In this document: positions 1 through 64,000 of the stretch, piece after piece | Layout: each line of letters begins with the position of its first letter | Position numbering within the stretch: position 1 is the first letter of the stretch | Assembly: GCA_017999915.1 (NCBI GenBank) | Contig: JAGNKX010000006.1 | Location: 64,077-128,076, forward strand | Direction: 5' to 3' | Origin: Spirochaetota bacterium | GTDB lineage: Bacteria; Spirochaetota; UBA4802; UBA5550 | Length of the DNA stretch: 64,000 bases | Notes under the pieces: generated by a model | Seen by the model: the letters and a program-made list of their open reading frames with translations, nothing else | The model's database searches: none | Told to the model about the DNA's origin: nothing | Position numbers and translations under genes: made by a program

Positions 1-1131
1 CGCCTGTTCCGGCGCTGCTTCCTCATCGGGAGGCGATTCCGCCTGGCCCATGTGTACATCAGCCACGACCGCTTCGTGGAGGTGGCCACCTTCCGGGCGG
101 CCGTTGACCCGGACGAGGTCGTAGGCGAGGGGCGCTTCGCCGCCAATAACCAGTACGGCACCATCGCTGAGGACGCACTTCGCCGCGACTTCACCGTGAA
201 CGGCCTTTACTATGACAGCACCGACGGCTCCATCCACGACTACGGCGGCGGCCTCGAAGATCTGAAGAAAAAGACGATCCGGTCCATCGGGGACCCGGCC
301 AAGCGTTTCGCCGAAGACCCGGTGCGCATAATCCGGGCCGCCCGCTTCTGCGCGCAGCTAGGCTTCACCCTGTCCCGCCGCGACTTCAAGGCGGCCATAG
401 GCAGCGCGCACATGATCACCCAGGCTAACGCCCACCGCATGCTGGAGGAGCTGTACAAGATACTCCGGAGCGGCGCATCGGCCGGAACCATGGAGAACCT
501 GAAGAACTTCCGGATACTCCAGCACTGGCTGCCGGAACTCTCGCCGGAGCGGCACGCGGTCCTGCTGCCGCGCCTGGCGGCGGTGGACCGCCGCCGCGCC
601 GCCGGCGAGGAGATCCCGCCGGCAGTGCTCCTGGCCGCGCTCTTCTATGATCTTTTCGATGAGGCCATGGGGGAGAAGCGCGGATTCCAGGACGTTTTTT
701 CCATGATGCATCAGCGTTTCAACGAGGTGGTGACGCGCCTCAAGATCCCGCGCCGCGAGTGGGACGCCATTACGAACCTGATTGCCCGCCAGTCGAGCTT
801 CACCCGTACCGTGAGCGGTCCCAAGGGGAAGGGCTTTGAAAAGCGCTTCGTGCGTAACGCCCATTTCGCCAATTCGCTCATGTTCTTCGAGATTTTCGCG
901 GAAGCGTCGGGGAAATACCAGGAGGAGCTGAAGTACTGGAAAGAGCGGGGGGTGCATTCTGCTTCCCACGAGGGCGCCCGGCACCAGCACCAGGGCGGCG
1001 AGCAGCGGCCTGAGCCGAACCGGCAGCGGCCCGAAGGAGTGCCGGGCCGCCAGGGCGGCAAAAGCGGCAAGCGCAGGAGAAACAGGCGTCCCCACAGACC
1101 TGCTGGACCGGCGCCTGCTGCCGGAGAGTGA
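1..1131 (+). CDS. pcnB: Poly(A) polymerase I (PcnB), C-terminal part. The gene starts upstream of the window and the frame is open from base 1.
   Basis: The frame is open from the window start (RLFRRCFLIGRRF...). The sequence resembles the PcnB nucleotidyltransferase / tRNA-NT core. It has the typical Arg/Lys-rich C-terminal tail (GKSGKRRRNRRPHRP). Confidence 0.7.
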   Translation, partial: RLFRRCFLIGRRFRLAHVYISHDRFVEVATFRAAVDPDEVVGEGRFAANNQYGTIAEDALRRDFTVNGLYYDSTDGSIHDYGGGLEDLKKKTIRSIGDPAKRFAEDPVRIIRAARFCAQLGFTLSRRDFKAAIGSAHMITQANAHRMLEELYKILRSGASAGTMENLKNFRILQHWLPELSPERHAVLLPRLAAVDRRRAAGEEIPPAVLLAALFYDLFDEAMGEKRGFQDVFSMMHQRFNEVVTRLKIPRREWDAITNLIARQSSFTRTVSGPKGKGFEKRFVRNAHFANSLMFFEIFAEASGKYQEELKYWKERGVHSASHEGARHQHQGGEQRPEPNRQRPEGVPGRQGGKSGKRRRNRRPHRPAGPAPAAGE

Positions 1132-1193
1132 CGCGCCTCTAATGTGACTCTATTTTTTTATAGCCAGTTTAATTTGCATAATAATCAATATCA

Positions 1194-1215
1194 TTTACCG
1201 ATAGTTATCGGTAAA
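1194..1215. promoter_or_regulatory. Perfect 10-bp inverted repeat TTTACCGATA-GT-TATCGGTAAA. Candidate TetR-type operator upstream of the reductase/TetR/ACAD block.
   Basis: The palindrome was read directly from the sequence. It lies in the AT-rich intergenic region before 1402. The nearest regulator is the TetR gene at 3360. Confidence 0.4.
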
Positions 1216-1263
1216 AAATAATTTTGCTCTGACCCTATCTAAATCTGCTTGACAATCCCTTGG

Positions 1264-1289
1264 TAATTAAATGAATGTTCAGTTAATTA
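1264..1289. promoter_or_regulatory. Near-perfect palindrome TAATTAAATGAA-TG-TTCAGTTAATTA, preceded by a TTGACA hexamer at 1249-1254.
   Basis: Read directly. It has the same AATTAAA..ATGAA..TTCA..TTAATT architecture as the dsr promoter palindrome at 37222-37262. Confidence 0.35.
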
Positions 1290-1401
1290 TGTAGTCTTAA
1301 CTTCATAATAAAGGATAACTCAGGGTCGCCCAGTGGGCGTATAAGGGGCTTTGCCCCTTAATCCTTAAGAGAATCAAATATTATTCCTGCGAGTAAAAAC
1401 C

Positions 1402-3336
1402 ATGAATGAACTGCCCCATCTCTTCAGCTCTTATAGCATCAATAATCTCAAACTGGCAAACCGCGTTGTCATGCCCGCCATGGGTACCGGCTACGGTGGA
1501 AAGGATGGCACGGTAACAGACCAGCTTGTCGCCTACCTTGAACGAAGGGCCAGGGGCGGTGTGGGCCTTATCGTCACTGAGGAGTGCGCCATCGATCCCC
1601 GGGGAAAGAACATGGGCCGCGAGATAGGGGTATGGAACGATTCCTTTATCCCCGGCCTGTCGCGCCTGGCCGATGCCGCCCACCGGCACGGATCGAAGAT
1701 CGCCCTACAGCTCCATCACGCCGGCCGCGAGACCATTGAAGCGGTGACAGGGGCAAAGCCGGAGGCGCCATCGGAGCTGCCGAGCCTCATCTACAACCAG
1801 CCGACCGAGGCAATGTCCATTGACCGCATCAGGGAGATTGTGAACGCCTATGCCATGGGAGCGCTGCGGGCGAAGAGCGCGGGTATGGACGCGGTGGAGA
1901 TCCACGGCGCCCATGGCTACCTGGTGCACCAGTTCATTTCCCCCTTTTCCAACAGGAGGACCGATGAGTATGGCGGCAGCGACGAGAACCGCGCCCGGTT
2001 TTACCTGGAGATACTGAAGGCGGCCCGGGAAAAGGTCGGCCCCGATTTCCCGATCATCGCCAGGCTCTCGGCCGAGGAGTGCATCAAGGGCGGCTTCGAG
2101 CTGGAGTTCACGAAGTGGCTCGCCCCGCGCCTTGTTAACGCCGGGGCGAGCGCGATCCACGTATCGGTCGGGGTCTACACCACGCCGGGCCTCCTCACCA
2201 TAGCCGCGTCGGACACACCGGAGGGATTCAACCTCTTCCGGGCCCGGGAGATCAAGGAGGTCGTGAAGGTCCCCGTTATCGGCGTGGGAAGGATCATAGA
2301 TCCCCGCATGGCCGACGAGGCCATCGCCCGGGGCGACGCGGACCTGGTGGCCATGGGGCGCCAGCTCCTGGCCGATCCGGAGGTCCTGGTCAAGGCAAGG
2401 GAGGGCAGATGGGACGACGTGCGCCGGTGCCTCGGGTGCAACCAGGGGTGCATCGAGCGCCTCAGCTTCGAGTTCAAGCCAACCACCTGCTCCATCAACC
2501 CCGAGTGCGGCAGGGAGCACGAGGACCGCTACAAAAAAAGCGATGCCCGGAAAAAGGTGTGGATCATCGGAGGCGGGCCGGCGGGCCTTTCGGCGGCCCT
2601 GGCCGCGGCCCTGCGGGGCCATGCCGTGTCGCTCTTTGAGCGCGAGGCCCTGTGCGGAGGCCAGCTTCTGTCCGCGAGCAAGCCGCCCCACAAGGAAGGA
2701 TTCTACCGGTGGGTGGAATGGATCGCCCGCCGGCTGAAGGACCTGGGCGTCGCCGTGAAAAAGTCTGCCGTGGTAACCGAAGCGATGCTCGCGGACAACA
2801 GGCCGGACGCGGTGATCCTCGCGGCCGGAGCGGCGCCGGTCACGCCTCCCATCAAAGGCATCGATGGCAGCACTGTTTTCGAGGCGCGGGACGTTCTCAC
2901 CGGAAAGGCTGCGGTGAAAGGCCCCGTCGTGATCCTGGGCGGCGGCTACGTGGGCATGGAGACCGCCGATTTCTGCATCGACCGGGGCGCCGCGGTCACC
3001 GTGGTGGAGATGGCGAAGTTCCCGCCGGTGAGCTCCTTCCCTGCCCATGGCTACTGGCTCCACCGGCGCCTCAAAAAGAGCGGCGGGACCCTGATGCTGA
3101 ACAGCAGAATCACCGCCATTGAACAGGACACCGTCACGGTCGAGCAGGACGGAAAGGAGCTGCGGGTCGGGCCCGCGGCCATGATCATAAAGGCCTTCGG
3201 GTCCGCGCCGGAGCGCGGCCTGGCGGAGTCCCTGAAAAAGCTCGGCATTCCCTTCGCCGAGGCGGGCGATGTCATCAAGCCCCGCCGGCTCATCGAGGCG
3301 GTCCACGAGGGCGACGAGGCAGGCGTGTCGATATGA
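1402..3336 (+). CDS. NADH:flavin oxidoreductase / 2,4-dienoyl-CoA reductase-like protein. It has an Old Yellow Enzyme TIM-barrel, a 4Fe-4S motif and a C-terminal FAD/NAD(P)-binding domain.
   Basis: 644 aa. The N-terminus has an OYE signature (PAMGTGYGG, HGAHGYL). It carries the CLGCNQGC cluster motif. The C-terminal half has a Rossmann motif (IIGGGPAGL). The architecture matches FadH. Confidence 0.75.
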   Translation: MNELPHLFSSYSINNLKLANRVVMPAMGTGYGGKDGTVTDQLVAYLERRARGGVGLIVTEECAIDPRGKNMGREIGVWNDSFIPGLSRLADAAHRHGSKIALQLHHAGRETIEAVTGAKPEAPSELPSLIYNQPTEAMSIDRIREIVNAYAMGALRAKSAGMDAVEIHGAHGYLVHQFISPFSNRRTDEYGGSDENRARFYLEILKAAREKVGPDFPIIARLSAEECIKGGFELEFTKWLAPRLVNAGASAIHVSVGVYTTPGLLTIAASDTPEGFNLFRAREIKEVVKVPVIGVGRIIDPRMADEAIARGDADLVAMGRQLLADPEVLVKAREGRWDDVRRCLGCNQGCIERLSFEFKPTTCSINPECGREHEDRYKKSDARKKVWIIGGGPAGLSAALAAALRGHAVSLFEREALCGGQLLSASKPPHKEGFYRWVEWIARRLKDLGVAVKKSAVVTEAMLADNRPDAVILAAGAAPVTPPIKGIDGSTVFEARDVLTGKAAVKGPVVILGGGYVGMETADFCIDRGAAVTVVEMAKFPPVSSFPAHGYWLHRRLKKSGGTLMLNSRITAIEQDTVTVEQDGKELRVGPAAMIIKAFGSAPERGLAESLKKLGIPFAEAGDVIKPRRLIEAVHEGDEAGVSI

Positions 3337-3359
3337 TCGCAATCATCATGGAATGATAA

Positions 3360-3962
3360 ATGCAAGGGATAAAAAAAAGACAGAACGCCGACGTACGAAA
3401 GCCGGATATCGTAAAGAATTTCTACCAGGTCATCCTCGAAGAGGGTATCGAAGGCGCGTCCATCGGCAAGGTGGCGAAGCGGATGGACATACATCCCAGC
3501 CTGATCATCCATTACTTCCGGAACAAGGAAAACCTGATCATCGCACTGGTGGATTACATCATCCGCAGGTCCGGCGAGATCTACCGGGAGTTGATCGTCC
3601 AATCGGGCGACCCCGGCAGGCGACTGCGCAACCTCGTGGAGATATTCTTCAGCGAGGCCTGGTACGGCATGTCGGACATCAGCGGCGACTTCGCCATCCT
3701 CTCCATGAGCGGCCGGGAGCCGCGCATCCGCGCCCGGCTGAAGGAGATGTACGCCATCCTGAAAAAACTCATCATCGATGAGCTTGGCAAGATCAACGAC
3801 GACGGGGCCATTCCCCTCAGGGACCCGGGCCGCGCGGCGGATATCATCATCTCGATGTACGAGGGATACCGGCATTTCAAGCACTTCTATATCGATGATG
3901 CCGATGCGGATGCCTTCCGGGAAGACATGATCGAAGCGACCATGGCGGCGCTGTCAAAATAG
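3360..3962 (+). CDS. TetR/AcrR family transcriptional regulator.
   Basis: 200 aa. There is an N-terminal HTH (IGKVAKRMDIHPSLIIHYFRNKENL). It is 23 bp downstream of the reductase. Confidence 0.8.
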   Translation: MQGIKKRQNADVRKPDIVKNFYQVILEEGIEGASIGKVAKRMDIHPSLIIHYFRNKENLIIALVDYIIRRSGEIYRELIVQSGDPGRRLRNLVEIFFSEAWYGMSDISGDFAILSMSGREPRIRARLKEMYAILKKLIIDELGKINDDGAIPLRDPGRAADIIISMYEGYRHFKHFYIDDADADAFREDMIEATMAALSK

Positions 3963-4009
3963 CATGTGAACCTTGCAATGACGTAATCAGATTATCGGAG
4001 GAATTAAAT

Positions 4010-5812
4010 ATGGCAGAACGATTTTTCAGCGAGCGAAATCTAGCATTCACCCTGTTTAACGTCCATGATATCGAATCCCTGCTTGGGCTGGAGCGCTTCG
4101 GCGAATACACCAGGGAGAGCGTGGACATGATCATCGGCACGGCGATGAAGATCGCCTCCGGGCACATGTTCCCGCTCTTTTCCGAGATGGATAAGAACCC
4201 GCCGAAGTATGTCGACGGCACCATCAGGGTCCATCCGAAAGTGAAGGAGTTCACGGCCATGGCCGGGGAGGGAGGATGGATCAGCGCCATCTTTCCCTAC
4301 GAGAGTGGAGGCCAGCAGATGCCGGTGTCGGTGTTCAACGCGTGCCAGTTCATATTCGCGGCGGCCAACTATTCTTTGAGCGTGTATCCCGGCCTCACCA
4401 CGGGGGCGGTGAACCTCATCCTCTCCTTCGGGTCGGAGGAGCTGCGGAAAGCCTATGTCTCGCCTATGACCGAGGGGAAGTGGCAGGGCACCATGGCCCT
4501 CACCGAGCCGGAGGCGGGGAGCTCCCTGAGCGACGTGCGCACGTCGGCAGAGCCGACGGACAGGGGTTACTACCTGATCAGGGGGCAGAAGACCTTCATT
4601 TCATCGGGCGACAACGATGTCGCGGAGAATATCGTGCACCTGATGCTGGCCCGCGTCAAGGGCGCCCCGGCAGGCGTCAAGGGGCTTTCCCTCTTCGTCG
4701 TTCCCAAGTACCGTTTCGCCGCGCCGGGGAAGCTAGAACCCAACGACGTGAGCTGCGCCGGGTGCTACCACAAGATGGGCTACCGGGGCGCGCCCATCGC
4801 CCAGCTCAGCATGGGTGAGAGCGACGACTGCCGCGGATGGCTGGTCGGGGAGGCCAACAAAGGCCTTTCCTACATGTTCCAGATGATGAACGAGGCCCGG
4901 ATCAACGTGGGGCTGGGGGCCACGGGTATCGCCTCGGCCGCCTACCACGCGTCCCTCGAATACGCGCGGGAGCGGCTCCAGGGGAGGAGCATCAGCGAGA
5001 AGGACCCGGCGAAGCCGCAGGTTCCCATCATCGAGCACGCCGACGTGAAGCGGATGCTGCTCCAGCAGCGGGCCATCGTGGAAGGGTCGCTCTCCCTCAT
5101 CGTGTACGCCGGCAAGCTCGTCGACCTGGCGCAGGCCGGAAGCGGCGAGGAAAAGGAGCGCAATGAGCTGCTCCTCGATTTTCTGACACCCATCGTCAAG
5201 ACCTATCCGTCGGAGATGGGCATCATTTCAACCAGCCTTGCCATCCAGTGCCTGGGCGGCTACGGCTACAGCGACGAGTTCCCGGTGGAGCAGTACATGC
5301 GGGACATCCGCATTCATCCGATCCATGAAGGGACCACCGGCATACAGGGCATGGACCTCCTCGGCAGGAAGGTCACCATGCACAAGGGGAAGGCCGCCGC
5401 GATCTACCTGGAAGAGGTGGCAAAGGCGATCGAGGCCGCCCGGTCCGTGAGGGGCCTTGGCCCCTGCGCGGAAAAGCTGAAGGGAGCGGTGGATATCCTT
5501 AAAGCCGTAACGGGCGCCCTTGTCGGCATCGCCGTCAAGGGCGAGATCGAGCGGTTCCTTGCGGACGCGACCCTCTACCTGGAGATGTCCGGGATCATCT
5601 GCATCGCCTGGCAGTGGCTACTCCAGGGGATGGCGGCCGAAAAGGCCCTTGCCAACGCCGCGGAAGCGGACCGGGATTTCCTGGAAGGGAAGATGCTCGC
5701 CATGAAGTACTTCTTTGAATACGAGCTGCCCAGGATCGAGGGGCTGCGGACCAGGCTCATGAGCGAAGAGGCGGTCACGACAGCGGTCCAGGCGCGGCAC
5801 TTTACGGATTAA
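4010..5812 (+). CDS. Acyl-CoA dehydrogenase (long, AidB/FadE-like).
   Basis: 600 aa. It has acyl-CoA dehydrogenase N-, middle and C-terminal domain motifs (TEPEAGSSLSD, ...GYGYSDEFPVEQYMRD...). Confidence 0.75.
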   Translation: MAERFFSERNLAFTLFNVHDIESLLGLERFGEYTRESVDMIIGTAMKIASGHMFPLFSEMDKNPPKYVDGTIRVHPKVKEFTAMAGEGGWISAIFPYESGGQQMPVSVFNACQFIFAAANYSLSVYPGLTTGAVNLILSFGSEELRKAYVSPMTEGKWQGTMALTEPEAGSSLSDVRTSAEPTDRGYYLIRGQKTFISSGDNDVAENIVHLMLARVKGAPAGVKGLSLFVVPKYRFAAPGKLEPNDVSCAGCYHKMGYRGAPIAQLSMGESDDCRGWLVGEANKGLSYMFQMMNEARINVGLGATGIASAAYHASLEYARERLQGRSISEKDPAKPQVPIIEHADVKRMLLQQRAIVEGSLSLIVYAGKLVDLAQAGSGEEKERNELLLDFLTPIVKTYPSEMGIISTSLAIQCLGGYGYSDEFPVEQYMRDIRIHPIHEGTTGIQGMDLLGRKVTMHKGKAAAIYLEEVAKAIEAARSVRGLGPCAEKLKGAVDILKAVTGALVGIAVKGEIERFLADATLYLEMSGIICIAWQWLLQGMAAEKALANAAEADRDFLEGKMLAMKYFFEYELPRIEGLRTRLMSEEAVTTAVQARHFTD

Positions 5813-8800
5813 TTCTTGATCTCCCCGAGGGAATCAAGGGCCTCGTGGAGCTCCTTCTGGTGCCGTGTGCTTTCAAGGCGGCTCATGAGGCTGTAGGCGC
5901 AGGGGACCACGAAGAGGGTGAGGAGCGTCGACAGGAACACGCCGCCGATGACCACGACGCCCATGGGACGGGTCGTTTCCGCCCCGGGGCCGAGGGAGAG
6001 GGCCGGCGGTATGGCTGCGGCGATGGTCGCCAGCGAGGTCATTAAAATCGGCCGTAGCCGCACCGGGCAGGCGTCAAGGAGGGCCTCATGGACGTCCATG
6101 CCGGCGACGCGGCGGTGATTGGTGAAATCGACCAGCATGATGGAGTTCTTCTTCACGATCCCCATCAGGAGGAGCAGGCCGATCATGCTGTAGATGTTCA
6201 GGGATATGCCGGTCATCCTCATGGCGATGAAGGCGCCGCTGGCGCTGAAGGGCAGCGCGAGAAGGATGATGATCGGGTGCAGAAAGCTGTTGTACTGCGA
6301 CCCGAGGATCATGTAGGCCACCACGATCCCCAGGATAAGCGCGAAGATCAGGCTCTCGAAGGATTCCTTGAAGGTCTCGGAGCTTCCTGAAAAGGTGATG
6401 TGGTATTCCTGGGGGAGGACCTGCTTCGCCGTTTTCTCTATGAAGGCCAGTATGTCGGACTGGGATTTCCCCGGACCGATGTTGGCGAATATGTTGATGG
6501 CGCGCTCCCGGTTGTACCGGGTGATGGTCAGGTACGAGGGTTTTTCCGCGATATCGACGACGCTGGAGAGGGGGACCATCTCGCCGTGGATGTTCCGCAC
6601 CTTGATGCGGCTGATGTCGGTGGGCGCGCGGTTATACCGGTCCAGGAGCTTGATGCGCACGTCGTCGCGCCGTCCGGACTCGCCGGTGTACTTCGCGACG
6701 CGGAGGCTCCCCACCGAGGCGCTGATGGTGTTGGCGATGTTCGTGATAGTCACGCCGCGGTCCCTGGCCCGCTCCCGGTCCGGCGTCACCCGCACCTCCG
6801 GCATGCCGAGCTGGTAATCGGTGTCGACGTCGGTGACCAGCCCCGATTTTTCCAGCCGCTCCATCATCTTCTGGCTGTACCCGCCGAGCTTTTCCCAGTT
6901 CGGGCCCTGGACGGAGAACTGGATCGGAAAGCCGCGCTTGGCGGTAAAGCCGGCCTGGGACAGGTCCATCATGTTCGCGGTATATATGCCCGGGATCTTC
7001 CTGATTTTTTCCCTTATGAAACCCATGAATTCCTGCTGGGTGGGACGCTTCTTGAACGGGGCGGCGACGGGGCGCTCCTTGTAGTCCTTCAGGGTGATGA
7101 AGATCGTGCCCTGGTTGACCAGCCCCCCCTGGAAGCCCCCGATGTTGCCGAAGTATTTTTCCACTTCCGGCCGCTCCTTTAGCATGGCCTCGATCTTTCT
7201 GACGACCGAATCGGTGAATTCCAGCGACGAGCCGAGGGGCGTCCTTATGGTGGCGATGAAAATGCCCTGGTCCTGGGATGGCACGAACTCTTTTCGCATG
7301 CCAGGGAGCAGGAAGATGGAGGCGGCGAAGATCAGCGCGGCGGCTCCCAGCACCTTCCAGCGGTTGTCGAGGCACCGGACAAGGGCGCCCCGGTATTTCG
7401 AGGAAACGAATTCCATGAATCCGTCCATGACCCTCCCGAGCCTGGTTTCCCCGCCCTTTTGCAGCATCTGGGAGCAGCGCATCGGAGCCAGGGTCAGGGC
7501 TTCCAGGAGGGAGAGTATGACCGCCACGGAAATGGTGACGCCGAACTGAAAAAAGAACTTCCCGATGATCCCCTTCATGAACACGACCGGGATGAAGATG
7601 GCCAGGATGGCCAGGGACGCGGCCACGGCCGCGGAGGTTATCTCCCGGGCGCCCACGATGGCCGCCTTGACGCGGCTCATGCCGCTTTCGAAGTAGCGGA
7701 CGATGTTTTCCATGACCATGATGGCGTCATCCACGACGATGCCGATGACCAGGGAAAGCCCCAGGAGCGTGAAGGTGTTGAGGGTGAAGCCGAGAAAGTA
7801 GAGCACGATGAACGATCCGATGAGGGATGTCGGTATGGCCAGTATGACGTTGAAGGCGGAGCTCCACGATCCGAGAAAGAGCCAGCAGACGATCGAGGTC
7901 AGGATCACCGACAGGGTCAGGGTGAACATGAGCTCGTTGGTGGAATCCTCGATGAACTTGGTGCTGTCGAAGGAGATGTTCATCTTCATGTTCTTCGGAA
8001 GCATCCCCGAAACGTTGAGCGACTGCACCTTCTCCTTCACCTTGCGCCCCACGGCCACGGCATTGGAGCCCCGCTGCTTGATGACGCCGAGGCCGACGGC
8101 CGGCACGCCCTTGAAGCGCGCCATCCGCCTGACGTCGGCGGTCCCTTCCTCCACGGTGGCCACGTCGCCGAGCCTGATGGGCCTCCAGATCGGCTCGCCG
8201 CCGCGCCGGGTAATGATGAGCCTCTTGAATTCGTCCGGGGTCTTCGCCTCGGAAAGGACGCGGACATTGGCCTCGCGGGGACCGCTTTCTATATACCCGG
8301 AGGGGGTCAGGGTGTGCTGGCTTGATATGGTGGCGATGATGTCGTCCACGGTTATTTCCTGGCGGGCCATGCTGTCGGTGTTGAGCCATATCCGCATGTT
8401 CGGGTCCACGTAGCCGCCCATGCGCACGTCGCCCACTCCCTCGATGGTGGTGATGGCGTCCTTGAGGCGGTCGCGCAGGAAGAGCACCTTTTCCCGGGGA
8501 GACGCCGTCCCGCTCAGGGAGGTGAACATGATCGGGTTGTCCTCGGGGTTCGACTTGGTTACGATGGGCGGATCGATATCGGCGGGAAGGTTCCGCTGGG
8601 ACTGGAGGATCTTGGTCTGCACCTCCTGCAGGGCCGTGTCCACGTCGCGGGAGAGCTCGAACTCGATGGTTATGTTTGTGAGGCCCTCCATCGACGTCGA
8701 GCTGATGTTCCTGATCCCCTCGATGGTCATGACGGAATCCTCCAGCACATCGGCTATGGAGGTCTCCATGGTTTCCGGGGAGGCGCCCACCCAGGTGACG

Positions 8801-8943
8801 GTGACGGTGATGACCGGGAAATCCACGTCGGGCATCTGGCTGATCCCCATGCGGCTGAAGCCGATGGCGCCGAAGATGATAAGGCCGAACATCAGGATCC
8901 AGGCGAAGACGGTGTTTTTTATCGATATGTCAGATAGGGTCAT
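5809..8943 (-). CDS. RND efflux transporter permease (HAE1 / AcrB family).
   Basis: 1044 aa with 12-TM RND topology. The N-terminus (MTLSDISIKNTVFAWILMFGLIIFG) is typical of AcrB. The stop overlaps the ACAD stop by 4 bp (convergent). Confidence 0.9.
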   Translation of the reverse strand: MTLSDISIKNTVFAWILMFGLIIFGAIGFSRMGISQMPDVDFPVITVTVTWVGASPETMETSIADVLEDSVMTIEGIRNISSTSMEGLTNITIEFELSRDVDTALQEVQTKILQSQRNLPADIDPPIVTKSNPEDNPIMFTSLSGTASPREKVLFLRDRLKDAITTIEGVGDVRMGGYVDPNMRIWLNTDSMARQEITVDDIIATISSQHTLTPSGYIESGPREANVRVLSEAKTPDEFKRLIITRRGGEPIWRPIRLGDVATVEEGTADVRRMARFKGVPAVGLGVIKQRGSNAVAVGRKVKEKVQSLNVSGMLPKNMKMNISFDSTKFIEDSTNELMFTLTLSVILTSIVCWLFLGSWSSAFNVILAIPTSLIGSFIVLYFLGFTLNTFTLLGLSLVIGIVVDDAIMVMENIVRYFESGMSRVKAAIVGAREITSAAVAASLAILAIFIPVVFMKGIIGKFFFQFGVTISVAVILSLLEALTLAPMRCSQMLQKGGETRLGRVMDGFMEFVSSKYRGALVRCLDNRWKVLGAAALIFAASIFLLPGMRKEFVPSQDQGIFIATIRTPLGSSLEFTDSVVRKIEAMLKERPEVEKYFGNIGGFQGGLVNQGTIFITLKDYKERPVAAPFKKRPTQQEFMGFIREKIRKIPGIYTANMMDLSQAGFTAKRGFPIQFSVQGPNWEKLGGYSQKMMERLEKSGLVTDVDTDYQLGMPEVRVTPDRERARDRGVTITNIANTISASVGSLRVAKYTGESGRRDDVRIKLLDRYNRAPTDISRIKVRNIHGEMVPLSSVVDIAEKPSYLTITRYNRERAINIFANIGPGKSQSDILAFIEKTAKQVLPQEYHITFSGSSETFKESFESLIFALILGIVVAYMILGSQYNSFLHPIIILLALPFSASGAFIAMRMTGISLNIYSMIGLLLLMGIVKKNSIMLVDFTNHRRVAGMDVHEALLDACPVRLRPILMTSLATIAAAIPPALSLGPGAETTRPMGVVVIGGVFLSTLLTLFVVPCAYSLMSRLESTRHQKELHEALDSLGEIKN

Positions 8944-9073
8944 GGCAGCTGCCGGCGATTGTTTATTCTTGGTTACTCATAGGATGCATTGTATGATCGG
9001 GTCGTCATAAGATGCAAATACAATACTTGGCAATTTATGAAAAAAGTTGTAAGAGCTAATTTATCATTATGAT

Positions 9074-9248
9074 CCCTCACCCCCCGGCCCCCTCTCCCAT
9101 TTAAAATTGAAAAAAGGAGAGGGGGTGCATTAAAAAGAGCCCTCTCCTTTTTCCCGAACTTCATGGGAGGCAACATCTTGTACATCCATGTACGATGCTG
9201 CATGCGCGACATCCTGTCGCTTAGTGCGCGCCGAAGGCGGGGTGAGGG
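9074..9248. mobile_element. MITE-like repeat, copy A. Terminal inverted repeats are CCCTCACCCC...GGGGTGAGGG, with a CCCTCTCC/GGAGAGGG internal hairpin.
   Basis: The terminal inverted repeats were read directly. A near-identical core recurs at 27545-27667. A spurious ORF on the minus strand (MKFGKKERALFNAPPLL...) recurs with it. Confidence 0.6.
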
Positions 9249-9345
9249 TTGACCGTGTTTTTCCCTGAATATTTAAAATTCTTGATATTTTTATATTATT
9301 AGCCACGATTGTTCCCTGAATATTTAATGGGATGATTTTACACCA

Positions 9346-10836
9346 ATGAAGCTTTTTCGAATGACATATCGTACTACCCAAAAAGGCCACAGGATCCGCC
9401 TTTTTTGTGCCCCGCTACTGGGATTTCTTGCCGCTGCGCTGTTTACCGTTTCTCTTCATGCCATCGACAGCGACGTGAAAAAAATGCTCCGCGCCGCCAC
9501 CGGCGTCACCGACGAGGACGTCAGGGCGGCGTCGGGAAAAAAGGAGATCACCCTCTTCGACGCCTTCGCCCTGGCGGTGCTCAAGACCGAGCGCCTGGCC
9601 ATCGAGGGGGAGAGCGCGATCCAGGCGCAGGAGCGGAAGCTCCAGGCCATCGAGGCATGGCTCCCCTATTTTTCGCTCAGGGCGAACAAGGTCTTCCCCG
9701 ATCCGGACACCAGGCATATAAACCTGGCGCGGTCGGCCGTAAGCCTCTACCTGCGCCAGCCCATCATCACCGGCCTCAAGGAAGCTTCCCTGATCAAATC
9801 GGCGTGGTCCGACAGGAAGATCAGGGAGTACCAGCTCCATAACGGCGCGGGCCAGCTGCTGATGGACGTCGGAACGGCCTATTACTCGGTCCTCCTTCTC
9901 GAGCGCGACCTGAAAAACAACGAGGAGCTCCTCAAACTGTCCATGAAAACGGTCGGCGAGATCAGGCGCCGCGTCGATATCGGCCGGAGCAGGCAGAGCG
10001 ACCTGTTAAGGACAAACGGGCAGATATACACCCTCCAGGCGCGCATCAAGTCCCTGAGCACCGGCCTTGATCACGCGAGGCTGGTCCTGGCCGCCCTGAC
10101 CGGCATTGAGACCGAGTTTTCCCTTTCTGATTCGGTCAAGCTGAACGACCCGCCGTACACGCCCGGGGATGTCACGGCCCTCGCGGAGGCCCGCTGGGAC
10201 GTGAAGGCCGCCCGGGAGCAGAGGGAATACGCGAAGGCCGGCGTCCTCGCCGCGTACGGGGCCCATCTCCCCTCCGCGTATCTTGAAGGAAGCTACTACC
10301 TCTGGCAGGATTCTCTTTACAAGACCGATAAGACCAGGCAGCTGACGCAGCTGGCCCTTTCGTCCAATCCGGCGTCTTCGCTGCTCGGGGCGCGTCTGAA
10401 CAACGGGAACCCGACCAGGACCCGCGATTACTATTTTTCACTCGGCGCGGAGCTGCCGATCTTCGGCGGCGACATCACCTTCGCCAGGGTCCGGGAGGCC
10501 AATTCCAGGAAGCGCCAGGCCGACCTGGCATTATCGCAGGCGGTCCGTTTCGCCAGGCAGGATATCGTCGATTCGTTCCAGAACTGGGAAAGCTCGAAGG
10601 TCGAGCTCGAGGCGTACCGCAAGGCGCTGGCGTCGGCCGAGCAGAGCTACCAGGTCGTGTCGAATGAATACCGGCTGAACCAGGTGACGATCCTGGACGT
10701 GCTGACCTCGCTCACCAATCTCCAGAACGCGCGGGACGATTTCGACCGCGCCCTGCTGCAGCTCAAGCTCAACCGCATGCGCCTGGGCGTTTCCATTAAC
10801 GAGTTCACCGGCGAGAAAATCAAGTCCCTCAAGTAG
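9346..10836 (+). CDS. TolC-family outer membrane efflux protein.
   Basis: 496 aa with a signal peptide. It has two OEP repeats. It is divergent from the RND gene. Confidence 0.75.
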   Translation: MKLFRMTYRTTQKGHRIRLFCAPLLGFLAAALFTVSLHAIDSDVKKMLRAATGVTDEDVRAASGKKEITLFDAFALAVLKTERLAIEGESAIQAQERKLQAIEAWLPYFSLRANKVFPDPDTRHINLARSAVSLYLRQPIITGLKEASLIKSAWSDRKIREYQLHNGAGQLLMDVGTAYYSVLLLERDLKNNEELLKLSMKTVGEIRRRVDIGRSRQSDLLRTNGQIYTLQARIKSLSTGLDHARLVLAALTGIETEFSLSDSVKLNDPPYTPGDVTALAEARWDVKAAREQREYAKAGVLAAYGAHLPSAYLEGSYYLWQDSLYKTDKTRQLTQLALSSNPASSLLGARLNNGNPTRTRDYYFSLGAELPIFGGDITFARVREANSRKRQADLALSQAVRFARQDIVDSFQNWESSKVELEAYRKALASAEQSYQVVSNEYRLNQVTILDVLTSLTNLQNARDDFDRALLQLKLNRMRLGVSINEFTGEKIKSLK

Positions 10837-10857
10837 CGGCCCTGAGCCCGGACCGCG

Positions 10858-13695
10858 TTAAAAGGTGTATCCGATCGACAGGTGGAGCATCCCCAGGTCA
10901 TCGCCCCTCTGCCGGTTGATCTTGAAGCCGTAGAGGAGGCCGATGGGTCCCACGGGGGTGACGTAGCGCAGGCCCGCGCCGGCGGACATGCGCATTCTGA
11001 AAAAGCGGTGGAAGGTGTTGTCTATCCTGCCGGCGTCGAAGAAGCCGGTCAGCTCGAAGTTGTATCCCAGGTCGATGCGGGCCTCGACGCTCGCCGCGAA
11101 GGACGCGCGGCCCCCGGCCGCCTTGTTGAAGAGGTCGCGCTTCAGCATGTTCTCCCTGAAACCCCGGACGTCCCCGATCCCGCCGAGGTAGAACAGCTGG
11201 TCGCTGATGACGCCCTTGAAAAACGTGTAGGGCTGGATGTAGCCGATCGCCGCCTGGGCCGCGAAGGTGAGGCGCGGCAGCGGCGTGATATAGCCCTTGA
11301 GGCTCCCGTGATACTTGATGAAATTGTCGGAGTAATCCGCGGCCAGGAGCCGCCACTTCGGCCTGGTGAGATCCACCGATACGTCGGCGGAGAAGGCCGC
11401 GATGAAGCCTTTCCGGGGCCGGATGAAGGAATCCCTGCGGTCGTAGGTGAGGGCGGCCGAGAAGAGGAGTATCCGCCTGAGATGGTACGTGCCGGTCTTG
11501 TCGACATCGCCCAGGTCTCCCATGGACAGGTAGCCGATCATTTTCCTCTGCTGGTAGCTGACGCCCAGGCCTGCGGCGAGGCCATCGAACCAGAACGATT
11601 TCATCGACAGGGTCGGGCCGTACACGATGGTGCCGAAGGTCTGGTTGAATTCCTTAAGCTTTTCTATGGAAAAGCTCAAGGTAGCCGAGGCCCGGGGGCC
11701 GATGAGGCGCGGCTCCGTCAATCCCGCGGCCGCGCTGTAGCCGGTCTCGCTCGCTTCGCCCCTGGCCCACAGCGACTTGTATCTGCCCAGGAAGTTTTTG
11801 TCCTCCAGGCCGGTATTGGCGAAGAACCCCTTCTCCGAATTGTAGCCGCCGCCGATGTTGAATACGTACGGTTTTCTTTCCAGCACGTCGATGTACAGGT
11901 CTGCCCGTTCCTTCTTTTCCTCCAGGCCGGAGGTCGCCATGTTCACCCACTGGAAGATTTCCATGTCGCTGATGTTCTTGTACTCCTCCAGCATCCGGGA
12001 CACCGACAGGGGATCGCCGGGCCTGTTGGATATCTGTTTTTTCAGGTAGGACGTCATGGTGCGGAGGTTGCCGGAAAAGAACACGTTCCCCAGCCTGACC
12101 TGCTTACCCTCGTCGATGGTGAAGAGGAGCGCCGCGCCGGCGCGGTCCGCGCTTATGGAAGCAGTCCCCCTGACGGTGACGTAGGGATAGCCGAGGGCGG
12201 ACACCGCCATGGCGATCCGGTTTTCCGCGCTTTTGACCGCCGCCTCCTGGAAGGGGGCGCCGGGGGCAAGGTCGATTTTCGCCCGGAGGTCTTTGTCGTC
12301 GATGACATGGTTTCCCCTGAACCCGATTGCCGTGACAAGGGTGCGCGGTCCCTCGGCAATGGCGATCAGTATCCGCGCCTTGGTCCTGTCGCGGCTCATC
12401 GTGACGCGGGGAGTGACCGCCGCCTCCCGGAATCCGTTCTTTATGTAAAACGATTCTATCATGAGGATGTCGTTGTTCAGCAGGTCGGGATTGAATATTT
12501 TTTTTATGATCCGTCCCGACGCGGCGGTGCGCATCAGCTTCAGTATCCGCTTTTCGCCGAAGGAGGCGTTTCCCGTGATCCGCAGCTCCTCCACGTCGAC
12601 GCGGCGGCCCTCGTCGATGACGAAGGTGACGATCGTGCGCCTGTTTCCCCGCTCCACGGCCTCCCGCGTCTCCACCTTGACCTGCGCGCCGGGATAGCCC
12701 TTCGATTTGTAGAGGTCCGCGATGTTCCGGGCGCTCTTTCTCGCGCCGGCGTCGTTCCTGTTCCCCCGCTCGGCAAAGGCGAGGCTTTTCCTGAGGGTGA
12801 TGTCCCGGAAGCGCCTGTTCCCGGTAAAGCGGACCCTGTATTTCCGGCCCTCGCTGATCGTGATGTCGATATCGGCAAGGCCGGCGGCCCGGTCCCTGTT
12901 TATCGTGTACCGGATCTCGGCCTCGGGGTAGCCCTGGTTCCAGTACTGCTTTCGCAGGAGGGAGATGTTGTTCCTGAATTCAGATTCGATGAAGCGGAAG
13001 GTTTCTGAAAAGAGCCGCAGCCGGATGGCGGCGTCCGGATAGGCGCGGTTCCCCTCCACGGTGATGTCGCCGTAGGAATAATACGCGCCGGGCCGTATCG
13101 TGACATAGACCGTGTAGTTGCCGTCCCTGCCGCTCCTTTTCGCCCGGGCGGTCACGGCCGGGTCGATGAATCCCTCGGCGATGAATTTCTCCCGGACCAG
13201 CCTTTCCTGCTCCGGCAGGCGCTCCGGCTGAAAGGCCTCGCCGGCGTGGATCGTCATGGTGGAGGAGATCTCGCTTTCCAGGACCGCTCCGTTTCCGCGG
13301 ATGACGATATTCCGTATGAAGCGGTACGGCGTCAGGCTGAAGTCCAGGGCCACCTTCCCGCCGTCTAGGCGGATGTCGGTCTGTATGGACGAGAATCTCT
13401 TCAGCATGGCCAGGGACTTTTTCGAATCCTCCAGCAGGGCGGCGGAAAAAGGATCGCCCTCGCGGAGCTGGAGCGCCTTCCGCGCCGTGTCCGTCCATTC
13501 GTTGATATTCTCCCGATCGTTGAAATCATGAAACCGCACGGTGATGGAACCGACGGCGGCGCCGTTATACCGTGCGGAGGGGACGTCCTTCGCCGGCATG
13601 GCCCGGGCCGGCGCGGCGGAGAGCAGGGCCATCGCCGCGGCCAAGACCAGGGCGGCGGTCCTCGCTCCTGTCGATCTCTCGGTAAAGGGTCTCAT
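10858..13695 (-). CDS. Omp85-family outer membrane protein (BamA/TamA-like) with POTRA repeats and a C-terminal surface-antigen beta-barrel.
   Basis: 945 aa with a signal peptide. The C-terminal beta-barrel ends ...HLSIGYTF. The start lies 6 bp after the TamB stop. Confidence 0.8.
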   Translation of the reverse strand: MRPFTERSTGARTAALVLAAAMALLSAAPARAMPAKDVPSARYNGAAVGSITVRFHDFNDRENINEWTDTARKALQLREGDPFSAALLEDSKKSLAMLKRFSSIQTDIRLDGGKVALDFSLTPYRFIRNIVIRGNGAVLESEISSTMTIHAGEAFQPERLPEQERLVREKFIAEGFIDPAVTARAKRSGRDGNYTVYVTIRPGAYYSYGDITVEGNRAYPDAAIRLRLFSETFRFIESEFRNNISLLRKQYWNQGYPEAEIRYTINRDRAAGLADIDITISEGRKYRVRFTGNRRFRDITLRKSLAFAERGNRNDAGARKSARNIADLYKSKGYPGAQVKVETREAVERGNRRTIVTFVIDEGRRVDVEELRITGNASFGEKRILKLMRTAASGRIIKKIFNPDLLNNDILMIESFYIKNGFREAAVTPRVTMSRDRTKARILIAIAEGPRTLVTAIGFRGNHVIDDKDLRAKIDLAPGAPFQEAAVKSAENRIAMAVSALGYPYVTVRGTASISADRAGAALLFTIDEGKQVRLGNVFFSGNLRTMTSYLKKQISNRPGDPLSVSRMLEEYKNISDMEIFQWVNMATSGLEEKKERADLYIDVLERKPYVFNIGGGYNSEKGFFANTGLEDKNFLGRYKSLWARGEASETGYSAAAGLTEPRLIGPRASATLSFSIEKLKEFNQTFGTIVYGPTLSMKSFWFDGLAAGLGVSYQQRKMIGYLSMGDLGDVDKTGTYHLRRILLFSAALTYDRRDSFIRPRKGFIAAFSADVSVDLTRPKWRLLAADYSDNFIKYHGSLKGYITPLPRLTFAAQAAIGYIQPYTFFKGVISDQLFYLGGIGDVRGFRENMLKRDLFNKAAGGRASFAASVEARIDLGYNFELTGFFDAGRIDNTFHRFFRMRMSAGAGLRYVTPVGPIGLLYGFKINRQRGDDLGMLHLSIGYTF

Positions 13696-13701
13696 GGCGT
13701 G

Positions 13702-16700
13702 TCAGCGGAATTCCTTGTTGTACTGCATGTCGATTCCGACCTCGCCCTTCGAGTCGTACTTGAGGTCAAGGAGGACGCTGTCGTTCAGCCTGTATTTCAC
13801 GGTGGAGGCGGTGCGGATATCCTTGCTGTCCTTGCCGACGGTGTAGTACACGCTGAAGCGCCGGTCAAGGTATTTGCCGATGGTCACCGATTGCCCCTTG
13901 CCGGTCTTCGGATCCGGGGCCTTCACCTCGAGGGTGTCGATGCCGGTCGATTTTTTTATCTGCCCCCCGTAATTGAAGGCGATCAGCTGCCCCAGGAGGT
14001 CGCTGGCGGAATAGGTCATGGCGCCGCCGGTCGTTTTCCCGAGCATGACCAGGGAAAGGATGTTGTTGCTGTCCAGGACCGGGCTCGAGGACAGGTCGTA
14101 CCGGAGCGTCGACGGGGTCCCGGACACGGCGATGGAGACAAGCCATTTCTGTATCCGGGCGTTGCTGCTGATGCTGATCAGCGGCTCGATCCGGTAGGGA
14201 TTGATGAAATCGATCTTTCCCTTCACAATGTCGAAGTCCCTCCCGAGGTAGTGGATCACGCCGCTCTCGACCCGGGCGCTGCCGATGAGGACCGGGGTTG
14301 CCGCGGTGCCTGCGATCCTCAGGTCGCTGGCGATCTTCAGGCCGGCGATATTGTTCTCCACGGCGAAGGGGCTCCTGGTCCTCACCGCCGCGTCGATGAT
14401 GATCGAGTCGAGGATGGTCCGGCGCGCTTTTTCGTCTGCGGCCTTCGTCGGTCTGTCCGTCACGGCGCCGATCTCCTGAAGGGGGCGGAGGACCAGGTCC
14501 TGGTAATATATCCCCTCCAGCACCGTCACGTCGCCCCTGAGGAGGGTCCTGGCGGAATTGCCGGTGATGCGGGCGTTGGCGTCAAAGGTCATGCGCATCG
14601 TGTCCGTTATTTCGACCGGTATGTTCCGCGCCGCGGCGTTCACCCTGATGTCGCTGAGCTTCAGGCCCCGCGCCGCCATGGAGCCGCCGATGGAAAAAAC
14701 GCCCTCGCCCACGTTCCCACGGATCCTGTCCAGGGTCACCCTGTCCGGCGAGAGCGATATCCCGCCGGTGAGGTCCCGGATATCGTTATTGATGGCCGGT
14801 ATGAAAAAGCCGATCCTGTCAAGGCCGATAACCGCGCTCATGCGGGGCCGTTGCGCGGTCCCGGTGAGGCCGCCTTTCACCGAGAGGGTCCCGGTGAAAT
14901 TGGTCAGCGAGTCCGTGAAGCGGTTCGCCAGCTCCAGGGGGACCCGCGCGTCGCAGGTGACGGCCAGGGGGCCCGAGAGGTTTCCCCTGCCGCCGATGGC
15001 GATCCACCCGGAATCAAGGAGTGAAAGGTTTATGCCGGGAATGGTGAATATGCCTTTTGAGAGAACGGCCTCGCATTTCCGCGACGTCACCAGCCGCCGG
15101 CCTTCGCTGAAAAGCTCCAGCTGCCCCAGGCTGAGGCGCAGGTCGGACCGGGCCGGGGCGGCGGCGTTCCCTGAGGCCCTGACCGTTCCCGTGACGGCGC
15201 CGCCGAGGCTTTTCCTGCCGGCCGCGGCAAGGTAGGGCGTGAGGTCGGTCCTGTCGAACAGGGCGGCCGCGGTGAAGCCCCGGTCCCTGAGATCGTAGGA
15301 GCCTTCGAGATCGAAGTTCATCCTCCCCTTGAAGGAGATGCGGTGGTCGGCCATGGTCACCCTGACGATCATGTCGTCGTAGGCGGTGTCGCCATAGGTG
15401 AGGCCGGTGGCTGCGATGGAGCCGCCCAGGGCCGGGTTGCCTAGGAAGCCTTTACCCTTCATGTCTATGGTCATCCTGCCCTGTAATCCCTCCGCCGCCT
15501 CCAGGGCCTGGATCCTTGTAAGGGAAATCGGGTCCGATGTCATGGTGAAATCATAGGAGCGGTCCGTGCCGATCCAGCCGTCACACCGGATCGCTTCGCC
15601 CGGCGACAGGGTCAGCAGGAGGGGATCGATGATGGCCTTCCGGTCCCTGAAGTTGACGGTGCAATCCAGGGACTTGAATCTCTGGATGCGGAGGTTGAGG
15701 TTCGCGCCGGACAGGGCGAGGGCCCCCCTGGGGTCCCTGACGCTTCCGGAAACCCGGCCCGTGAGCGTCAGGGCGCCGCCGAACCTGCCGTCGAAATCGC
15801 CGGGGCTCACCGCGAAGCGCTCTATGTCCAGGGTGATGGGAGGATCGGCGCGCAGGCCCCTGAGGCCCTCATTGAAAAGGCCGACGGCGCCGGACAGGGC
15901 GACCCGTGATTCGCCGTTCGACAGGGTAAACTTCGTCACTGTTATCGCGCCGGCCCCATCGAGGGTGGCGCCGAGAAAGAGATCGCCGATGGCGATGTCC
16001 CTGACGTGGATCGCTTCTCCCGACAGGGTAACAGCAACGACGGGGCGGCGGATGGTCCCGGAAAGGGAGCCCTCCATGCGCGCGGAGCCGCCGCAGCCGC
16101 CAAGGCCCAGCGCCGAGGCTTCACCGCCTATGTCCTTGCTCTGGACCGAGAAGGCGCCACGCATCGACTTAGCCGCTGTATCGATGGACCCGCCCGCCCT
16201 GAGACGGGCGTTGCCGAGGTCCGCCTCCAGGGCGTCCACCCTGAGGATACCGTCTTCCATGGACGCCCTTGCCTGGAGGCTCGCCGCGGCGGGCGCCGCT
16301 TTTGTCCCGATGGAAAAATTCGTTATGGACCCCTTAAGGTCCATCAACGCTGACATGGTATCGGCGTAAACGCCCCTTGCGGAGAAGGATATATCGGCGT
16401 TGACAAGGCCCCGCGCATTGCGGCTGAGGCCGGGGATGTTCCCGATATTATAATTTCTGGCAGCGGCCGTCACCGCGTATGATATCATGTCCGGATCGCG
16501 GTTGGGCCTGATGAAGCCGTCCCGGCAGGCATCGCGCAGGCTGATGGATCCGCGCAGCTCCAGGGACCCGGCTCCGGCCAGGGCCTTCACCGTGTTGATC
16601 GTAACGACCCGGTCCTCCATGGAGATGTCGGCCCTGGCGGCGTCCACCCTGTTCCCGAGGATTGCGCCGCCGGAGTAATCGCCCGTGAGCGAGACGGCCG

Positions 16701-17571
16701 GGTTGTTCACGGTGCCGCGCGCCCTGAAGGTGCCATTGACAGTGCCGTTTAAGGGCCGGGTCATGTTCAGAATGTCGTGGAGCTCGGACAGGGAAATCGC
16801 GTAGCGGGCGCTGATGTTGAAAGCGGGGTTCCTGAAGAGCTCCTCTATGTCCCCCTCTATCGCCAGGTCCGAAGCCGTGGTTTGCAGTTTCAGCCGGAGA
16901 CGCTCCGCTATTCCGCCGGTGACGGCGCTTGACAGGGTCAGGCGCTTCAGGTCGGTCCTGCGGCCCCCGGCAGTGAAGTATCCCCTGCCGATCGTCAGTT
17001 CGATGGATCCGGTTTCATCCCTGAAGTTCAGTCCCGCCGTTGCGCTGATATCGCCAATGTCCAGTTCAAAGTTCGATGAAGGCCGGGCAAAGCCAAAGCG
17101 TCCCTTTTCCAGAACGCATTTCCCGACAACGAGAAAGCCCGGCAGACCGGCGGGCTTGCCGGGAGCCTTCTGTTTTTCCGGCAAGATCCCGAAGGCCTTG
17201 ACGATGTTGAGTCTGCCGTCCCTGTCCAGCGCGAGGAGGCACACCGGTTTTTCCAGGCGCGCCTCGGCTATGTCAAGCTTTCCCCGCAGGGCCGACCAGA
17301 CCGATATCCGCGCCCTGAGGCGGTCAAAGCCGGCTATGGGAGCCCGGTCTTCCCCGGTGAGGAGAGCCTTTGTTATTTCAACCCTGCCGGTAAGCGGCGA
17401 AATGCGGAGGCTCTCCCAGGTGATCGAGCCGGGAATGATGCCGTTAATGATTTTCCGGGCGCGCCTCTGGGCGAAATCGGCATTGAGAACCAGGATAGCC
17501 TGCACCGCCAGCACGGCAGTTGCGGCTATGGCGATTGACAGGACCAGGAGGGTTTTTTTCAGTAACTTCAT
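13702..17571 (-). CDS. tamB: TamB / AsmA-family translocation-and-assembly-module inner membrane protein (DUF490 C-terminus).
   Basis: 1289 aa. It has an N-terminal signal-anchor. It is a long beta-rich repeat protein. The C-terminus (...KYDSKGEVGIDMQYNKEFR) is typical of TamB. Confidence 0.75.
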   Translation of the reverse strand: MKLLKKTLLVLSIAIAATAVLAVQAILVLNADFAQRRARKIINGIIPGSITWESLRISPLTGRVEITKALLTGEDRAPIAGFDRLRARISVWSALRGKLDIAEARLEKPVCLLALDRDGRLNIVKAFGILPEKQKAPGKPAGLPGFLVVGKCVLEKGRFGFARPSSNFELDIGDISATAGLNFRDETGSIELTIGRGYFTAGGRRTDLKRLTLSSAVTGGIAERLRLKLQTTASDLAIEGDIEELFRNPAFNISARYAISLSELHDILNMTRPLNGTVNGTFRARGTVNNPAVSLTGDYSGGAILGNRVDAARADISMEDRVVTINTVKALAGAGSLELRGSISLRDACRDGFIRPNRDPDMISYAVTAAARNYNIGNIPGLSRNARGLVNADISFSARGVYADTMSALMDLKGSITNFSIGTKAAPAAASLQARASMEDGILRVDALEADLGNARLRAGGSIDTAAKSMRGAFSVQSKDIGGEASALGLGGCGGSARMEGSLSGTIRRPVVAVTLSGEAIHVRDIAIGDLFLGATLDGAGAITVTKFTLSNGESRVALSGAVGLFNEGLRGLRADPPITLDIERFAVSPGDFDGRFGGALTLTGRVSGSVRDPRGALALSGANLNLRIQRFKSLDCTVNFRDRKAIIDPLLLTLSPGEAIRCDGWIGTDRSYDFTMTSDPISLTRIQALEAAEGLQGRMTIDMKGKGFLGNPALGGSIAATGLTYGDTAYDDMIVRVTMADHRISFKGRMNFDLEGSYDLRDRGFTAAALFDRTDLTPYLAAAGRKSLGGAVTGTVRASGNAAAPARSDLRLSLGQLELFSEGRRLVTSRKCEAVLSKGIFTIPGINLSLLDSGWIAIGGRGNLSGPLAVTCDARVPLELANRFTDSLTNFTGTLSVKGGLTGTAQRPRMSAVIGLDRIGFFIPAINNDIRDLTGGISLSPDRVTLDRIRGNVGEGVFSIGGSMAARGLKLSDIRVNAAARNIPVEITDTMRMTFDANARITGNSARTLLRGDVTVLEGIYYQDLVLRPLQEIGAVTDRPTKAADEKARRTILDSIIIDAAVRTRSPFAVENNIAGLKIASDLRIAGTAATPVLIGSARVESGVIHYLGRDFDIVKGKIDFINPYRIEPLISISSNARIQKWLVSIAVSGTPSTLRYDLSSSPVLDSNNILSLVMLGKTTGGAMTYSASDLLGQLIAFNYGGQIKKSTGIDTLEVKAPDPKTGKGQSVTIGKYLDRRFSVYYTVGKDSKDIRTASTVKYRLNDSVLLDLKYDSKGEVGIDMQYNKEFR

Positions 17572-17649
17572 TATTGCCTGTCAATTATCATCATGGGGCA
17601 ATCGTGTGCAACAAATAATGATACTGGTCCATGCTCCTTCGGCGGATGA

Positions 17650-17910
17650 TCAGTTGCAGGAGCAGGAGGCTCCCTTGCCGCCGAGGGACTCGGCCAGCTT
17701 CTCGGCGTCGGACAGGTAATCGAAGGTCCCCTTGATGCAGGTGTTCGATCCCCTGGCCGATTTCATCTCCTCAAGGGTCCTGGTGTCCACCTCGATCTTT
17801 CCTTCGGCGCAGAACACGTTATACTGGCTTCCGCCCATTACCTTTGTGGAAAAGACAACCATGACCGGGAGAACAAGAGCTACAGCGATGGTAAAGACGA
17901 TTTTTTTCAT
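17650..17910 (-). CDS. Small secreted hypothetical protein (about 86 aa, signal peptide, 4 Cys).
   Basis: MKKIVFTIAVALVLPVMVVFS is a signal peptide. The internal Met was chosen as the start. Confidence 0.4.
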   Translation of the reverse strand: MKKIVFTIAVALVLPVMVVFSTKVMGGSQYNVFCAEGKIEVDTRTLEEMKSARGSNTCIKGTFDYLSDAEKLAESLGGKGASCSCN

Positions 17911-18107
17911 GCAGGCACCTTCCTGAATGTGCTGGATAGATTTATCATGCAACTGGTCTATAAATAGAGTAATCGCAGATATAATTCAACACAAATTTTA
18001 CCGAGCATCGGTTGCCGAGCGGAGTCGAGGCAAAATATTACTCGACACATCGAAGAACGATGATATCATGTGGTGCAGTTCAAATACCAATCGTGAAGGG
18101 GGCTGTC

Positions 18108-18458
18108 ATGGGATTCGAGTCACTCTCCGATCTGCTCGGCCGGGTCGAGGTGAGGGCTGATCTGAAAATCGGACTGGAACAGGTTTTCCGGAACGAGACC
18201 ATGAGCTTCAACGTCGGCGTCGTGCCCTTGGAGGTGCCCGACCACTATCACAAAATAAGCGACGAGATGTACTTTGTCCACGAGGGAAAGGGAAGGATGA
18301 GGCTCGGCGACGAGCACCGGGACGTGGCCGAGGGCGATTTCATCTCCATTCCCCGCGGCACGGTCCACGGCCTCGTGAAAACCGGCGGCGCCAGGATGGT
18401 CATATTCATCATAACGTCGCCGCCCTTTGACCCGGAACACGACCGCTTCACGGTGTAG
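18108..18458 (+). CDS. Cupin-domain protein.
   Basis: It has a cupin two-His/Glu motif region (HYHKISDEMYFVHEGKG...GTVHG). The start was taken at the internal MGFESL. Confidence 0.6.
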   Translation: MGFESLSDLLGRVEVRADLKIGLEQVFRNETMSFNVGVVPLEVPDHYHKISDEMYFVHEGKGRMRLGDEHRDVAEGDFISIPRGTVHGLVKTGGARMVIFIITSPPFDPEHDRFTV

Positions 18459-18463
18459 CGGCC

Positions 18464-19537
18464 CTACCCGCGGAAATACTTCTGCTCGCCCATGCCGAAG
18501 AACCCGTCAACGGAAACCTTCAGGCCCGACGAGGGCCTGATGGCGCCGGTGAATGATCCGAAGGGTCCGTAGTAATCCGTTTTGATCGCGACCAGGTTGA
18601 GCTTCAGTGGGTTCTCGAAGACCGGCCTGAAGGCGATGTCCACCATGCCGTAGTTGTCCCTTATGGTCCATTCGCCGCTTACGCCGCTGGGACGGTTAAA
18701 GGTAACCGGCGGCAGCAGGTGCAGCTTATTTCCCAGCCAGAGGCAATTCTCGTTATAGCGCTCCTTGTCGCGCACCTGGTTGTCGGTCAGGTTGAAGCCG
18801 GTGAGGCCTTTGTCCGTGAAAGAGGCGCCGGTGACCCAATCGTATTTAAGAATATACGGATAAAATCCCTTGTGATCGTCCATGATGGCGAAGCTGACCC
18901 GCTTCGGGAAGTCGATCTTCCGGCCTTCGAAAAAGAGGGTCCCCTGCATCGGCATCAGGCATTTATGGGAATACATGCCCCGGTTGGCGGCGAAGGGGAG
19001 GCTCACCACAAGGGGATTCACCGCTCCTTTTTCGTGGAAGGCCTCGAAGTGACCGTACAGGGACGGCAGCCTGTCGTCGGCGTCGATGGCCACGTCAATG
19101 AATATCCTGCCCCGGTCCAGCTTGTTGTGCACGTCGATGCGGAAGCTATCCGAAACATAGCGCGCCCTGGTGTCGCCCAGGGAGGAGGGAACGGCGGTCA
19201 CCCAGGAGGGAACCTTTTTTTCATACTTGGTCATCCGCCCGTTTTTTTTGTCGCAGACGATGAACTGGACCAGGGTCCCCGCCTTCTGGTTGTAGATCAC
19301 GGCGAGCATGAAAAAGTCCCTGTTGCCGAGCTGGAAGGCCTGCCATTCCTTGAGACGGAAATTCCTGAAAAAGCGGGGGAGAGGAACGCCGAAGGGCCTG
19401 GCCGCGTCAAGGGGATTGATCTTTTTCAGGGGCCCGTTGAAGGTGCCGAAGGCAATCCTGCCATTCGTAACCAGGCATTCCGGCGGGGGAAGAATCTCCC
19501 GGGAGTATATCGGCTGCTTCATTGGTTGTTTTGTCAT
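18464..19537 (-). CDS. Conserved hypothetical protein (possibly a DUF2804-like family).
   Basis: 357 aa. No catalytic motifs were recognised. The family assignment is from memory only. Confidence 0.4.
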   Translation of the reverse strand: MTKQPMKQPIYSREILPPPECLVTNGRIAFGTFNGPLKKINPLDAARPFGVPLPRFFRNFRLKEWQAFQLGNRDFFMLAVIYNQKAGTLVQFIVCDKKNGRMTKYEKKVPSWVTAVPSSLGDTRARYVSDSFRIDVHNKLDRGRIFIDVAIDADDRLPSLYGHFEAFHEKGAVNPLVVSLPFAANRGMYSHKCLMPMQGTLFFEGRKIDFPKRVSFAIMDDHKGFYPYILKYDWVTGASFTDKGLTGFNLTDNQVRDKERYNENCLWLGNKLHLLPPVTFNRPSGVSGEWTIRDNYGMVDIAFRPVFENPLKLNLVAIKTDYYGPFGSFTGAIRPSSGLKVSVDGFFGMGEQKYFRG

Positions 19538-19676
19538 ACTGTTTCCTCTCCAGTCAATGATTTGGATCTACCGATTTTATTTGCCCATAATCGAACAGAG
19601 CAATAAACAGGCAGGAATTAGATCGTTTATAATAAGTAACTCGGGTCAGGTGTTTTTTAATATAAATAAATAACAA

Positions 19677-19914
19677 CGAATTTGATATCTCATTTTTTCG
19701 ATGTGATATATAATAGAATACTTTAATTTATCCTAAAACGAGCAAAACATGGATGTTTTGCGTTAAGCGAGGATGGTCGCCGACGTGGTTTTGACATCCT
19801 GTCAATGTCGGCACTGCCAACCTCCTGTTGGCAGCAGATGGACCCTCCGCAGCAAAACAAACGATTACAAATAGCTCTCTAACGAAACGAGTAAAAAATG
19901 AGATATCAAATTCG
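19677..19914. mobile_element. 238-bp element bounded by perfect 22-bp terminal inverted repeats CGAATTTGATATCTCATTTTTT. The GC-rich core carries several hairpins. It may be a MITE, an invertible DNA segment or a structured RNA.
   Basis: The terminal inverted repeats are at 19677-19698 and 19893-19914 (exact reverse complements). The core hairpins are GACAT-CCTGTCA-ATGTC and CTGCCAAC-CTCCT-GTTGGCAG. Confidence 0.55.
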
Positions 19915-20004
19915 CTAATATCACATATAATAATAAAAAACGCCTGACTCAAGTAAATAATATAGAATTGTTAATAGTCGAGAAGAAATTAATCAAAAAA
20001 ATCA

Positions 20005-20055
20005 TTGACACCAGAACCCTACTGAATATAGTTCACATATTGAATATTATTCAAT
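20005..20055 (+). promoter_or_regulatory. Promoter of xsc. The -35 is TTGACA at 20005-20010, followed by a 16-bp spacer and a -10 TATAGT at 20027-20032. Two operators, TGAATATAGTTCA and ATTGAATA-T-TATTCAAT, overlap the -10 and the transcription start.
   Basis: Read directly. There is a perfect 8-1-8 palindrome at 20039-20055. The RBS GGAGG lies 8 bp before the ATG. Confidence 0.55.
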
Positions 20056-20080
20056 AATTTTTACCCCGCTGGAGGCTGAA

Positions 20081-21805
20081 ATGACAAAAATGACCCCATC
20101 CGAAGCATTCGTTGAATCACTGGTAGCCGAGGGAATAACCACCACCTTTGGTATCGTCGGGAGCGCCTACATGGACGCCCTGGACCTTTATCCTACGGCG
20201 GGGATACGCTTCATTTCCGTGGCCCACGAGCAGGCTGCGGCCCATGCGGCTGACGGCCTTGCCCGGGTGACCGGCAGGCCCCAGACCTGCATCGCCCAGA
20301 ACGGGCCCGGCGCCGCAAACTTCATATCCGCCATAACCGCTGCCTTCTGGGCCCATTCGCCGGTGGTGGCCATCACCCCGGAGACAGGCAGCATGGGCAT
20401 CGGCACCGGCGGGTTCCAGGAGCTCGACCAGATGCCCTGGTTCGAGAAATGCACCAAGTTCCAGGTCCGGGTAAACCGGCCCGAGCGGATGGCGGAGCTG
20501 ACCCGCCGCTGCTTCTACATGGCAAAGCTCCTGTCCGGCCCGGTGCAGCTCAACATCCCCCGGGACTTCTACTATGGCGATTTGGACTGCGAGATATTCA
20601 AATCGGGCGACGTCAATTACGGCAGCGGCCCCGAGGGTCTGATCAAGAAAGCGGCGGAGCTCCTGGCCAAAGCGAAGAACCCGGTCATCCTCGCCGGCGG
20701 CGGCGTATCCATGGCCAACGCCATTGATGAGACAAAGGCCCTGGCGGAGTACCTTACCTCGCCGGTGGTGAACACCTATCTCCATAACGACACATTCCCG
20801 GCGGCCCACGAGCTGGCCGTGGGCCCCATCGGCTACTGCGGGTCCAAGGCGGCCATGCGCTCCATCGCGAAGGCCGACGTGGTCCTGGCACTGGGAACGC
20901 GCCTGGGGCCCTTCGGCACGCTGCCCCAGTACGACATAGCCTACTGGCCAAATTCGGCGAAGCTCATCCAGGTCGACATCGACGGCACCCAGCTGGGCGT
21001 TTCGAAGAGGATCGACCTCGGCATCGTGGCCGACGCGCGGGAGTTCGCCCTGCAGCTCCTGAAGGCCCTGAAGGCCGTCGACGGGAGCCGTCAGAAGAAC
21101 ACGGCCCGCCTGGCCGATATCGCGAAGGAAAAGGCCGCCTGGAAGGAGGAGCTCGATTCCTGGTCCTCCTCGACCAACAAGCTGATGCACCCGCGCCGCT
21201 TCATCAAGGAGCTCACCGACGCCATTCCCGACGGGTCCATCGTGGCCACGGACATCGGCAATAATTCATCAATTTGCAACAGTTACCTGAAGTTTACCGG
21301 ACCGCGCCAGCACATCTCGGCCCTCTCCTGGGGGAACTGCGGCTTCGCCTACGGGGCCGCCATGGGCGCCAAGATAGGGGCCCCGGGCACGCCGGTCTTC
21401 GCCCTCCAGGGCGACGGCGCCTACGGCATCAGCGGCCTCTCGGAAGTGATGACCGCGGTGCGGGAGAACATCCCCGTCATAGCGGTGGTCTTCAACAACC
21501 ACGAGTGGGGCGCGGAGAAAAAGAACCAGATCGACTTCTTCAAGAGCCGCTTTGTCGGCGCTGATTTATTGACGAACCCGGACTACGACCAGGTGGCGAA
21601 GGACATGGGCGCCGTCGGCTTCAAGGTGGAGAACTACGCCGACGTGAAGGACGTCGTCCGCGAGGCGGTGAAGTGCGGCAAGCCCGTGGTCATCAACGCG
21701 GTGATCGAGGGCGGCGAGAAGGTCCTGGCGGAGCCGTTCCGCCGCGACGCCTTCAAGCCGGCGGTGCGCTACCTGCCCAAGTACAAGCACCTGAGCGCCG
21801 TGTAG
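20081..21805 (+). CDS. xsc: Sulfoacetaldehyde acetyltransferase (ThDP-dependent); produces acetyl phosphate and sulfite.
   Basis: 574 aa. It has Xsc-specific stretches (GTGGFQELDQMPWFE, NIPRDFYYG, HNDTFPAAHELAVGPIGYCGSKAAMRSIAKADVVLALGTRLGPFGTLPQYDIAYWP). These match characterised Xsc far better than generic ALS. Confidence 0.85.
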   Translation: MTKMTPSEAFVESLVAEGITTTFGIVGSAYMDALDLYPTAGIRFISVAHEQAAAHAADGLARVTGRPQTCIAQNGPGAANFISAITAAFWAHSPVVAITPETGSMGIGTGGFQELDQMPWFEKCTKFQVRVNRPERMAELTRRCFYMAKLLSGPVQLNIPRDFYYGDLDCEIFKSGDVNYGSGPEGLIKKAAELLAKAKNPVILAGGGVSMANAIDETKALAEYLTSPVVNTYLHNDTFPAAHELAVGPIGYCGSKAAMRSIAKADVVLALGTRLGPFGTLPQYDIAYWPNSAKLIQVDIDGTQLGVSKRIDLGIVADAREFALQLLKALKAVDGSRQKNTARLADIAKEKAAWKEELDSWSSSTNKLMHPRRFIKELTDAIPDGSIVATDIGNNSSICNSYLKFTGPRQHISALSWGNCGFAYGAAMGAKIGAPGTPVFALQGDGAYGISGLSEVMTAVRENIPVIAVVFNNHEWGAEKKNQIDFFKSRFVGADLLTNPDYDQVAKDMGAVGFKVENYADVKDVVREAVKCGKPVVINAVIEGGEKVLAEPFRRDAFKPAVRYLPKYKHLSAV

Positions 21806-21824
21806 GCCGCTGCCGGGAGGGGCG

Positions 21825-23018
21825 ATGAAGGTCCTGGTGATCAACGCGGGAAGCAGTTCCCTGAAATTCCAGGTCCATGACGGAGACGCCGGGGCCATGG
21901 TCGTCAAGGGCCATTACCTCGATATCGGCGAGACCTCCGCGGACCGCGCCTGCGTGCGGAAGATAACCGCTCGGGGCGCGGAGGAGAAGACGGAGATGGC
22001 GGTCAGGGACCACCGCTCCGCCATCCTTGACATGCTGGGGCTCCTCGAATCGAGGGGCGCCGCTTCCGGCCGGTGCGGCATCTCCGCCGTCGGCCACCGC
22101 ATCGTCCACGGCGGCGAGCGCTACAGCGCGGCCGCGCGGATCACGGCGGACGTGCGGGACTACCTCGAGTCGATATCGTTTCTCGCTCCGCTCCATAATC
22201 CAGTCGGCCTCGCCTGCGTCGACGAGATCGCGGCGTCGCTGCCGGACCTGCCGCAGTACGCCATCTTTGACACGGCCTTTCACCGGACCATCCCGGAGAC
22301 GGTCTACCTCTACGGGCTCCCGATGGAGCTCTACACGAAATACGGCATACGGAAATACGGCTTCCACGGCACCAACCACAAGTACGCGGCGCACCGGGCC
22401 GCGGAGATCATGGGCCGGGACATAGCCTCCCTGAGGATCATAACCTGCCACCTGGGCAACGGCCAGAGCGTCTGCGCCGTGAAACGGGGTCAGAGCGTGG
22501 ACACCTCCATGGGGTTCACCCCCCTGGAGGGCCTGCCGATGGGGACGCGGAGCGGCTCCTTCGACCCGGCCATAATCTTTTTCCTGATAGACCAGGGCTA
22601 CGAACCGGACGAGATCAGGACCATGGTCAACAAGCGGTCCGGACTCCTCGGCGTGTCCGGGATCAGCAGCGACTTCAAGGTCCTGGAGGAGAGGGCGCGG
22701 GGCGGGGATGAAAACGCCAAGCGTGCCGTCGATATGCTCGCCAACCGCATCACCTGCCTGATCGGAGCCTACACGGCGGAAATGTCCGGGGCCGACGCCA
22801 TCGTGTTCACCGGCGGCATCGGGGAGAATTCGGCGTTTTTGCGGAAGGAAGTTCTGGGCGCCCTGGCCCATACGGGCCTCGCCGTCGACGACAGGGCCAA
22901 TGAGGCCCATGATGAAGTGATCACCGCGCCGGGAAGCGCGGTCACGGCCCTGGTGATACCCGCGGACGAGGAGCTTCAGATCGCGCGGGAAGTGATCGGG
23001 GCGATCGAGGGACAATGA
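21825..23018 (+). CDS. ackA: Acetate kinase.
   Basis: 397 aa. It has MKVLVINAGSSSLKFQ and HRIVHGG motifs. It is 19 bp after xsc with its own RBS. Confidence 0.9.
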   Translation: MKVLVINAGSSSLKFQVHDGDAGAMVVKGHYLDIGETSADRACVRKITARGAEEKTEMAVRDHRSAILDMLGLLESRGAASGRCGISAVGHRIVHGGERYSAAARITADVRDYLESISFLAPLHNPVGLACVDEIAASLPDLPQYAIFDTAFHRTIPETVYLYGLPMELYTKYGIRKYGFHGTNHKYAAHRAAEIMGRDIASLRIITCHLGNGQSVCAVKRGQSVDTSMGFTPLEGLPMGTRSGSFDPAIIFFLIDQGYEPDEIRTMVNKRSGLLGVSGISSDFKVLEERARGGDENAKRAVDMLANRITCLIGAYTAEMSGADAIVFTGGIGENSAFLRKEVLGALAHTGLAVDDRANEAHDEVITAPGSAVTALVIPADEELQIAREVIGAIEGQ

Positions 23019-23361
23019 TACCAGGAGATGTCAGATAGAGACTTTTCGGTACGAATACCAGGGTCTTTGAAATTTCAACGGGCAAAAGGAAACCTCGCAG
23101 TCGCAGAGGGGATCGCCCTGGGGCGGAGGGGACTGGTCCTGTCCCCCGCTTCTATCCCTGACCCACCGGGCGGCCTCTTCCTCGGTGTCGGCGAACCCGG
23201 CGCTGAAAATAATCTCGCTTTTGCAGTGCCGGTAGCCATAGATAAGCTCATATCGTTCCTTCATGGCTGGTCGATTTCTCCCCTGGTTTCCTCGATCAAT
23301 ATCCCCGGGAAGAGCTTCCGGTAAACAATGCTTCTTTTATCGACACCGGGCCCTTTTTGTA

Positions 23362-23425
23362 TTGACAGGGGAAGAGTTGTCCGACATAGTCTCATATAAT
23401 GAATATTATTCATAATATGAATATA
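23362..23425 (+). promoter_or_regulatory. Promoter of the SDR operon. The -35 is TTGACA at 23362-23367, followed by 17 bp and a -10 CATAGT (there is also a TATAAT at 23395-23400). Operators are ATGAATA-T-TATTCAT at 23399-23413 and an extra ATGAATAT half-site at 23418-23425.
   Basis: Read directly. It has the same TGAATA-T-TATTCA core as the xsc operator. Confidence 0.5.
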
Positions 23426-23517
23426 ATTTATTGCAAGCAGTTTATTATGGCAGCGGCAAAAAAAGCGAAAATCCGGGTTGTGCGGCATCGACGGCATGAC
23501 CCTTCAGGAGAACAATC

Positions 23518-24354
23518 ATGATGACAGATCTCAAAGGAAAGACGGCCCTGGTCACCGGGGCCGGAAAAAAGACCGGCATGGGCTATGCCATGGCGCGCAA
23601 GCTGGCCTCGTTTGGAACCAATGTAATCATTGCGGACCTGGGGGGAGCGGCCCCGGCGGGCGCCCAGGTCGCCACGGGCACGACCGCGGATATGCAGGAG
23701 ATCGCCGAGTCCCTCGGCAGGGAATTCGGCGTCAGGACCATGGCCGTACCGGTGGACGTGTCAAGCACCGAGTCCGTCGCCGCCATGGCGGAGGCGGTGA
23801 AGGGGAAATTCGACCATGTGGACATCCTCTGCAACAACGCCGGCGCCTCCTTCGGCGTCCCGGCCGCGGTCCATACCTATGACGAGGCGGCGTGGATGAG
23901 GACCGTGGACATCAACCTCCACGGCGTCTTCCGGGTCTCCCGGGCCATGCTTCCCCTCATGCTGGGAAAGCCGGCCAGCATCGTGAACAACGCCTCGCGG
24001 GCCGGCAAGTTTCCCCCGGTCATGAACGGGGCCTACGCGGTGGCCAAGGCCGGGGTGATCATGCTCACCAAGGTGATGGCCAAGGAGCTGGCCGGAGCCG
24101 GCGTGCGCGTCAACGCCATCTGCCCCGGCCAGATCATGACCGACCTGGAGCGGTGGCGCTTCGGGCTGGAGGCGAAGGTCTTCCAGACGACGGCTGAGGA
24201 GCGCGAGAAGGAGATGTGCAAGACGATACCCCTGGGACGCATCGGCACCCCGGAGGAGGTGGCGAACCTGACGGCGTTCCTCGCCTCGGAGGCGTCGTCG
24301 TACATGACCGGCCAGGCGATCAACGTCACCGGCGGGCAATTAATGGAATTGTAA
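23518..24354 (+). CDS. SDR-family oxidoreductase (FabG/IsfD-like).
   Basis: 278 aa. It has TGAGKKTGMG, NNAG and YAVAK motifs. Confidence 0.85.
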   Translation: MMTDLKGKTALVTGAGKKTGMGYAMARKLASFGTNVIIADLGGAAPAGAQVATGTTADMQEIAESLGREFGVRTMAVPVDVSSTESVAAMAEAVKGKFDHVDILCNNAGASFGVPAAVHTYDEAAWMRTVDINLHGVFRVSRAMLPLMLGKPASIVNNASRAGKFPPVMNGAYAVAKAGVIMLTKVMAKELAGAGVRVNAICPGQIMTDLERWRFGLEAKVFQTTAEEREKEMCKTIPLGRIGTPEEVANLTAFLASEASSYMTGQAINVTGGQLMEL

Positions 24355-24380
24355 GATATTGATATCACCCCCGCCGCAAT

Positions 24381-24403
24381 CCTCCCCCATCAAGGGGAGG
24401 AGG
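24381..24403. repeat. REP-like GC hairpin CCTCCCC-CATCAA-GGGGAGG.
   Basis: Read directly. It belongs to the same family as the hairpins at 45194-45215 and 45274-45294. Confidence 0.5.
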
Positions 24404-24456
24404 TCGCGGGAACAAGATAGTGTATAGTAAGAATAAACAATCTCAGGAGTGTTAAC

Positions 24457-26151
24457 ATGGAAAAGATGATCGGCGGAAGACTTGCCGCGGAAGCCCTTAT
24501 AGAACGCGGCGTGAAGTATATTTTTACCATAAGCGGCGGACACATAACCCCGGTTTATGAATTTCTCGAGAATACCAGCGTGAAGCTGTTTTGCACGCGC
24601 CACGAGCAGGCGGCGGTCTTCATGGCCGAAGCCATGGCGCGCATGACGCGGCAGCCCGCCGTGGCGATGGTGACCGCGGGGCCCGGCTTCACCAACGCCC
24701 TCACGGGGATCGCCAGCGCCCGCCTCGCCAACGCGCCGGTCATTCTCATCTCGGGCATCGTGGGTCTGGAGATGTCGGAGAAGCTTGACCTCCAGGACAT
24801 GGTCCAGCTCCCCGTGATCCAGCCGATGGTGAAAAAGGCCCTGGTGTGCAACAACGTCGAGCGGATACCTGAATTCATCGATATGGCCTTCCGGTACGCC
24901 ATGCAGGGGCGTCCCGGACCGGTGTACCTGGAGATACCCGTGGACGTGCTGAACGCGAAGCCCGACATGGGCAAGGTAAAGAAATACCAGAGCACCATCG
25001 TGTCGAAGACCGTGGACACGGCGGCGGCGGAAAAGATCGTGGACATGCTCGGCCAGGCGAAGAAGCCGATCGTCATAGCCGGGAGCGGCGCCTGGTGCGC
25101 CGACGCCGGTCCGGAGCTCGTATCGTTTGTCGAGAAGACGGGAATGCCCGCCATGACCATGGCCGGCGCCCGCGGCCTTATCCCCGACACGCACCCACTC
25201 TGCTTTGAATCGGCCCTGGCCATCCGGCCGGGGGCGGCCCTGGTGGCCGACACCCAGGCGGACCTTGTCCTCTTCCTCGGATCGCGTCTGAGCCTTTTTT
25301 TCATTTTCGGGGGCATCTTCAACCCGAACGCCAAGTTCATACAGGTCGACATCGAGGCGGAGGAGATCGGACGGAACCGTTCCGTGGACCTCGGCGTGGT
25401 GAGCGATATCAAGATGCTGCTGGCGGAGATCAACCGGATCATCGACGCCCGGAAGCTCGGGCCGTCCCTCGTGAAGCAGTACGCGGAATGGGTGGAGGCG
25501 GTCAAGGCCGCGGACGCCAACGGCAAGGCCCAGGCGAAGCCGATGTGGGAAAAGGAGGGAGCGCCGATCCATCCGATGCGGCTGGCCCATGAGATCAACA
25601 AGTTCATGGACCGCGAGGACGACATCGTCGTGGCCGACGGCGGGGACACCACCACCTGGATGGGGATGACCCGCACCGTGCGCCGGCCGGGGCATTATCT
25701 CGATTACGGCCTCTTCGGCAGCCTGGCCGTGGGCATACCCTACGCCAACGCGGCCAAGCTCATCAATCCGGACAAGCGGGTTCTCCTGGTCATCGGCGAC
25801 GGGGCCGCGGGATTCAACTTCATGGAGTTCCACACCGCCATCCGGCACAACATTCCGATCGTGGTGGTCGTGGCCAACGACACCCTCTTCGGCATGATCG
25901 CCCACAGCCAGCAGATCCGCCTCGGCCACGCCATCAAGGACGGGACCGACCTGGGCATGGTCAATTACGAGAAGATGGTGGAGGCACTGGGCGGCTTCGG
26001 CGCCTTTGTCGACAAGCCAGAGGACATCCGGCCGGCCATCGAGGCGGCCTTCAAGTCCGGCAAGACCGCCTGTATCAACGTGATGGTCGATCCGTCGACG
26101 ATCAGTCCGGGCAGTGTGGCCCTGGCCAACCTGGGGGCGTACAAGGCCTAA
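24457..26151 (+). CDS. ThDP-dependent enzyme of the 2-hydroxyacyl-CoA lyase / oxalyl-CoA decarboxylase (HACL/Oxc) subfamily.
   Basis: 564 aa. YIFTISGGHITPV, RHEQAAVFMAEAMARMT...AGPGFTNALTG and GRPGPVYLEIPVDVL align with HACL1/Oxc rather than with Xsc or ALS. Confidence 0.65.
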   Translation: MEKMIGGRLAAEALIERGVKYIFTISGGHITPVYEFLENTSVKLFCTRHEQAAVFMAEAMARMTRQPAVAMVTAGPGFTNALTGIASARLANAPVILISGIVGLEMSEKLDLQDMVQLPVIQPMVKKALVCNNVERIPEFIDMAFRYAMQGRPGPVYLEIPVDVLNAKPDMGKVKKYQSTIVSKTVDTAAAEKIVDMLGQAKKPIVIAGSGAWCADAGPELVSFVEKTGMPAMTMAGARGLIPDTHPLCFESALAIRPGAALVADTQADLVLFLGSRLSLFFIFGGIFNPNAKFIQVDIEAEEIGRNRSVDLGVVSDIKMLLAEINRIIDARKLGPSLVKQYAEWVEAVKAADANGKAQAKPMWEKEGAPIHPMRLAHEINKFMDREDDIVVADGGDTTTWMGMTRTVRRPGHYLDYGLFGSLAVGIPYANAAKLINPDKRVLLVIGDGAAGFNFMEFHTAIRHNIPIVVVVANDTLFGMIAHSQQIRLGHAIKDGTDLGMVNYEKMVEALGGFGAFVDKPEDIRPAIEAAFKSGKTACINVMVDPSTISPGSVALANLGAYKA

Positions 26152-26161
26152 AGCATAATGA

Positions 26162-26197
26162 CGCCATGGGCGCGCTAATGTGTGCGCGCCCATGGCG
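26162..26197. other. Perfect 14-bp GC-rich stem CGCCATGGGCGCGC-taatgtgt-GCGCGCCCATGGCG between the ThDP and MFS genes.
   Basis: Read directly. There is no U-tract, so it is a processing, attenuation or protein-binding structure rather than a classical terminator. Confidence 0.45.
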
Positions 26198-26241
26198 GAT
26201 AATATATCAATACAAGGTTATCATATTCCACAGGAGGTATT

Positions 26242-27534
26242 ATGATGAACGGTCAAAGCGGTACCCATGAATACAAATTATCCAGGGGGTATACGAACTA
26301 TGTTTTCATCCTCCTGTTCCTCCTCTACTTCTTCGACTACGTGGACCGCATGGTGGTCACGTCGCTCTTTCCCTATATCAAGGAGGAGTGGGCCATCTCC
26401 GACGCCCAGTGCGGCATGCTGGTGTCCGCCATCTACTGGTCCATTATCATATTCACCATTCCGGCGTCGGTGCTGGTAGACCGCTGGAGCCGGAAGAAGA
26501 CCATCGGACTCATGGCGGTCATCTGGAGCATCGCCACCGCCGTGTGCGCCCTTACCAAGAATTTCGGCCAGCTCTTTGCCGCGCGGGGCGTCATCGGGGT
26601 GGGCGAGGCCGGGTACGCGCCGGGCGGCACCGCCATGCTCGCGGGCCTCTACCCGGAGGAAAAGCGGTCGAGGATGATGGGCATCTGGAACGCCTCCATA
26701 CCGCTGGGAAGCGCCGTGGGCATAGCCCTGGGCGGCATTATAGCCAAGGAGTTCGGATGGCGCCACGCCTTCGGCCTGGTCGCCCTGCCGGGCCTGATCG
26801 TGGCGATCCTCTTCTTTTTCGTCAAGGATTACAAGACCGTGGAGCTGGTCAAGACCGCGGATGTTGGCGGTTCCAAGGTCGCCATGAGCAAGATGGACAT
26901 ATTCAGGGAATTCATCCACACCCCGTCGCTCATCTTCACCTATTTCGGCTTCGCGGCCATGACCTTCGTGACCACGTCGCTCATCACCTGGCTCCCGACC
27001 TTCTTCCACCGCGTCTATGAACTGCCCATGGACCAGGCGGGAATGAAGGGGGGCTCGGTAATGCTCCTTGCGCTGGTGGGCGCGCCGGTGGGCGGGCTCC
27101 TCGCGGACCTGTGGCTGAAGAAAAGAAAGAACGCCCGCCTTGTGTTCTCGTCGATCGTGGCGGTCCTTTCCGCGATCTTTCTCGGATCGGGGCTGCTCTT
27201 CTTTACCGGCAACATGCAGTACGTACTCATACTGCTCATGGGCCTGGTGGTGGTCGCCTTCGTGCCGGCCGCGGCCGCGGTGACCCAGGACGTGGTGCAC
27301 CCCGGACTCCGGGCCATATCCTACGCCCTGTGCGTCATAGTGCAGAATCTTCTGGGCTCTTCCATGGGGCCCATCGTGGTAGGCTCCATTTCCGACGGCT
27401 ATAACATACAGACGGCCCTCTCCATTCTGCCGATATTCCTGCTCGTCGCGGCGGCGCTTTTCTTCGTGGCTTCGTTGTTCTACGAGCGGGACCTGGACAA
27501 GGTGGAAAAGGTGACGCTGGAAGTGGAGGGCTGA
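26242..27534 (+). CDS. MFS transporter.
   Basis: 430 aa with 12 predicted TM segments. It has an MFS signature (GRWSRKKT, GVGEAGYAPGG). Confidence 0.8.
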   Translation: MMNGQSGTHEYKLSRGYTNYVFILLFLLYFFDYVDRMVVTSLFPYIKEEWAISDAQCGMLVSAIYWSIIIFTIPASVLVDRWSRKKTIGLMAVIWSIATAVCALTKNFGQLFAARGVIGVGEAGYAPGGTAMLAGLYPEEKRSRMMGIWNASIPLGSAVGIALGGIIAKEFGWRHAFGLVALPGLIVAILFFFVKDYKTVELVKTADVGGSKVAMSKMDIFREFIHTPSLIFTYFGFAAMTFVTTSLITWLPTFFHRVYELPMDQAGMKGGSVMLLALVGAPVGGLLADLWLKKRKNARLVFSSIVAVLSAIFLGSGLLFFTGNMQYVLILLMGLVVVAFVPAAAAVTQDVVHPGLRAISYALCVIVQNLLGSSMGPIVVGSISDGYNIQTALSILPIFLLVAAALFFVASLFYERDLDKVEKVTLEVEG

Positions 27535-27544
27535 GATGTGAAGA

Positions 27545-27667
27545 CCCTCACCCCCCCGTCCCCCTCTCCCATTAAAAACTGGAGAAAGGAGAGGGGGAGC
27601 ATATAGAGTAGCCCTCTCCTTTTTTCCAAGCTTCATGGGAGAGGGCGCGCCGGAGACGGGGTGAGGG
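27545..27667. mobile_element. MITE-like repeat, copy B (short version of the element at 9074-9248).
   Basis: The terminal inverted repeats are CCCTCACCCCCCCGTC ... GACGGGGTGAGGG. The CCCTCTCC...GGAGAGGG core is shared with copy A. Confidence 0.6.
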
Positions 27668-27775
27668 AAAAAAAGATTCAACGCGGAGGCGCTGATGAGT
27701 AATCCGTCCTCTGCGACTCAGCGTTGATAAAGCGGTTGATCGCACACTATTGTGAAGTGGTGAAGGTGACAAGGC

Positions 27776-28591
27776 ATGATAGAACACGAACAATTCAACA
27801 ACAAGATCGTCGCCGTGACCGGCGGGGCCAGCGGCATCGGCGAGGCGCTGTGCCGCAGGTTCGGTAAGGCCGGGGCGAAAGTGGCGGTCATCGACATGGA
27901 CGGCAGGGGCGCTGACAGGCTGGCCGGCGAGCTGAAAGACGGCGGGATCGAGGCGGCCGGGTTCGCCTGCGATGTCAGCAAGCAGAAGGAGTGCGAGGCC
28001 GTTATCGGAGCGATCATCAAGCGCTGGGGCGGCATCGACGTGCTGGCGGTGAACGCCGGGATCACCCAGCGGAGCCCCTTCGTGGACACGGACCCGGCCG
28101 TATACCGGCGCGTCATGGACATCAATTTCTTCGGGGCCCTTTATTGCGCAAAGGCGGCCATAAAAGACTTGATCGCGAGAAAGGGTGTGATAGTGGTGAC
28201 ATCAAGCCATGCCGGCTACAGCCCCCTACTCGGAAGGACCGGATACAGCGCGAGCAAGCACGCCCTCCACGGGCTCTTTGAGAGCCTGCGTACGGAGGTG
28301 AGGCCCCTGGGCGTCCATGTCATGATGGTCTGCCCCGGCTTCACGAAGACCAATCTCCAGACAAGGGCCCTCGGGTCGAACGGTACGGTGACGACGCACC
28401 CGCAGTCGAGGGTGGGCAAACAGGACACCCCGGGCCATGTGGCCGAGGCCGTGTTCCGTGGAACGGTGCAGCGCAAGAACATCATCGTGCTGACCACGGT
28501 GGGAAAGCTCACCTATTACCTGCACCGCCTGGCGCCGGCGCTGTACGAACGGCAGATGGCCAAAAAATTACGTTCGGAGATCGAACGGTAA
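27776..28591 (+). CDS. SDR-family oxidoreductase.
   Basis: 271 aa. It has VTGGASGIG, NAG and YSASK motifs. Confidence 0.85.
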   Translation: MIEHEQFNNKIVAVTGGASGIGEALCRRFGKAGAKVAVIDMDGRGADRLAGELKDGGIEAAGFACDVSKQKECEAVIGAIIKRWGGIDVLAVNAGITQRSPFVDTDPAVYRRVMDINFFGALYCAKAAIKDLIARKGVIVVTSSHAGYSPLLGRTGYSASKHALHGLFESLRTEVRPLGVHVMMVCPGFTKTNLQTRALGSNGTVTTHPQSRVGKQDTPGHVAEAVFRGTVQRKNIIVLTTVGKLTYYLHRLAPALYERQMAKKLRSEIER

Positions 28592-28600
28592 AAACAGAGA

Positions 28601-29236
28601 GTGAGACCAATGGGATCACAGGAACGCAGGGAACGGGAAAAGGAAGAGAGAAAGAACCACATCCTCAAGGCGGCGCGGACGCTTCTCCTGAAAAAAGGGC
28701 TCCACGCCACCACGGTCAACCAGATCGCCAAGCTCTCCGAGCTGAGCGTGGGCACCATATACCTCTATTACCACAACAAGGAAGATATTTTCGCGGCGCT
28801 CCAGGAGGAGGGGCTGGCAATGCTGAACGACCAGATAGGGAAGGCCGTGGCGGCGGCGTCCTCCCCGAAGGAGAAGATCAAGGCGGTCGCCCTGGGGTAT
28901 CTCGAGTTCAGCGAAAAGCAGAAGAACTACTACGACATCATCACCTATTTTCTATCGACGCCGGAGCAGCTTTTTCCGCCGCGCCTGAAGAACAGGGTCG
29001 ACAAGACCGGCGGCAGGATCCTCGGCTTCTGCACCGAGGCGATCGAGGCGGGAATGAAGTCAGGCGAATTCAGGAAGGTCAACGCGCGGCGCCACACCAT
29101 CTGGCTCTGGGGCATGCTCCACGGCCTGATCCAGTTCAGGAAGATGGAGAAGACCATCCTCCAGAAAGAGAGCTACACCTCCCTGGTGCAGTACGCCCTC
29201 GAGAATTACCTGAAGACCCTGGCCCCGGAAAAGTAA
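28601..29236 (+). CDS. TetR-family transcriptional regulator.
   Basis: 211 aa. It has an HTH (ATTVNQIAKLSELSVGTIYLYYHNKEDIF). It is 9 bp after the SDR. Confidence 0.8.
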   Translation: MRPMGSQERREREKEERKNHILKAARTLLLKKGLHATTVNQIAKLSELSVGTIYLYYHNKEDIFAALQEEGLAMLNDQIGKAVAAASSPKEKIKAVALGYLEFSEKQKNYYDIITYFLSTPEQLFPPRLKNRVDKTGGRILGFCTEAIEAGMKSGEFRKVNARRHTIWLWGMLHGLIQFRKMEKTILQKESYTSLVQYALENYLKTLAPEK

Positions 29237-29263
29237 ACCCTCCGGCCGTTATCATATTCTCCT

Positions 29264-30865
29264 TTAAAGGTCCCACTTGATGATAGGGGCCTTGACGTCC
29301 ACCATGGCGTTGACGATGAGCTCGACGAGCCCGCCGTAGGCCATCCCCGATTTTTCCCGTACCCCGTAATAATCGAAGAGGTCCCTGATCTGTCCCTTGC
29401 AGTTGGAGCAGGGAGCGCACAGGTATTTTTTTGTATCCGGACCGGGGCAGTCGGCAAAGGCCTCCAGTATCTGCCGGAGCTTCATCCTCCCCGCCACGCT
29501 CACACGCCAGTCCCGGAAGTTGTTCTGGCCCATAATGGCGAAGCCGCTCCCGCCGCCGCAGCAGTAGTTATCCGCGCCGTGGGGCTCCATCTCGCGGAAC
29601 TGCGGGCAGAGCTTCCGGATGATGCGGCGCTGGGGCTCCACGATGCCCAGGTTCCGCACGATGTTGCACGGGTCGTGGAGGGTCACCGGGAAGTCGTTCT
29701 TCGACGGGTCGAAGGCGATCCGGCCGCCCATGACGATCTCCTCCAGGAAGGTGAGGGAGCTCTCCCGGGGGATGTTCAGGTCTCCGGTGAGGATGCGGTC
29801 CGCTATGGTTATCAGGGCCTTGTGGGCGTGGCCGCACTCGCCGAGAATCACTTTCTTGACCTTGAGCTTCTTCGCGGCCTCCATGTGCTTCATCACGATG
29901 CGGGAGAGCTGCACGTCGTCGTAGAAGAGGCCGTAGTTCACGCTGTCGTAGGCGGGTGCCTCGGACGACAGGGTCCAGCTCACGCCGGCCGCGTTCAGGA
30001 TGATGGCGAAGGCGGCAGGATTCTCAGGCCAGGCCAGGATCTCGCCAGCGTTGTGCATGAGGAGCACGTCGGCGCCCTCTTTGTCCCAGGGCGTTTCGAT
30101 GGTTATGCCCAGCTCCTCGGACAGGTCCTCGTCGAGGAAGTCGACGTTGTCTTTCACCACGTTCGGCTTCATGCCGGTGGATGATCCGACCGCGAGTTGG
30201 AGCACAGTTCCCTTCTCGTGGAGCTCCTTCGGCGCCCAGCCGAGCTCCTGGCTGAAGAGCTTGCGGAGCTCCCTGGTCACCAGGGCGTTGTCGAGGCCCA
30301 TGGGGCAGGCCTGGGCGCAGCGCCGGCAGAGGGTGCACCGGTATGAAAGCTCGTAAAGGCGGCTCACCGCGGTCCAGTTCAGGTCGATATCCTCGAGCCT
30401 GAGCTTCGCCATGATCCCGCCGCCGGGTCTCGCGTATTTTTTAACCAGCCGCCGGAACACCTCGGAGCGGTACGTGGGGCGGTAGATCTCGTTCCCGCCG
30501 CTTTCGCGGTAGATCGGGCAGGCCTGGGAGCAGGTCTGGCACCGGGCGCAGTAGTCTATCGTGAGGAGGAGCGGCTGGAGGAAGGTCCAGTTGTTCTCCC
30601 GCGATAGGAGCTTTTGGAGCCCGGCGATGAAAGCTTCGACGACGCGCCGCTCATCGGCCGCGTCCTTCGGCTTCGGAAGGGAGAGGGCCGCCACGCCGTC
30701 GAGGTCGCAGGCAATGGTGTTGCGCTGGTCGTCGCTGAGCTTTTTCCATCCGGGCTGGTCCTCGATCCGGTCATAGGGAGGCGGGAGGGGAAGGAGGTCG
30801 TTGACGTTTATCTCGGTGAGGGGCGCCTCGCCCCTGCTTATATCTTTGATCCCTGTTTTTTTCAT
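29264..30865 (-). CDS. DsrK/HdrD-like iron-sulfur protein (paralog). It has two ferredoxin CxxCxxCxxxCP motifs plus a C-terminal CCG domain.
   Basis: 533 aa. It has CARCQTCSQACP, CTLCRRCAQACP and ...YCCGGGSG. It is a paralog of the DsrK at 34085-35710. Confidence 0.7.
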   Translation of the reverse strand: MKKTGIKDISRGEAPLTEINVNDLLPLPPPYDRIEDQPGWKKLSDDQRNTIACDLDGVAALSLPKPKDAADERRVVEAFIAGLQKLLSRENNWTFLQPLLLTIDYCARCQTCSQACPIYRESGGNEIYRPTYRSEVFRRLVKKYARPGGGIMAKLRLEDIDLNWTAVSRLYELSYRCTLCRRCAQACPMGLDNALVTRELRKLFSQELGWAPKELHEKGTVLQLAVGSSTGMKPNVVKDNVDFLDEDLSEELGITIETPWDKEGADVLLMHNAGEILAWPENPAAFAIILNAAGVSWTLSSEAPAYDSVNYGLFYDDVQLSRIVMKHMEAAKKLKVKKVILGECGHAHKALITIADRILTGDLNIPRESSLTFLEEIVMGGRIAFDPSKNDFPVTLHDPCNIVRNLGIVEPQRRIIRKLCPQFREMEPHGADNYCCGGGSGFAIMGQNNFRDWRVSVAGRMKLRQILEAFADCPGPDTKKYLCAPCSNCKGQIRDLFDYYGVREKSGMAYGGLVELIVNAMVDVKAPIIKWDL

Positions 30866-30868
30866 TAT

Positions 30869-31765
30869 CTATTTCCCCTGAGCGATATCGATCCAATTTT
30901 TTGAGCCCTCCGATCCGACATGGGGAGCGGACCATCGGACCGGTTGGCCGAGCAGCTTTTTTATCTTCTCTTCAGCGGCCGCGTCCATGGGGCTATCGTC
31001 CCAGAGGACGCTGTGAAAGGTGAAGAATTTCGCGGCAAAGTGCCTCATGGAGGTGAAGGGAAGCACGGCCAGGAAGAAGAGGACCGCGCCGATGTGCGCC
31101 GCCCCTGCCCGTGACAGTGAAATATGCGAATCGGCCCTGAATACCGCTTCGATGAAGTCCCTGATCTGGGAGGCCAGGTCGCCGTCCGCGACCAGGGAGG
31201 ACACGCCCGTGGCGAAAAGGGCCAGCAGGATGATCAGGTTCAGGTAGGCCGAGATCCCGGAGTAGGAGCGGAGGTCCCGGCGCACCGCCCGCAGCACCAG
31301 CAGCGACAGTGACCCGGCGAGGCCGAAGAGGTAGCCAATGGTGCCGAGGAAAACGGCTATTCCTTCGAGGAAAGCCGCGGCGGAAGAGAACCCGGCCGCG
31401 TCGACAGCGGCGGCGGCCGCCAGGCACAGCGCCATGAAGAAGATGAAGTAGATGCCGCCATGGAGGGCCATCGAAAAGGGCCAGAGCCGCCTGTGTCCCT
31501 TCCATACGGTGTGGAGAAGGAAAATTTCCTTCATCATATAAATGATTTCATGAATTATGGAGCGCTCCCGGGGCTTCATCCACCAGTCCTGCACCTCGAA
31601 ATAAGAGCCTCCGTAGGATGAGCCGGCCCTGTCATGGGGCACCGGCGCGAGCTCCCACCGGAGATGGGCCGGTAGGCGGGCGATGCGGACAATGCACGCC
31701 GCGATGCCTGCGATGAAGATTGCGATAGATGAGTAAGCGGCAATGAGCCAGATTGTTCCGTTCAT
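30869..31765 (-). CDS. DsrM/NarI-like membrane cytochrome b (paralog); the likely partner of the preceding DsrK-like gene.
   Basis: About 299 aa from the internal MNGTIWL start, which has an RBS. It is a polytopic membrane protein. Confidence 0.6.
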   Translation of the reverse strand: MNGTIWLIAAYSSIAIFIAGIAACIVRIARLPAHLRWELAPVPHDRAGSSYGGSYFEVQDWWMKPRERSIIHEIIYMMKEIFLLHTVWKGHRRLWPFSMALHGGIYFIFFMALCLAAAAAVDAAGFSSAAAFLEGIAVFLGTIGYLFGLAGSLSLLVLRAVRRDLRSYSGISAYLNLIILLALFATGVSSLVADGDLASQIRDFIEAVFRADSHISLSRAGAAHIGAVLFFLAVLPFTSMRHFAAKFFTFHSVLWDDSPMDAAAEEKIKKLLGQPVRWSAPHVGSEGSKNWIDIAQGK

Positions 31766-31782
31766 GGGTCCTCCAGGGTGCG

Positions 31783-32931
31783 TCAATCTCTCCGCCGCAC
31801 CGCGGCTGTTATCTTGAAGAGCAGGGTAAGGATGAAAAGCCCCGTTGCCCACACGCCGAGGGTGATGAATACTTCGGCCAGGGTGGGCCGGTACGACGGT
31901 ATCTTCTCGAGGGGATCGGGGATGAATCCTCCCACCACGAAGCCGAGGCCCTTCTCGATCCACACGGAGGCGAACACGGCGATGGCCGCGATAAGAAGGC
32001 CCGCGTCGCGCCGCCGCGCCGGCGTGTAGAGAATCGCCAAGGCGGCGACTGCCAGGGCTATGGAAATCCACATATAGGGCGTGAGCGACGAGGGATCACC
32101 CCAGCCCCAGAAGAGCCGCTCCAGCGGCGCCCGGTGCGTGGGGATGCCGCTGTAGAGGGCGGTGAATATTTCGAGAATAATGAAAAAGACATGGGCGCTG
32201 AAGGCGTAGGTGATGATGGTCCCCAGGGAGCGCTCGGGCCGGTCGCCCGGGTCGAAATCCGTATAGCGCCGCGCCACGCGGCAGAGCACGATGAGGAGGG
32301 CCGGGCCGGAGGAAAAGGCCGACGCCAGGAAGCGCGCCGCCGTGATGGCCGTGAGCCAGAGGTGCCGCCCCGGGAGCCCCGCGTACAGGAAGGCGGTCAC
32401 GGTGTGGATGCTGATCGCCCAGGGGATCGACAGGTAGATGACCGGCTTCACCCAGGCGGGCGGCGGCGTTCCCCGGTGCTCGGCCGTGAGGACCGTCCAC
32501 CCGATCAGGATGTTGATTACCAGGTATAGGGAAAGGACCACCGTGTCCCAGAACATGGGGGACGTCGGCGACGGATAGAGTATGACGTGGAGTATCCGGA
32601 AGGGCTGTCCCAGGTCGACGAAGATAAAGAGAAGGCACATGACGACCGCGGACACCGCCAGGAATTCCCCCAGGATCGTGATCCTGCCGAAGGCCCGGTG
32701 GTCGTGGAGGTAGTAGGGGAGCACCACCGTCACGGCCGAGGCGGCCACGCCCACCAGGAAGGTGAACTGGGCGATGTAGAGGCCCCAGGACACGCTCCGG
32801 GACATGCCGGTAACGGAAAGACCCTCTGTTGTCTGTTTAAAGTAAAAGAATATCCCCGCTGCGATGAAGAGGCCCAGTGCCAGGAGAAGGAGCCAGTAGC
32901 GCCGCGGGCCATGGAACACTTTTTCTATCAT
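31783..32931 (-). CDS. dsrP: DsrP (NrfD/PsrC-family integral membrane subunit).
   Basis: About 382 aa from MIEKVFHGP (GAGG RBS upstream). It has 10 predicted TM helices and the NrfD family pattern. It is the last gene of dsrMKJOP. Confidence 0.75.
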   Translation of the reverse strand: MIEKVFHGPRRYWLLLLALGLFIAAGIFFYFKQTTEGLSVTGMSRSVSWGLYIAQFTFLVGVAASAVTVVLPYYLHDHRAFGRITILGEFLAVSAVVMCLLFIFVDLGQPFRILHVILYPSPTSPMFWDTVVLSLYLVINILIGWTVLTAEHRGTPPPAWVKPVIYLSIPWAISIHTVTAFLYAGLPGRHLWLTAITAARFLASAFSSGPALLIVLCRVARRYTDFDPGDRPERSLGTIITYAFSAHVFFIILEIFTALYSGIPTHRAPLERLFWGWGDPSSLTPYMWISIALAVAALAILYTPARRRDAGLLIAAIAVFASVWIEKGLGFVVGGFIPDPLEKIPSYRPTLAEVFITLGVWATGLFILTLLFKITAAVRRRD

Positions 32932-32938
32932 GGAATCC

Positions 32939-33709
32939 TCACAGGAGATAGTATACGGCCGGGTCGGTCCCGAGCTCCGGTTTTCGCCGGAGGGCGATCC
33001 TTCCGGCCAGTGCCTTCCGCACCGCCGAGGCGCCATCGCGGAGGTCGCCGAAGGCAATGGCCTTTTCACCGCAGGCGGACGCGCACAGGGGCTCCTGGCC
33101 GCGGTCGACCCGCTCCGCGCAGAACTCGCATTTTTCCACGGTCCCCTTGGTGCGGGTCGGGTAGTCTTTATTGATAGATTGCTTCGCCAGGTATTTTCGC
33201 GGGTCGCTCCAGTTGAAGCTCCGGGAGCCGTAGGGGCAGGCAGCCATGCAGTAGTGGCAGCCGATGCAGCGGTGCTGGTCCATCATGACGATGCCGTCGC
33301 CGCGCTTCCAGGTCGCGCCGGTGGGGCACACCCGCACGCAGGGCGGGTTCCCGCACTGGTTGCAGAGAAGCACCGGTTTCGCGCCGCGCAGTTCCCCGCC
33401 GGAAAAGTCGTCCAGGACGCCGGGCATGGCGCGCTCCAGGTCGTCCCGCCAGATCCAGGCGATGGCCCGCTTCACGTCCGGTATGGCCGGCACGTTGTGG
33501 CCCCGGTGGCAGGCGTCGACGCACTTCTCGCACTGCCCCGCCTTCAGGCAGGCCCGGAGGTCCACCGCCATGGCGAGGCGTTTTCCGGCCGGCGGCGCGG
33601 TTTCGGCGCCGAGGGCTTTGCCGGCCATGATCTCGAAGGAGGCGCCGCCGAATATGATGATGCCGGTGCGCCAGGCCTTTCTCAGGAATTCAAGCCGTGT
33701 CAGTTCCAT
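32939..33709 (-). CDS. dsrO: DsrO (periplasmic FeS ferredoxin-like subunit, PsrB/HmcB family).
   Basis: 256 aa. It has multiple 4Fe-4S motifs (CNQCGNPPCVRVCP, CIGCHYCMAACP, CEFCAERVDRG). It has an N-terminal Tat-like signal. Confidence 0.75.
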   Translation of the reverse strand: MELTRLEFLRKAWRTGIIIFGGASFEIMAGKALGAETAPPAGKRLAMAVDLRACLKAGQCEKCVDACHRGHNVPAIPDVKRAIAWIWRDDLERAMPGVLDDFSGGELRGAKPVLLCNQCGNPPCVRVCPTGATWKRGDGIVMMDQHRCIGCHYCMAACPYGSRSFNWSDPRKYLAKQSINKDYPTRTKGTVEKCEFCAERVDRGQEPLCASACGEKAIAFGDLRDGASAVRKALAGRIALRRKPELGTDPAVYYLL

Positions 33710-34092
33710 GGTCCCCGCTCCGATGTGTCGATATGGCAGTCAAAGCAGGCCGGTGCCGACCCCAGGGCGGTGTGGCAGCGGTCGCAGAAATTTTCTTTTT
33801 TAGCATGGCATTTGAGGCAGGAGCCGCTGAGGCTCTTCTCGTACTGTTTGCCGCCGATTGTCACGGCGCTGCGGACGCCCTTCCGCACGACATCGTCGCG
33901 CCATTGAAAGAGGAGGGTCATGTGGTTCGCCCTCATCTCCGACGCGGGGAGGACGCATTCTTTTTCAACGGCGGGCTTTTCCGGCGCCGGCGATTTTTTC
34001 TTCGCGCCGCGCAGGACGTTCCACCAGAAGGGCGCCCCCACCAGGGCGGCGACCAGGGTCAATGCGGCGGCCGTCTTTATTATCCTACTCAT
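33700..34092 (-). CDS. dsrJ: DsrJ (periplasmic triheme cytochrome c).
   Basis: 130 aa with a signal peptide. It has three CxxCH motifs (CLKCH, CDRCH, CFDCH). Confidence 0.8.
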   Translation of the reverse strand: MSRIIKTAAALTLVAALVGAPFWWNVLRGAKKKSPAPEKPAVEKECVLPASEMRANHMTLLFQWRDDVVRKGVRSAVTIGGKQYEKSLSGSCLKCHAKKENFCDRCHTALGSAPACFDCHIDTSERGPWN

Positions 34093-35710
34093 TTTTGCTG
34101 CCCTCCTCCCCGAGGGGCTCGCCCCTCAGGTTCGCGGTCCGGGGCGTCTCGCCCTTCATGACCAGGGCGTTGCCCAGGAGCTCGTGGACGCCGCACACGT
34201 CCACGCCGGGGACCCAGAACTGCATCAGGGTGGGGAGCGTGGCCTTGTCGATGGCGCAGATGCAGGAGAGCATGTTCACGCCGTGGCGCTCCCGCACGTG
34301 GCGCACCGCCTGGGCCCGGGGGAGGCCGCCGCGCAGGCGCATTTCCAGGTTCTCGTCCGTGCCGATGCCGGAGCCGCTGCCGCAGCAGAAGGTGTGCTCC
34401 CGGATGGTCTCCTCCGGCATTTCGTAGAAATGATCGCAGGAGGCCTCGATGACGGCCCGGGGCTCGTCGAAGAGGCCCATGGCCCGGGCCGGGTTGCACG
34501 AGTCGTGGTAGGTCACGCGGTAGGCCCTGTTACGGGAGGGGTCCAGGGCGAGCTTCTTATTGTGTATAAGGTCGGCGGTGAATTCGCAGATATGGACCAT
34601 CTTTGTCGAGCGGGCGTGGTCGAAGACCGTGCCGGTGACCGGCGACCGGGGCGTTTCCAGAAAATCGGCCGGCCCGTTCATGGTGTCCATGTACTGGTGG
34701 ATGACGCGCCACATGTGGCCGCACTCGCCCCCCAGGACCCACTTCACGCCCAGGCGCTTCGCCTCGGCGTAGATCTTGGCGTTGAGGCGCTTCATCAGCT
34801 CCGTCGAGTGGAAGAGGCCGAAGTTTCCTCCCTCCGACGCGAAGGCGCTGAAGGTATAATCGATCCCCATCTCGTGGAGCATCATCAGGTACCCGTAGAA
34901 GGTGAAGATGTGGGGATCGGCGAAGATGTCTGCCGACGGGATTATGAAGAGGATCTCGGCGCCCTTCCTGTTTATGGTGGGCTCCACCGTGATCCCCGTG
35001 AGCTCCCGGATCTCGTCCACGGCGAAATCGATGTTGTCGCGGAAGGTGTGGGGCTGGAGCCCCAGGTGGTTCCCGGTGCGGAAGCAGTTCGAGGCCGGCT
35101 CGATGATCCAGTTGATGTTCACGCCGATGAGGTTCAGGAGCTCCCGGCCCATCATGGTGATCTCGGCCGTATCGATGCCGTAGGGGCAGTAGACCGCGCA
35201 GCGGCGGCACTCGGTGCACTGGTAAAAATAATAAAACCACTCTTTTATAACCTGCTCCGTGAGGCGGCGGGCGCCGATGAGCCTGCCGAAGATCCTTCCC
35301 GGAAGGGTGAGCTCGCCGCGGTAGACCGACCGGAGGAGCTCGGCGCGGAGCACCGGCATATTTTTCGGGTCGCCGGTGCCGAGGAAGAAGTGGCACTTGT
35401 CGGCGCAGGCGCCGCAGCGCGCGCAGGTCTCCATGAAGAGTCGGAACGACCGGTTCCGGCCCAGGCGCTCCCGCATACCATCAAGGACGATCTTTTTCCA
35501 GTCCGGCGGGAGCTTCCAGTCCCCGTCATGGGGCTGCCACTCCCGCGGGTTCGGCAGGCCCAGGTACTGGACGTGCTTCGCCACGCCGGCGTGGCTGTAG
35601 GTGCCCTTGCGCATCGGCGCCGGCATATCCTTCCAGTCTTCGGCGGGCATAGGGGCCGCCATGGCCAGGTCGTGGGGTCGGTATTTCTCAGCCATTGCCG
35701 CCTCCCTCAA
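34085..35710 (-). CDS. dsrK: DsrK (HdrD-like catalytic FeS subunit with a CCG domain).
   Basis: 541 aa. It has CARCGACADKCHFF, CTECRRCAVYCP and CCG-domain cysteines (...FCCGSGSG). Confidence 0.85.
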   Translation of the reverse strand: MREAAMAEKYRPHDLAMAAPMPAEDWKDMPAPMRKGTYSHAGVAKHVQYLGLPNPREWQPHDGDWKLPPDWKKIVLDGMRERLGRNRSFRLFMETCARCGACADKCHFFLGTGDPKNMPVLRAELLRSVYRGELTLPGRIFGRLIGARRLTEQVIKEWFYYFYQCTECRRCAVYCPYGIDTAEITMMGRELLNLIGVNINWIIEPASNCFRTGNHLGLQPHTFRDNIDFAVDEIRELTGITVEPTINRKGAEILFIIPSADIFADPHIFTFYGYLMMLHEMGIDYTFSAFASEGGNFGLFHSTELMKRLNAKIYAEAKRLGVKWVLGGECGHMWRVIHQYMDTMNGPADFLETPRSPVTGTVFDHARSTKMVHICEFTADLIHNKKLALDPSRNRAYRVTYHDSCNPARAMGLFDEPRAVIEASCDHFYEMPEETIREHTFCCGSGSGIGTDENLEMRLRGGLPRAQAVRHVRERHGVNMLSCICAIDKATLPTLMQFWVPGVDVCGVHELLGNALVMKGETPRTANLRGEPLGEEGSKNE

Positions 35711-36683
35711 GGTCGTAGCCTGATTTCGCCAGGCGGTCGCGGAACTCCTCCTCCCACTCGCCGTAGCTGTGGACCGGCACCTCGGGGTTCCACGGGTTCA
35801 CCCGGCGCCGCCTGCGGCTGTCCGCGGCGGCATTCCGTGTCGGCGAGAAGAATACGCCGGCCATGTGCGATATCTTGCCGGCCGGTATCGCGGCGGCCAG
35901 GATCGAGACCAGGGCGATGTGCACGTAGAACGAGGGCGGCGCCTTTTCCGGAAGGACCGGGCTGAAGGAGAGGAGCCCCAGTGCGTACTGCTTCACCGCC
36001 AGGAGGTCGACGCGGCCGAAATAGCGCAGCCAGATGCCGGAGAGGGCCACGGCCCCGATCAGGGCCAGGAGAAAATAATCCTGGAACAGCGAGACATAGG
36101 CCACACGCCGGTCCGCGATGCGCCTCATGAAAAGGAAAAGGAGCGCGGCGATTATGATAATGTCGGTGATAAGCAGAGGCGGAGTGCCGATATGGAAGAC
36201 GCCGTCAATGCTCTGCAGCAGCCCGGTCCATGCCGGCACCGGCTCGACGGCGAGGCGCAGGTGCCTGAGAACGATGACGAGCATGGACCAGTGAAAGGCC
36301 ATGGAGCCCAGCCAGAGCCACGTGGCCGGTCCGTACACGATGGCCGTGCCGTACCGGCCGGCTTTAGAATTCCTGAAAAGGGAGCGGAAAAGGGCCGTTT
36401 CCAGGACCATGCGGAGCGCCGCAGCCCAGGGGCGCTGGGGATTGTCCAGGGGCTCCGCCTTCACCCAGAGAAGGGACTTCTGCTGGCCGCAGGTGACAGC
36501 TATATTGAAGGGAACCGGGGTCAGGGCCCAGCGGCCCACGCGCCAGAGCATCCCCGCGGCCAGGACCAGGCAGCCGGCGTAGGGCAGGGCGATGCCGATG
36601 AGGCCCCTCAGGCCCAGGACCGCGCAGGCCCAGGCGGCTAAGGCGATACAGGCGGCTGCCGCTATGGCGATGGCGCTTTTCAT
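35688..36683 (-). CDS. dsrM: DsrM (NarI-like dihaem membrane cytochrome b).
   Basis: 331 aa with 5-6 TM segments. It has the NarI-family pattern. The 3' end overlaps the dsrK start. Confidence 0.8.
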   Translation of the reverse strand: MKSAIAIAAAACIALAAWACAVLGLRGLIGIALPYAGCLVLAAGMLWRVGRWALTPVPFNIAVTCGQQKSLLWVKAEPLDNPQRPWAAALRMVLETALFRSLFRNSKAGRYGTAIVYGPATWLWLGSMAFHWSMLVIVLRHLRLAVEPVPAWTGLLQSIDGVFHIGTPPLLITDIIIIAALLFLFMRRIADRRVAYVSLFQDYFLLALIGAVALSGIWLRYFGRVDLLAVKQYALGLLSFSPVLPEKAPPSFYVHIALVSILAAAIPAGKISHMAGVFFSPTRNAAADSRRRRRVNPWNPEVPVHSYGEWEEEFRDRLAKSGYDLEGGGNG

Positions 36684-37192
36684 TGGCCGGCCTCCACGCT
36701 TTTATTCTCGTTTAATACCCGTATTTCCGTACGCCGCCGTTCCCTCGATTTCAGCCGGGGGATGAGGGCGCGGTATTCATGGTAGAGTTCTTTCGCGACC
36801 GATATCCATTCGTCAAGGGCGGCGTCAATGACACGTACCGCCTCTTTCCCGGCGCCGTCACGGCCGGCGGCGTGTTCCTCGACAAGGGTTTTCAGCATCA
36901 GGAGAAAATCGACGGCGTCTTCGGGCCCGGTCGCTTCCAGGGACTGCAGCTTCATGAAGGTGTCCAGGGACCCGATCATGAAATCCCGCCCGCACTCACC
37001 GGCGATCCCGGCGAGGATCTTGTGAATGGTGTCATGGAGTATGAAGCCCCGTATGTTCCTGAAGCGGTCCGCCTCTCCCCGCGCCGGGGAGCATCCGGCC
37101 GCGTTATGGATACGCTCGCTCCAGGGGACCGCTACGGCTTCGCAGATCTCCGCCACCAGGGCGGCAGTGTCGTTGTTGCTCCTTTCGATCAT
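36680..37192 (-). CDS. Hypothetical protein upstream of dsrM and translationally coupled to it. The start may be leaderless.
   Basis: The ORF stop overlaps the dsrM ATG (ATGA). Only the MIERSNND start is compatible with the promoter palindrome. There is no RBS, and a -10-like CACAAT lies 6 nt before the ATG. Confidence 0.35.
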   Translation of the reverse strand: MIERSNNDTAALVAEICEAVAVPWSERIHNAAGCSPARGEADRFRNIRGFILHDTIHKILAGIAGECGRDFMIGSLDTFMKLQSLEATGPEDAVDFLLMLKTLVEEHAAGRDGAGKEAVRVIDAALDEWISVAKELYHEYRALIPRLKSRERRRTEIRVLNENKSVEAGQ

Positions 37193-37221
37193 GGTGTGAT
37201 TGTGCGGCCGGAGGCGTCCCG

Positions 37222-37262
37222 TGTCAATTAAAAAATGAATGGTATTCATTTTTTAATTGACA
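37222..37262. promoter_or_regulatory. 41-bp near-perfect palindrome TGTCAATTAAAAAATGAATG-G-TATTCATTTTTTAATTGACA, a divergent dsr promoter/operator. It has TTGACA -35 hexamers on both strands flanking a central AAAAAATGAAT-GGT-ATTCATTTTTT inverted repeat.
   Basis: Read directly. On the plus strand, TTGACA at 37257-37262 is followed by 16-17 bp and TAGATT, with the RBS GAGGAGG before dsrA. On the minus strand, a mirrored -35 is followed by 17 bp and CACAAT. Near-identical copies lie at 42317-42349 and 44098-44135. Confidence 0.6.
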
Positions 37263-37319
37263 TTCAGTGAATGGCCCCTAGATTGGTGATATCGATATTA
37301 AATTTTGAGGAGGTGACCC

Positions 37320-38486
37320 ATGTCGGATACACCCCTGCTGGATAAGCTGGAACAGGGCCTGTGGCCCAGCTTCGTAAAGGAGATCAAGCGCGCGGCGGAG
37401 AAGAACCCCGCGGCGAAGGACCTGCTCGGCATCGTCGAGCTGTCCTATAATGACAAGGTGACCCACTGGAAGCACGGGGGCATCGTCGGCGTCGTGGGAT
37501 ACGGCGGCGGCGTCATCGGCCGCTATTCGGACGTGGCCGAAAAGTTCCCGGCCGCGGAACAGTTTCACACCGTACGGGTGAACCATCCCGCAGGATGGTT
37601 CTATGACACGAAATCGCTCAGGAAGATATGCGATATATGGGAGAAGCATGGCAGCGGCCTGACCAACTTCCACGGCTCCACCGGCGACATCATACTGCTG
37701 GGCACCAGGACCGACAGCGTCCAGCCCTGCTTCAACGAGCTTTCCGAGGCGGGCTTCGACCTGGGAGGCTCCGGGTCGTGCCTGCGGACGCCGACGGGAT
37801 GCGTGGGACCGGCCCGGTGCGAATGGTCCTGCTTCGATACCCTGGACCTCATCCACGACCTGACCCACTCGTTCCAGGACGAGCTGCACCGGCCGCGGTG
37901 GCCCTACAAGTTCAAGATCAAGGCCTCCGGCTGTCCCAACGACTGCGTGGCCGCCATAGCGCGGTCCGATTTCACCATCATCGGGACCTGGCGCGGCAGC
38001 ATCAGGATCAACAACGACGAGATCAAGAAATACGTCGCGAAGGGCGTGAACATGAAGGAGGACATCGTGGACCGCTGTCCCGGGAGCGCCCTTTCCTTCG
38101 ACGAAAAAACATCGACCCTGTCGGTGCGGCCGGAGGAATGCGTCCGGTGCATGCACTGCATCAACAAGCTCACGAAGGCGGTCAAGCCGGGCGCGGAGAA
38201 GGGCGCGGCCATTCTCATCGGCGGCAAGGCGCCGATTCTCCGCGGCGCCTTCCTCTCCTGGGTGCTGGTCCCCTTCATGGAGATCAAGCCGCCCTACAAG
38301 GAGATCAAGGACCTGCTGGCCAAGATGTGGGACTGGTGGGACGAGAACGGCAGGAACCGCGAGCGTATCGCCGAGACCATTTCGCGCGTCGGCCTGAAGG
38401 TGTTCCTGAAGGCCATGGATATGAAGCCGCTGCCGCAGATGGTCAAGCATCCGCGGTCGAATCCCTTCGTATTTTATAACCGATAA
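37320..38486 (+). CDS. dsrA: Dissimilatory sulfite reductase alpha subunit.
   Basis: 388 aa. It has [31 protein letters not shown] and a siroheme/FeS Cys cluster ([23 protein letters not shown]). Confidence 0.9.
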
Positions 38487-38507
38487 CTATCGCAGGAGGA
38501 AAACATT

Positions 38508-39566
38508 ATGGCACGCACAGATATAGGCCCCCCGGATTTCCGCACCATGCTGCCGGAGGCCATCAAGAAAAATTACGGTACATGGGATTACCACGAGATT
38601 CTGAAGCCGGGCGTGATGCGCCACGTCGCGGCCGGCGGCGACGTGCTCTATACCGTCAGGGCTGGCACGCCCCGCCTGCTGAGCATCGATTGTGTCCGCG
38701 ACATCTGCGACATAGCGGACAAGTACTGCGACGGCCATCTCCGGTTCACGAGCCGGGCCAACGTGGAGTTCATGACGCCGAAGAAGGAGAACGTCGACGG
38801 CATCGTAGCGGCGGCGAAGGCCATGGGGCTCCCGGTGGGAGGCATCGGCGACTGCGTGTCGAACATCGTCCACACCCAGGGGTGGATCCACTGCCACAGC
38901 GCCGCCACTGACGCGTCGGGCCTGGTGAAGGCGATCATGGACGAGCTCTACGGCTACTTCACCGAGTTCAGGCTCTCGTCGAAGCTGCGCATCGCCGTGG
39001 CCTGCTGCATCAACATGTGCGGCGCCGTCCATTGCTCCGACCTGGCCGTGGTGGGCGTCCATACCAAGCCCCCCAAGATCGACAATGACCGCCTGACCAA
39101 GGCGTGCGAGATTCCGTCCACGATCCGGTCGTGCCCCACGGGGGCCATCCGGAAGAACCCGGACGGCGACGGCCTGGTGGTGAACCGCGAGCGGTGCATG
39201 TACTGCGGCAACTGCTACACCGTGTGCCCCGCCATGCCCCTGGCCGACGCCGAGGGAGACGGCCTCGCCATCTTTGTCGGCGGCAAGGTCTCCAACGCGC
39301 GCAAGGCGCCGATGTTCTCGCGCCTGGCGATACCCTTCCTGCCGAACAATCCGCCCCGCTGGCCCGAGGTGACCGATGCCCTGAAGAACATCGTCGAGGT
39401 GTATGTTAAGCATTCGCGCAAGTACGAGCGCCTGGGCGAGTGGATCGAGCGGATCGGGTGGGAGCGCTTCTTCACCCTCACCGGCATAGAGTTCACCGAG
39501 GACCACGTGGACGATTTCACCACCGCCACGGAGACCTACCGGTCGTCGATGCAGTACCGCTGGTAA
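38508..39566 (+). CDS. dsrB: Dissimilatory sulfite reductase beta subunit.
   Basis: 352 aa. It has [44 protein letters not shown] and a ferredoxin domain ([12 protein letters not shown]). Confidence 0.9.
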
Positions 39567-39628
39567 CGCCGGCAAGAAAATCCCCCGGGCCTTTGTTCGG
39601 GGTTTGTATAGAGCAAAGAATTATGCGG

Positions 39629-39661
39629 GAGAGCCCCATTCCGGGATGCCGGGATGGGGCT
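39629..39661. terminator. GC hairpin GAGCCCCA-ttccgggatgccggga-TGGGGCTC followed by a T-rich tract. It is a bidirectional terminator between the convergent dsrB and hydrolase genes.
   Basis: Read directly. Confidence 0.6.
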
Positions 39662-39668
39662 CTTGTTA

Positions 39669-40493
39669 TTAATTGCCGGCGAGCCCGCCGTAGGCGCCGG
39701 GGCGGCGCTCTTTCAGGAAATACCCCATGGACGAGGAGCGCACCCGGCCGATGACGTCGCGGCGCACATCGGCGGCCGCGATGGCGGCGCCGTCTCCGTG
39801 GGAGCTGTCCAGGATCTCGCCCTTCGGATCGAGGACCAGGCTCGCCCCCTGGAACACCATGGCGCGGCCGTTGTCGCCGCACTGGTTGCAGGCCGCCACG
39901 TAAAGGCCGTTGTCGTAGGCCCGCGCAGGCAGGTAGCGGAGCCACCGGGCGAGCTTTTCCGCCGGGGTTTCCGGCGGCGGCGACGCGTGGGGATAAAATA
40001 TGATGTCCGCCCCGGCCAGGGCGTAGAGGGTCGCGAGCTCGGGGAAGTGCGCGTCATAGCAGAGGCCGATGCCGAAGGAGAAGCCCTTCCACCGGAAGAC
40101 GGGCGTTTCGCTCCCGGCCGCGAAGAGTCGCTGCTCCCCGGGAGAAAGGTGCATCTTGCGGTAGAGCCCTATCAGGCCCCCTGGCCCCGCCGCGACCTGG
40201 GTTATGAAAAATTCGCCGCCGGAGCGTTCGATGAATCCCGCGATCACCGCGCACCCCCGTGTGCTGCTCGTCTGGATGAGCCGTTCGGTGAGGGGGCCGG
40301 GCACTTCCTCGGCCAGGTCCAGGGCGTCCTTCGAGAGACAGTAGCCGGTGAGGGAGCACTCCGGGAAGCAGACAATATCCGCGCCAGCGGTCCCGGGACC
40401 CTGAAGGAGCCCTTCCATTAATGAGAAGTTCCCGTCAACGTCGCCAAAGGGGGCGGGGCAGCTCACCGCGGCGATCCTGATAACATCAGTCAT
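39669..40493 (-). CDS. Carbon-nitrogen hydrolase (nitrilase superfamily).
   Basis: 274 aa. It has the E-K-C triad context (FPECSLTGY, ...KMHL..., GIGLCYDAHFPE). Its start overlaps the dsrN stop (ATGA). Confidence 0.7.
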   Translation of the reverse strand: MTDVIRIAAVSCPAPFGDVDGNFSLMEGLLQGPGTAGADIVCFPECSLTGYCLSKDALDLAEEVPGPLTERLIQTSSTRGCAVIAGFIERSGGEFFITQVAAGPGGLIGLYRKMHLSPGEQRLFAAGSETPVFRWKGFSFGIGLCYDAHFPELATLYALAGADIIFYPHASPPPETPAEKLARWLRYLPARAYDNGLYVAACNQCGDNGRAMVFQGASLVLDPKGEILDSSHGDGAAIAAADVRRDVIGRVRSSSMGYFLKERRPGAYGGLAGN

Positions 40494-41905
40494 GATATCC
40501 TCTCCCGGGCCAGGGCCACCAGGGCCCGCGGCCAGGTGACGCCGCTTCCCAGGGCGTGGGTGTGGCAGAAGGTCCCCAGGGCGTTCTTATACAGGACCCC
40601 GTCGCGGCCCTCCCTGAGGCCCGTGCCGCGCTCCATGGAGAAAACGGTTTCAACGGCGCCGGCGCCGTTGAGGCGCGAATACCTGAATTCATGGCCCCGC
40701 ACAACGGTTCCCTGCGGATAATAGGGATTGCCCCGGTCAACGGTGAAGCAGGTGTAGCCATGGCCCTGGGGCTTCCGGCTCACGGTGAAGCGGAGAGGGA
40801 ACACGCCGGTCATCGGGTATTCCGTTCCGCCGGCATCCAGCGTTTCGGAAAGATACACCAGGCCGCCGCATTCGGCGTAGACCGGCAGGCCCTCCTCCAC
40901 GGCGTCGCGGATGGCTTTTCGCAATGAGACGTTGGCCGCGATCTCCCGCGCGTGGGTCTCGGGAAACCCCCCGCCTATGTAAAGCCCGTCGATGGGCGGC
41001 AGCGCCGCGTCGCGCATCGAATCGATCTCGACGATGGCGGCGCCGCTCCCGGCCAGGGCCTCTATGTTTTCAGGATAGTAAAAGGTGAAGGCGCTGTCGC
41101 GGATGACGCCGATGGTCGGAGCCGCTTTCCCGGTTTCCGGTGAAGGCGCGGCGCTGTCGGCAGGGCCGCCGAAAAGCGACGCCAGGGACGGATAGCCATG
41201 GCGCTCCATGATGGCCATGATGCCGTCGAGGTCCACGGCTGCGCCCACGGCGCGCGTTATGGTCTCGATGATGCGGTCCGGTTCAGTGTGCTCCTGCACC
41301 GGCACGAGACCCAGGCTTCGCTCCGCAAGGTCGAGGCCCGGTATGCGGGGGATGGCGCCCAGGACCGGTATGCCGCAGTAGCGCTCGATGGCGCCGGCTG
41401 TGATGGAGCGGTGCCGCTCCCCGGCCACGCGGTTCAGGATCACGCCGCGCAGGGCCAGGTCAGGGTCGAAGGCCTGGCAGCCCCGGACCATGGCGGCGAC
41501 GGTGCGGCTCGCCTTGGCGCAATCGGCCACCAGTATGACCGGTATACCCAGGAGCCCGGCAAGGCCTGCGACGCTGTGGGTCCCTTCAATGTCCATGCCG
41601 TCGAAGATGCCGCGGTTTCCCTCCACGACGGCGACGGCGCAGTCGCTGTTGCGGGACAGGTACGTATCAATGATGGCGTCCCTTTCCAGGAGATAGGTGT
41701 CGAGATTGTGGCAGTGGCGGCCGGCCGCGCGGGTGAGCCAGGCCGGGTCGATGTAGTCAGGCCCCTTCTTGAAGGGGGCGGCGGCGATGCCGCTCCGCCT
41801 CAGCGCCCCGATGAGGCCCAGGGTCACCAGGGTCTTGCCGCTGCCGCCCCTGAGGCCGGCGACGGCGATTCCCCTGCGGGATTGCGTTCGGGTGCTGTCG
41901 GCCAT
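40490..41905 (-). CDS. dsrN: Cobyrinic acid a,c-diamide synthase homologue; likely DsrN (siroheme amidase).
   Basis: 471 aa. It has an N-terminal P-loop (GLRGGSGKT) and a C-terminal GATase with AECGG. It sits directly downstream of dsrC in a dsr locus. Confidence 0.65.
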   Translation of the reverse strand: MADSTRTQSRRGIAVAGLRGGSGKTLVTLGLIGALRRSGIAAAPFKKGPDYIDPAWLTRAAGRHCHNLDTYLLERDAIIDTYLSRNSDCAVAVVEGNRGIFDGMDIEGTHSVAGLAGLLGIPVILVADCAKASRTVAAMVRGCQAFDPDLALRGVILNRVAGERHRSITAGAIERYCGIPVLGAIPRIPGLDLAERSLGLVPVQEHTEPDRIIETITRAVGAAVDLDGIMAIMERHGYPSLASLFGGPADSAAPSPETGKAAPTIGVIRDSAFTFYYPENIEALAGSGAAIVEIDSMRDAALPPIDGLYIGGGFPETHAREIAANVSLRKAIRDAVEEGLPVYAECGGLVYLSETLDAGGTEYPMTGVFPLRFTVSRKPQGHGYTCFTVDRGNPYYPQGTVVRGHEFRYSRLNGAGAVETVFSMERGTGLREGRDGVLYKNALGTFCHTHALGSGVTWPRALVALARERIS

Positions 41906-41932
41906 GGGCGCCGGAACAGTCCTGGCGGCGGG

Positions 41933-42250
41933 TTATACGCATCCGGTCGGTTTCGGCAGTCCCGCCCATTTGCACGCGGAGTTGGCCGGCCCCTGCGGAA
42001 ACAGCTCGTACATCTGTTTCAGCTGCACGCCCGTTTCCTTGGTGAGTTTGCGCACCATGGGGGCGATGCCGTTGTCCTTGTAATAGTCCCGAAGGTAATT
42101 CATCACCTTCCAGTGCTCGTCGGTGAGGCTGTTGATGCCTTCCTTTCCGGCCAGGGCAGCCGCGATGGCTTCAGTCCATTTCTCCGGCTCCTGGAGGAAG
42201 CCGTCCTCGTCAACCTCGTACATTACGCCGTTGAGTTCGATTTGTGGCAT
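41933..42250 (-). CDS. dsrC: DsrC.
   Basis: 105 aa. It has the canonical C-terminal arm ...CKWAGLPKPTGCV with two conserved Cys. Confidence 0.9.
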   Translation of the reverse strand: MPQIELNGVMYEVDEDGFLQEPEKWTEAIAAALAGKEGINSLTDEHWKVMNYLRDYYKDNGIAPMVRKLTKETGVQLKQMYELFPQGPANSACKWAGLPKPTGCV

Positions 42251-42316
42251 AGTCGTATCCTTTCATAATTTATTAATGTTCAATTTCAATATAGTATGTA
42301 TCTCCCGGGTGTCAAA

Positions 42317-42349
42317 TGAATGTCAATTAAAAAATGAACGGTATTCATT
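42317..42349. promoter_or_regulatory. dsr promoter/operator motif copy 2 (TGAATGTCAATTAAAAAATGAACGGTATTCATT), oriented toward dsrC.
   Basis: It is nearly identical to 37222-37262. The minus-strand TTGACA lies about 90 bp upstream of the dsrC ATG. Confidence 0.55.
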
Positions 42350-42412
42350 ATTTTTGTTCCCAAAACCTGCCCCGCCTCGTCGATTGATTTACGGCGCCAA
42401 TTATTAGTTTTT

Positions 42413-44026
42413 TTAACCGTCGTTCCGCGTGGAAAGGTTCCTGAGCACGCCGGATGTTTTAACCAGATTGTCGGATGTGGTTGACAGATCATGGGCGCTC
42501 ATCGCGATATCCTGCGTGGTGTCGTTTATGATCGTTATGCTTTTTGATATCTCCAGGAGGGCCGTTTTCTGCTCGTTCGTGGCTGCCAGGATGCTGTTCG
42601 CCTCTTTGTACACGTCCATGAGGGATTCCCGGGCGGTACTGTTGAGGTCCAGGTCCTGCCTGGTAAGATCGACAACGATGTCAATGCGGTTGCTGAAATC
42701 CGTTATGCAGTCGATCATGCTGTTCAGGGAACTGACGAACTCCTCGAGCCTGCCGTAGACGTTGCTTATTTCACTGTTGCTCATCGAGAACGAGGTGTTT
42801 ATCGATTTGACGTTGGAGGAGGTGCTGTCGGCGAGCTTCCCGATCTCGTCCGCCACGACGGCGAATCCCCTGCCGTGATCTCCGGCCCTGGCCGCCTCGA
42901 TCGACGCGTTGAGGGAAAGCAGGTTGATCTTTTCGGATATGTCCTCTATGACGTTTACCGTTTCCTGGACGTCTTTGAATTTCATGGTCGCGGTTGACAT
43001 CACGGCCAGGACGTTTTTTATCTCGGCCTTTGATTTCTCGACCATTTCATTGAGCCTGTCGCGGATAACGACGGCGTCGCGCATCTTCTCCCCCGCTTTG
43101 GCGACTATGCCATAGAGGTTTTCCATGTCGATCCTGACCTTGTCCGTGAGATGAGACTGGTTCATGGCCATGCCGTATATCGAGTCGCCGCTGGCGGTCA
43201 CCTCTTCGACGGTCGAGGTTATTTCCTCGACGGATGCTGCCTGTGACTGGGCGCCTATGGAGAATGACTTGGTCATGCTCGCCATGTTGCCCGTGGCCCC
43301 CGCAAGGTCCACGGCGACGCTGTTCGCCTGCAGCAGTATGCTGTTTATATTTTCGCGGTGGCGGTTGCTTTCTCCGAGGGCCATGTTGATCGAGTCGTAT
43401 GACTGGCGGCTGTTGGAGAGGATCGTGAAGCAGATTATGCCCAGCATGATGAGGGCCGCGAGTCCGTCGGCTAAATAGCTGAAGGAGGCGGGCCTGCTCA
43501 TGATCTCGTTATCCAGGGCGAACTTGACGAATCCACCGAGGGCGAGGCAGTTGGCCGCCGTGTAGATGATTATCGAGACCCTGTTGGTGAGAAGCGCCGA
43601 AAGCCCGATCAGCGGGAACAGCAGTATAATGGCGTCGATGACCCGAGCGATCTCAACCTTGCCCGCGGTGGTGACCATCGTCAGCCATACCACCGACATG
43701 ATTGGCACGAGCATGATGTGGGAGGCAATGGTATTATGGCCTTTTTTCGTGAGTATGAAGCTTGTGATAATGATGCCTTCAAGGATGAAAATTCCCAGCA
43801 CCGAGACATCCGCGAGGTTTTTTCCCTGGACCAGCATGAAAAAGAGGTTGAGGGCGAGCATGATCCCGCCTATGGACACGCATATGATGTACAGGCTCCG
43901 CGCCTTTTGCTGATCGCTGATAGCCCGATCCCGGTATGCGCCGAATAAAAACTGATTGATATGGCCCACGTGCGTTTCCTCCAGATTGAAAAAATTCGTT
44001 GTTATGGCCATGTATGGGGCTGCCAT
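42413..44026 (-). CDS. Methyl-accepting chemotaxis protein with a multi-TM N-terminal sensor region.
   Basis: 537 aa. It has the MCP signalling domain (...[30 protein letters not shown]...) and an N-terminal hydrophobic 6-7 TM region. Confidence 0.85.
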
Positions 44027-44097
44027 GGACTCACGATGCTCCCGGCGTATGTTTCAATCATGATTGTTGGTAATGTACTTTTTTACATCCAGTTTAC

Positions 44098-44135
44098 TGA
44101 ATGTCAATTAAAAAATGAACGGTATTCATTTTTTT
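44098..44135. promoter_or_regulatory. dsr promoter/operator motif copy 3, oriented toward the MCP gene.
   Basis: TGAATGTCAATTAAAAAATGAACGGTATTCATTTTTTT. There are only 1-2 mismatches to the other copies over about 35 bp. Confidence 0.55.
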
Positions 44136-44261
44136 GCTTCACCTGCGCGGAGCAGGGGGAAAATTTGTTGACAGTGACCTTGTAGAGGCTTTCCTTCAGG
44201 AAAGACCATGGTTTTGAGAAACGCGGCGGCCCAATCCATCCGGCTCTGAACAGGACCCGAC

Positions 44262-45122
44262 ATGAAACAGGAAATCCATACCGGCATACTGACCAGACAA
44301 AACGGCAGGACCTATCTCCTCGGCGAAAGGGGACGCAGGCTTTGCGGGGACGAAACTATCTGGGAGGGATACGTGACCCACTGGCTGGGGAAAAAGGTCA
44401 ATGCCCGCCGCCTTCCCCAGCGGGAGTACGGGACCGGGAGGAACATCCTTGTCCTCTGGCCGTACCGGGAGTGGTCGGGGGAGCCCTCTGTGGAGCTCTA
44501 CTACAATGAGCGGCTGGTGAAGTATCCCCTATCCATCGTTGGGCACCTGGCGGTCAACGTCAGCGGCGAGATATTCAATTTCTCCCATCTCATCAACGAG
44601 AATGAGATCATCTCGGAGGAGGAATATTTTTACCGGCCCGCCCTGGGCGAGTTCGCCCCCCATCCCCTGACGGGGCGTTTCAATGTCGATGATCCCGCGC
44701 GCCCCTACTATGACAAGTTCGGCAGGAATTTCATGCGGACCATCCATGTTCTGCGCATCACCGGCATCGACGCCGGCCGCCTCGCGGGCCTGTACAGGGA
44801 GATGCTGGCGGAGATCGTGAGCAGGCCCGACCCGCGCCGCCCCGAGGAATACCGCGATTTCAGCATCATCACCCGCAGCTGCGTCACCTTCATCCGCGAC
44901 GGCCTGCGCGAGTGCGGCTTTGCCGGCCTGAGGGGGATATTCCCGCGGGACTTCTTCATCAACGCCGCCTATCATTTTTTGAAGATGAACGGCGCCGGCG
45001 CCGTGAGCTCCTCCCTCTACCGCATGCCACAGCTCATGGTGCCGGAGTCGCCCCGCAGCGCCCTCACGTTCATTTTCAATCCCATTAATCGTATCCGGGC
45101 GCGTAAGCTCCCGCGGTATTGA
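44262..45122 (+). CDS. Hypothetical protein.
   Basis: 286 aa. No recognisable motifs. Confidence 0.4.
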   Translation: MKQEIHTGILTRQNGRTYLLGERGRRLCGDETIWEGYVTHWLGKKVNARRLPQREYGTGRNILVLWPYREWSGEPSVELYYNERLVKYPLSIVGHLAVNVSGEIFNFSHLINENEIISEEEYFYRPALGEFAPHPLTGRFNVDDPARPYYDKFGRNFMRTIHVLRITGIDAGRLAGLYREMLAEIVSRPDPRRPEEYRDFSIITRSCVTFIRDGLRECGFAGLRGIFPRDFFINAAYHFLKMNGAGAVSSSLYRMPQLMVPESPRSALTFIFNPINRIRARKLPRY

Positions 45123-45193
45123 TGTAAATTATTCTCTTGACGTGGATGTGTGAACTTTTTTAAAATACAAACATTCTAACATGATGCGATTCT

Positions 45194-45294
45194 CCCTCCC
45201 CCTTGATGGGGGAGGATCGAGGTGGGGGTGAATGCATTATTAGGCGTGACGCGATATGATCACCCTCCCCTTTCCCCTCCCATCAAGGGAGGGG
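45194..45294. repeat. Pair of oppositely oriented REP-like GC hairpins about 60 bp apart: CCTCCCCC-TTGAT-GGGGGAGG and CCCCTCCC-ATCAA-GGGAGGGG.
   Basis: Read directly. The hairpin at 24381-24403 belongs to the same family. Confidence 0.55.
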
Positions 45295-45320
45295 GATCTC
45301 GAAATATTCAAGGTGATTGA

Positions 45321-47261
45321 TTGGCATCATCAAAACAACAGCCTCTTCATAAGCGTCTCCTCAATGTTATCTTCAAACAGAACAGGGAGATCGGCGATCT
45401 CGTCAATGTCCGGGAGGTCTATTTCGGCCTGAGGAGCAGGGTCCTGGGGCTCCTCGCCCTGGTGATGATCGTCGTCGTGTCGATCCTCGCGGTCGTCATG
45501 TACTTCAATAACCGCCGCCTCGTGGAGAGTGAGAAGAGCGCCAAGGCGCGGTCCCTCACCCATATCCTCACCGGCCCGGCGGAGTTCTATCTCGACAAGA
45601 CCAATAAGACCACGGCGGAGGAGCTGCAGACCAAGTACCAGATCATCCAGCGTGAATCCCAGAATTTTTTGACCTACAATGACGACATAGTAAAGATCAT
45701 TCTCACCGATGAGTCCGGCAGGACCAGGTTCAGCACCAGCCCCTGGGATTACCGCCGCAGGGACGTGCCGCCCTACATCAGGGGGGGGCTTCTGCAGAAA
45801 GAGGAAAAGCTGGTATCCACGGATTACACGGAGCAAGTGAAGGAACCCAAAAAGAAAAAAACGCGCGCCGCCAGCTACCGGGCGCTTACCTATCCGATAC
45901 TGCTCCACAAGGGCGAAACGGTCAACATTCTGCAGGACTTCAACCGCTTCTATGGCGAATACCACGGGGCGGGCAAGGGGAGAAAAAGCCGGATCTACTT
46001 CTACCTGTGGAGCAGGCACAGGGATCTCCTCGGCAAGGACTTTGATCCGGCGGCGGCAAGCAGGGATAAGGGTAAGCCGAAAGGGAGGACGGAGGCCCCG
46101 AGGGTCTCGAAGGTGTATGATGTCGATTTTCTCTTCCTGGCTCTGTTCAATCACTGCATGACCTCCAGGAACAGGAGGATCCTTCCCCGGGAGAGGTGGC
46201 TCTGGAACGACCGCTGGCTTTTCGCCCTGAAAGAGGACAAAATGAAGGCCTACCGCGACGACGCTTCAGCCAGGGCCAAGGAGATCGACGACCTCATACA
46301 GTCGCGGATCCGCGGCCTTGCAGCCCGGGTCGAGGAGAGCAGGAGGCTCGGCGTCCTGGCCGTGGTCTTCAACGTGGACTCGTTCAGGAAGGTTCCCACC
46401 GGGAACATCGAGCTGATCATGAAGATCGCCCTGGTCATGATCGCCGTCGGCTGCGCGGCGGTCCTCGTTGTCCTCAACTTCAGCGTCAGGAACCTCAAGA
46501 AGCTCGAGAAGTGGGCCATTTCCGTCAGCAGGGGCAACCTCGACGAAAAGATAGAGATCGCCTCCAACGACGAGATCGGCAGGCTCGGCGACATCACGAA
46601 CTACATGATCGACGAGATCAGGGCGAAGTACCATCTCGAGAAGTTCGTGTCGCGCTCCACGAGGAGCATGATCAGCGGGTCCATGACCGCCGAGAACGGG
46701 CCTGACCTCGGGGTGACCGGGAGAAAGACACTGGCCTTCATTTTCTCGGACGTCCGCGGCTTCACGTCGTTCTCGGAGAAGAACGACCCGGAGACCGTCA
46801 TCGAGGTGCTCAATTATTACCTCGAGCTCCAGTCGAACATCATCAAGGGCAACAAGGGCGATATCGACGATTTCGTCGGCGACCAGATCATGGCCCATTT
46901 CTCGGGGGAGACGAGGGCCGACAGGGCCATCGACACCGCGATAAAGATAATGAAGAGCGTCGCCGGCACCAACGCCGAAAGAGCAGGGGCCGGCCTCCCG
47001 GTCTTCGAGGTGGGCATCGGGGTCCACGAGGGAGACGTCGTGACGGGCAATATCGGGTCGAAGTTCAGGATGGATTTCGCCTGCGTCGGCGATGCGGTGA
47101 ACCTGACGTCGCGGCTCTGCTCCGCCGCCGGGGCCGGGGAGATCTTCGTTTCGCAGGACCTATTCGACCGGGCGAAGAAAAAATACGCCGTGGCCGGGCG
47201 GCCCTCCATCGAGGTCAAGGGGAAGGAAAAAAGGGTGAAGATCGTGAAGATCGACTACTGA
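45321..47261 (+). CDS. Membrane-anchored class III adenylate/guanylate cyclase with a HAMP domain.
   Basis: 646 aa with TM segments and a HAMP region (NLKKLEKWAISVSRGNLDEKIEIASNDEIGRLGD). It has a cyclase core (LAFIFSDVRGFTSFSE...VGDQIMAHF...EVGIGVHEGDVVTGNIGS). Confidence 0.8.
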   Translation: MASSKQQPLHKRLLNVIFKQNREIGDLVNVREVYFGLRSRVLGLLALVMIVVVSILAVVMYFNNRRLVESEKSAKARSLTHILTGPAEFYLDKTNKTTAEELQTKYQIIQRESQNFLTYNDDIVKIILTDESGRTRFSTSPWDYRRRDVPPYIRGGLLQKEEKLVSTDYTEQVKEPKKKKTRAASYRALTYPILLHKGETVNILQDFNRFYGEYHGAGKGRKSRIYFYLWSRHRDLLGKDFDPAAASRDKGKPKGRTEAPRVSKVYDVDFLFLALFNHCMTSRNRRILPRERWLWNDRWLFALKEDKMKAYRDDASARAKEIDDLIQSRIRGLAARVEESRRLGVLAVVFNVDSFRKVPTGNIELIMKIALVMIAVGCAAVLVVLNFSVRNLKKLEKWAISVSRGNLDEKIEIASNDEIGRLGDITNYMIDEIRAKYHLEKFVSRSTRSMISGSMTAENGPDLGVTGRKTLAFIFSDVRGFTSFSEKNDPETVIEVLNYYLELQSNIIKGNKGDIDDFVGDQIMAHFSGETRADRAIDTAIKIMKSVAGTNAERAGAGLPVFEVGIGVHEGDVVTGNIGSKFRMDFACVGDAVNLTSRLCSAAGAGEIFVSQDLFDRAKKKYAVAGRPSIEVKGKEKRVKIVKIDY

Positions 47262-47335
47262 CACGATTTGTTATTGAAGTTTTTGCCGCCTTCGTGTAAT
47301 ACTGCTGAAATACATCACGGGAAAGGAGAGACGGT

Positions 47336-47953
47336 ATGGCCGAGGTTAAGTTCGTTATAGCTCTTGATAAGAAGCTGATGGAGGAGGGAATCATCGATCC
47401 CGCGTACATGGATGACTACAAGAAGGTCCACGCCATGCTCAACACCCACGTGAGAAAGACCGGAAAGATCCTTTCCGAGGAGACCTTTGACCGCGGGGAT
47501 CAGCAGCTCAGGAAGTGGCTCATGGTCCTCTACCGCCAGGGGGCGCCCCAGGAAAAGCTTTCCAGCTACCTGCGGTGCGGCCTTGCCCATCTCTGCTTTG
47601 ATTTTATCGAATCGTCCTATCACGCCATTTCAACCGATGACCTGGTCACGAGGGCCATCCAGTCCTTTAAAAAACGGAATTTCCACAAGACCTACTTCAG
47701 GGTCGCACCATCGGAGATCAAGGCTCCCGCCGGGAAAAAGAAGAAAGCGGTAAAAAAGAAATCCCCGAAGGCCGCGAAAAAGAAATCGCCCGCAAAGAAA
47801 GCCGTCAAAAAGAAAGCGGTGAAGAAAAAAACCGTGAAGAAGGCGGTGAAAAAGACAGCCGTCAAAAAGAAGAAGGCTCCCGCCCGCTCGAAGGGGAAGA
47901 AAAAAGGAAAATCAAAAAATAAAAAAGGCATTTTCGCCCGTCTCTTCGGCTAG
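47336..47953 (+). CDS. Protein with a histone H1-like lysine-rich C-terminal tail (KKAVKKK repeats); a putative nucleoid-associated / DNA-binding protein.
   Basis: 205 aa. The C-terminal 80 aa is almost pure AKK(A/S)VKKK repeats. The N-terminal domain is unrecognised. Confidence 0.55.
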   Translation: MAEVKFVIALDKKLMEEGIIDPAYMDDYKKVHAMLNTHVRKTGKILSEETFDRGDQQLRKWLMVLYRQGAPQEKLSSYLRCGLAHLCFDFIESSYHAISTDDLVTRAIQSFKKRNFHKTYFRVAPSEIKAPAGKKKKAVKKKSPKAAKKKSPAKKAVKKKAVKKKTVKKAVKKTAVKKKKAPARSKGKKKGKSKNKKGIFARLFG

Positions 47954-47998
47954 TACTTCCGAATAGCTATTTCTGTCGCATAGCCGTATTCCTCTTGG

Positions 47999-48022
47999 GT
48001 CTAAGGGGCGAAGCCCCTTGGA
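47999..48022. terminator. Hairpin AAGGGGC-gaa-GCCCCTT. It is a probable bidirectional terminator between convergent genes. The same hairpin type occurs at 1340-1358.
   Basis: Read directly. Confidence 0.4.
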
Positions 48023-48039
48023 AAGCCCCCGCAGAGCAA

Positions 48040-48897
48040 TTATTTTTTCCACCGGTCGGTGTTGTAGACCATCTTCAGCTGGATGAGGACGTCGTCGATG
48101 GTGTCGGGACTGAGGGGCGGAATCACCATCATCCGCACAAAGGGATCATGGCGCTTCACCTGAAGGAGCGCCTCCTTGTCCGCGTTGGTCAGCGCCTCGC
48201 TGAAGGCGACAAGCCTTGCATTGGTGCCGATGTATTCCTCGGCCAGCCTGCCCGGTTCCTCCACCCGGTACACGTCCTTGTTCGGAATGAAATCGGGCGA
48301 TATCTCGAATTTCTTGTCGAACTTGTGCGACAGCATCGATCCGACCAGGTCGATGCTCTTCCGGTAACCGTCCCTCTCGGCGTATTCATTGGACTGTATG
48401 GATCCGTACAGTATGATGCCGTTTTCCGAGCTGCGGAGGAAGAATTTCTGGGACGCCTCGACATATATCTTATTTCCCTTCCATTTGTGGAGGTCGAGTC
48501 TTTCGCCGTGCCTGAAAACGATCTCCTGCTGGGACTGCCTCCCGTCGTTCCAATAGATATCGCCGATGATCTGGAAGAATCGTTTGCGTTTCGACTGCGC
48601 GTTTATCAGGTCGAGTTCGGCCAGGAGCTTCTCCATCGTTACGGAATCGACCCAGCGTACGGGCCGGCGGTATTCCACCGGGTATTCGCGGATGAGGTAC
48701 TCGTACAGGGTGACATCGTATCGCACGTCCAGCTCTTTGACGCCGTTTTTCTGGAGCTGGTTCGCGTGGAGCAGCAGCACCTCGGAGCCCGCCCTGTACT
48801 TTTTTCCCTCGATGACGGTATCATGCAGATAGAAGCAGTTGAATTCGTCCGTGTACTTGTTGATCAGGTACTGGAGTTTTTTTATTTCTATTATCAT
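48040..48897 (-). CDS. Hypothetical protein.
   Basis: 285 aa with plausible amino acid composition. There is no ORF on the other strand. Confidence 0.45.
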   Translation of the reverse strand: MIIEIKKLQYLINKYTDEFNCFYLHDTVIEGKKYRAGSEVLLLHANQLQKNGVKELDVRYDVTLYEYLIREYPVEYRRPVRWVDSVTMEKLLAELDLINAQSKRKRFFQIIGDIYWNDGRQSQQEIVFRHGERLDLHKWKGNKIYVEASQKFFLRSSENGIILYGSIQSNEYAERDGYRKSIDLVGSMLSHKFDKKFEISPDFIPNKDVYRVEEPGRLAEEYIGTNARLVAFSEALTNADKEALLQVKRHDPFVRMMVIPPLSPDTIDDVLIQLKMVYNTDRWKK

Positions 48898-49206
48898 ATG
48901 GGTCCTGACACCGCGCCCATGCCGCGGTGACGGCGATCATGGCTCTGATGATAATTTCACGGGTTTACGACATTCAATATCAGTCAGAAAAAAAATCAAA
49001 CTATTTTTGATTGCAGCGGTTCTGAGGCGGATCATTGTCCTGTGCGGCCATGGCGCTGAATTGGCGGAAAGGTCAACATTGAAACCTCGGGAGCCGCTGA
49101 TTGTATACAATATGAAATGCCGAATTCGTCCTGTGATGCGAAGACCTTCCGCCTTTATGGCGGTTTGGATCGTCAGGGGCATGCCGCGGCCATGGAGGGG
49201 CGGCCC

Positions 49207-50451
49207 TTATTTTTTTATTATCCTGAATTCCGTGCGCCTGTTCAGCTCGTCATAGTCCTTGCCGGTCCGGTTAACCACGGGCTGGGTTTTGCCGGCTCCC
49301 TTGATGCTGAAACGCCCGGCATCGAGGCCTTTTTCCGTGAGGTACTTTTTCACCGCTTCGGCCCTTGCGCGGCTCAGCCGGTTGTTGTAGTCGTCGGTGC
49401 CGTGGAGGTCCGTGTGGCCGATGATCTCGACGTTCGTATCGCCGTGCTCCTTGATGAACTGGAAGAGGGCGTCAAGATAGGGGTATGATTCTTTCCGGAT
49501 CACGGCCTCGTTGAAATCGAAATGGATGGCCCGGGTCTCGAAGGCCGCGTCCTTTGTGAAGACGAAGGATGAATAAAGGTCGAAGAGGCCGGAGCCCCCG
49601 GGCCGGTCTGAGCAGAGGTAGTACCTCTGGTCGGCCCGGGACAGGTATATCTCGTTTTCCGCGCCGTTGACCCTGTCCCCCAGGTTCTGAGGCGCGCCGA
49701 ATTTCCCGTCTTTATACGACACGAAGTAGATGTCGAACTTGCCGATGCTGTCGTTCCTGTTGGAGGCGAAAAAGAATCCCTTCAGGTCTTCGGCCGGGAT
49801 GAGGGCCACATCCTGGAACCCGCTGTTGAAGGGGGTAGGGAGGGGCCTGGAATTCACGAACCTGCCGTCGCGAAACTCCGCCTGCACCAGGGCGCTCCTG
49901 CTCATGTCGCCGAAGAGCCAGGTGCTGTAATAGATCGTTTTACCGTCCCTGCTCAGGCTCGGCGTTTTTTCATGGAACCGGGTGTTCACGTCCCCGGGAA
50001 GGGGTTCCGGCGCCGACCATTGGCCGTTCACCCGCCTGGACCAGTACAGGTCAAAGGATACTTTTATCTGGTTGCGGCTGTCGGGGGGCATCTCGACGCT
50101 CCCGTCACGGTCCGAAGAAAACAGGAGGATCGTGCCGTCGGCCGAGATGAAGGGCGTCTCGTCGTTGAAGGGAGAATTGAGCTGTTCCAGCGGAACCGGA
50201 TCGCTCCATGCACCGTCCTTCAGGCAGGTGATATAGAGGTCCTGGTACTTGCCGTTCCTGTTTGAATTGAATATCATGTAGCTCCCGTCGGGACTGATGG
50301 CCGGCGCGAAATCGTTCCTGGTGCTGTTCACCGGAGAGCCGATATTCTTAGGCGGTTCATAGGATGAGAAGGACTGTGCGGTGAGATGGCCCCATGCCAT
50401 TGCTAGTGAAATGCAGGTCAGGATTCCCACTGGTAGTTTTACAAGTTGCAT
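49207..50451 (-). CDS. OmpA-family protein with TolB/WD40-like beta-propeller repeats.
   Basis: 414 aa with a signal peptide. It has repeated NDxxP(S/A)ISxDG motifs. It has a C-terminal OmpA peptidoglycan-binding domain (...NRLSRARAEAV...NRRTEF). Confidence 0.8.
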   Translation of the reverse strand: MQLVKLPVGILTCISLAMAWGHLTAQSFSSYEPPKNIGSPVNSTRNDFAPAISPDGSYMIFNSNRNGKYQDLYITCLKDGAWSDPVPLEQLNSPFNDETPFISADGTILLFSSDRDGSVEMPPDSRNQIKVSFDLYWSRRVNGQWSAPEPLPGDVNTRFHEKTPSLSRDGKTIYYSTWLFGDMSRSALVQAEFRDGRFVNSRPLPTPFNSGFQDVALIPAEDLKGFFFASNRNDSIGKFDIYFVSYKDGKFGAPQNLGDRVNGAENEIYLSRADQRYYLCSDRPGGSGLFDLYSSFVFTKDAAFETRAIHFDFNEAVIRKESYPYLDALFQFIKEHGDTNVEIIGHTDLHGTDDYNNRLSRARAEAVKKYLTEKGLDAGRFSIKGAGKTQPVVNRTGKDYDELNRRTEFRIIKK

Positions 50452-50683
50452 ACATATTATCCCCTATTTACTATTAACGGTTTTTACTGTCAATTCTTGA
50501 GAAAAATTTTTAATGATGCCATTGGAAACATTGATAATAATTAAGCTTTGCAGAAAGTTTTATATATAAAAATTAATATAAATTAAACACATAATATGTA
50601 TTATTAAAAAAACCCATCTGTATGGGATTTAATAATTGACTTTGTTTCTTACTATTATTATAATGAACTTAAAGAGGAGAATA

Positions 50684-50848
50684 ATGGGAATGTTAACCGC
50701 AATAATGATTAAAATCCATGATAGAATAGTGGATCTCATGGAAACATATCTTGGAACGCATAATAATATGATGCCTTCCCCGGTAAAGGTTCGTGGAAAA
50801 AATGAAAAAAATAAGGTCGTTGCAGGATCATGGAAAATCGATCGATGA
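50684..50848 (+). CDS. Small ORF (54 aa) translationally coupled to the STAS gene (ATGA overlap).
   Basis: The RBS AAAGAGGAGAATA lies before the ATG. The stop TGA overlaps the MKQVEF start. It sits in a low-GC islet. Confidence 0.35.
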   Translation: MGMLTAIMIKIHDRIVDLMETYLGTHNNMMPSPVKVRGKNEKNKVVAGSWKIDR

Positions 50849-51198
50849 AACAAGTTGAATTTGAAATGATAGATAATATCATCATCCTGCACCTGGAAGG
50901 GGACATGAATTCATGCGGGATCATGAACGTTGAAAGCGTTCTGGATGAGATCATGGAAAGGAATCCCATCACCATAGCGGTGGATTGCGGCAGGCTCCTT
51001 GTTCTTGATTCCGTGACCGTCTCGCAATTGACGAAATATCTGAAAAAGGCAAAGAGCAATAATATAGAACTGGTGCTCTATAATATCAATCCTGAAGTGC
51101 TCATGACCATCACATTGATGCAGGTGGACGGGCTGTTCACCCTTGTTACTGAGGAACAGTTCGAACGGCGGTATATAAACAAGGAGATGCTTAACTAG
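50845..51198 (+). CDS. STAS-domain anti-sigma-factor antagonist (SpoIIAA-like).
   Basis: About 117 aa. It has the STAS pattern (...IIILHLEGDMNSCGIMNVESVLDEI...DCGRLLVLDSVTVSQL). Confidence 0.7.
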   Translation: MKQVEFEMIDNIIILHLEGDMNSCGIMNVESVLDEIMERNPITIAVDCGRLLVLDSVTVSQLTKYLKKAKSNNIELVLYNINPEVLMTITLMQVDGLFTLVTEEQFERRYINKEMLN

Positions 51199-51227
51199 GA
51201 ACGGCCCGCGCACCGGGCAGCTTGTTT

Positions 51228-52319
51228 TTAGTATGAATGGCGGATGAATTTTTTTATCAGAATATAGCCTGATCCTTTTTCCAGAACTGCGGCATTATCG
51301 TAGCCCACCACGATGCTGATTCTCGTAAATCCCGACAAGCTCTTTGTCAACAACATCACCAGCGACGATATGATGGTGGCGTCTATGGTGCAAAGGTTTC
51401 CTATGTTGATGACCACGTCATCGTTCTTGTGAAATTGCCTGCCACCTATGCCCTTCACGATGGAGTCACTCAGTTGTCCGGCGACCTCAGCCTGGTTTTT
51501 ATACTCCCATCTGCCGACGACGTAAAACTGATCGGCGGAAAAGGAGCTGAATGACGCGATCCTGTCTTTGCCGACCGGGACTCCGTCACAGTACACCGTG
51601 GCGTCGTCGACACGGAACACGATATGGGCCACGGGCGCTTCGGCCGAGTTTTTTTTCGCGGCCTGGGCCTGCCGGGGGGCCGAATCCTTCTCTTCCGGCC
51701 GTTCCGATGAATGTTCGATTTCTTCTCCCGTGGAAAGCGCGATTACGGTCTTTTCGAAAGAAGCTTCGAAGGAGTCGCCCTGAATCGGCACGATCCGGAA
51801 TGTCCGGTTGAATTGGGCCGGATCCTTCTTTATGCCCGCTATGAGGGTGTTGACCTCCTCGTTGTCCGACTTCATGATGTCGAGAAGCGATACCGGATTT
51901 TTCTGGAACGCCGCGGCTTCGGCGAAATCGGCCTGATCCGTGATGAGGACGAAGGCGATACTGTTTTCGCCCAGCTCGTTTCTCTTCATCATGATGACCA
52001 GGGAAATGAAAAACGTCCGCAGCAGTTTCCTGTGGTCGGAATCGTTGATCGAATCGGGGCCCAGGTTGATCCGATAGTCGAGGATCAACATGGCCGGCGG
52101 CCCCCAGTCCTTTATCAGGCGCGTAAAGGACTTTCTGATGAATACCGTGTTTTGCGTTTCCTTCAGGGAATTCTTGATCACGGTGATGGAGTTCAGCGAT
52201 TCATATTCGGTATTGACGGTGATGCGGTATTTGCCGAGCATCGATCTGGCATGGGAGCCAAGGGCGGAGTTGCCTGTTATCAGCAGGGCCTGTTTATTTC
52301 TGGCGTTGGCGCTGTCCAT
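51228..52319 (-). CDS. Hypothetical two-domain protein with a C-terminal STAS-like domain.
   Basis: About 363 aa from MDSANARNK. The C-terminus (...VINIGNLCTIDATIISSLVMLLTKSL...) is STAS-like. The N-terminus is unrecognised. Confidence 0.45.
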   Translation of the reverse strand: MDSANARNKQALLITGNSALGSHARSMLGKYRITVNTEYESLNSITVIKNSLKETQNTVFIRKSFTRLIKDWGPPAMLILDYRINLGPDSINDSDHRKLLRTFFISLVIMMKRNELGENSIAFVLITDQADFAEAAAFQKNPVSLLDIMKSDNEEVNTLIAGIKKDPAQFNRTFRIVPIQGDSFEASFEKTVIALSTGEEIEHSSERPEEKDSAPRQAQAAKKNSAEAPVAHIVFRVDDATVYCDGVPVGKDRIASFSSFSADQFYVVGRWEYKNQAEVAGQLSDSIVKGIGGRQFHKNDDVVINIGNLCTIDATIISSLVMLLTKSLSGFTRISIVVGYDNAAVLEKGSGYILIKKFIRHSY

Positions 52320-52507
52320 TGTACCGTACCATGATGCCCGGCAGCGGAAATCCAATGCGTGCCCGGCCAATAACACTTTAGGATATAATTGAAAGATGTC
52401 AATAGCTTTATGCGGCGGGGCCCGATAATTGCAACCCGGCCGGGCCCCATGACCTGACCATGATACCATGGGCAGGTCATGGGGTTTTTACTGGCGGGAG
52501 TGGATCG

Positions 52508-53545
52508 TCAGTCGTTATAAAAAGTCATCTCGGTATAGTTTTTCCCCTTGACCGGCTTGCCCTTTATGGAGCCGTCAACGGTGCAGAGTCCCTCCCAGTA
52601 GCTGGGCGTCTTGACATGGTGGATGCTCTGTGCGTCGAAGATGGGCTTCACGGTAAACCGCGCGTCGAGGTCTTTAATCGCGATGGTCCAGTCCACGGGA
52701 TAGGTGGCCTTTCCGGCGTCGTCCCGCCATTTGCGCGCCGCCGTTATGGTCGCGCTGGACCCATAGGAGGCCGAGCCGTCAGGGGCGCGGTAGGTCCATT
52801 CGACACGGTGGGGCTTGTCATTCTTGTCCCTGATGTTAAAGAGCATCAGGGCGCCGCCGTCGTCAAAGCGCATGGAGAACCAGTCCCAGTGCATGCCCGG
52901 GATCTTGAAGTTGCCCCACTGGTGGTCCATCCAGGTCCTCCCGGAGACCACCTTGTGCTCCTTGCCGTTGTAGGCGATGGTGCCCTCGGTCGCCAGGTCG
53001 GTGAAGGAGTAGTAGGCCGATTCGCGGTCGTCTCCCATGAGAATGCCGCCGTCCTCGCCGTGGAGCAGGACGCCCTGCTTCGATTTCAGCTTGAGGTTCA
53101 GCTTGATGCCGTTGCTGTCCGCGGCTATGGCGAAACCGTTGGGATCGTTGTAAGCGTAGTTGAATTTCCCGATATTGACCTCAGCTTTCGTCCGGTCAGG
53201 CTTTATCGAGTAGAGGGGGGCGATGTATTCGCCCAGGTAGTGTTTCTTCGCGTCCAGGTCGCTCACGGCCACGTGGCCCACATATGCGAAGTCCATGAGG
53301 TACCAGCGCACCTTGCCCATCTGGAATATGGTGAACTCGTAGCCGAATTCCTTCCCGCTGTCGGTCCTGACGACGCCGGTGAAGTAGAGCCATTCAGCGT
53401 ATACAAAGTGGAGGCCATGGTCCCTCGGGAACGTGAAGGGTTTTTTTACCTCTTCATAGTTGGTCCGCGCCGCGCTCACGATGAAGAACACGACGATGAG
53501 TGTCAGGATTATCGCAGACGCGATAAAAAATCTCTTTTTATTCAT
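52508..53545 (-). CDS. AttH/CrtC-like (hydroxyneurosporene synthase superfamily, lipocalin-like) secreted protein.
   Basis: 345 aa with a signal anchor. It has FPRDHGLH...EWLYFTG, which is typical of the CrtC/AttH family. Confidence 0.6.
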   Translation of the reverse strand: MNKKRFFIASAIILTLIVVFFIVSAARTNYEEVKKPFTFPRDHGLHFVYAEWLYFTGVVRTDSGKEFGYEFTIFQMGKVRWYLMDFAYVGHVAVSDLDAKKHYLGEYIAPLYSIKPDRTKAEVNIGKFNYAYNDPNGFAIAADSNGIKLNLKLKSKQGVLLHGEDGGILMGDDRESAYYSFTDLATEGTIAYNGKEHKVVSGRTWMDHQWGNFKIPGMHWDWFSMRFDDGGALMLFNIRDKNDKPHRVEWTYRAPDGSASYGSSATITAARKWRDDAGKATYPVDWTIAIKDLDARFTVKPIFDAQSIHHVKTPSYWEGLCTVDGSIKGKPVKGKNYTEMTFYND

Positions 53546-53744
53546 GGTATCACCCTGGAAAAATTTTCTTTCTGGCCATGGATGCTGATGCCATTCGTGG
53601 CCTATTCATTGAAAATTTTGATGAGTATTGAGTCAACAAATAAAACCCGTTTTTTTCAAGTATCGGACCGATCATTCCCCTCCATTGGCCAAAGTCCAAT
53701 GAATAAGCCTGTTATCCGGTGAAATTCTTGACAAAACCGGGATG

Positions 53745-53771
53745 TTTTGGCAAAAATAGTTTTGTGCAAAA
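53745..53771. promoter_or_regulatory. Two palindromic boxes, TTTTGGCAAAA-ATAG-TTTTGTGCAAAA, overlapping the -10 of a TTGACA promoter (-35 at 53728-53733). Candidate MarR autoregulatory operator.
   Basis: Read directly. The site is in the divergent region between the AttH-like and MarR genes. Confidence 0.5.
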
Positions 53772-53817
53772 CTAATTATTCCCCCTGCGTGGAGCCGTAA
53801 AACCTGTAAAGGATGCT

Positions 53818-54255
53818 GTGTGCCTGATGGAAGTGAACCGGAACAATTTTCTGTATGCGCTGACAAAAATCCGCCAGCGCATTTTCGCCTTTCTTGAGGA
53901 GGAAATGGCAGAGAAGGACATCGACGACATCGCGCCGTCGCACGGCCATATCCTTTTTATCCTGGATACGAAGGGCCCGCTCTCCCTGATGGAGCTGGCC
54001 CGGTTCGCGGAAAAGGACAAGTCCACGGTGTCGTCGGTGATCACACGGCTCGAGGAGAAGGGCTATGTCGCCAAGGTAAAAGGCGCTGAGGACGGCCGCT
54101 TTGTGAAGATCAGGCTCACTGCGCGGGCGAAAAAGATCAGGCCCGTATTGTGGGGCATATCGGCCGCGATGAATGAGAGGCTTTTCCGCGGCTTCAGCCA
54201 GGATGAAAAGTCTAAGCTTTTCGAGCTTGTCGGGAAAATGTTGAATAACTTATAA
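53818..54255 (+). CDS. MarR-family transcriptional regulator.
   Basis: 145 aa. It has a winged-HTH pattern (LSLMELARFAEKDKSTVSSVITRLEEKGYVAK). Confidence 0.8.
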   Translation: MCLMEVNRNNFLYALTKIRQRIFAFLEEEMAEKDIDDIAPSHGHILFILDTKGPLSLMELARFAEKDKSTVSSVITRLEEKGYVAKVKGAEDGRFVKIRLTARAKKIRPVLWGISAAMNERLFRGFSQDEKSKLFELVGKMLNNL

Positions 54256-54276
54256 TCTGAGCGGAGTCGGTTCACC

Positions 54277-55086
54277 ATGATAGAATCAAGCGTCTTTGAA
54301 GAGGTAATACAGATACGGATGAGCAGGGAAATTGGCGGCAGGGCCCTTTACTGGGTGGCCGCATACCTGGTGGACGGCCTTCTCATAGACACGGGGTGCA
54401 GCTACACCTCGAAGGAGCTGCTCTCGTTCCTGGCCGGGAAGGATGTGAGGCTCGCGGTCAATACCCATTTTCACGAGGACCATGTCGGGGGGAATCGCGA
54501 CATCATCAATGCCCTGGGCATCCCGGTCTATGCCCATCCCGACTCTGTTCCGCTCATAGGGAAGCGGCAGGAGCTGTTCCCGTACCAGGAAATGGTCTGG
54601 GGCCATCCGGCGCCGTCCGTTGTCGAGCCCGTACCGGAAATCATCAGGACCGAACACTGCTCCTTCACGGTGATGGAAACGCCGGGCCACAGCGCCGGCC
54701 ATATCGCCCTCGCGGAGCCGGCCCGGGGATGGTTCTTCACCGGCGATATCTTTTCTCGGGAAAAGCCCAAGTTCATACGGCCGGAAGAGAACATCGGTCA
54801 GACCATCGCGTCCATGAGAAGGATCATGGAGGTTCCCGCCGGGCGCCACGTCCTGTTCACCTCCGTGGGCAAGATCGTGGAAAACGGCCGCGCCGCCCTT
54901 GGAGCGAGCGTCGATTATCTGACCGGCCTTGCCGGGTCCGCGAAGCGGCTGAAGGGCGAAGGCATGGGTCCGGAGGATATCATGAAGGAACTGTTCGGCG
55001 GGGAGCATGACTTTGCCCGGCTCACCGACGGCCAGTACACGACCCTCAACCTGGTGCGTTCCCTGCTGGAGGCCGGGGGAGCGTAG
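54277..55086 (+). CDS. MBL-fold metallo-hydrolase.
   Basis: 269 aa. It has a HxHxDH motif (THFHEDHVGGN) and a downstream His (TPGHSAGH). Confidence 0.8.
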   Translation: MIESSVFEEVIQIRMSREIGGRALYWVAAYLVDGLLIDTGCSYTSKELLSFLAGKDVRLAVNTHFHEDHVGGNRDIINALGIPVYAHPDSVPLIGKRQELFPYQEMVWGHPAPSVVEPVPEIIRTEHCSFTVMETPGHSAGHIALAEPARGWFFTGDIFSREKPKFIRPEENIGQTIASMRRIMEVPAGRHVLFTSVGKIVENGRAALGASVDYLTGLAGSAKRLKGEGMGPEDIMKELFGGEHDFARLTDGQYTTLNLVRSLLEAGGA

Positions 55087-55193
55087 CATGGCCGGTTTTT
55101 CAGACATCTGCATATTAACTGCTTGAAAAAAATTTCCTGAAGAAGAATGCTTTGACGCGTCTTCCGATCATTGACCGCGCAGGGGGTATCAGT

Positions 55194-56009
55194 ATGCTTA
55201 CAGACCTGTTGAAAGAATTTAATCCGGTGCTCATGGCGCTCTTCGCCACCCTTTTTACCTGGGGCGTTACGGCCCTCGGCGCGTCCATGGTCTTTTTCTT
55301 TAAAACGATCAACAGGCGTGTCCTGGACGCGATGCTCGGCTTTGCGGCCGGGGTGATGATTGCCGCCAGTTTCTGGTCCCTCCTGAGCCCGGCCATCGAA
55401 ATGGCCGGGGCTGACGGCGTGCCGCCGTGGCTTCCCGCCGTAATCGGCTTTCTCGCGGGCGGGGCCTTCCTGCTCCTGATCGACAGGGTCATGCCGCACC
55501 TCCACCTGGGCCTACCCATGGATGAAGCGGAAGGCGTGAAGACCTCCCTGCGCCGGAGCATACTCCTTGTCCTGGCCGTCACGATCCACAATATACCGGA
55601 AGGACTCGCCGTGGGCGTCGCCTTCGGCGCCATCGCCGCCGGGCTGCCGTCCGCGTCGATCGCCGGGGCGGTCGCCCTGGCCCTCGGCATAGGCCTCCAG
55701 AACTTTCCGGAGGGGGCGGCCGTGTCAATACCGCTGCGGCGGGAGGGCCTGTCGAGGCTGAAAAGCTTCTGGTACGGGCAGCTTTCGGGGTTCGTGGAGC
55801 CGGTCTCGGGTGTGTGCGGCGCCCTCCTGGTGATGGCCGCCAGGCCGATCCTTCCCTACGCCCTCTCCTTTGCGGCCGGCGCCATGATCTACGTCGTGGT
55901 GGAGGAGCTGATCCCGGAGTCACAGCAGGACAGGAACACGGACCTTTCCACCATCGGGGCCATGCTCGGTTTCGCCGTCATGATGTTCCTTGACGTGGCC
56001 CTGGGCTGA
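55194..56009 (+). CDS. zupT: ZIP-family zinc transporter (ZupT-like).
   Basis: About 271 aa from MLTDLL. It has 8 TM segments and [10 protein letters not shown] / QNFPEGAAV metal-binding motifs. Confidence 0.8.
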
Positions 56010-56031
56010 CGGGGCCCCGCGGATAGGCGCC

Positions 56032-56571
56032 ATGATAGAATATTACGCGAACAGGGTCAACCGGTGCCGGCCGGGCCATGGCGCCTCCTGCGCCTTCTGC
56101 TGCGGCAGCCACAACTATTCCATGGCTCCGGAGGAGATCGAGGAGCTCTTCGACGGGCGGGGCCGCGGAGGCGCTGCGGGCCCGGCGCTCCACCAGGACA
56201 TCGCCTGCGCCGAAAAGCTCTTTCATGACGCGATCCAGTGTTCCCACGTGGGCATGGACCCGTCGGAGCCGGGGGTGGTCTGCTGTCTCCTCTACGGAGA
56301 AGACGACCGGGGAGGGGACGTCGAATCTTTTTTCATCGGCACTTGCAGAAATTTTTACTGCCCGGCCTGGGACGACCTCACGGACCGGCAGGTGCTGTTC
56401 GCCGCGCGCCTCATGGGCGACTGGTACTATTACAGCCTCCTGATCAACGACATCGCCGAGGTCCTTGACCTGTGCGCTGCCTACGACCGGCCGGAGGATG
56501 TCCCTCCGGAGGAGCTCGTCTCGCTCAAGGAGAGGCTGACGGAAAGGTTGATGGAGGAGGATGGGAAATAG
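56032..56571 (+). CDS. Cysteine-rich hypothetical protein.
   Basis: About 179 aa from MIEYYANRVN. It has Cys clusters (CAFCCGSHNY, VVCCLLYGED, CRNFYCPAWDD). Confidence 0.45.
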   Translation: MIEYYANRVNRCRPGHGASCAFCCGSHNYSMAPEEIEELFDGRGRGGAAGPALHQDIACAEKLFHDAIQCSHVGMDPSEPGVVCCLLYGEDDRGGDVESFFIGTCRNFYCPAWDDLTDRQVLFAARLMGDWYYYSLLINDIAEVLDLCAAYDRPEDVPPEELVSLKERLTERLMEEDGK

Positions 56572-56599
56572 CCGCACCCTTCGGGGCGCGGCTTATCCG

Positions 56600-57781
56600 C
56601 TATAGCTTGCCGCTCATCTCCGACAGGAAGGCCTTGATCCGTGACCGCTCCTCATCGTTGAGGGAATCCGTGTCGATGCGGATATGGCAGTGGTCGGATT
56701 GAAGTGAACAGGTGCCGGCAGACGCGGCAGACATCACTTCATAGGCCTGCACCGGGTACGATATCCCCTTAACGTCGATGGGTGGCTGCGCCACGCATTC
56801 AAACTGGTCCTTGACGAGCTGGTAGGTCTCTTCCGATATCATGATCCCGCCCGGCTTCGCCTGGCTCTGCAGGCGCGACGCCAGGTTTACCGGCGTGCCC
56901 ATGATGGTGTAGGCCAGCTGGGTGGAGCTTCCGAAGTTCCCGACGGTGCAGAATCCCGTGGTTATCCCCATGCGGACCTGCAGGGGGAGGGCGATACCCT
57001 TTGATTGCCAGGCGCTCTGCAGGGTCCCGATGGCCTCCTGCATGGCCAGGGCCATGCGGATGCACGCCTCCGCGTCTTCCCTGACGCCCTGGGTGGCCGG
57101 GTCCCCGAAGAACACCAGTATGGCGTCGCCGATATACTTGTCCAGCGTTCCCCTGTACGCGTGGACGATCCCGGTCATGGTGTCGAAATAGTGGTTGAGC
57201 AGATAGGTCATGTCCTCCGGCTCGAGCTTTTCGGTCTGCCTCGTGAAGTCCTTTATGTCGGAAAAGAACACCGTCAGCTTCTTGCGACTGCTGCCGATGG
57301 ATGCCGTGATTTCGCCGTCGCGGATGCTCCGGGCGAGCTGCGGCGAGATGTATGTCGAGTACTGCCTGCTCAGGTCCTCGATCTTTTTCCGCGCCCGGGC
57401 CAGCTCAAGATGAAGCTTCACCCGCTGGATCACCACGGGCGGGCTTATCGGCTTGGTGATATAATCCACCGCGCCCAGCTCAAAGCCGAGGGCCTCGTTC
57501 TGTGCGTCGGTCACCGCCGTCACGAAGATGACCGGGATATGGCGCGTTTTCTCGCTGCCTTTCAGCCTCCGGCAGACCTCGTGCCCGTCCATCTCCGGCA
57601 TCATCACGTCGAGGAGGATGATGTCGGGCGGGGAGTCGCCGTCGCAGATGCTGAGGGCCTTTTTCCCCGACGTGGCCGCCTTGATGAGGTAGAAATCTGA
57701 AAGAACGCCGCTCAATACCGATATGTTTTCCGGCGTGTCGTCGACAATGAGGAGAGAGGGCTGCAGCTGTTCCGCATCCAT
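56600..57781 (-). CDS. Response regulator with a REC receiver plus a class III adenylate/guanylate cyclase output domain.
   Basis: 393 aa. It has REC (LLIVDDTPENI...DVMMPEMDG...) and a cyclase core (LTVFFSDIKDFT...IGDAILVFFG...). Confidence 0.85.
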   Translation of the reverse strand: MDAEQLQPSLLIVDDTPENISVLSGVLSDFYLIKAATSGKKALSICDGDSPPDIILLDVMMPEMDGHEVCRRLKGSEKTRHIPVIFVTAVTDAQNEALGFELGAVDYITKPISPPVVIQRVKLHLELARARKKIEDLSRQYSTYISPQLARSIRDGEITASIGSSRKKLTVFFSDIKDFTRQTEKLEPEDMTYLLNHYFDTMTGIVHAYRGTLDKYIGDAILVFFGDPATQGVREDAEACIRMALAMQEAIGTLQSAWQSKGIALPLQVRMGITTGFCTVGNFGSSTQLAYTIMGTPVNLASRLQSQAKPGGIMISEETYQLVKDQFECVAQPPIDVKGISYPVQAYEVMSAASAGTCSLQSDHCHIRIDTDSLNDEERSRIKAFLSEMSGKL

Positions 57782-57803
57782 AGTATAAGACTCCTGTCTG
57801 GTG

Positions 57804-58175
57804 TTATATCATTGATGTCACAAGGCGGCGTATCGCTTCCGGATCAAGGGGCTTGGTGATGAACCCGGCCGCTCCGAGGGACGTGGCTTTCTCCCGGTCC
57901 TCGTCGCTCGCCAGGGCGGTCACGTATATGACCGGTATGGCCGCGGTGGCGGGATCGGCCTTGAGCCTCCCGAGTACTTCCCACCCGTCCATTTCCGGCA
58001 TCAGGATATCAAGGAATACCAGGTCCGGCCTGGGATCGCCCGCGCATATCTTCAGCGCTTTTTCGCCGCTCGTCGCGGCTTTGATCTTTCCAAAGGGGGC
58101 CAGAATGGCGCTCAGGGCCGTTATATTTTCCGGCGTGTCGTCTACGATGAGAATGTTTTTCCCGGTTGCAGTCAT
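57804..58175 (-). CDS. Single-domain response regulator (REC).
   Basis: 123 aa (ILIVDDTPENI...LDILMPEMDGWEV...). Confidence 0.85.
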   Translation of the reverse strand: MTATGKNILIVDDTPENITALSAILAPFGKIKAATSGEKALKICAGDPRPDLVFLDILMPEMDGWEVLGRLKADPATAAIPVIYVTALASDEDREKATSLGAAGFITKPLDPEAIRRLVTSMI

Positions 58176-58185
58176 TGGTGCCTCG

Positions 58186-61100
58186 CTAATCCATTGGTAA
58201 ATTATCGATACGGTTTTTCAATTCTGTCATATGCTCCAGAACCGATTCGAAGTCGTAGTTTTCAGCCTTTTTCTTCATGGTGGTGAGAAGATCATGAAGG
58301 TCCGGGATGTCCATGTCGTATATCTCGGAAATGACGGCGATGGATGAGATATCGTCGTTCCTGAGGAGGGCCTCAAGGGCATCGGCGCGCTCCATCAGGC
58401 GGCCGACGTCGATCGCCGCCGGGCCTTGGCGCCGCGTTTCCTTCGCGGCCGCGATCCATGATTCCAGGCCGGTCACGACCTCCGAGAGGGCCCGTTCCAT
58501 CAGGTCCAGCTTCATCCCCGCGTCGCGGCCGTGCTTGAGGGCGAACTCCGCGTCACGGGAGGCGGCGTGAAGCTCCTTCGCGCCGAGGTTGCCCGCCACC
58601 GATTTAAGCGAATGGGCGAATCGCACCGCCTCGGCCTGTTCCCCGTGGGCGATGAGCGAGCGTATCGATTCTACGCAGGACCCCTGCCGCTCGGGGAACT
58701 GGCGCAGCAGCCTGATGTAGGCCGCGGCGTTTCCGGCAAGGTGGGTGAGGCCGTCATCGATATCAATGCCGGGGAGCTGTTCCGGCAGGGCTGAAGCATC
58801 CGCATGGAACGAGTGAAACGAGCCTTCATCGGGCTTCACGTCAAAGGGTTTGTCCGGATCAGGCTTGATGAATTCGACGAGGGTGCCGTACAGCTTCTCC
58901 GGATCGACCGGTTTGGCCACGTGGGACACCATCCCCGCTTCGCGGGCCCTGTCAAGGTCCTGCTCCATGGCGTTGGCGGTCATGGCTATGATCGGGATGC
59001 CGTCAAATTCGGGCCTTGACCTGATGATGCGGGTCGCCTCGTATCCGTCCATGACGGGCATCTGCATGTCCATCAGCACGGCGTGGAAATCGGCCTTCAT
59101 TTTTTCAACCGCGTCCCTGCCGTCGACGGCCAGGGTGACGGAGAGCCCGGCCCCTTCGAGAAGCTCGATGGCGACCTGCTGGTTCAGGTCGTTGTCCTCG
59201 GCCAGGAGGATCCTGGCGCCGCGGATGTCCCTGACGATCTCCGCCGGGTCTTTGCCGGCGCGGCTCCGCCGGTGGCCCTGGACGGCTTCGTCTCTGCGGA
59301 GGAAGATGTTCATCAGGGTGTCGATGACGGTGGAGGGACTGACCGGTTTTATAAGGAAGCCTTCAATGCCGATCTCCTCTGCGCTGTTCAGGAGCCCCTC
59401 GGATCCATAGGCCGTCACCATGACAATCGTCGGGATTTTCGACAGGTTCGGATCGGCCTTGATCCTCCGGCTGGCCTCCAGGCCGTCCATGCCGGGCATC
59501 TTCCAGTCCATGAGCACCAGGTCGTAACCGGCGCCCGTCCCGGACGCCCGTTCCAGCTCCCTGATGGCGTCATCCCCGGAGGGGCACACAGAGACCTTGA
59601 AATCGAGGCGCTCCATCATGTCCTTCAGTATCTGCCGCGAGCTCTGGTTGTCATCGACCACGAGTACCCGCATGCCCCGGAGCTCAACGACCTTCTTGTC
59701 TATGGGCGCTTCCGATCCTTTCTGGACCCGGAAGGCCGCGTTGAACCTGAAAACGCTTCCGGCGCCGAAGGTGCTTTCCATCGATATGGCCCCGCCCATC
59801 ATTTCCACGAGGCGGCGCGATATGGAAAGGCCCAGGCCGGTGCCTCCGTATTTTCGCGTCGTCGAGCTGTCGGCCTGTGAAAAGGACTGGAACAGCTTAC
59901 CCATCTGTTCGTCAGTCATGCCGATTCCGGTGTCCGAGACCGTGAATTCGACATGGACCGAGTCATCCGACCGACGGAGGAGCCGCGACCTGACCACGAT
60001 CTCCCCTTTTTCGGTGAATTTGACCGCGTTGCTGCAGAGGTTGACCAGCACCTGGTTGAGGCGCAGGGGGTCGCCGATCAAGAGGTTGGGTATGTCCGCC
60101 TGCGTGTCAAAGATCAGTTCGAGACCCTTCTCCTGGGCCTTGACGCTGACGACCGTTGAGAGGTTTCCCATCACGTCGTCGAGGTTGAACGGGATCTGCT
60201 CCATGTCGAGCTTTCCGGCCTCGATCTTGGAAAAGTCCAGGATGTCGTTTATGATATGGAGAAGGCTGTGCGCCGCCCGGTCGATTTTTCCCAGGTAGTC
60301 CCGCTGCCGAGGATTGAGGCTGGTCTTGAGAGCCAGGTGCGACATGCCGACGATGGCGTTCATCGGGGTCCTGATCTCGTGGGACATGTTGGCCAGGAAA
60401 TCGCTCTTTGACCTGTTGGCCGCCTCCGCCGCGTCCCTGGCCTCCTTCAGTTCTTTTTCGGCCCGCCGTATCTCGGTGATGTCGCGGATCGATTCAATGG
60501 CGCCGATGATGTTCCCCTGCGAATCGCGGAGGGCCGACGCGAATCCGATAAGGATGATCCCGTTCGTTCCCAGCATCGGAATAAAGGACTCGGCGGTCAG
60601 GATATCGCCCTCGCGCTGGACGTGCTTGTAGCTGGTGTCAAGCTCCTCTTCCGAGGCGAACACGAGGTCGATCAGGACGGGGCGCCGCTCCCCGTAGAAT
60701 GGAAGGGAGTACTCGTGGTCTCCCTTGCCGATGATGCCGTTACGTTTAACTCCTGTTATGTTTTCCATTGCCCTGTTCCACGCGGTGACCCTTCCCTCGC
60801 GGTCGATGACGAAGGTGGCGTTGGGGAGGAAGTCGATGATATCGGCCAGGCGGCGCTCCGAGTCGAGCAGTGCCTCGGTCGCCGATTCCAACTCCGTGAT
60901 GTCCCGGAAGTACCAGACGCGCCCGTAATAGTCGCCTTCGTCGTCTATCATCGGGGCTGAGTAGCGGTCGAAGGTGTGGCCGTCTTTCAGGAGGATTTTG
61001 TCGCGGCTTGTCTCGGAGCGGTTCCGGTTCAGGTAGCGTATCTTGCCGGTGACTTCTTCCGGGTCAACACAGTTTTCCAGCATTGACTGCTGCACCTGCC

Positions 61101-62670
61101 GGGCCGACCGTGATTCAATCACGGTGAGTGGAAGGTTCCACATGTCGACGAACCGCCTGTTGTACGAGAGGATGCTCCCTTCCCCGTCGACGATGAGGAC
61201 GCCGTCAAGTGAGACCTCCTGCTGTGTCGTGAGCAGGATATTCCTGAGATACAGCTCCTTCTGTTTTTCCTTGATCTCGGTGAGGTCCGATATGATGCCG
61301 AGAAGGTGATACTTGGTCCCCAGGGTTATCCTGACAAGGCTGATCTCGCAAAAGACCTCTCCGCCGCCGCGGTGCCTGAAGACAAACTCGCTGCGGACCT
61401 GACCCTCTTCCATGGCCCGGTCGCACATCTCGTAAAAAAAGATGACCGACGCCGCGCCGTTATGCTGGATTTCAGGGAGCAGTGACGGAAGGTCCGACAG
61501 GAATTCATCTTCGTGATCGACGCCGAACATCGTTTTCACCGCGGGATTGATGCTGAGGAGCCGCGGCGGCGTTTCATTGGCGTCAATGATGAGTATCGCA
61601 ACGGGTGACTGCCGGTGCACGGCGCCGAGCATTTCTCCCGTTAACCGCTTCTCGGTGACGTCTATCAGCACGGCCATGGCGCCGCCCCCCGCCTCGGGGC
61701 TGACGGGCGAGACGTTGAGATTGATCCAGACCGGTTCGCTGCCGGGGGTTATTATGCCGATGTCACGGTTGTCTATCCTTTTCATCTCCGACAGGGTATC
61801 CACCAGGAGGTATTCGGAGGCAGGCATCACCGATCCGTCCTGCCGCAGGATTTTCCAGCCCCGTTCAACCACCTCCTTCAGGTTTTTGAGGGGCTCTGCC
61901 AGGTTCAATATCTCCAACAGCTTTTTGTTGTGCTGCTGAATCGATCCGTCCGGCATCAGCCTGAGCAGGCCCACCGGTATGGCGTCGAATATCACGTCAT
62001 TGAGCAGCGTCTTTACCGAGATCGTATGCCTCTGATCATCGATGGTGATATTCTGAAGAAAATTTTTCTTGAAGCCCGAGTACATGATCCGCGTCAGGAC
62101 CCAGGATATCAAGGTCAGGGTTGTTCCATTTGCATAATGGCCGTAGAGCTGATTGTAGTCGGTCTGGGTGTAGGATATCCCGATCAGAAAAAGCGCCAGT
62201 GCAATACCATGGATGACGATACTCGCGGAATGGGAAAAAAGGATTGAGGCGCTGATGCCGAAGGAGAAAATGACATAGGCGGTGATCTGGCCGTGAATCT
62301 TCTGGTCGGCCGCCGCTGTCGCCACCGCGCTTAACATCAGGGCGAGGCAGATTCCATTGACGGCTATTTTATGGAAGATGTTGATGCCTGCTTCCGATTT
62401 CGGCCTGGAGAGGAAAAAAACAAGGGCAAAAAATACCATCGCCGCCAGTGTCGCGCAATGGATAATGAAGAGATCATAGTAACCGGGATTGCTCCAGAGC
62501 CCCTTGTCTTTATTTGACAAATCAGCGATGACATTTAAAATGAAAACGGGAATCAGGATGGCGGCAAAAATTCTGCACCGGGCGAAATCGGTTGCGTAGA
62601 GATTGCGGATGAAAGTCTGTTTTAAGTCTTTCGGTAATCTGGTGATTGTCACGTACCTGTTCAATCTCAT
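58186..62670 (-). CDS. Giant hybrid sensor histidine kinase. Domain order: N-terminal multi-TM sensor, several PAS domains, HisKA/HATPase, two REC domains and a C-terminal HPt domain.
   Basis: 1494 aa. It has an H-box ([22 protein letters not shown]) and N/G boxes. It has two receiver domains (...[13 protein letters not shown]..., ...[13 protein letters not shown]...) and an HPt ([13 protein letters not shown]). Confidence 0.85.
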
Positions 62671-62691
62671 GTTGTTTTCACCTGGTATGTG

Positions 62692-62913
62692 TTATTGCCC
62701 ATCCCGGAGGATTTCCCCGGCCCGGTCAGTATTATCCGGGTAGAGGTCCGGGGGGACTTTTTCTTTACCCAGCGTGCTCGCAACCATGAAACGGGCGCAC
62801 CGCGCATTGCTGCCCAGGCAGTATTTCTTTTTGATAAAGATGGATTTACCCGGCATGTTCGCCAGGGTATCGTTGAAAAAAGGACATGTTTTCAATGATG
62901 GGCATTCCGCCAT
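62692..62913 (-). CDS. Small Cys-containing hypothetical protein (73 aa) between the two kinase genes.
   Basis: MAECPSLKTCPFFNDT...CLGSNARCARF. There are four Cys arranged as a possible metal-binding knuckle. Confidence 0.35.
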   Translation of the reverse strand: MAECPSLKTCPFFNDTLANMPGKSIFIKKKYCLGSNARCARFMVASTLGKEKVPPDLYPDNTDRAGEILRDGQ

Positions 62914-63041
62914 ACATACCTCTCAAACCGTTATTATAGGCTGTACCCTGAAAAGTATTCTGTCAAACACTAATGGGCCCGGTGCCGATGATTCTTCCAT
63001 GTTGGAAATCAAACGGGATAATGCCCGTAATGGCCGGCGGC

Positions 63042-64000
63042 TTAATCCTCTTTTATATTCTCCAGCAGTTTTTCAAGCTTAGCAAGGCGCAGCAGCGCCG
63101 ATTCAAAATTATAATTTTCAGCTTCTTTCCGCAGGTCGGACAGTACCTCCCGGAGGGCAGGAATCCTCATCGCGTCCAGCTTGTCAATGATCCCGATGGC
63201 CGCGGTGTCATCGTCCTTGAGAAGAGCCCCGAGTTCCTTTGCCATCTCCTCCAGGCGTTCTCTGCCGACGGGCGCGGTCTCGTCACGCCGTTCATTCCCG
63301 GCGGCCGCCGCCCAGGATTTGATCCCCGAGACAATGTCATCAAGGGCGCGGTCCATGGCGGCGAGCGCCACGGCGGGGTCGCGGCCTTCCTTGAGGGCGA
63401 GCTCGGCATCGCGGGAAAAGGCGAAGAGCTCCTGCGCGCCGATATTGCCGGCCACGGACTTGAGCGAATGGGCCAGGCGCACCGCCTCGGTCATTTCGTT
63501 CTTTTCCACGCAGGAGCGAATTGATCCGGCGCTTTGCCCCAGCCGCTCCGGGAACTGCAGCAGGAGCCTGATGTAGGCCTGCGCGTTGCCTCCCAGGTGG
63601 GACAGGCCGTCGTCGATGTCTATGCCGGGAAGGCTGTCAGGAAGCCCGGCGCGGTCCGTCACGCGCGCTCCGCCTGTCGGCTCCTCCTTCGTGTCAAAGG
63701 GCTTCGCCGGGTCCGGTGTGATGAATTCGGCAAGGGTGCGATAGAGCCTTTCCGGGTCGACCGGTTTCGCCACGTGGGAGACCATCCCGGCTTCCCGCGC
63801 CTTCTCGAGGTCCTGCTCCATTGCGTTGGCTGTCATGGCTATGACGGGGATGCCGTCGAATTCGGGCTTGGACCTGATGATGCGGGTAGCCTCGTACCCG
63901 TCCATGGCGGGCATCTGCACGTCCATCAGCACCGCGTGAAAATCGGCCCTCATTTTTTCGACCGCGTCCCTGCCGTCCACGGCAAGGGTGACGGAAAGGC
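63042..64000 (-). CDS. Second hybrid histidine kinase, C-terminal REC-HPt part. It is a paralog of 58186-62670, and the gene continues beyond the window.
   Basis: The frame is open to the window end. The protein and DNA are about 80-85% identical to the 58186-59200 region. Confidence 0.8.
   Translation of the reverse strand, partial: LSVTLAVDGRDAVEKMRADFHAVLMDVQMPAMDGYEATRIIRSKPEFDGIPVIAMTANAMEQDLEKAREAGMVSHVAKPVDPERLYRTLAEFITPDPAKPFDTKEEPTGGARVTDRAGLPDSLPGIDIDDGLSHLGGNAQAYIRLLLQFPERLGQSAGSIRSCVEKNEMTEAVRLAHSLKSVAGNIGAQELFAFSRDAELALKEGRDPAVALAAMDRALDDIVSGIKSWAAAAGNERRDETAPVGRERLEEMAKELGALLKDDDTAAIGIIDKLDAMRIPALREVLSDLRKEAENYNFESALLRLAKLEKLLENIKED

Follow-up and report, generated by a model that had tools for sequence, protein, structure and literature searches.

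A 238-bp inverted-repeat element upstream of xsc in a Spirochaetota genome may encode a small, rod-like structured RNA of a candidate CsrA-binding type, in which the inverted repeat acts as a clamp; we put this forward tentatively, as somewhat short of probable. A sequence-only reading of the same stretch of 64,000 nucleotides (hereafter the window) had named an invertible switch, a MITE and a structured RNA as possible explanations, of which the structured RNA is the best supported. According to the mechanism proposed here, the element would be transcribed, its two 22-nt arms would pair and thereby clamp the ends of the RNA, and the interior would fold into hairpins with GGA loops (AUGGAU, AGGAU, AGGAG). 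A pair of these loops would be offered to CsrA or a similar dimeric RNA-binding protein, and the RNA could serve either as a free decoy or within a long leader or a 3' UTR. CsrA would be the most likely partner, because the element shares its architecture with two predicted CsrA binders, TwoAYGGAY and Bacillaceae-1 read as its reverse complement. CsrA is a homodimeric, global post-transcriptional regulator, which is also encoded in spirochaetes, where it is thought to be antagonised by FliW. To our knowledge, no sponge RNA has been described in spirochaetes, CsrA-titrating decoy RNAs have been proven only in Gammaproteobacteria, and TwoAYGGAY and Bacillaceae-1 remain predictions. The 64-kb window contains no csrA gene, and no CsrA domain was found among the window ORFs scanned.

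The element is located in a 543-nt AT-rich intergenic region with a GC content of 35%, compared to 60% for the window, between a DUF2804 gene and xsc. Homologues of the xsc product are named sulfoacetaldehyde acetyltransferase, the closest ones being those of Spirochaetota MAGs. The window also encodes dsrAB, dsrC, dsrMKJOP-like genes, a second TPP enzyme and an MFS transporter. In the following list of features, L017 denotes an uncultured Leptospirales MAG, which carries a homologue of the element, and the frame is the part of the element that is homologous to the L017 copy.

18464-19537, minus strand: DUF2804 gene, on one side of the intergenic region
19639-19658, plus strand: left outer motif ACTCGGGTCAGGTGTTTTTT, also kept in L017, upstream of the left arm
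19677-19698: left arm, proposed 5' half of the closing helix (plus strand) or 3' half (minus strand)
19742-19761, plus strand: hairpin A of the frame, GCAAAAC-AUGGAU-GUUUUGC, with a loop matching the AYGGAY / (A/U)CANGGANG(U/A) type
19767-19853, plus strand: hairpin B of the frame, a two-tier stem (GCGAGGAUGGUC ... GACC.UCC...GC), the loop of which is replaced here by a nested module
19779-19834, minus strand: nested module M1, present in the window and falling into an alignment gap in L017
19852-19859, plus strand: second GCAAAACA, which rivals 19742-19749 for pairing to UGUUUUGC at 19754-19761
19893-19914: right arm, followed by a conserved CTAATA
19935-19954, minus strand: right outer motif ACTTGAGTCAGGCGTTTTTT, an inverted second copy, not found on that side in L017
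20005-20032: xsc promoter TTGACA-16-TATAGT, outside the repeat, starting 90 nt beyond the right arm
20081-21805, plus strand: xsc, on the other side of the intergenic region, with ackA next

The perfect 22-bp inverted repeat described from the sequence alone, with CGAATTTGATATCTCATTTTTT at 19677-19698 and its exact reverse complement at 19893-19914, was confirmed both in the sequence and by a repeat finder. The two 22-nt arms are separated by 194 nt and are the only copies in 64 kb when 3 mismatches are allowed (0.00 expected from 100 shuffles). The palindrome is longer than previously stated, as it extends over 29 nt at 90% (19670-19698 / 19893-19921) and is followed by an outer complementary pair (19632-19663 / 19930-19961, 78% complementary), so that the arms reach approximately 62 nt at around 80% (19639-19698 vs 19893-19954). 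The core had been described as GC-rich and hairpin-dense; the hairpins named at that time are real (TTGAC-ATCCT-GTCAA at 19791-19805 and CTGCCAAC-CTCCT-GTTGGCAG at 19814-19834), however, with 44% GC between the arms and 57% in 19779-19834, the core is no more than moderately GC-rich. The repeated 8-mer GCAAAACA is likewise present at 19742-19749 and 19852-19859. Since two copies of GCAAAACA face one UGUUUUGC, two mutually exclusive structures can be formed; both copies and UGUUUUGC are conserved in L017, and the alternative pairing is found in the minimum-energy fold of L017 and in the consensus fold of the minus strand. That these exclusive folds might act as a switch is speculation. The folding energy of the element corresponds to z-scores of -6.7 for the minus and -7.1 for the plus strand, and both strands thus fold equally well. 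Across the whole window, no Rfam family was detected at gathering thresholds, and a scan for tRNAs and tmRNA found none. Candidate promoters, whether on the plus or minus strand or for the DUF2804 gene, match the consensus only weakly.

Eight independent assemblies of the same species, seven from sequencing runs and one from GenBank, contain the element in the same orientation and with zero differences, and it is therefore not an assembly artefact. The single orientation also bears on the invertible switch, according to which a promoter segment would be flipped by a recombinase encoded elsewhere, either towards xsc or towards the DUF2804 gene. The 22-bp arms and their 194-bp spacing are within the known range of invertons, and the left arm contains TTGATA, followed by TG-n-TATATA 18 nt downstream, which could be an inward-facing promoter; however, the eight consensus assemblies show no second orientation, and neither a recombinase nor a transposase domain was found in any ORF scanned across the 64 kb, as the earlier reading had noted for the recombinase. 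The contig of assembly GCA_016277765 (L002) begins within the element, at window position 19837, which could speak for an inversion; this break is positioned in the middle of the core and not at an arm. Furthermore, the xsc promoter and a palindromic TGAATAT operator are located outside of the repeat, 90 nt from the right arm, and are conserved in relatives, including those that lack the element, the L017 homologue is found between convergent genes, a position that leaves nothing to switch, and the arm spacing of the two homologues differs by 55-56 nt. An inverton is thus highly improbable. The difference in arm spacing was also the reason to drop a pair of DNA-looping operators. Further candidates that were dropped are a retron msr-msd, as no reverse transcriptase gene is encoded nearby, 6S RNA or Y RNA, for which there was no Rfam signal, an integron attC site, as there are no R'/R'' cores, and a bidirectional terminator, as the T-runs point inward.

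The homologue in L017 was identified by scanning the arm 20-mer over 185,579 species genomes (one genome per species, the home genome not being among them). Five genomes matched, and the sole true homologue is that of L017, which has a GC content of 43% and contains the exact 20-mer once in its species genome; the remaining four matches are single, stem from unrelated taxa and are about as many as expected by chance. Positions 2697-2945 of L017 align with window positions 19633-19925 at 83% identity (blastn E 1e-35 and 7e-25), with 39 of the 229 aligned positions differing (17%), and the copy is found at an unrelated locus between two convergent genes. No transposase is encoded on the L017 contig, whose genes include PhD/ParE, an esterase and PKS/NRPS, and the acyltransferase of the locus is 45% identical to its nearest homologue. 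On the left side of the L017 copy, the outer motif is kept as ACTTGAGTCAGGCGTTTTTT and the left arm is identical, with 28 of 28 identical positions when the flanks are included (CAACGAATTTGATATCTCATTTTTTCGA). In the right arm, one base is changed, which results in a U.G pair on the plus strand and an A.C mismatch on the minus strand. The hairpin GCAAAAC-AUGGAU-GUUUUGC and the two-tier stem are formed as in the window; the right outer motif of the window and approximately 56 nt (19779-19834) are missing, and the stem is capped by GGUCC-AGGAU-GGACC instead. The element contains no conserved ORF, as the 55-56-nt indel between the two copies disrupts every reading frame. The right outer motif of the window is identical to the left motif of L017 at 20 of 20 positions and overlaps a promoter-like sequence on the minus strand (TTTACT-16-TATTAT, 19957-19930), and the left outer motif ACTCGGGTCAGGTGTTTTTT, which differs from the L017 copy and from the right-hand copy of the window by three transitions, may be a candidate promoter or protein-binding region.

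The two copies have not diverged evenly. Only one of 56 positions differs in the arm blocks (P 3.6e-4 under a uniform rate) and one of 29 in the hairpin block (28 of 29 identical at hairpin A by alignment count), whereas 26-60% of positions differ in the AT-rich linkers. Such near-invariance of the arms and of the first hairpin between two very distant genomes argues against an inert palindromic remnant, which would have arisen by local inverted duplication, template switching or decay and in which the GGA loops would be coincidental. Other observations would suit a remnant: the nested insertion destroys the second GGA loop of the frame on the plus strand, three transitions are found in the left outer motif, as mentioned above, the strand signals are in conflict, and the closest relative, L018, lacks any such element. 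However, all eight samples carry the sequence in one fixed, identical form, and the module described below recurs with compensatory changes in its stems; we therefore regard a remnant as unlikely. The region shared with L017 is asymmetric, as it extends beyond the left arm by around 40 nt and beyond the right arm by no more than 6-8 nt; this shape is more in keeping with a promoter followed by an RNA gene than with a symmetric transposon. The 83% identity between genomes with 60% and 43% GC points to horizontal transfer, and horizontal transfer would be left unexplained by an ordinary chromosomal sRNA gene, which speaks against the structured RNA. A further argument against it is that a perfect 22-bp duplex would be a substrate of RNase III and is unusual for a stable bacterial sRNA.

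The 56 nt that are missing from L017 are one instance of a recurring module, which was found four times in the clade. On one strand, the module starts with a simple hairpin, whose loop is AGGAU, AGGAG or AUGGAU, and continues across a short linker into a two-tier hairpin, whose loop is AGGAU or AUGGAU; in every case the module is closed by a longer helix. The instances, together with a weaker candidate in L017 and a second member of the architectural class, are located as follows; L018, L019 and L009 are the xsc loci of the three closest relatives.

Window 19779-19834: M1, with its GGA loops on the minus strand
Window 9171-9221, minus strand: M2, with GCGAC-AGGAU-GUCGC and GUAC-AUGGAU-GUAC
L019:191-245: module within an insertion of approximately 145 nt
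L009:5474-5528: module (M5), just downstream of ackA
L017:2821-2875: weaker module
Window 9074-9248, minus strand: second member of the architectural class, unrelated in sequence, with the closing helix CCCTCACCCC / GGGGTGAGGG and containing M2

The minus strand of M1 reads CUGCCAAC-AGGAG-GUUGGCAG, followed by GCCGAC[UUGAC-AGGAU-GUCAA]GUCGGC. The member at 9074-9248 possesses an additional long hairpin and folds with a z-score of -5.9. In the minimum-energy folds, all five module candidates form a simple and a two-tier hairpin, and in each of them GGA is exposed in pairs in the loops of short hairpins, as is characteristic of the Csr/Rsm type. In this GC-rich DNA, GGA or UCC loops on short hairpins are, by themselves, fairly common. 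As the five modules were misaligned by MAFFT, a covariance model (R1) was seeded from a single module, that of L019, and searched against 1.2 Mb; the best non-self match was M1 (20 bits, E 0.06), followed by M2 (18.1 bits, E 0.17). A model built from L019, M1 and M2 then detected L009:5474-5528, which had not been used for training, with 31 bits and an E-value of 8.5e-4, the next match having 15 bits. The core of L017 scored 11.7 bits with the module model, on the plus strand only. In an alignment of three sequences, which was fitted to the structure, compensatory double changes were found in 10 of 16 pairs, 97.9% of the cells were paired, and none of 500 shuffles scored as high. The loops are conserved among the instances and the stems have no common sequence, which is why a REP-like family, made up of identical hairpins, was rejected for the window. 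Transition mismatches within the helices are G.U pairs on the strand that carries GGA: two in the clamp of L019, one in the outer stem of M2, one in hairpin A of M5 and one in the arm of L017.

Presence or absence of the element among relatives is an argument for a mobile origin. It was found in none of 80 metagenome xsc loci and in none of four loci taken individually, and the alignable part of these loci is restricted to around 88 nt comprising the promoter and operator. The Xsc proteins of L009, L018 and L019 are 92-93% identical to that of the window and L009 keeps the DUF2804-xsc gene order; nevertheless, their intergenic regions differ from the window and from one another. L018, the closest relative, has no such element at its xsc locus; compared to L018, L019 contains a clean insertion of approximately 145 nt, which is flanked by the 7-bp direct repeat ATAAAAT, and the element of L009 has ends as in L019 and a different interior. 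The xsc locus therefore seems to be a slot where structured elements come and go. A homology between the frame of the window and the intergenic region of L009 was considered and dropped, as its score was within the range of shuffled sequences.

These data raise the question of whether a MITE-like palindrome of the Correia, ERIC or RPE kind, whose arms bind a transposase and which has no function as an RNA, was inserted upstream of xsc. The element is indeed small, non-coding and AT-rich within a 60% GC genome, it has terminal inverted repeats (about 62 nt in the window), the conservation of which would be expected for a MITE, it is absent from the locus in the closest relatives, even where the gene order is kept, and it has a copy at an unrelated locus of a genome with a very different GC content. 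The insertion in L019, in the corresponding intergenic region, and the nesting of one module inside another element would fit this explanation as well. Elements of the Correia, ERIC and RPE type are similarly non-coding, 150-320 bp in length, bounded by long terminal inverted repeats, expected to fold into a rod if transcribed, located in intergenic regions beside promoters and present or absent between close relatives, as seen for L018 and L019. However, no convincing target-site duplication is found beside either the 22-bp or the 62-bp arms, in agreement with the sequence-only reading; the flanks of 19677/19914 and of 19632/19961 have at most 3 nt in common (ATA, within AT-rich sequence). 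A second copy is absent from the 64-kb window, as had also been stated, and there is no evidence of multiple copies, given that the arm 20-mer occurs once in L017 and otherwise yielded the four chance-level single matches among the 185,579 species genomes. No match was obtained when the 356-bp region was compared by blastn with phages and plasmids, or when viral contigs were scanned with the hairpin block, a degenerate arm and the outer motif, and a six-frame composite 'protein' query had no match among 5.8 billion predicted proteins, in which spurious ORFs over a widespread element could be expected. Moreover, the unit shared with L017 is asymmetric and its interior blocks are conserved as strongly as its ends, and the module instances within the genome share loops and shape and no stem sequence, unlike copies of a master element. 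The MITE proposed in the sequence-only reading is thus supported in part; as an explanation that dispenses with RNA function we consider it possible, yet rather unlikely. A mobile origin and the structured RNA are compatible with each other, and a MITE-like origin of the element is plausible.

The structured RNA can be compared to predicted RNA families with exposed GGA loops. Gardner and Eldai noted a match to the CsrA-binding motif for TwoAYGGAY and, when read as its reverse complement, for Bacillaceae-1, the strand of which they reported to be uncertain (PMC4333381). The strand assignments made here agree with their reading; the helix mismatches are G.U on the GGA strand. TwoAYGGAY is a member of the Rfam clan CL00106, 'Csr-Rsm protein binding'. 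The TwoAYGGAY model (RF01731) gave no match at E <= 10 in window positions 19400-20200, where its gathering score of 43 bits was not reached. The L019 element matched the whole 168-position model, including the external stem, on the GGA strand with 25.5 bits (local E 0.069), and the core of L017 matched the two-hairpin core of the model with 19 bits, again below the gathering score of 43. The Bacillaceae-1 model (RF01690), with a gathering score of 35, reached 25.4 bits for M1 (19769-19831, plus strand) and 17.2 bits for M2 (9159-9220, plus strand), neither of which attains that score; for the element of the window, the match to M1 is the sole notable one in Rfam. The element would thus be a variant of the still hypothetical TwoAYGGAY- or Bacillaceae-1-type candidate CsrA-binding RNAs, scoring below the Rfam thresholds of both.

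TwoAYGGAY has a long external stem around two hairpins with AYGGAY loops, a loop type into which AUGGAU at 19742-19761 and in L017 fits literally. The element shares with it the order of a simple hairpin followed by a longer one and the lack of a single gene context. It differs in that its second loop is the 5-nt AGGAU instead of the 6-nt AYGGAY, in that the host belongs to the Spirochaetota, whereas TwoAYGGAY is known from Clostridia, Gammaproteobacteria or the human gut, and in that the clamp of the window element is a perfect 22-bp duplex that encloses an additional nested antisense module. Bacillaceae-1 also combines a two-tier and a simple hairpin, its UCCU loops on the annotated strand being AGGA on the other, and its 67-position model is covered from end to end by M1 and by M2; however, the phylum is a different one, the module described here is always found inside a further long closing helix, and it is not located near rRNA operons. 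CsrB, RsmY and RsmZ of the Gammaproteobacteria likewise present GGA in hairpin loops, with a spacing that suits two sites per CsrA dimer, and the loop context ACAUGGAUGU / ACAGGAUGU of the element resembles the high-affinity CsrA consensus, which is derived from SELEX and from structural work on RsmE-RNA complexes. In contrast to these RNAs, the element contains two or three GGA sites, while CsrB has far more, and it has neither the typical GC-rich terminator nor sequence homology to them.

The window copy would be a composite of the L017-homologous frame, which comprises the outer motif, the clamp, the AUGGAU hairpin and the two-tier stem, and of the 56-nt module M1, which is nested in antisense orientation. 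In L017, the GGA loops of the frame would be presented on the plus strand, where AUGGAU and AGGAU loops are found inside the 22-bp stem. In the window, M1 would have replaced the loop of the second hairpin and would present its GGA loops on the minus strand; the plus strand retains the AUGGAU hairpin only, and on the minus strand the 22-bp stem encloses AGGAG and AGGAU loops. Since M1 is nested in antisense, the layout of the minus strand of the window would be that of L019, namely a clamp, a simple GGA hairpin and a two-tier GGA hairpin, and the intact inverted outer motif would be positioned upstream of this strand. The mismatch in the L017 arm, the GGA loops of the frame and the conserved left flank favour the plus strand, whereas M1, the intact right outer motif, a weak terminator-like hairpin formed by hairpin A on the minus strand (19761-19742), which is followed by UCGUUUU, and a 3-bp extension of the helix through two G.U pairs favour the minus strand. 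The evidence is therefore in conflict; judged by these sequence features, the minus strand is more likely to be the functional one in the window. The frame itself has two members only, with no compensatory change between them.

A bolder form of the structured RNA would be that the element is a horizontally transferable cassette for a CsrA-titrating RNA, composed of a promoter-like motif, the 22-bp clamp and GGA hairpins; on the present sequence comparisons, this is quite improbable. If it were true, the cassette would move among distant spirochaetes, and its GGA module could be exchanged or nested in either orientation; it would provide the first Csr/Rsm-type decoy RNAs in the Spirochaetota, where FliW is regarded as the sole control of CsrA, and an example of a regulatory RNA that behaves like a miniature mobile element. 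Independent of the cassette, a perfect inverted repeat beside a promoter need not be the end of a transposon or an inverton, but may instead close an RNA as its terminal helix. How RNA modules are spread is a question raised by the antisense nesting in the composite window copy and by the homologue in a distant genome. The family, with its conserved GGA loops, covarying stems and long clamp, consists of short RNAs that can be synthesised and used directly in binding tests, and its presence in sulfonate-degrading, sulfite-reducing Spirochaetota would carry the prediction of CsrA decoys into a new phylum.

Upstream of xsc in L019, one of the three closest relatives by Xsc, positions 92-236 form an insertion of about 145 nt compared with L018, a second of these relatives, which is without it; on either side of the insertion, the two sequences are about 93% identical. 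The insertion is bordered by the direct repeat ATAAAAT, is closed by a helix of 23 bp with two U.G pairs on the minus strand, and gives a full-length, sub-threshold match to the Rfam family TwoAYGGAY. At the same site in L009, the third relative, an element has the same ends as in L019 and a different interior. In the window and in L018, L019 and L009, the stretch separating the DUF2804 gene from the xsc promoter carries a conserved motif, AGTCGAGAA (window 19976-19984). The elements of L019 and L009 are located to the right of this motif, that of the window to the left of it. For the DUF2804 gene, the reverse complement of the motif is a possible -35 region in L018 and L019 (TCGACT-17-CATAAT). 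Within the window's element, a direct repeat, AAACGAG(C/T)AAAA(C/A)ATG, is found at 19736-19751 and 19885-19900, and its second copy extends into the right arm at the arm's inner end; both copies are also present in L017, a Leptospirales genome with a homologous element.

The module of a simple and a two-tier hairpin with GGA-containing loops was also found at two further sites:

Window 9074-9248: the window's second element with a clamp and GGA hairpins; its module M2 (9171-9221) has the GGA motifs on the minus strand
L009:5446-5545, plus strand: module M5, hairpins CUC-AGGAU-GAG and GGCAC-AGGAU-GUGCC

The former is flanked by an AcrB-type pump gene (5809-8943, minus strand) and an OEP gene (9346-10836, plus strand), also contains the long hairpin CCCCCTCTCC / GGAGAGGGGG, and its minus-strand fold has a z of -5.9. 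M5 is located directly 3' of ackA and is enclosed by a stem of GCCCCCC paired with GGGGGGC, after which comes UUUC; no counterpart of it is present downstream of ackA in the window. At 45190-45310, several G/C-rich hairpins built from CCCTCCCC / GGGGAGGG-type runs, such as CTCCCCCTTGATGGGGGAG and CCCCTCCCATCAAGGGAGGGG, occupy intergenic DNA 5' of the adenylate-cyclase gene and resemble the run at 9086-9135.

TGAATAT-type palindromic boxes, for instance ATTGAATATTATTCAAT, occur at three places in the window:

20023-20056: xsc promoter
23395-23432: promoter of the SDR gene at 23518
9263-9276 and 9315-9328: in front of the outer-membrane efflux gene (at 9346)

Many relatives keep such a box upstream of xsc, and it is probably the operator of a single regulator governing a sulfonate regulon. 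A dissimilatory sulfite reduction gene set (29264-42250) is located around 10-20 kb from xsc-ackA, and two further genes lie closer to xsc:

24457-26151: second TPP enzyme
26242-27534: MFS transporter
29264-35710: NrfD, Fer4, CCG and nitrate-reductase-gamma-like genes
37320-39566: dsrAB-like NIR_SIR pair
41933-42250: DsrC

This arrangement suggests a spirochaete that respires sulfonate.

Follow-up and report, generated by a model that had tools for sequence, protein, structure and literature searches.

Within the 64-kb stretch of DNA analyzed here (the window), which belongs to a Spirochaetota MAG lineage, the region around xsc likely belongs to a single regulon for sulfonate respiration in an uncultured anaerobe of that lineage. 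The core of this reading, comprising Xsc, AckA and Dsr, is highly probable. In this core, Xsc would use phosphate to split sulfoacetaldehyde into sulfite and acetyl phosphate, AckA would pass the phosphate of the latter to ADP to give acetate and ATP, and DsrAB, DsrC, DsrMKJOP and DsrN, encoded 6-20 kb downstream, would reduce the sulfite to sulfide in a membrane-coupled manner.

The xsc-ackA unit

The xsc gene (20081-21805, + strand) encodes a 574-aa sulfoacetaldehyde acetyltransferase. The protein scored 749.6 bits on TIGR03457 and 830.9 bits on NF005713, two curated Xsc models with cut-offs of 676.4 and 620, respectively. The acetolactate synthase (ALS) models, in contrast, reached about 355 bits at best against cut-offs of 538-976, and all of them fell 180-600 bits short of their own cut-offs. 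Residues 444-473 carry the ThDP motif GDG-X25-NN, and the Glu of HEQ at residue 50 is the cofactor-activating one. These scores agree with the original prediction that the protein is Xsc and not ALS, and ORF 20081-21805 is, as judged from its sequence, a bona fide Xsc. It is extremely unlikely that the protein is instead an ALS or another ThDP enzyme; the three-domain ThDP fold is common to this protein and ALS, and there is no solved Xsc structure to compare (the closest PDB match was BbmA, at 232 bits), but, besides the model scores, no ALS small-subunit gene was seen near xsc and an acetyl-phosphate-consuming AckA adjoins it.

The ackA gene (21825-23018, + strand) encodes a 397-aa acetate kinase, which TIGR00016 placed in the acetate/propionate kinase family with 432.9 bits against a cut-off of 293.4. 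The 19-nt gap after xsc contains a GGAGG ribosome-binding site, and the two genes are almost certainly co-transcribed, as had been predicted. Acetyl phosphate can therefore give ATP directly, also as predicted. AckA adjoined Xsc in 28 of 63 evaluable Xsc loci related to that of the window, the set to which the counts out of 63 below refer.

The dsr locus and its linkage to xsc

A distance of 14.3 kb separates the end of ackA from dsrA (37320-38486, + strand), which is followed by dsrB at 38508-39566 on the same strand; the scores were 560.5 bits on TIGR02064 (cut-off 392.9) for DsrA and 493.9 bits on TIGR02066 (cut-off 341.5) for DsrB. The dsrMKJOP operon (31783-37249, - strand), found in the same order in the related locus L087, contains a conserved 189-aa ORF (36680-37249), dsrM (35688-36683, passing its cut-off), dsrK (34085-35710, 698 bits against 400), dsrJ (33700-34092, three CxxCH motifs), dsrO (32939-33709, 262 bits against 200) and dsrP (31783-33069, 437 bits against 350). 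A second pair on this strand (29264-32071), also found in L087, consists of a DsrK-like gene (29264-30865, 315 bits on the DsrK model against 400) and a NarI/DsrM-like gene (30869 to about 31770, Nitrate_red_gam). L087 further shares a trio on the - strand, namely a CN-hydrolase gene (39669-40493), dsrN (40490-41905, a CobB/DsrN-type amidase) and dsrC (41933-42250), which encodes 105 aa with a C-terminal PKPTGCV and scored 131 bits on its Pfam model, above the cut-off. All the dsr genes that had been predicted about 14 kb from xsc-ackA (dsrAB, dsrC, dsrN and dsrMKJOP) were present, and A, B, M, K, O and P were above their cut-offs.

DsrA closely resembles the enzymes of sulfate and sulfite reducers whose structures are solved: it scored 554 bits against that of Archaeoglobus fulgidus and 445-457 bits against those of Desulfovibrio and Desulfomicrobium. 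This similarity speaks against the alternative that the dsr genes are oxidative or disproportionating and lie near xsc incidentally, the sulfite from Xsc being detoxified or excreted during a fermentation as in Desulfonispora. Such an alternative could draw on the Spirochaetota MAGs with oxidative-type gene sets, since Diao et al. found that some MAGs of this phylum carry reductive dsr genes and others oxidative ones (PMC10591310). It could also draw on dsrD, which was not found in the window with two probe sequences and a motif scan (a weak DsrD-like ORF follows dsrB in L015 and L088), and on loci L083 and L086 (labelled Smithellaceae in part), in which the downstream genes described below occur with no dsr nearby. 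However, no dsrEFH or dsrL family was among the listed matches for the scanned window ORFs, and the linkage of xsc to dsr recurs in relatives. Physical linkage between the xsc island and dsr genes was seen in L006, L011, L013, L015 and L085, with dsr genes within 10 kb of xsc in the last four, and in L087 a homologue of the island's TetR gene adjoins the same dsr arrangement. As one operator is also common to the xsc and dsr promoters, we consider an oxidative or incidental dsr locus improbable. By this linkage and the common palindrome, the sequence-based coupling of xsc to dsr is stronger than the original prediction could know. Likewise, the matches to scanned ORFs of the 64-kb window included no sat, aprAB, qmo, tpa, ald or islAB family.

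A palindrome common to the xsc, SDR1, dsr and chemoreceptor promoters

The palindrome TGAAY-N2-TATTCA was found at only six places in the 64 kb, all of them promoter regions, which belong to xsc, SDR1, dsrA/dsrMKJOP, dsrC and a chemoreceptor gene. The operator TGAAYNNTATTCA gave eight strand matches at six sites, compared with 0.01 expected, and was kept at the same promoters in relatives. The xsc site (20005-20053, + strand), TTGACA-16-TATAGT with two operator palindromes, is the best promoter-like site of the region, with 11/12 matches and its TTGACA at position 20005. Its operators (20023-20035 and 20041-20053) lie 18 bp apart, across the -10 box and the probable start of transcription, and this stretch was the only conserved part of the xsc upstream region in L003-L015. 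The SDR1 operon has a TTGACA-17-CATAGT site (23362-23430, + strand) with tandem operators at 23400-23412 and 23418-23430, and a site of this type was conserved 5' of SDR1 or ThDP2 in relatives. The dsrM and dsrA promoters are divergent, and between them lies the perfect palindrome GTCAATTAAAAAATGAAT-GGT-ATTCATTTTTTAATTGAC (37223-37266) with the operator at its center and -35-like TTGACA boxes on both sides; it was conserved 5' of dsrA in L087. The dsrC promoter module (42317-42359, - strand) carries the operator TGAACGGTATTCA 6 nt upstream of TTGACA, and the same operator and -35 module was found at 44098-44140 for the methyl-accepting chemotaxis protein gene (42413-44026; with its promoter 42413-44140, - strand).

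The promoter-like sites sit in matching positions to the operators. At xsc and SDR1, the operator covers the -10 box and the transcription start, as a repressor site would, whereas at dsrA/dsrMKJOP, dsrC and the chemoreceptor gene it lies just 5' of the -35 box, as an activator site would; the opposite positions at xsc and dsr may reflect two different regulators. These DNA motifs suggest that one palindromic operator type, TGAAT-N3-ATTCA, links the xsc, SDR1, dsr and chemoreceptor promoters, which would place them under shared control. The xsc and SDR1 promoters may be repressed by the TetR-family regulator encoded at 28601-29236 (+ strand, Pfam TetR_N), 9 nt after SDR2, which showed a weak match to a Bacillus FadR-type TetR. 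Its gene was present in 18 of the 63 Xsc loci, and loci with only Xsc-AckA retain the operator with no TetR gene within 10 kb.

A conserved module downstream of ackA

The original prediction placed the genes of a unit at 20005-23018 correctly, but this unit was too small, as it ended at ackA and left out a module at 23031-29236. We found xsc-ackA to be part of a larger conserved module with a small Cys-rich ORF, SDR1, ThDP2, an MFS transporter, SDR2 and TetR. The Cys-rich ORF (23031-23264, - strand, 77 aa) is convergent with ackA and divergent from SDR1; it matched no Pfam family and has homologues in the same island in L003-L007, L010-L015, L085, L027 and L024/25. SDR1 (23518-24354, + strand), a classical short-chain dehydrogenase of 278 aa, matched SDR families, none of them at its cut-off. 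It lies directly 5' of ThDP2 in most module loci, and the two occurred together in 27/63 Xsc loci. ThDP2 (24457-26151, + strand) is a second ThDP enzyme, of 564 aa, from the HACL/OXC/BAL clade, with its ThDP motif at residues 447-475; its best models were all under cut-off (399 against 587, 335 against 600 and 307 against 557). The MFS anion transporter (26242-27534, + strand, 430 aa) is D-galactonate/ACS-like, with 177 bits on TIGR00893, below the cut-off, and an SBF-family transporter takes its place in other loci as a non-orthologous swap. SDR2 (27776-28591, + strand), a short-chain dehydrogenase of 271 aa, scored 287.8 bits on NF004825 against a cut-off of 215; it was present in 34 of the 63 loci, often directly 5' of xsc, and a Zn-dependent alcohol dehydrogenase stands in for it in L085.

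SDR1, ThDP2 and the MFS transporter reach no curated cut-off, and their substrates are therefore guesses. We propose that SDR1 is a sulfonate 2-hydroxy dehydrogenase, that ThDP2 makes sulfoacetaldehyde and that the MFS protein is a sulfonate importer. The conserved linkage suggests a tentative scheme, to which we give somewhat less than an even chance, in which a C3 sulfonate, either sulfolactate or DHPS, is the source from which the module forms sulfoacetaldehyde. The latter would come from the genes directly downstream and not from taurine, with no tpa or ald family matched in the window. The anion transporter (MFS here, SBF elsewhere) would import the hydroxylated C3 sulfonate, SDR1 and SDR2 would oxidize its 2-hydroxy group, perhaps one per enantiomer, and ThDP2 would remove C1 to leave sulfoacetaldehyde. 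With sulfolactate as the substrate, sulfopyruvate would lose this C1 as CO2; with DHPS, the C1 would leave as a C1 aldehyde or formate.

A competing view, which we regard as unlikely, accepts Xsc-AckA and Dsr but takes SDR1-ThDP2-MFS-SDR2-TetR as an unrelated operon for the breakdown of, for instance, an acyloin or 2-hydroxy acid; in that case, enzymes encoded elsewhere would make the sulfoacetaldehyde from taurine or isethionate, or SDR2 alone would make it from isethionate. Consistent with it, no sulfonate-specific family was assigned to ThDP2 or the SDRs, the close Spirochaetota loci L009, L016-L018 and L021 have xsc-ackA without the module, SDR2 is the partner that most often directly adjoins xsc, and IsfD is a known sulfoacetaldehyde reductase of the SDR type. 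Against an unrelated operon, a tandem operator is common to the module and the xsc promoter, and the module accompanies two Xsc subgroups that share just 50% identity, in loci labelled Spirochaetota, Desulfobacterota and Syntrophales/Smithellaceae, with at least three different gene orders. When ThDP2-orthologue loci were sampled independently of the Xsc loci, 70%-identical orthologues adjoined Xsc in 3/3 contigs, labelled Smithellaceae or Deltaproteobacteria, within ackA-xsc-SDR1-ThDP2-transporter-SDR2 clusters. The Xsc proteins of these three loci were 50% identical to the window Xsc yet scored 835-847 bits on TIGR03457; those of the Desulfovibrio-labelled MAGs (L047 and L059) were 71-74% identical to it.

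The solved HACL/OXC enzymes were the best structural-database relatives of ThDP2 (245-260 bits; about one third identical in an alignment inspected by eye), and the best solved match of SDR2 was a 3-hydroxyacyl-CoA dehydrogenase. Both matches would suit a true 2-hydroxyacyl-CoA lyase that splits sulfolactyl-CoA into formyl-CoA and sulfoacetaldehyde, and the nearest characterized relatives of ThDP2 act on CoA esters or benzoin, not sulfopyruvate. However, the HACL and OXC models were far under cut-off on ThDP2, which has LQD in place of the FQE motif. No CoA ligase or CoA transferase gene recurred with the module in the clustered Xsc loci or the three annotated ThDP2 contexts, and in a second cluster variant, an unrelated ALS/decarboxylase-like ThDP enzyme and an extended SDR replace ThDP2. 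A CoA lyase is, on this evidence, very improbable.

Repeats around the module

Three repeats (19677-19914, 24381-24403 and 27545-27667) had been taken as mobile-looking borders of a unit acquired as a whole. They are real features, but they are mutually unrelated, and two of them belong to dispersed intergenic families. The first, 5' of the xsc promoter, is a 252-nt inverted-repeat element (19670-19921) whose arms measure 29 nt and pair perfectly over 22 nt. It is the sole copy in the window, had a folding z-score of about -7 on both strands, matched no Rfam family at gathering score and is partly common to L007 at the same position; it is a structured element, not an island border. A short hairpin at 24356-24397 has an inverted partner at 45199-45240, and the GC-rich, REP-like pair of hairpins that follows the MFS gene (27552-27641) is a dispersed repeat, found again at 9080-9169 with 84% identity. 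GC content was uniform at 0.60-0.65 throughout, the matches listed for the scanned ORFs of 17-32 kb included no mobility-gene family, and the flanking TamB, cupin and DUF2804 genes were identical in kind in L003, L004 and L007. Given the unrelated repeats, uniform GC and conserved flanks, a mobile island was rejected.

Comparison with known systems

The combination of Xsc, AckA and DsrAB had been described as little documented, but it has a precedent in the mouse-gut bacterium Taurinivorans muris LT0009, whose Xsc-AckA-DsrAB-DsrC respiration was characterized in 2023 with experimental support and is fed from taurine via Tpa and Ald (PMC10507020). A MAG survey also reports xsc together with reductive dsrAB (PMC12019592), and dsrAB in Spirochaetota has already been reported by MAG surveys (PMC10591310). 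As predicted for the window, T. muris Xsc yields acetyl phosphate and sulfite, AckA yields ATP and DsrAB-DsrC respires the sulfite. The two differ in that T. muris, a member of Desulfovibrionaceae, has Tpa-Ald and a TRAP transporter, whereas the window, from a Spirochaetota lineage, has an MFS transporter (SBF in other loci), no match to tpa or ald, and a proposed feeder of two SDRs and a ThDP enzyme, with xsc, ackA and dsr physically clustered and an operator common to them. Bilophila wadsworthia respires taurine and isethionate via Tpa-SarD-IslAB and Dsr (PMC6386719) and likewise uses a sulfonate as sulfite donor for DsrAB. Its IslAB, for which no match was listed in the window, is an oxygen-sensitive glycyl-radical lyase that converts isethionate to acetaldehyde, while the ThDP-dependent Xsc would give acetyl phosphate.

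Desulfonispora thiosulfatigenes ferments taurine via Xsc (cited in PMC10507020). This strict anaerobe, like the window host, has Xsc in anaerobic metabolism, but it is a fermenting Firmicute, while the window has a full DsrMKJOP-linked sulfite reductase system co-localized and apparently co-regulated with xsc. D. thiosulfatigenes gains energy by substrate-level phosphorylation from acetyl phosphate. A template for the proposed feeder is the sulfolactate pathway SlcD-ComDE-Xsc-Pta of Roseovarius nubinhibens, reportedly described by Denger et al. in 2009, in which sulfolactate passes via sulfopyruvate and sulfoacetaldehyde to Xsc. That pathway is aerobic, with a membrane-bound dehydrogenase, a ComDE-type decarboxylase and Pta, whereas the one proposed here would use SDRs, the 564-aa HACL/OXC/BAL-clade enzyme and AckA. 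ThDP2 shares the three-domain ThDP architecture of that clade (PDB 8VZC, 6XN8 and 2AG0) and departs from it in the points given above. The idea of Xsc, AckA and Dsr acting together is not new; what the window adds is the conserved, proposed feeder genes attached to them and the common control sequence.

Sulfoacetaldehyde acetyltransferase and acetate kinase

The 574-aa protein encoded at 20081-21805 (plus strand) was identified as sulfoacetaldehyde acetyltransferase (Xsc, EC 2.3.3.15). Assignment to Xsc was based on scores above the cut-offs of the Xsc models and below those of acetolactate synthase (ALS) and other ThDP enzymes, on a GDG-X24-27-NN motif with an activating Glu, and on a pta or ackA gene context. 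The protein scored 749.6 bits against TIGR03457 (cut-off 676.4) and 830.9 bits against NF005713 (cut-off 620), the Xsc equivalog and subfamily models, and 355 bits against the best ALS model, for which the cut-off is 866. The acetolactate synthase, pyruvate oxidase and oxalyl-CoA decarboxylase models all scored far under their own cut-offs. An ALS identity was thereby rejected, and the original prediction of Xsc held. We found the ThDP motif as GDG-X25-NN at residues 444-473, and the cofactor-activating glutamate was E50 within HEQ.

The acetyl-phosphate-consuming enzyme in this gene context is encoded by ackA (21825-23018, plus strand), which starts 19 nt past the xsc stop codon and is preceded by a GGAGG ribosome-binding site; both ORFs lie where they had been predicted. 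The 397-aa product belongs to the acetate/propionate kinase family, as evident from a TIGR00016 score of 432.9 bits (cut-off 293.4) over residues 1-391, and none of the specific equivalog models for propionate and acetate kinase subtypes was reached. Position 20005, originally taken as the left edge of the unit, marks the TTGACA box of the region's strongest promoter-like site. Since AckA adjoined Xsc in 28 of the 63 evaluable related loci that were fetched, the Xsc-AckA pairing is common in anaerobes.

The dsr locus

The dsr locus was found to be complete, as predicted. The dsrA (37320-38486) and dsrB (38508-39566) products scored 560.5 and 493.9 bits against cut-offs of 392.9 and 341.5, respectively. 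The dsrM, dsrK, dsrJ, dsrO and dsrP genes occupy 31783-36683 on the minus strand, with scores of 384 bits for DsrM (cut-off 300), 698 for DsrK (400), 262 for DsrO (200) and 437 for DsrP (350), and with three CxxCH motifs in DsrJ. The CobB/DsrN-type amidase gene dsrN (40490-41905) is accompanied by dsrC (41933-42250), whose 105-aa product matched the Pfam DsrC family with 131 bits, ends in PKPTGCV and keeps the two conserved C-terminal cysteines (C-X10-CV). DsrA matched its A. fulgidus counterpart with 554 bits and those of Desulfovibrio and Desulfomicrobium with 445-457 bits, a similarity indicative of the reductive type. Among the families matched by the window ORFs that were scanned, neither DsrEFH nor DsrL was represented. 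A dsrD gene was not found in the 64-kb window with a D. vulgaris sequence, a motif regular expression and the DsrD-like ORF of the relative L088 as probes. Such a 66-aa ORF follows dsrB in two related Spirochaetota loci, L015 (20825-21022) and L088 (11082-11282), where it matched PF08679 weakly at 17.7 bits (cut-off 24.2); it is absent behind dsrB in the window (39567-39668) and in a third relative, L087.

Several less familiar genes were observed around this locus. A second DsrK-like and NarI/DsrM-like pair (29264 to about 31770, minus strand) lies directly downstream of dsrP and is kept in L087 and in the relative L006. The first gene of the dsrMKJOP operon is a conserved ORF without a known family (36680-37249, minus strand), listed as 189 aa and probably of about 170 aa, and L087 has a 168-aa ORF at the equivalent position. 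A gene for a carbon-nitrogen hydrolase of the nitrilase superfamily (39669-40493, minus strand) overlaps dsrN at its end; L087 has this pair as well, and the enzyme may have a role in siroheme amidation.

On the basis of family membership and the precedent of Taurinivorans muris, Xsc would convert sulfoacetaldehyde and phosphate to acetyl phosphate and sulfite, AckA would form ATP from acetyl phosphate, and DsrAB, DsrC and DsrMKJOP would reduce the sulfite to sulfide. The original prediction had presented this combination as little documented; it is already described in T. muris LT0009, where Xsc desulfonates sulfoacetaldehyde, AckA makes ATP from acetyl phosphate and DsrAB-DsrC respires the sulfite (PMC10507020), and a survey of deep-subsurface MAGs found xsc together with reductive dsrAB (PMC12019592). 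In the taurine respiration of T. muris, Tpa and Ald supply the sulfoacetaldehyde, whereas the window ORFs that were scanned matched neither an aminotransferase nor an alanine dehydrogenase family; both enzymes could be encoded outside the window.

A conserved module downstream of ackA

A larger conserved module downstream of ackA was overlooked in the original prediction. In order, it comprises a 77-aa Cys-rich ORF (23031-23264, minus strand), a short-chain dehydrogenase, SDR1 (23518-24354), a second ThDP enzyme, ThDP2 (24457-26151), an MFS anion transporter (26242-27534), a further dehydrogenase, SDR2 (27776-28591), and a TetR-family regulator (28601-29236). The 77-aa ORF had no Pfam family; it showed a conserved Cys/His pattern (YELIYGYxHC ... 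C.C..SFCPxKFQRP) and recurred inside the island in numerous loci, L085, L027 and L024 among them. SDR1 together with ThDP2 occurred in 27 of the 63 Xsc loci and SDR2 occurred in 34; at least three gene orders were represented.

Three ThDP2 orthologues (70% identity) were sampled independently on contigs labelled Smithellaceae or Deltaproteobacteria. All three were located in clusters of the type ackA-xsc-SDR1-ThDP2, followed by an SBF or MFS transporter and by SDR2 or a Zn-dependent alcohol dehydrogenase, and one of these clusters comes directly after dsrMKJOP-like genes. Because the Xsc proteins of these clusters, although genuine (835-847 bits), were only 50% identical to that of the window, the module is tied to Xsc function and not to one inherited operon. 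In a second cluster variant, an ALS/decarboxylase-like ThDP enzyme stands in for ThDP2 and an extended SDR for SDR1, while the SBF transporter, SDR2, Xsc and AckA are retained. Behind the module, two of the three sampled ThDP2 contexts (L083 and L086, at 11.7-14.4 kb; a protein in one of them bears the name Smithellaceae) encode a PLP-dependent decarboxylase (MfnA/GAD-like) and a DUF819 membrane protein on the opposite strand. In L086, ackA is also preceded by a gene for a PF03601 (YeiH-type) membrane protein.

ThDP2 and its proposed chemistry

ThDP2 is a single 564-aa protein with the TPP_enzyme_N, M and C domains, and it belongs to the clade of 2-hydroxyacyl-CoA lyase (HACL), oxalyl-CoA decarboxylase (OXC) and benzaldehyde lyase. 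Within this clade it fell below every curated cut-off, with 335 bits for HACL (cut-off 600) and 307 and 286 bits for OXC (cut-offs 557 and 739), and it was about a third identical to the solved HACL/OXC enzymes. A CoA-dependent route is unlikely since no CoA ligase or CoA transferase gene recurred with the module in the loci compared. ComDE is a shorter enzyme without the middle domain. The two-subunit or fused ComD/ComE-type architecture was not matched by ThDP2, which excludes ComDE membership but not the activity itself.

Two further leads were discarded. PDB entries 8Y7S/8Y7R had been considered as a paired SDR and ThDP study; 8Y7S is an engineered benzaldehyde lyase and is irrelevant here. 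The ThDP enzyme of the Desulfococcus biacutus acetone pathway belongs to a cluster that needs a B12 mutase, absent here. We found no description of an SDR and ThDP route to sulfoacetaldehyde in the literature.

The conserved linkage to Xsc and the general chemistry of ThDP and SDR enzymes suggest that the module may feed sulfoacetaldehyde to Xsc. In the favoured scheme, the SDRs, perhaps one per enantiomer, would oxidize sulfolactate to sulfopyruvate, which ThDP2 would decarboxylate to sulfoacetaldehyde and CO2. Alternatively, DHPS could be converted to a 2-oxo intermediate that would then undergo an acyloin-lyase-type cleavage; this chemistry also fits the ThDP2 clade, and the route would be in redox balance with sulfite reduction (six electrons). 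Roseovarius reportedly degrades sulfolactate by an SlcD-ComDE-Xsc-Pta route, and the favoured sulfolactate scheme would be an anaerobic analogue of it with non-homologous enzymes.

An operator shared by the xsc and dsr promoters

A second feature overlooked in the original prediction is a shared operator, the palindrome TGAAY-N2-TATTCA. The exact pattern TGAAYNNTATTCA occurred at six places in 64 kb, with 8 strand matches against 0.01 expected, and all six sites were in promoter regions. Two sites at the xsc promoter (20023-20053) lie over the -10 box and the likely transcription start, and the SDR1 promoter has one exact and one degenerate copy, 18 bp apart, immediately past its -10 box (23400-23430). 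Of the remaining three sites, one is the midpoint of a perfect palindrome flanked by the divergent promoters of dsrMKJOP and dsrA (37236-37248), another lies upstream of dsrC (42335-42347) and the third upstream of a chemoreceptor gene (44116-44128). These dsrA/dsrMKJOP, dsrC and chemoreceptor sites share a 42-nt module in which the operator is 6 nt upstream of a TTGACA (-35). The operators were kept at the equivalent promoters in relatives, and they were the sole conserved part of the xsc leader.

Judged from their positions, the operators at xsc and SDR1 resemble those of a repressor and the ones at the dsr genes those of an activator. Feedback control could come from one sulfite-sensing regulator, and a pair of paralogous regulators is an equal possibility. 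The TetR protein encoded nearby is a candidate, and its standing as sole regulator of the motif was weakened by loci with Xsc-AckA alone, which keep the motif with no TetR gene within 10 kb. Rex and Fur were set aside, as their half-site spacing presumably differs. The chemoreceptor, a methyl-accepting chemotaxis protein (42413-44026, minus strand), has the promoter/operator module of dsrA and dsrC, which suggests co-regulation of chemotaxis with sulfite respiration. In L024, tandem operators (20539 and 20557, within 20030-20980) were observed upstream of a 155-aa ORF, glyoxalase/VOC-like by eye, and an SDR, adjacent to a second copy of the small Cys-rich ORF; this may be an extra regulon member in that relative.

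Repeats and genomic setting

The claim that mobile elements bracket the island, acquired as a unit, was judged by integrase, transposase or recombinase genes, flanking direct repeats, deviant composition and absence from close relatives, and it was not borne out. The matches listed for ORFs scanned between 17 and 32 kb included no mobility-gene family, and the window has no tRNA gene that could serve as an integration site. The GC content of the island (0.60-0.65) was like that of its flanks, with no shift in composition, and L003, L004 and L007 have the same flanking genes.

The three repeat features invoked as brackets proved to be mutually unrelated. The first (19670-19921) is a 252-nt inverted-repeat element with 29-nt inverted arms, 22 nt of them perfect, and several internal hairpins; it showed a folding z-score of about -7 on either strand, was present in a single copy in the window and was partly common to L007 at the equivalent position. 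It may represent a MITE remnant or else a structured RNA. A riboswitch or other known RNA was rejected for this element and for the xsc leader because no Rfam family reached its gathering score, the only hit being a sub-threshold Bacillaceae-1 match (25 bits against 35). The other two are dispersed intergenic repeats. A 90-nt REP-like GC-rich double hairpin at 27552-27641 has an intergenic copy at 9080-9169 (84% identical), and a C-rich hairpin motif at 24356-24397 forms a 42-nt inverted pair (83% complementary) with 45199-45240 in a distant intergenic region. Separately, stretches of about 120 and 300 nt in 58658-59133 are repeated 4.85 kb away in 63514-63986 at 77-86% identity; one copy lies in a gene for a 1494-aa hybrid sensor kinase and the other in the last ORF of the window, and the two probably correspond to paralogous domains.

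The 25 closest Xsc loci (80-94% identity) came nearly all from MAGs labelled Spirochaetota, Leptospirales or Leptospiraceae, and the DsrB relatives formed a matching Spirochaetota group. L003, L004 and L007 were syntenic with the window from the TamB, cupin and DUF2804 genes through TetR, as was L005, in which no cupin was detected. The next tier of Xsc (69-80% identity) was mostly Desulfobacterota and included the cultured Desulfatibacillum alkenivorans DSM 16219 and Desulfatitalea alkaliphila. Spirochaetota MAGs bearing dsrAB are already included in the review by Diao et al. (PMC10591310).

Significance of the locus

Taken together, the observation behind the original prediction was confirmed and its interpretation was partly supported; the core was right, and the novelty and mobility claims were not. 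Sulfonates such as taurine, isethionate, DHPS and sulfolactate make up large pools of organic sulfur, and their anaerobic breakdown gives rise to H2S in guts, sediments and digesters. In the known anaerobic routes, sulfite is mostly released by SuyAB or by glycyl-radical lyases, which are sensitive to oxygen, and we know of one characterised case of a DsrAB organism with an Xsc route. To this the locus adds an Xsc-AckA-Dsr scheme that gene clustering and a common operator tie firmly together in an uncultured lineage of Spirochaetota. Its interest lies mainly in the regulon signature and in the uncharacterised yet widespread feeder module. In many anaerobes, Xsc is accompanied by this module with its two dehydrogenases, ThDP enzyme and transporter.

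We tentatively propose, while holding it somewhat doubtful as a whole, that SDR1, ThDP2, the transporter and SDR2 with the Cys-rich protein constitute a widespread, oxygen-insensitive and undescribed anaerobic route from C3 sulfonates (sulfolactate and/or both DHPS enantiomers) to sulfoacetaldehyde, that ThDP2 is a new ThDP enzyme unrelated to ComDE, and that in this lineage the route is wired by one operator type to Xsc-AckA, Dsr and the chemoreceptor. Soluble ThDP- and NAD(P)-type proteins usually express well in heterologous hosts, and the feeder hypothesis should therefore be directly testable. If this reading is true, the locus would represent a self-contained sulfonate-respiration regulon with possible feedback control by sulfite. 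Knowledge of the module's substrate would give sulfur-cycle annotation a further pathway for genes that now carry the labels "acetolactate synthase" and "SDR".

Follow-up and report, generated by a model that had tools for sequence, protein, structure and literature searches.

The palindromic sequences at the promoters of the sulfoacetaldehyde acetyltransferase gene, xsc, and of a neighbouring gene cluster in an uncultured Spirochaetota MAG are probably operators of a TetR-family repressor encoded at the same locus (28610-29236, plus strand), referred to here as TetR1. Sequence comparison confirms the palindrome as a real and conserved site, predicted to bind a repressor. Within the window, the whole 64,000-nucleotide stretch analysed, the same site also occurs at the promoters of dsrAB, dsrC and a chemoreceptor gene.

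In the window, xsc (20081-21805; TIGR03457, 749.6 bits against a cutoff of 676.4; NF005713, 830.9 against 620) is followed by ackA (21825-23018; a match to TIGR00016) and then by a cluster composed of SDR1 (23518-24354), a ThDP enzyme most like 2-hydroxyacyl-CoA lyase or oxalyl-CoA decarboxylase (24457-26151), an MFS transporter (26242-27534), SDR2 (27776-28591) and TetR1. All are on the plus strand; the four genes from SDR1 to SDR2 were assigned from Pfam, NCBIfam and PDB matches. The xsc-ackA unit and the SDR cluster both have strong sigma-70-like promoters and TGAATATTATTCA is present as a perfect copy downstream of each, at 20041 and 23400. The xsc-ackA promoter includes a -35 TTGACA (20005-20010), a 16-nt spacer and a -10 TATAGT (20027-20032), scores 11/12 in a promoter scan and has both hexamers kept among relatives. 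Its first predicted operator site, TGAATATAGTTCA (20023-20035), is an exact core lying on top of the -10. The second, TGAATATTATTCA (20041-20053, about +2 to +14), is located 18 bp from the first and is included in a perfect 17-bp palindrome, ATTGAATATTATTCAAT (20039-20055). The promoter of the SDR cluster (10/12 in the scan) has TTGACA at 23362 and, after a spacer of 17 nt, CATAGT, the last base of which is 23390. Here, the first predicted site, TGAATATTATTCA (23400-23412, about +4 to +16), falls within the perfect palindrome ATGAATATTATTCAT (23399-23413) and the second, TGAATATAATTTA (23418-23430), with one mismatch to the core, follows 18 bp after it. The predicted operators thus overlap -10/+1 at xsc and cover +4 to +34 at the SDR cluster. 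A preliminary description of this DNA had read both promoters and their palindromes correctly, as re-reading of the sequence and the promoter scan indicate. The extra sequence which it had called a third half-site at the SDR promoter does exist but is a degenerate full site, TGAATATAATTTA, the weaker member of a pair, rather than a half-site.

Alignment of related loci defines the core of the motif as TGAAY-N3-RTTCA, usually flanked by A and T to give ATGAAY-N3-RTTCAT: two ATGAAT-type half-sites, 9 bp apart, around an unconstrained centre. As the central 3 bp are free to vary, the true motif is of the 6-3-6 type. Each of the 72 distinct sites reads GAA-N5-TTC; A predominates at position -7, with no TG at -8/-7. 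The argument that such copies are improbable by chance is borne out by shuffling. With up to two mismatches, TGAATANTATTCA is matched nine times in the 64-kb window where 0.84 matches are expected, a number reached in none of 100 shuffles. Exact TGAAY-N3-RTTCA cores number six (20023, 20041, 23400, 37236, 42335 and 44116) against an expected 0.093, with a maximum of two in 300 composition-preserving block shuffles of the window. All six are within promoter regions and the seven sites with at most one mismatch are all intergenic, in a window whose intergenic share is 8.9%. Nor is the motif scattered over AT-rich spacers: a pattern search of the window confines it to five promoter regions. The predicted operators are tandem pairs in a fixed register. 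When the window and the xsc loci L001-L080 are considered together, 40 pairs have an 18-bp start-to-start distance while every other spacing from 13 to 30 is represented by 0-7 pairs.

The arrangement at xsc is conserved. In 17 Spirochaetota loci whose Xsc proteins are 80-94% identical, the region upstream of the gene is organised as TTGACA, about 11 nt, site 1, 5 nt and site 2, with the -10 inside site 1, and this tandem layout is kept even where the promoter is shifted some 100 bp further from the ATG. In individual loci, site 1 of xsc is kept in L001-L006, L012 and L013, and site 1 of the SDR cluster in L001-L005, L012 and L013. Conservation in these 17 loci, together with the position over -10/+1, upholds the proposal that an operator is common to the start of both transcription units. 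We take the layout, as judged from these alignments, to be a protein-binding footprint at the promoter and not the result of drift in an AT-rich spacer. An explanation at the RNA level, in which the palindromes are 5'-UTR hairpins, or one in which they are mere AT-rich promoter sequence with no specific binder, appears highly improbable. It is true that the xsc and SDR sites run into the predicted transcripts and that their folded leaders are slightly stabler than shuffled sequences (z ~ -1.8), but these z-scores are not significant and an Rfam search of the window returned no match. Moreover, variation is free in the centre and absent from the half-sites, the 18-bp register persists without compensatory changes, the dsr sites described below are located upstream of the predicted transcription starts and no sites were found in the other AT-rich spacers of the window.

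Desulfomonilaceae-type loci carry another palindrome, GACTGG-N4-CCAGTC, before xsc, just downstream of a TTGAC promoter (L017 ~6010-6030, L020 ~9930-9950, L021 ~6830-6850). Only a distant TetR-like HTH is found near these sites, which apparently represent a different operator and regulator for xsc.

TetR1 is a protein of 208 aa present as a single copy in the window. It includes a PF00440 helix-turn-helix domain at residues 21-67 (51.4 bits against a cutoff of 24). Its C-terminal matches to TetR_C_33 (24.4 bits) and TetR_C_24 (22.7 bits) are both slightly under the cutoffs, and its homologues carry precomputed PF13305 and PF17932 assignments. Every annotation source gives 'TetR/AcrR family' and nothing finer. 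The gene had been placed from 28601, but its true start is probably the ATG at 28610, the same Met being used by orthologues and by independent gene calls.

Every TetR1-containing operon examined has a site at its head, regardless of gene order, and no gene other than TetR1 is shared by the four operon types bearing the site. The first type, SDR1-ThDP-MFS-SDR2-TetR1, is that of the window and is found in Spirochaetota. The second, from Desulfobacterota, comprises single operons which include xsc and are either TetR1-first or SDR1-first. The third, aminotransferase-glyoxalase-TetR1, occurs in one group of Spirochaetota contigs, where the sole exact site in 16.7 kb lies immediately upstream of the operon; in L172 this site lies 7 nt past a TTGACA. 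The fourth, SDR1-SDR2-TetR1, comes from another locus and its promoter is a near-copy of that of xsc (TTGACA, 14 nt, TGAATATAGTTCA, 5 nt and a weak site). Operons of the third type (L161 6203-9038, L168 and L172) encode a class-III aminotransferase, nearest to GSA-aminomutase models yet under their cutoffs, and a glyoxalase-fold protein, and are adjoined by a short gene of the TauE (sulfite-exporter) family. These operons may constitute an amine-sulfonate branch of the TetR1 regulon.

The recognition helix of TetR1 provides a second line of evidence. The best solved relatives of the protein are the FadR proteins of B. halodurans and B. subtilis (E ~1e-10), FadR also being the best NCBIfam relative, and the alignment with FadR reaches residue 173 of TetR1. 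The GTIYLY recognition helix of Bacillus FadR (YsiA; PDB 5GP9/5GPC, 3WHB) is identical to that of TetR1. The FadR-DNA crystal structure shows each monomer recognising ATGA(A/G)T by means of the Gly and Tyr in this helix, alpha3 (PMC5397183); this half-site corresponds to the ATGAAY found here. Helix and operator also change together. Desulfobacterota orthologues have ELGVGTIYFY in place of ELSVGTIYLY, and their operator is TCGAAY-N3-RTTCGA. RTTCGA half-sites accompany all nine orthologues with G/F-type substitutions (ELGVGT-YFY in eight and EIGVATIYFY in L060), and RTTCA half-sites accompany orthologues with ELSVGTIYLY, including the outlier L054, which has a Desulfobacterota-type Xsc. The covarying Ser/Gly residue aligns with Ala40 of FadR, which contacts DNA. 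Comparison lends good support to the suggestion that the TetR gene encodes the binder, through four operon architectures, operator/helix covariation, a helix identical to that of FadR and a shared ATGAAT half-site. Nothing was found in favour of the ArsR/SmtB-type operator that had been proposed as an alternative.

Other candidates encoded in the window are less suitable. The helix of a second TetR protein (3360-3962), HPSLIIHYF, is unrelated, and no site lies close to its gene. A MarR protein (53818-54255) likewise has no site in its vicinity, and a 148-aa cupin (18012-18458) was found to have no HTH.

It is also conceivable, but in our opinion unlikely, that the motif is bound by an unlinked global regulator, such as a sensor from another family (redox, sulfite or iron-sulfur) or a TetR1 paralogue whose gene lies beyond the window, and that the neighbouring TetR is unrelated to it. 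Five Spirochaetota xsc loci (L007, L014-L016 and L019) carry the operator without TetR1 inside 10 kb, which speaks for such a regulator. Their xsc neighbours are lipases, an epimerase and TamB, and the ~200-aa proteins examined as possible adjoining regulators are GDSL lipases. Other Spirochaetota genomes do encode TetR1 orthologues with this helix; look-ups for an orthologue in the MAGs of the five loci led to different assemblies (JAGODA01, SCSX01 and DATIKU01). The reach of the motif to dsrAB, dsrC and the chemoreceptor gene is more 'global' than that of a typical local TetR, the dsr sites lie upstream of the -35, and the GTIYLY helix also occurs in FadR-like proteins, which leaves room for an unseen paralogue as the binder. 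Against this, the motif follows TetR1 through four otherwise unrelated operon contexts, it covaries with the TetR1 recognition helix, its half-site is the one used by the closest characterised TetR relatives, and neither the second TetR nor MarR, the remaining DNA-binding proteins identified in the window, is close to a site. TetR1 remains the preferred binder.

The dsr genes of the window include dsrA (37320-38486) and dsrB (38508-39566) on the plus strand, assigned from Pfam NIR_SIR and NIR_SIR_ferr, and dsrC on the minus strand (41933-42250; Pfam DsrC, 2.3e-38). A gene for a methyl-accepting chemotaxis protein (MCP; Pfam MCPsignal) is located at 42413-44026, also on the minus strand. Between the regulator and dsrAB (29264-36683) are two pairs of DsrK-like and DsrM/NarI-like genes and one NrfD-like gene; no operator core was found at the other intergenic gaps of this gene set. 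Occurrence of dsr genes in Spirochaetota MAGs is already known from surveys (PMC10591310).

The sites at these genes lie 17-24 kb downstream of those noted earlier at the xsc and SDR promoters. Between the divergent promoters of dsrAB and of a dsrMK-like operon is a perfect palindrome of 41 bp, TGTCAATTAAAAAATGAAT-GGT-ATTCATTTTTTAATTGACA (37222-37262). Its centre is the core TGAATGGTATTCA (37236-37248), with A/T tracts on each side, and its ends are the two -35 TTGACA sequences (37257-37262 on the plus strand and 37227-37222 on the minus strand). A weak partner site lies beside the core at 37254-37266. The predicted operators of dsrC and the chemoreceptor gene are both upstream of minus-strand promoters. 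That of dsrC includes a strong TGAACGGTATTCA (42335-42347) and a weak partner (42317-42329) which holds the -35 of its promoter (42315-42310), and that of the chemoreceptor gene a strong TGAACGGTATTCA (44116-44128) and a weak partner (44098-44110). The two share an identical 33-nt module of operator and -35 (42317-42349 and 44098-44130). In L081, the closest relative, dsrC and the gene that comes next have no chemoreceptor gene between them. A copy of the dsrC promoter module thus seems either to have come in with the MCP gene or to have been gained by it, and the chemoreceptor copy looks like a duplication of this module. All four dsr-type promoters have in common the unit ATGAAyNNNATTCATTTTTTAATTGACA, with the weak site, 18 bp off, containing the -35. 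The centre of the strong site is near -49, which places it upstream of the -35 in an A/T-rich, UP-like tract.

Sites at dsrA and/or dsrC promoters are kept in six related loci. L081 (DsrA 92% identical) and L082 (86%) retain the 41-bp palindrome, with the 3-bp centre flipped in L082. In L094 (DsrA 77%) a single site overlaps the -10 of the dsrA promoter, and in L091 a tandem follows TTGACA upstream of dsrA and a further site is present at dsrC. Sites on the dsrC side are found in L081, L091, L119 and L122, those of L119 and L122 being 18-bp tandems. L094 and L122 have TetR1 orthologues that adjoin dsr genes, and in L122 a site and a chemoreceptor gene come next after the orthologue. Since the same core is found at the dsrAB, dsrC and chemoreceptor promoters and is kept in relatives, the regulon probably couples sulfite release to sulfite reduction.

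The distinctive organisation of the dsr-type promoters could reflect two related proteins, with TetR1 acting on the AT-centred tandems of xsc and the SDR cluster and another factor, possibly an activator, acting on the dsr-type module. The A-tract-flanked ATGAAyGGTATTCAT is fixed 15 bp upstream of the -35 at dsrAB, dsrC and MCP; the longer unit keeps a constant spacing to the -35 at four promoters; the 41-bp perfect palindrome is kept in L081 and L082; and a centre near -49 fits an activator. We nevertheless consider this quite improbable. Centres of the GGT, ACC and GGC type are also found in operators directly heading TetR1 operons (L009 9048, L011 720, L161 6203 and L172 4210), and the 'dsr-type' centre is thus not a separate motif. 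In addition, the dsrA/dsrC sites of the more remote relatives L094, L091, L119 and L122 are in repressor positions or form 18-bp tandems, and the L122 TetR1 orthologue is located among dsr genes, adjoining the site-bearing MCP gene.

Judged by sequence, the system is one which resembles a classic TetR repressor/operator pair and is nearest to Bacillus FadR in both protein and half-site. FadR is an acyl-CoA-responsive repressor of the TetR family that places two dimers on one operator (PMC5397183), as may also be the case here. TetR1 is not a FadR orthologue (NF053878, 61.9 bits against a cutoff of 200). FadR recognises a 6-4-6 motif (a 16-bp inverted repeat) in overlapping repeats offset by ~4-5 bp, in contrast to the 6-3-6 motif (15 bp) present here as separate sites 18 bp apart. 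Its regulon is that of fatty-acid beta-oxidation, whereas the sites described here are at xsc, ackA, the SDR/ThDP/MFS genes, dsrAB, dsrC and MCP, and a long-chain acyl-CoA is an unlikely effector of TetR1. As with QacR/IR1 and TetR/tetO, the operator is a palindrome of ~15 bp overlapping a promoter or transcription start. Its odd-length, 15-bp symmetry recalls tetO, the predicted two dimers per operator recall QacR, and release by an inducer is presumed here. Unlike these systems, the half-site has another sequence, the tandem sites are non-overlapping and the genes are catabolic and respiratory rather than those of an efflux pump.

In Proteobacteria, taurine and xsc genes are known to be regulated by TauR, of the MocR/GntR family (PMC5320631). 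TauR also controls xsc-containing sulfonate operons, but belongs to another protein family, and the motif here is a TGAAY inverted repeat. The scanned genes of the cluster included no MocR or GntR gene, and literature searches revealed no TetR regulator of xsc or dsr genes. Rex, a redox repressor which acts on sulfate-reduction genes in Desulfovibrio, binds the operator TTGTGAA-N4-TTCACAA. Its sites resemble ours in having TGAA/TTCA half-sites at energy-metabolism promoters. The Rex operator, however, is of even length, with 4 nt between GAA and TTC against the 5 nt that separate them in every distinct site here, and its flanking TG/CA is not conserved in our sites; a Rex operator is rejected on this spacing.

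We propose that each 15-bp site would accommodate one TetR1 dimer and each operator consequently two, which would jointly block RNA polymerase binding or promoter escape and so repress transcription. With an offset of 18 bp, the dimers would not lie on one face of the helix, and so their cooperativity is only hypothetical. At the dsr promoters, we favour repression by occlusion of the UP/-35 region, possibly helped by the weak partner site; activation is the alternative, and the position near -49, unusual for a TetR repressor, would also suit it. A pathway metabolite would free the repressor. TetR1 accompanies several upstream modules (SDR/ThDP/MFS, aminotransferase and glyoxalase-fold, SDR-SDR) as well as dsr genes, and our best, speculative, guesses for the ligand are sulfoacetaldehyde or sulfite because these are the only intermediates common to the different TetR1 operon types. 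Release would simultaneously induce sulfonate import and conversion, Xsc-catalysed C-S cleavage, AckA-dependent ATP formation, the reduction of sulfite through DsrAB/DsrC, and the chemoreceptor; if an inducer from the pathway releases the dimers, sulfite production and reduction would therefore start together. As the last gene of the SDR operon, TetR1 is probably autoregulated, and a weak internal promoter (27724-27753) may provide its basal expression. In its most complete form, which we put forward tentatively as a possibility, TetR1 would be a FadR-like master switch for organosulfonate respiration in uncultured Spirochaetota. It would sense sulfoacetaldehyde or sulfite and coordinate substrate uptake and conversion, C-S cleavage (xsc), substrate-level phosphorylation (ackA), the dsr system (dsrAB, dsrC and the divergent dsrMK-like operon) and the chemoreceptor. 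This would occur through two operator architectures: tandem sites on -10/+1 for the catabolic genes and, for dsr, a fixed module of site, A-tract and -35 which may be activating.

The SDR1/ThDP/transporter/SDR2 set is syntenic with xsc in many Desulfobacterota and Spirochaetota (loci L025-L076 and the window) and looks like an uncharacterised route to sulfoacetaldehyde. PDB 8Y7S/8Y8M (a ThDP protein) are among the matches of the ThDP enzyme and 8Y7R/8Y83 (an SDR) among those of SDR2, in neither case as top match. No paper describing an SDR/ThDP pathway was found in a literature search that included the codes 8Y7S, 8Y7R, 8Y8M and 8Y83. The possibility that SDR2 is IsfD-like was discarded, no such match being present among solved structures. 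The 240-nt spacer between the MFS gene and SDR2 (27535-27775) contains C-rich/G-rich inverted repeats, CCCCCTCTCC...GGAGAGGGGG and GCCCTCTCC...GGAGAGGGC, and the weak promoter-like match at 27724-27753 is located before SDR2; the spacer may comprise a terminator or attenuator and, beyond it, an internal promoter serving SDR2-TetR. Between ackA and the SDR cluster, the minus strand includes a conserved Cys-rich ORF of 77 aa with no Pfam match (23031-23264; MKERYELIYGYRHC...DPLCDCEVSFCPLKFQRP), and the plus-strand ORF at 23028-23324 is probably spurious. In L008-L011, homologues of the Cys-rich ORF lie in the interval from xsc to the ThDP gene; that of L025 is within the operon. It was rejected as the regulator: it is missing from the aminotransferase-TetR1 and SDR-SDR-TetR1 operons, both of which have the site. 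Elsewhere in the window, GC content falls to 0.43 at 50001-51000, against ~0.60 for the window, in a segment which includes just small, low-GC3 ORFs.

Control of dissimilatory sulfite reductase and of organosulfonate respiration, sources of H2S in guts, digesters and sediments, is poorly known in anaerobes. The regulators described for xsc belong to other protein families. The prediction made here is precise: a 208-aa TetR protein, a 31-bp tandem operator and five target promoters, together with a Ser/Gly and Leu/Phe pair in the recognition helix (residues 46 and 52, counted from the Met at 28610) which is predicted to change specificity and is paired with TGAA and CGAA operators. The TetR1/operator pair could become a biosensor for the inducer of the pathway, and a conserved, uncharacterised SDR/ThDP/MFS route feeding Xsc is flagged in Desulfobacterota and Spirochaetota. 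What is new is a predicted regulon that links promoters for sulfonate breakdown with those for sulfite reductase and, if this is true, the pair would be among the first predicted for dsrAB outside model sulfate reducers.

Follow-up and report, generated by a model that had tools for sequence, protein, structure and literature searches.

A recurrent dehydrogenase and ThDP enzyme module beside xsc in an uncultured spirochaete, most likely feeding an organic sulfonate into sulfite respiration

The Locus

Which compound is delivered to sulfoacetaldehyde acetyltransferase (Xsc), and by which chemistry, when none of the known feeder enzymes is at hand? The Xsc-dependent pathways for taurine, isethionate, sulfoacetate and, via ComDE, sulfolactate have sulfoacetaldehyde as their common funnel, from which Xsc forms sulfite and acetyl phosphate; AckA or Pta and a sulfite sink come next. 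In an uncultured anaerobic spirochaete a gene set adjoins xsc in which the known feeders Tpa/Toa, IseJ, SauST and SlcD/ComDE are absent and their place is taken by a pair of SDRs and a POX-type ThDP enzyme. Such sets occur in Spirochaetota and Syntrophaceae which are uncultured and respire sulfite. The window analysed was a stretch of 64,000 nucleotides (contig JAGNKX010000006.1, positions 64,077 to 128,076). Its gene order is xsc, ackA, SDR1, ThDP2, MFS, SDR2, TetR, and its features are as follows.

20005-20053, plus strand: xsc promoter, TTGACA-16-TATAGT (hexamers at 20005-20032), with two operators
20081-21805, plus strand: xsc, sulfoacetaldehyde acetyltransferase (TIGR03457, 749.6 bits against a cut-off of 676.4)
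21825-23018, plus strand: ackA, acetate kinase (PF00871, 437 bits; TIGR00016, 433 bits, above the cut-off of 293)
23031-23264, minus strand: conserved, Cys-containing reading frame of 77 amino acids, recurrent in the module (43% identity to an 82 amino acid reading frame of locus L003, E 5e-19)
23362-23430, plus strand: promoter of the SDR1 operon, TTGACA-17-CATAGT (hexamers at 23362-23390), with two operators
23518-24354, plus strand: SDR1 coding region, classical SDR (adh_short_C2, 188 bits)
24457-26151, plus strand: ThDP2, 564 amino acids (TPP_enzyme_N/M/C)
26242-27534, plus strand: MFS transporter of the anion:cation-symporter type (MFS_1, 201 bits)
27776-28591, plus strand: SDR2, NAD+-type SDR (PRK06181, 288 bits, above the cut-off of 215)
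28601-29236, plus strand: TetR-family regulator (TetR_N, 51 bits, above the cut-off of 24)
29264-36683, minus strand: electron-transfer genes of sulfite respiration (profile scores)
37236-37248, plus strand: operator-like palindrome TGAATGGTATTCA, about 70 bp 5' of dsrA
37320-39566, plus strand: dsrA and dsrB, dissimilatory sulfite reductase (TIGR02064, 560 bits; TIGR02066, 494 bits; both above cut-off)

Profile searches returned the same coordinates and families for the five genes from SDR1 to TetR as a preliminary description of the locus had given. The MFS protein, the presumed substrate importer, has its best NCBIfam match in TIGR00893 (D-galactonate/ACS-type). The electron-transfer genes consist of a DsrK-like/DsrM-like pair (29264-32071, minus strand) and, at 31783-36683 on the same strand, DsrP, DsrO, an unannotated stretch at the place expected for DsrJ, DsrK, and DsrM. 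DsrAB is proposed to be the sink for the sulfite set free by Xsc. The 77 amino acid frame had no match in Pfam and NCBIfam, and its family occurs in 35 loci of the census described below. A plus-strand frame in the gap between ackA and SDR1 (23028-23324) is probably no gene, the conserved 77 amino acid frame lying opposite on the minus strand.

Recurrence of the Gene Set

The module recurs beside Xsc and sulfite reductase genes in dozens of uncultured anaerobes. The census covered 81 loci at species level, drawn from Spirochaetota, Syntrophaceae/Smithellaceae and Desulfobacterales, and gene presence was counted over the 40 fully flanked ones. SDR1 and ThDP2 are adjacent in all 40, and this invariant pairing argues that SDR1 produces the substrate of ThDP2; in L012, L015, L016, and L019 xsc is located between the two. 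An anion transporter was found in 36 of the 40 loci and comes from three unrelated families, SBF or DASS transporters replacing the MFS protein at other loci. Thirty-five have a second dehydrogenase, with a Zn-dependent MDR dehydrogenase (Zn-ADH) in the place of SDR2 in most deltaproteobacterial loci, and 33 have TetR. The order ackA-xsc-SDR1-ThDP2 is often translationally overlapped by stop and start codons.

Among the 31 fully flanked loci of the subtype to which the window belongs (Y417, subtype A), 24 have Xsc within 10 kb and seven have no complete Xsc within that distance, while 29 have a link to genes for Xsc, AckA or Dsr. Two Xsc lineages of about 50% mutual identity occur with the module and both pass TIGR03457, the neighbouring Xsc proteins of L001, L016, and L075 being above the cut-off. 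A functional tie between the cluster and xsc had been suggested, together with a census of ortholog neighbourhoods as a test that could refute it. The census turned out in favour of the tie, as orthologs lie beside Xsc, AckA, and Dsr genes in three lineages and beside both Xsc lineages. The divergent S417 subtype sets a limit to the tie, as it is mostly unlinked to xsc and nearly all of its loci are without a complete Xsc within 10 kb.

This subtype also fits the idea that the module serves the breakdown of a diol or hydroxy acid without a sulfonate group (acetoin/butanediol-like, or a carboxylate analogue) and lies near xsc incidentally, as do the lack of Xsc and Dsr neighbours in L002, L021, L059, L080, and L083, the BcrAD-type ATPase and HpaB/AbfD-like genes which adjoin some loci devoid of Xsc and Dsr, and weak scores of SDR1 on butanediol dehydrogenase models. 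Such a role is very unlikely in view of the linkage in 29 of the 31 loci with its frequent stop/start overlaps, of transporters which are all anion carriers, and of an operator common to the cluster, xsc, and dsrA.

A Common Operator

A palindrome of 13 bp, TGAATATTATTCA, is identical in the xsc and SDR1 promoters, with exact copies at 20041-20053 and 23400-23412. Eighteen bp off each exact site there is a second copy with two mismatches (20023-20035 and 23418-23430). From the positions of the -35 and -10 hexamers it follows that the operators cover the -10/+1 region of each promoter; position 23362, where the preliminary description let the cluster begin, is the -35 hexamer of the SDR1 promoter. 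Nine matches to the palindrome with up to two mismatches were found in the window as compared to 0.84 expected, and TGAAT-N3-ATTCA was counted 35 times over the 1.26 Mb which the loci span, as compared to about 0.3 expected, 30 of these copies lying at most 300 bp 5' of SDR1, of xsc or of the small reading frame. The palindrome upstream of SDR1 and xsc is kept across phyla. Many loci have a conserved site 45-140 bp 5' of SDR1, and L005-L009, L017, L018, and L066 have a site homologous to the xsc operator 26-59 bp upstream of Xsc. The earlier claim that both promoters carry the same operator therefore holds, the site being exact in both and phylogenetically conserved.

With its TetR_N domain, and with palindromes which overlap promoters and are conserved across loci, the regulator has the features of a TetR repressor, and it is presumed to bind the TGAAT-N3-ATTCA operators. 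The palindrome about 70 bp upstream of dsrA suggests that TetR may control dsrA too; an exact equivalent is present upstream of dsrA in L066. With a probability of roughly 80% this cluster forms the front end, specific for the substrate, of a regulon for organosulfonate respiration under the control of TetR, and the module most likely supplies sulfite respiration with an organic sulfonate through chemistry not described so far.

The ThDP Enzyme

ThDP2 belongs to an uncharacterised family within the BAL/HACL/Oxc clade. Among solved structures the HACL/Oxc group (AcHACL, 7pt1; HACS, 8vz*; Oxc, 2c31) matches best with 260 bits, and benzaldehyde lyase (BAL) follows with 231 bits. The best NCBIfam model is PRK05858 (399 bits against a cut-off of 587) and the second best is that of the actinobacterial HACL, NF058623 (335.4 bits against a cut-off of 600). 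An AF2 model of moderate quality (pLDDT 70, active-site loops low) was used for Foldseek, where BAL, HACL, and Oxc were not separable, the predicted fold having its best E-values with HACL/HACS and Oxc and its highest TM-scores, 0.80-0.81, with BAL.

Several known enzymes were considered and rejected. ThDP2 is 27% identical to the Xsc of the window, neither TIGR03457 nor PRK07525 is among its top 25 NCBIfam matches, and the glutamate of Xsc six residues after the Mg-binding asparagine (E510 in Q84H41) aligns with isoleucine 481. For Oxc the scores are 286 against a cut-off of 739 (TIGR03254) and 307 against 557 (PRK09259). For acetolactate synthase/AHAS, PRK05858 stays below cut-off as given above, TIGR00118 reaches 300 against 538, and no ALS small subunit or ilv/als neighbours were found beside ThDP2 in the census loci. 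ComDE consists of two short subunits which carry the N- and C-terminal ThDP domains separately and has no POX-type middle domain, whereas ThDP2 is a single chain of 564 amino acids with TPP_enzyme_N, M, and C. The preliminary description was thus right that ThDP2 is not an Xsc paralog, and profiles, structure matches and literature agree with it that the enzyme stands outside all families described for sulfonate pathways. Its label as a member of the HACL/Oxc subfamily proved too narrow, since ThDP2 is below both cut-offs, BAL is equally close, and no CoA-activating gene is recurrent.

Residue conservation was scored over 49 members of the ThDP2 family. Invariant in all of them are glycine 28, histidine 29, glutamate 50, threonine 73, leucine 112, and glutamine 113. 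Except for the glutamate these are the counterparts of G43-H44, T88, and L127-Q128 of AcHACL (PMC8760513), in which G43, H44, T88, and Q128 hold the carbonyl oxygen and the 2-hydroxyl of the substrate (PMC13327070, PMC8760513). The constellation G28-H29/T73/Q113 is the hallmark of 2-hydroxy-carbonyl lyases; the pair H29/Q113 would be compatible with a decarboxylase as well. At the place of the catalytic E493 of AcHACL the family has the invariant isoleucine 481, and in HACL1-type enzymes the histidine is missing.

BAL of P. fluorescens (PDB 2ag0) has the same length as ThDP2 and is colinear with it in three domains and with identical numbering at 32% identity. Its catalytic set H29, Q113, and E50 is kept, together with T73 and L112. 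The pocket differs: A28, H26, W163, and Y397 of BAL correspond to G, S, C/V, and S/Q/A/T in ThDP2, and L398, H415, A480, and F484 to T/V/I, Y/S, M, and S, so that none of the residues which we take to form the aromatic pocket of BAL (A28, W163, Y397, H415, A480, F484) is retained. Serine 26 is invariant, as is R/K488, and the small, polar pocket with this basic residue fits a small anionic substrate. The context is sulfonate respiration instead of aromatic catabolism. BAL needs no CoA and splits a 2-hydroxyketone into two aldehydes, and its derivative formolase demonstrates that the scaffold copes with C1 units (hydroxymethyl-ThDP).

Enzymes of the HACL/Oxc group release an aldehyde which is one carbon shorter than the substrate; the residues by which AcHACL binds CoA are Q255, R273, S274, R362, R417, D561, and K564. 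Following the preliminary description ThDP2 could be a 2-hydroxyacyl-CoA lyase which cleaves 3-sulfolactyl-CoA to formyl-CoA and sulfoacetaldehyde, as its top sequence and Foldseek matches, its second-best NCBIfam model, and the G-H/T/Q constellation common with AcHACL (PMC8760513) would suggest. Against this, ThDP2 is far under every curated HACL and Oxc cut-off and has I481 instead of the catalytic glutamate of AcHACL. It is also as similar to the CoA-independent and colinear BAL. Neither a CoA ligase nor a CoA transferase was found among the gene clusters which recur in the 81 loci, and the operon contains AckA, not Pta. A CoA-dependent reaction is highly improbable.

A Possible Route from DHPS

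ThDP2 is proposed to yield sulfoacetaldehyde by C-C cleavage or by decarboxylation. Tentatively, and at somewhat less than even odds, cleavage of oxidised 2,3-dihydroxypropanesulfonate (DHPS) is preferred over a reaction starting from sulfolactate. An anionic C3 hydroxysulfonate, most likely DHPS, would be imported by the MFS carrier and oxidised by the NAD+-type enzymes SDR1 and SDR2 to an alpha-hydroxy-carbonyl sulfonate, 3-sulfo-hydroxyacetone or sulfolactaldehyde. The two dehydrogenases may serve one DHPS enantiomer each, with Zn-ADH standing in for SDR2 elsewhere. ThDP2 would then break the C1-C2 bond in a retro-acyloin reaction of the benzaldehyde-lyase/HACL type, with H29 and Q113 acting on the 2-hydroxyl and the carbonyl, to give sulfoacetaldehyde and a C1 unit at the formaldehyde level. 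An aldehyde:ferredoxin oxidoreductase found 3' of ThDP2 in L081 fits an aldehyde product. Xsc would convert sulfoacetaldehyde to acetyl phosphate and sulfite, AckA would gain ATP from the former, and DsrAB with DsrMKJOP would reduce the latter. When the inducer is absent TetR would sit on the palindromes over the xsc and SDR1 promoters.

SDR1 has the motifs TGxxxGxG and YxxxK, and its beta-2 ends with an aspartate, which points to NAD+. Its best PDB match is gluconate 5-dehydrogenase with only 129 bits, and the similarity of SDR1, SDR2, and Zn-ADH to characterised enzymes is generic. In the DHPS catabolism of Cupriavidus pinatubonensis the substrate is imported by the MFS protein HpsU and epimerised by the SDRs HpsO and HpsP, which oxidise C2 to 2-oxo-DHPS. 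The spirochaete module would likewise have two SDRs and an MFS protein acting on a C3 diol sulfonate with the same proposed 2-oxo intermediate; the SDRs of the module show the SDR fold and the NAD-type aspartate at the end of beta-2. In C. pinatubonensis this compound is merely an intermediate of racemisation and desulfonation proceeds via HpsN, sulfolactate, and SuyAB, whereas a ThDP enzyme and Xsc come next here. The route from DHPS would be electron-balanced, two electrons from DHPS oxidation and four from formaldehyde to CO2 making up the six needed from sulfite to sulfide. Free formaldehyde is awkward for strict anaerobes, however, and no dedicated formaldehyde enzyme is recurrent in the neighbourhood of the census loci.

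No toxic C1 product would arise if the two dehydrogenases converted R- and S-3-sulfolactate to achiral sulfopyruvate and ThDP2, as a single-chain POX-type sulfopyruvate decarboxylase in place of ComDE, formed sulfoacetaldehyde and CO2 for Xsc. This is the simplest chemistry on offer, and a pathway which leads from sulfolactate through sulfopyruvate and sulfoacetaldehyde to Xsc is described for Roseovarius nubinhibens. Synteny and regulon support it equally, the family includes dianion-type carriers (DASS, ACS-type MFS), and S26 is invariant. It is nevertheless doubtful. To our knowledge none of the known sulfolactate dehydrogenases is an SDR or a Zn-MDR enzyme, all belonging to other families. 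ThDP2 displays the lyase hallmark G28-H29/T73/Q113, with a histidine which the HACL1-type/Oxc decarboxylase relative lacks. It has glycine, not serine, at position 28, the position where the exchange A28S confers decarboxylase activity on BAL (3iae). Finally, sulfolactate yields just two electrons per sulfite, so that the cell would depend on an external source of electrons.

Other sulfonates or roles would be served equally well by the linkage to Xsc and Dsr. A dehydrogenase might oxidise isethionate straight to sulfoacetaldehyde, in which case the substrate of ThDP2 would be a different acyloin bearing a sulfonate, for instance a C4 4-deoxy-4-sulfo-ketose from which glycolaldehyde is released, or else ThDP2 might be a carboligase. 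The sulfo-transketolase pathway is a precedent that ThDP chemistry can free sulfoacetaldehyde from a C4 ketose, and two non-orthologous second dehydrogenases could mean a generic aldehyde/alcohol step. No kinase, isomerase or sugar-type gene is recurrent near the module in the 81 loci, and the invariant SDR1-ThDP2 pairing points to SDR1 making the substrate of ThDP2, which leaves these variants unlikely.

No published pathway matching an SDR pair, ThDP2, and Xsc was found in the literature. The module is a promising starting point for new enzymology. On a further reading, which is quite unlikely, ThDP2 would be the first of a novel class of ThDP C-C lyases specific for sulfonates, and in the boldest form it would desulfonate C3 sulfonates directly, making Xsc dispensable. 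Removal of C1 from 3-sulfo-hydroxyacetone, or of CO2 from sulfopyruvate, would leave the enamine 2-sulfo-1-hydroxyethylidene-ThDP, the species used by Xsc, which would expel sulfite and give acetyl phosphate by phosphorolysis. Direct desulfonation by ThDP2 is hinted at by loci without xsc, namely L041 with the order DsrMKJOP-AckA-SDR1-ThDP2, and L024, L027, and L054, where the cluster is followed by dsrAB.

Genes of the Locus

The five-gene cluster downstream of xsc-ackA in the window probably feeds a sulfonate into the system of sulfoacetaldehyde acetyltransferase (Xsc) and dissimilatory sulfite reductase (Dsr), a reading to which a probability of roughly 0.8 is assigned. All genes named in the preliminary description were placed in the same families by family scans.

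Features of the locus
20081–21805: xsc (TIGR03457, 749.6 bits, above the cut-off of 676.4)
21825–23018: ackA, acetate kinase (family scan)
23031–23264, minus strand: conserved small ORF, 77 aa, several cysteines
23518–24354: SDR1 (family scan)
24457–26151: ThDP2, three-domain thiamine-diphosphate (ThDP) enzyme of 564 aa (family scan)
26242–27534: MFS carrier, ACS-type (family scan)
27776–28591: SDR2 (family scan)
28601–29236: TetR regulator (family scan)
29264–36683, minus strand: DsrK/DsrM-like pair and DsrMKJOP set (DsrM, K, O and P identified, DsrJ position unannotated)
37320–39566: dsrA and dsrB, beyond the DsrMKJOP set

The Dsr electron-transfer genes lie directly downstream of the cluster and are followed by dsrAB; the cluster is thus embedded in a complete sulfite-respiration locus. 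The DsrK-like/DsrM-like pair at 29264–32071 (minus strand) adjoins tetR and is additional to the canonical DsrMKJOP set. On the DsrK model its DsrK-like protein scores 315 bits and misses the cut-off of 400; the true DsrK is encoded at 34085–35710 (698 bits). The same duplication occurs in related Syntrophaceae loci, e.g., L003 and L041.

A plus-strand ORF98 between ackA and SDR1 (23028–23324) was rejected as a gene; it overlaps the conserved minus-strand ORF and is probably spurious. The real gene in this position is more likely the 77-amino acid ORF, which is without a Pfam or NCBIfam family and recurs in 35 related loci of both phyla in either orientation, placed immediately ahead of SDR1/ThDP2 or in the ZnADH-TetR interval. 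Its product may bind metal or act as a small partner within the module. The stretch 18012–19537, which immediately precedes the xsc promoter region, carries a cupin gene (plus strand) and a DUF2804 gene (minus strand); the latter is divergent from xsc and is retained there only in the most closely related spirochaete loci (L005, L006, and L008).

Neighbourhood Census

An alignment of ThDP2 orthologs was scanned against one genome per species. This yielded 242 relatives, the best 80 of which show 66–92% identity; every one of these 80 stems from a MAG of Spirochaetota/Leptospirales, Syntrophaceae/Smithellaceae, or Desulfobacterales. Three further loci were added from exact-protein look-ups. Forty loci were fully flanked (5 kb or more upstream, 7 kb or more downstream). 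SDR1 adjoins ThDP2 in all of them; 36 encode an anion transporter (MFS in 31, otherwise the sodium/bile-acid family SBF), 35 a second dehydrogenase (Zn-dependent MDR in 22, SDR2 in 13), 33 TetR, and 24 AckA. A DASS carrier was seen in L070, L081, and L084. Orthologs consistently tied to unrelated pathways without xsc had been set beforehand as an outcome that would refute the sulfonate proposal. The census came out in favour of the proposal: Xsc is found in 25/40 and a DsrMKJOP-like set in 21/40 loci. The Xsc neighbours pass TIGR03457, in spite of an identity of only about 50% between the spirochaete and the deltaproteobacterial proteins. Syntrophaceae loci are typically arranged as dsrMKJOP-ackA-xsc-SDR1-ThDP2-MFS-ZnADH-orf-tetR, their stop and start codons overlapping, and in L012, L015, L016, and L019 xsc is located between SDR1 and ThDP2. 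In six loci a pyridine-nucleotide-disulfide oxidoreductase with a rhodanese-like C-terminus is encoded upstream of ackA (e.g., L036, 4307–6004).

ThDP2 and Its Active Site

ThDP2 scores below every curated family cut-off. It yields 399 bits on PRK05858 ("ALS", Rv1820 type; cut-off 587), 335 on the actinobacterial model of 2-hydroxyacyl-CoA lyase (HACL; cut-off 600), and 307 and 286 on the models of oxalyl-CoA decarboxylase (Oxc; cut-offs 557 and 739). Assignment as ALS was rejected, all ALS models being far below their cut-offs. Descent as a paralog of Xsc, already denied in the preliminary description, was likewise dismissed, as the protein is 27% identical to the Xsc of the window. The solved relatives are in a near tie, with HACL/HACS at 260 bits, AcHACL at 240, benzaldehyde lyase (BAL) at 231, and Oxc at 216. 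The earlier placement in the HACL/Oxc subfamily is too narrow, since the HACL and Oxc cut-offs are failed and BAL is nearly tied. We conclude that ThDP2 founds a family of its own within the BAL/HACL/Oxc clade.

An AF2 model built from 12 sequences was of moderate confidence (pLDDT 70), with active-site loops and C-terminus disordered. Foldseek with this model gave TM scores of 0.76–0.81 for HACS, BAL, AcHACL, and Oxc, the highest for BAL and formolase; as these are ranked almost equally, the structure fits CoA-dependent and CoA-independent relatives alike. The alignment with BAL (sequence 100% identical to 2ag0) is colinear over residues 1–551 with the same numbering. Constant across 49 family members are S26, G28, H29, E50, T73, L112, Q113, D397, D416, M480, I481, H483, S484, and Q485, and residue 488 is R or K in all of them. 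H29 and Q113 correspond to the catalytic pair of BAL. The G-H, T, and Q residues equal G43-H44, T88, and Q128 of AcHACL, which hold the carbonyl oxygen and the 2-hydroxyl of the substrate (PMC13327070, PMC8760513). HACL1-type enzymes lack this histidine, and the carbanion-protonating glutamate of AcHACL and Xsc is an isoleucine in ThDP2. In place of the residues that line the aromatic pocket of BAL, ThDP2 has small polar ones. The enzyme appears to be built for a 2-hydroxy-carbonyl substrate that is small, polar, and probably anionic.

A CoA-dependent reaction of the HACL type would fit the AcHACL-like residues, but no CoA ligase or CoA transferase was found among the recurrent neighbour clusters of the census loci, and this alternative is considered very improbable.

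The active-site signature divides the family into two subtypes. Subtype A, to which the ThDP2 of the window belongs, has Y417 and A, S, or T at position 399, and Xsc is encoded within 10 kb in 24/31 fully flanked loci. Among the seven exceptions L064 contains an Xsc fragment, L024, L027, and L054 have dsrAB directly after the cluster, and L041 shows the order dsrMKJOP-ackA-SDR1-ThDP2, so that only L033 and L058 are without such a link. Subtype B has S417 and Q399, with Xsc nearby in 1/9 and Dsr genes in 0/9 loci. Some of its loci are located beside a BcrAD-type ATPase and HpaB/AbfD-like genes, or beside an aldehyde:ferredoxin oxidoreductase. Subtype B may act on a different anion, and a non-sulfonate substrate of the module as a whole is regarded as quite improbable. 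Individual examples of variable neighbours are the aldehyde:ferredoxin oxidoreductase of L081 (11788–13611) and the BcrAD/BadFG-type ATPase with an HpaB/AbfD-like protein in L083 (8097–9092 and 11767–13275) and also in L080. Such neighbours, as well as the oxidoreductase with the rhodanese-like C-terminus, may hint at the fate of an aldehyde product or at other substrates in the S417 subtype.

Proposed Reaction and Significance

SDR1 and SDR2 both carry an aspartate at the end of strand beta-2, which by the established rule for SDRs indicates NAD+ and the catabolic, oxidative direction. PDB searches with SDR1, SDR2, and Zn-ADH returned only generic SDR/MDR matches, among which a weak pairing of gluconate 5-DH with L-idonate 5-DH is suggestive and was not counted as evidence, and a homolog search with SDR1 yielded nothing but unnamed "SDR family oxidoreductase" entries. 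The second-position dehydrogenases come from two unrelated families; by analogy they could serve a second enantiomer, as HpsO and HpsP, the SDRs for 2,3-dihydroxypropanesulfonate (DHPS) of Cupriavidus pinatubonensis, serve the two enantiomers, or could dispose of an aldehyde co-product.

The invariant pairing with ThDP2 suggests that SDR1 makes the substrate of ThDP2. DHPS is the abundant natural sulfonate which yields a 2-hydroxy-carbonyl compound when oxidised. Oxidation at C2 would give 3-sulfo-hydroxyacetone and at C3 sulfolactaldehyde, and a BAL-type retro-acyloin cleavage of either compound by ThDP2 would release a C1 unit and sulfoacetaldehyde, the substrate of Xsc. The net conversion of DHPS to acetate, CO2, and sulfide would be electron-balanced. 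We infer this mechanism as a whole, and DHPS cleavage is held tentatively, at somewhat less than even odds. A route from sulfolactate via sulfopyruvate and decarboxylation is rather unlikely, and other sulfonates are improbable as substrate. Whatever the substrate, cleavage at a carbonyl next to CH2-SO3 would pass through the same enamine as in Xsc. Given this shared enamine and the loci lacking Xsc within 10-kb flanks (L041, L024, L027, and L054), it is conceivable, at low probability, that ThDP2 itself expels sulfite.

The Xsc funnel, AckA, Dsr, and the TetR-operator logic are of known kinds; the feeder enzymes match none. The preliminary description had put the ThDP2-type enzyme outside described sulfonate pathways, and this stands: full-text searches of the literature, which covered 2026 reviews on sulfoquinovose and sulfonate catabolism, found no paper on this cluster and no ThDP lyase or POX-type decarboxylase supplying Xsc. 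The module is a well-supported lead, for which we infer substrate and reaction. In the carbon and sulfur cycles, C2 and C3 sulfonates (DHPS, sulfolactate, and isethionate among them) rank as major currencies, and in anoxic habitats they give rise to H2S. Anaerobic routes for sulfonates use, to our knowledge, glycyl-radical enzymes, SuyAB, or CuyA. If the reading is true, the module adds an oxygen-insensitive, radical-free, ThDP-based one. Its hosts are abundant uncultured Syntrophaceae/Smithellaceae, Desulfobacterales, and dsr-carrying Spirochaetota of digesters, sediments, and groundwater, for which it would imply a sulfonate-respiring lifestyle hidden by present annotation ("acetolactate synthase," "SDR"). 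It would further add a new enzyme family, whose pocket is polar and anion-binding, to the BAL/HACL carboligase clade, which is already exploited in biotechnology.

Operators and Proposed Regulon

The operator which had been noted as common to the xsc and cluster promoters was recovered: the palindrome TGAATATTATTCA has exact copies at 20041–20053 and 23400–23412, each with a degenerate second copy at 18 bp distance, and matches with up to two mismatches number nine in the window versus 0.84 expected. Strong sigma-70-like promoters precede the operators of xsc (TTGACA-16-TATAGT, 20005–20032) and SDR1 (TTGACA-17-CATAGT, 23362–23390). Both operators overlap the -10/+1 regions, where a repressor of the TetR type would be expected to sit. 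The related loci, 1.26 Mb in all, contain TGAAT-N3-ATTCA 35 times, against about 0.3 occurrences predicted by base composition. Thirty of these sites precede SDR1, xsc, or the small ORF by at most 300 bp, a placement seen both in Spirochaetota and in several loci of Syntrophaceae and Desulfobacterales. By this conservation in sequence the motif is a phylogenetic footprint.

A one-mismatch copy, TGAATGGTATTCA (37236–37248), lies about 70 bp upstream of dsrA, and L066 has the exact copy TGAATACTATTCA upstream of dsrA (19081–19093), the distance in the two loci being 40–70 bp. The regulon of putative TetR sites thus probably includes the sulfite reductase (dsrAB), and the regulator would bind the palindromes at xsc, SDR1, and dsrA. 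This putative TetR-operator pair would be a defined one, usable for finding the inducer. A methyl-accepting chemotaxis gene (42413–44026, minus strand) is bracketed by two identical copies of TGAACGGTATTCA (42335–42347 and 44116–44128). The same regulator, or a related one, may recognise these copies as additional sites, and this would hint at the inducer being a chemoattractant.

Structured Elements in the Spacers

Rfam models detected no riboswitch or known RNA in 17500–30000, only sub-threshold hairpin matches. The MFS-SDR2 spacer contains a G+C-rich nested hairpin of about 120 nt (27545–27667; region z-score -6.1), followed by a second hairpin at about 27678–27725. The former has an 84% identical copy at 9080–9169 and resembles a dispersed palindromic element of the REP/MITE kind that was inserted within the operon. 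Upstream of xsc, in an AT-rich spacer of 540 bp, the arms of a 29-nt inverted repeat (90% complementary) enclose a structured, G+C-richer core of 194 nt (19670–19921; z-score -7.3). This element, which may represent an sRNA or a small mobile element, matches no Rfam family, and part of its core is conserved in L005.
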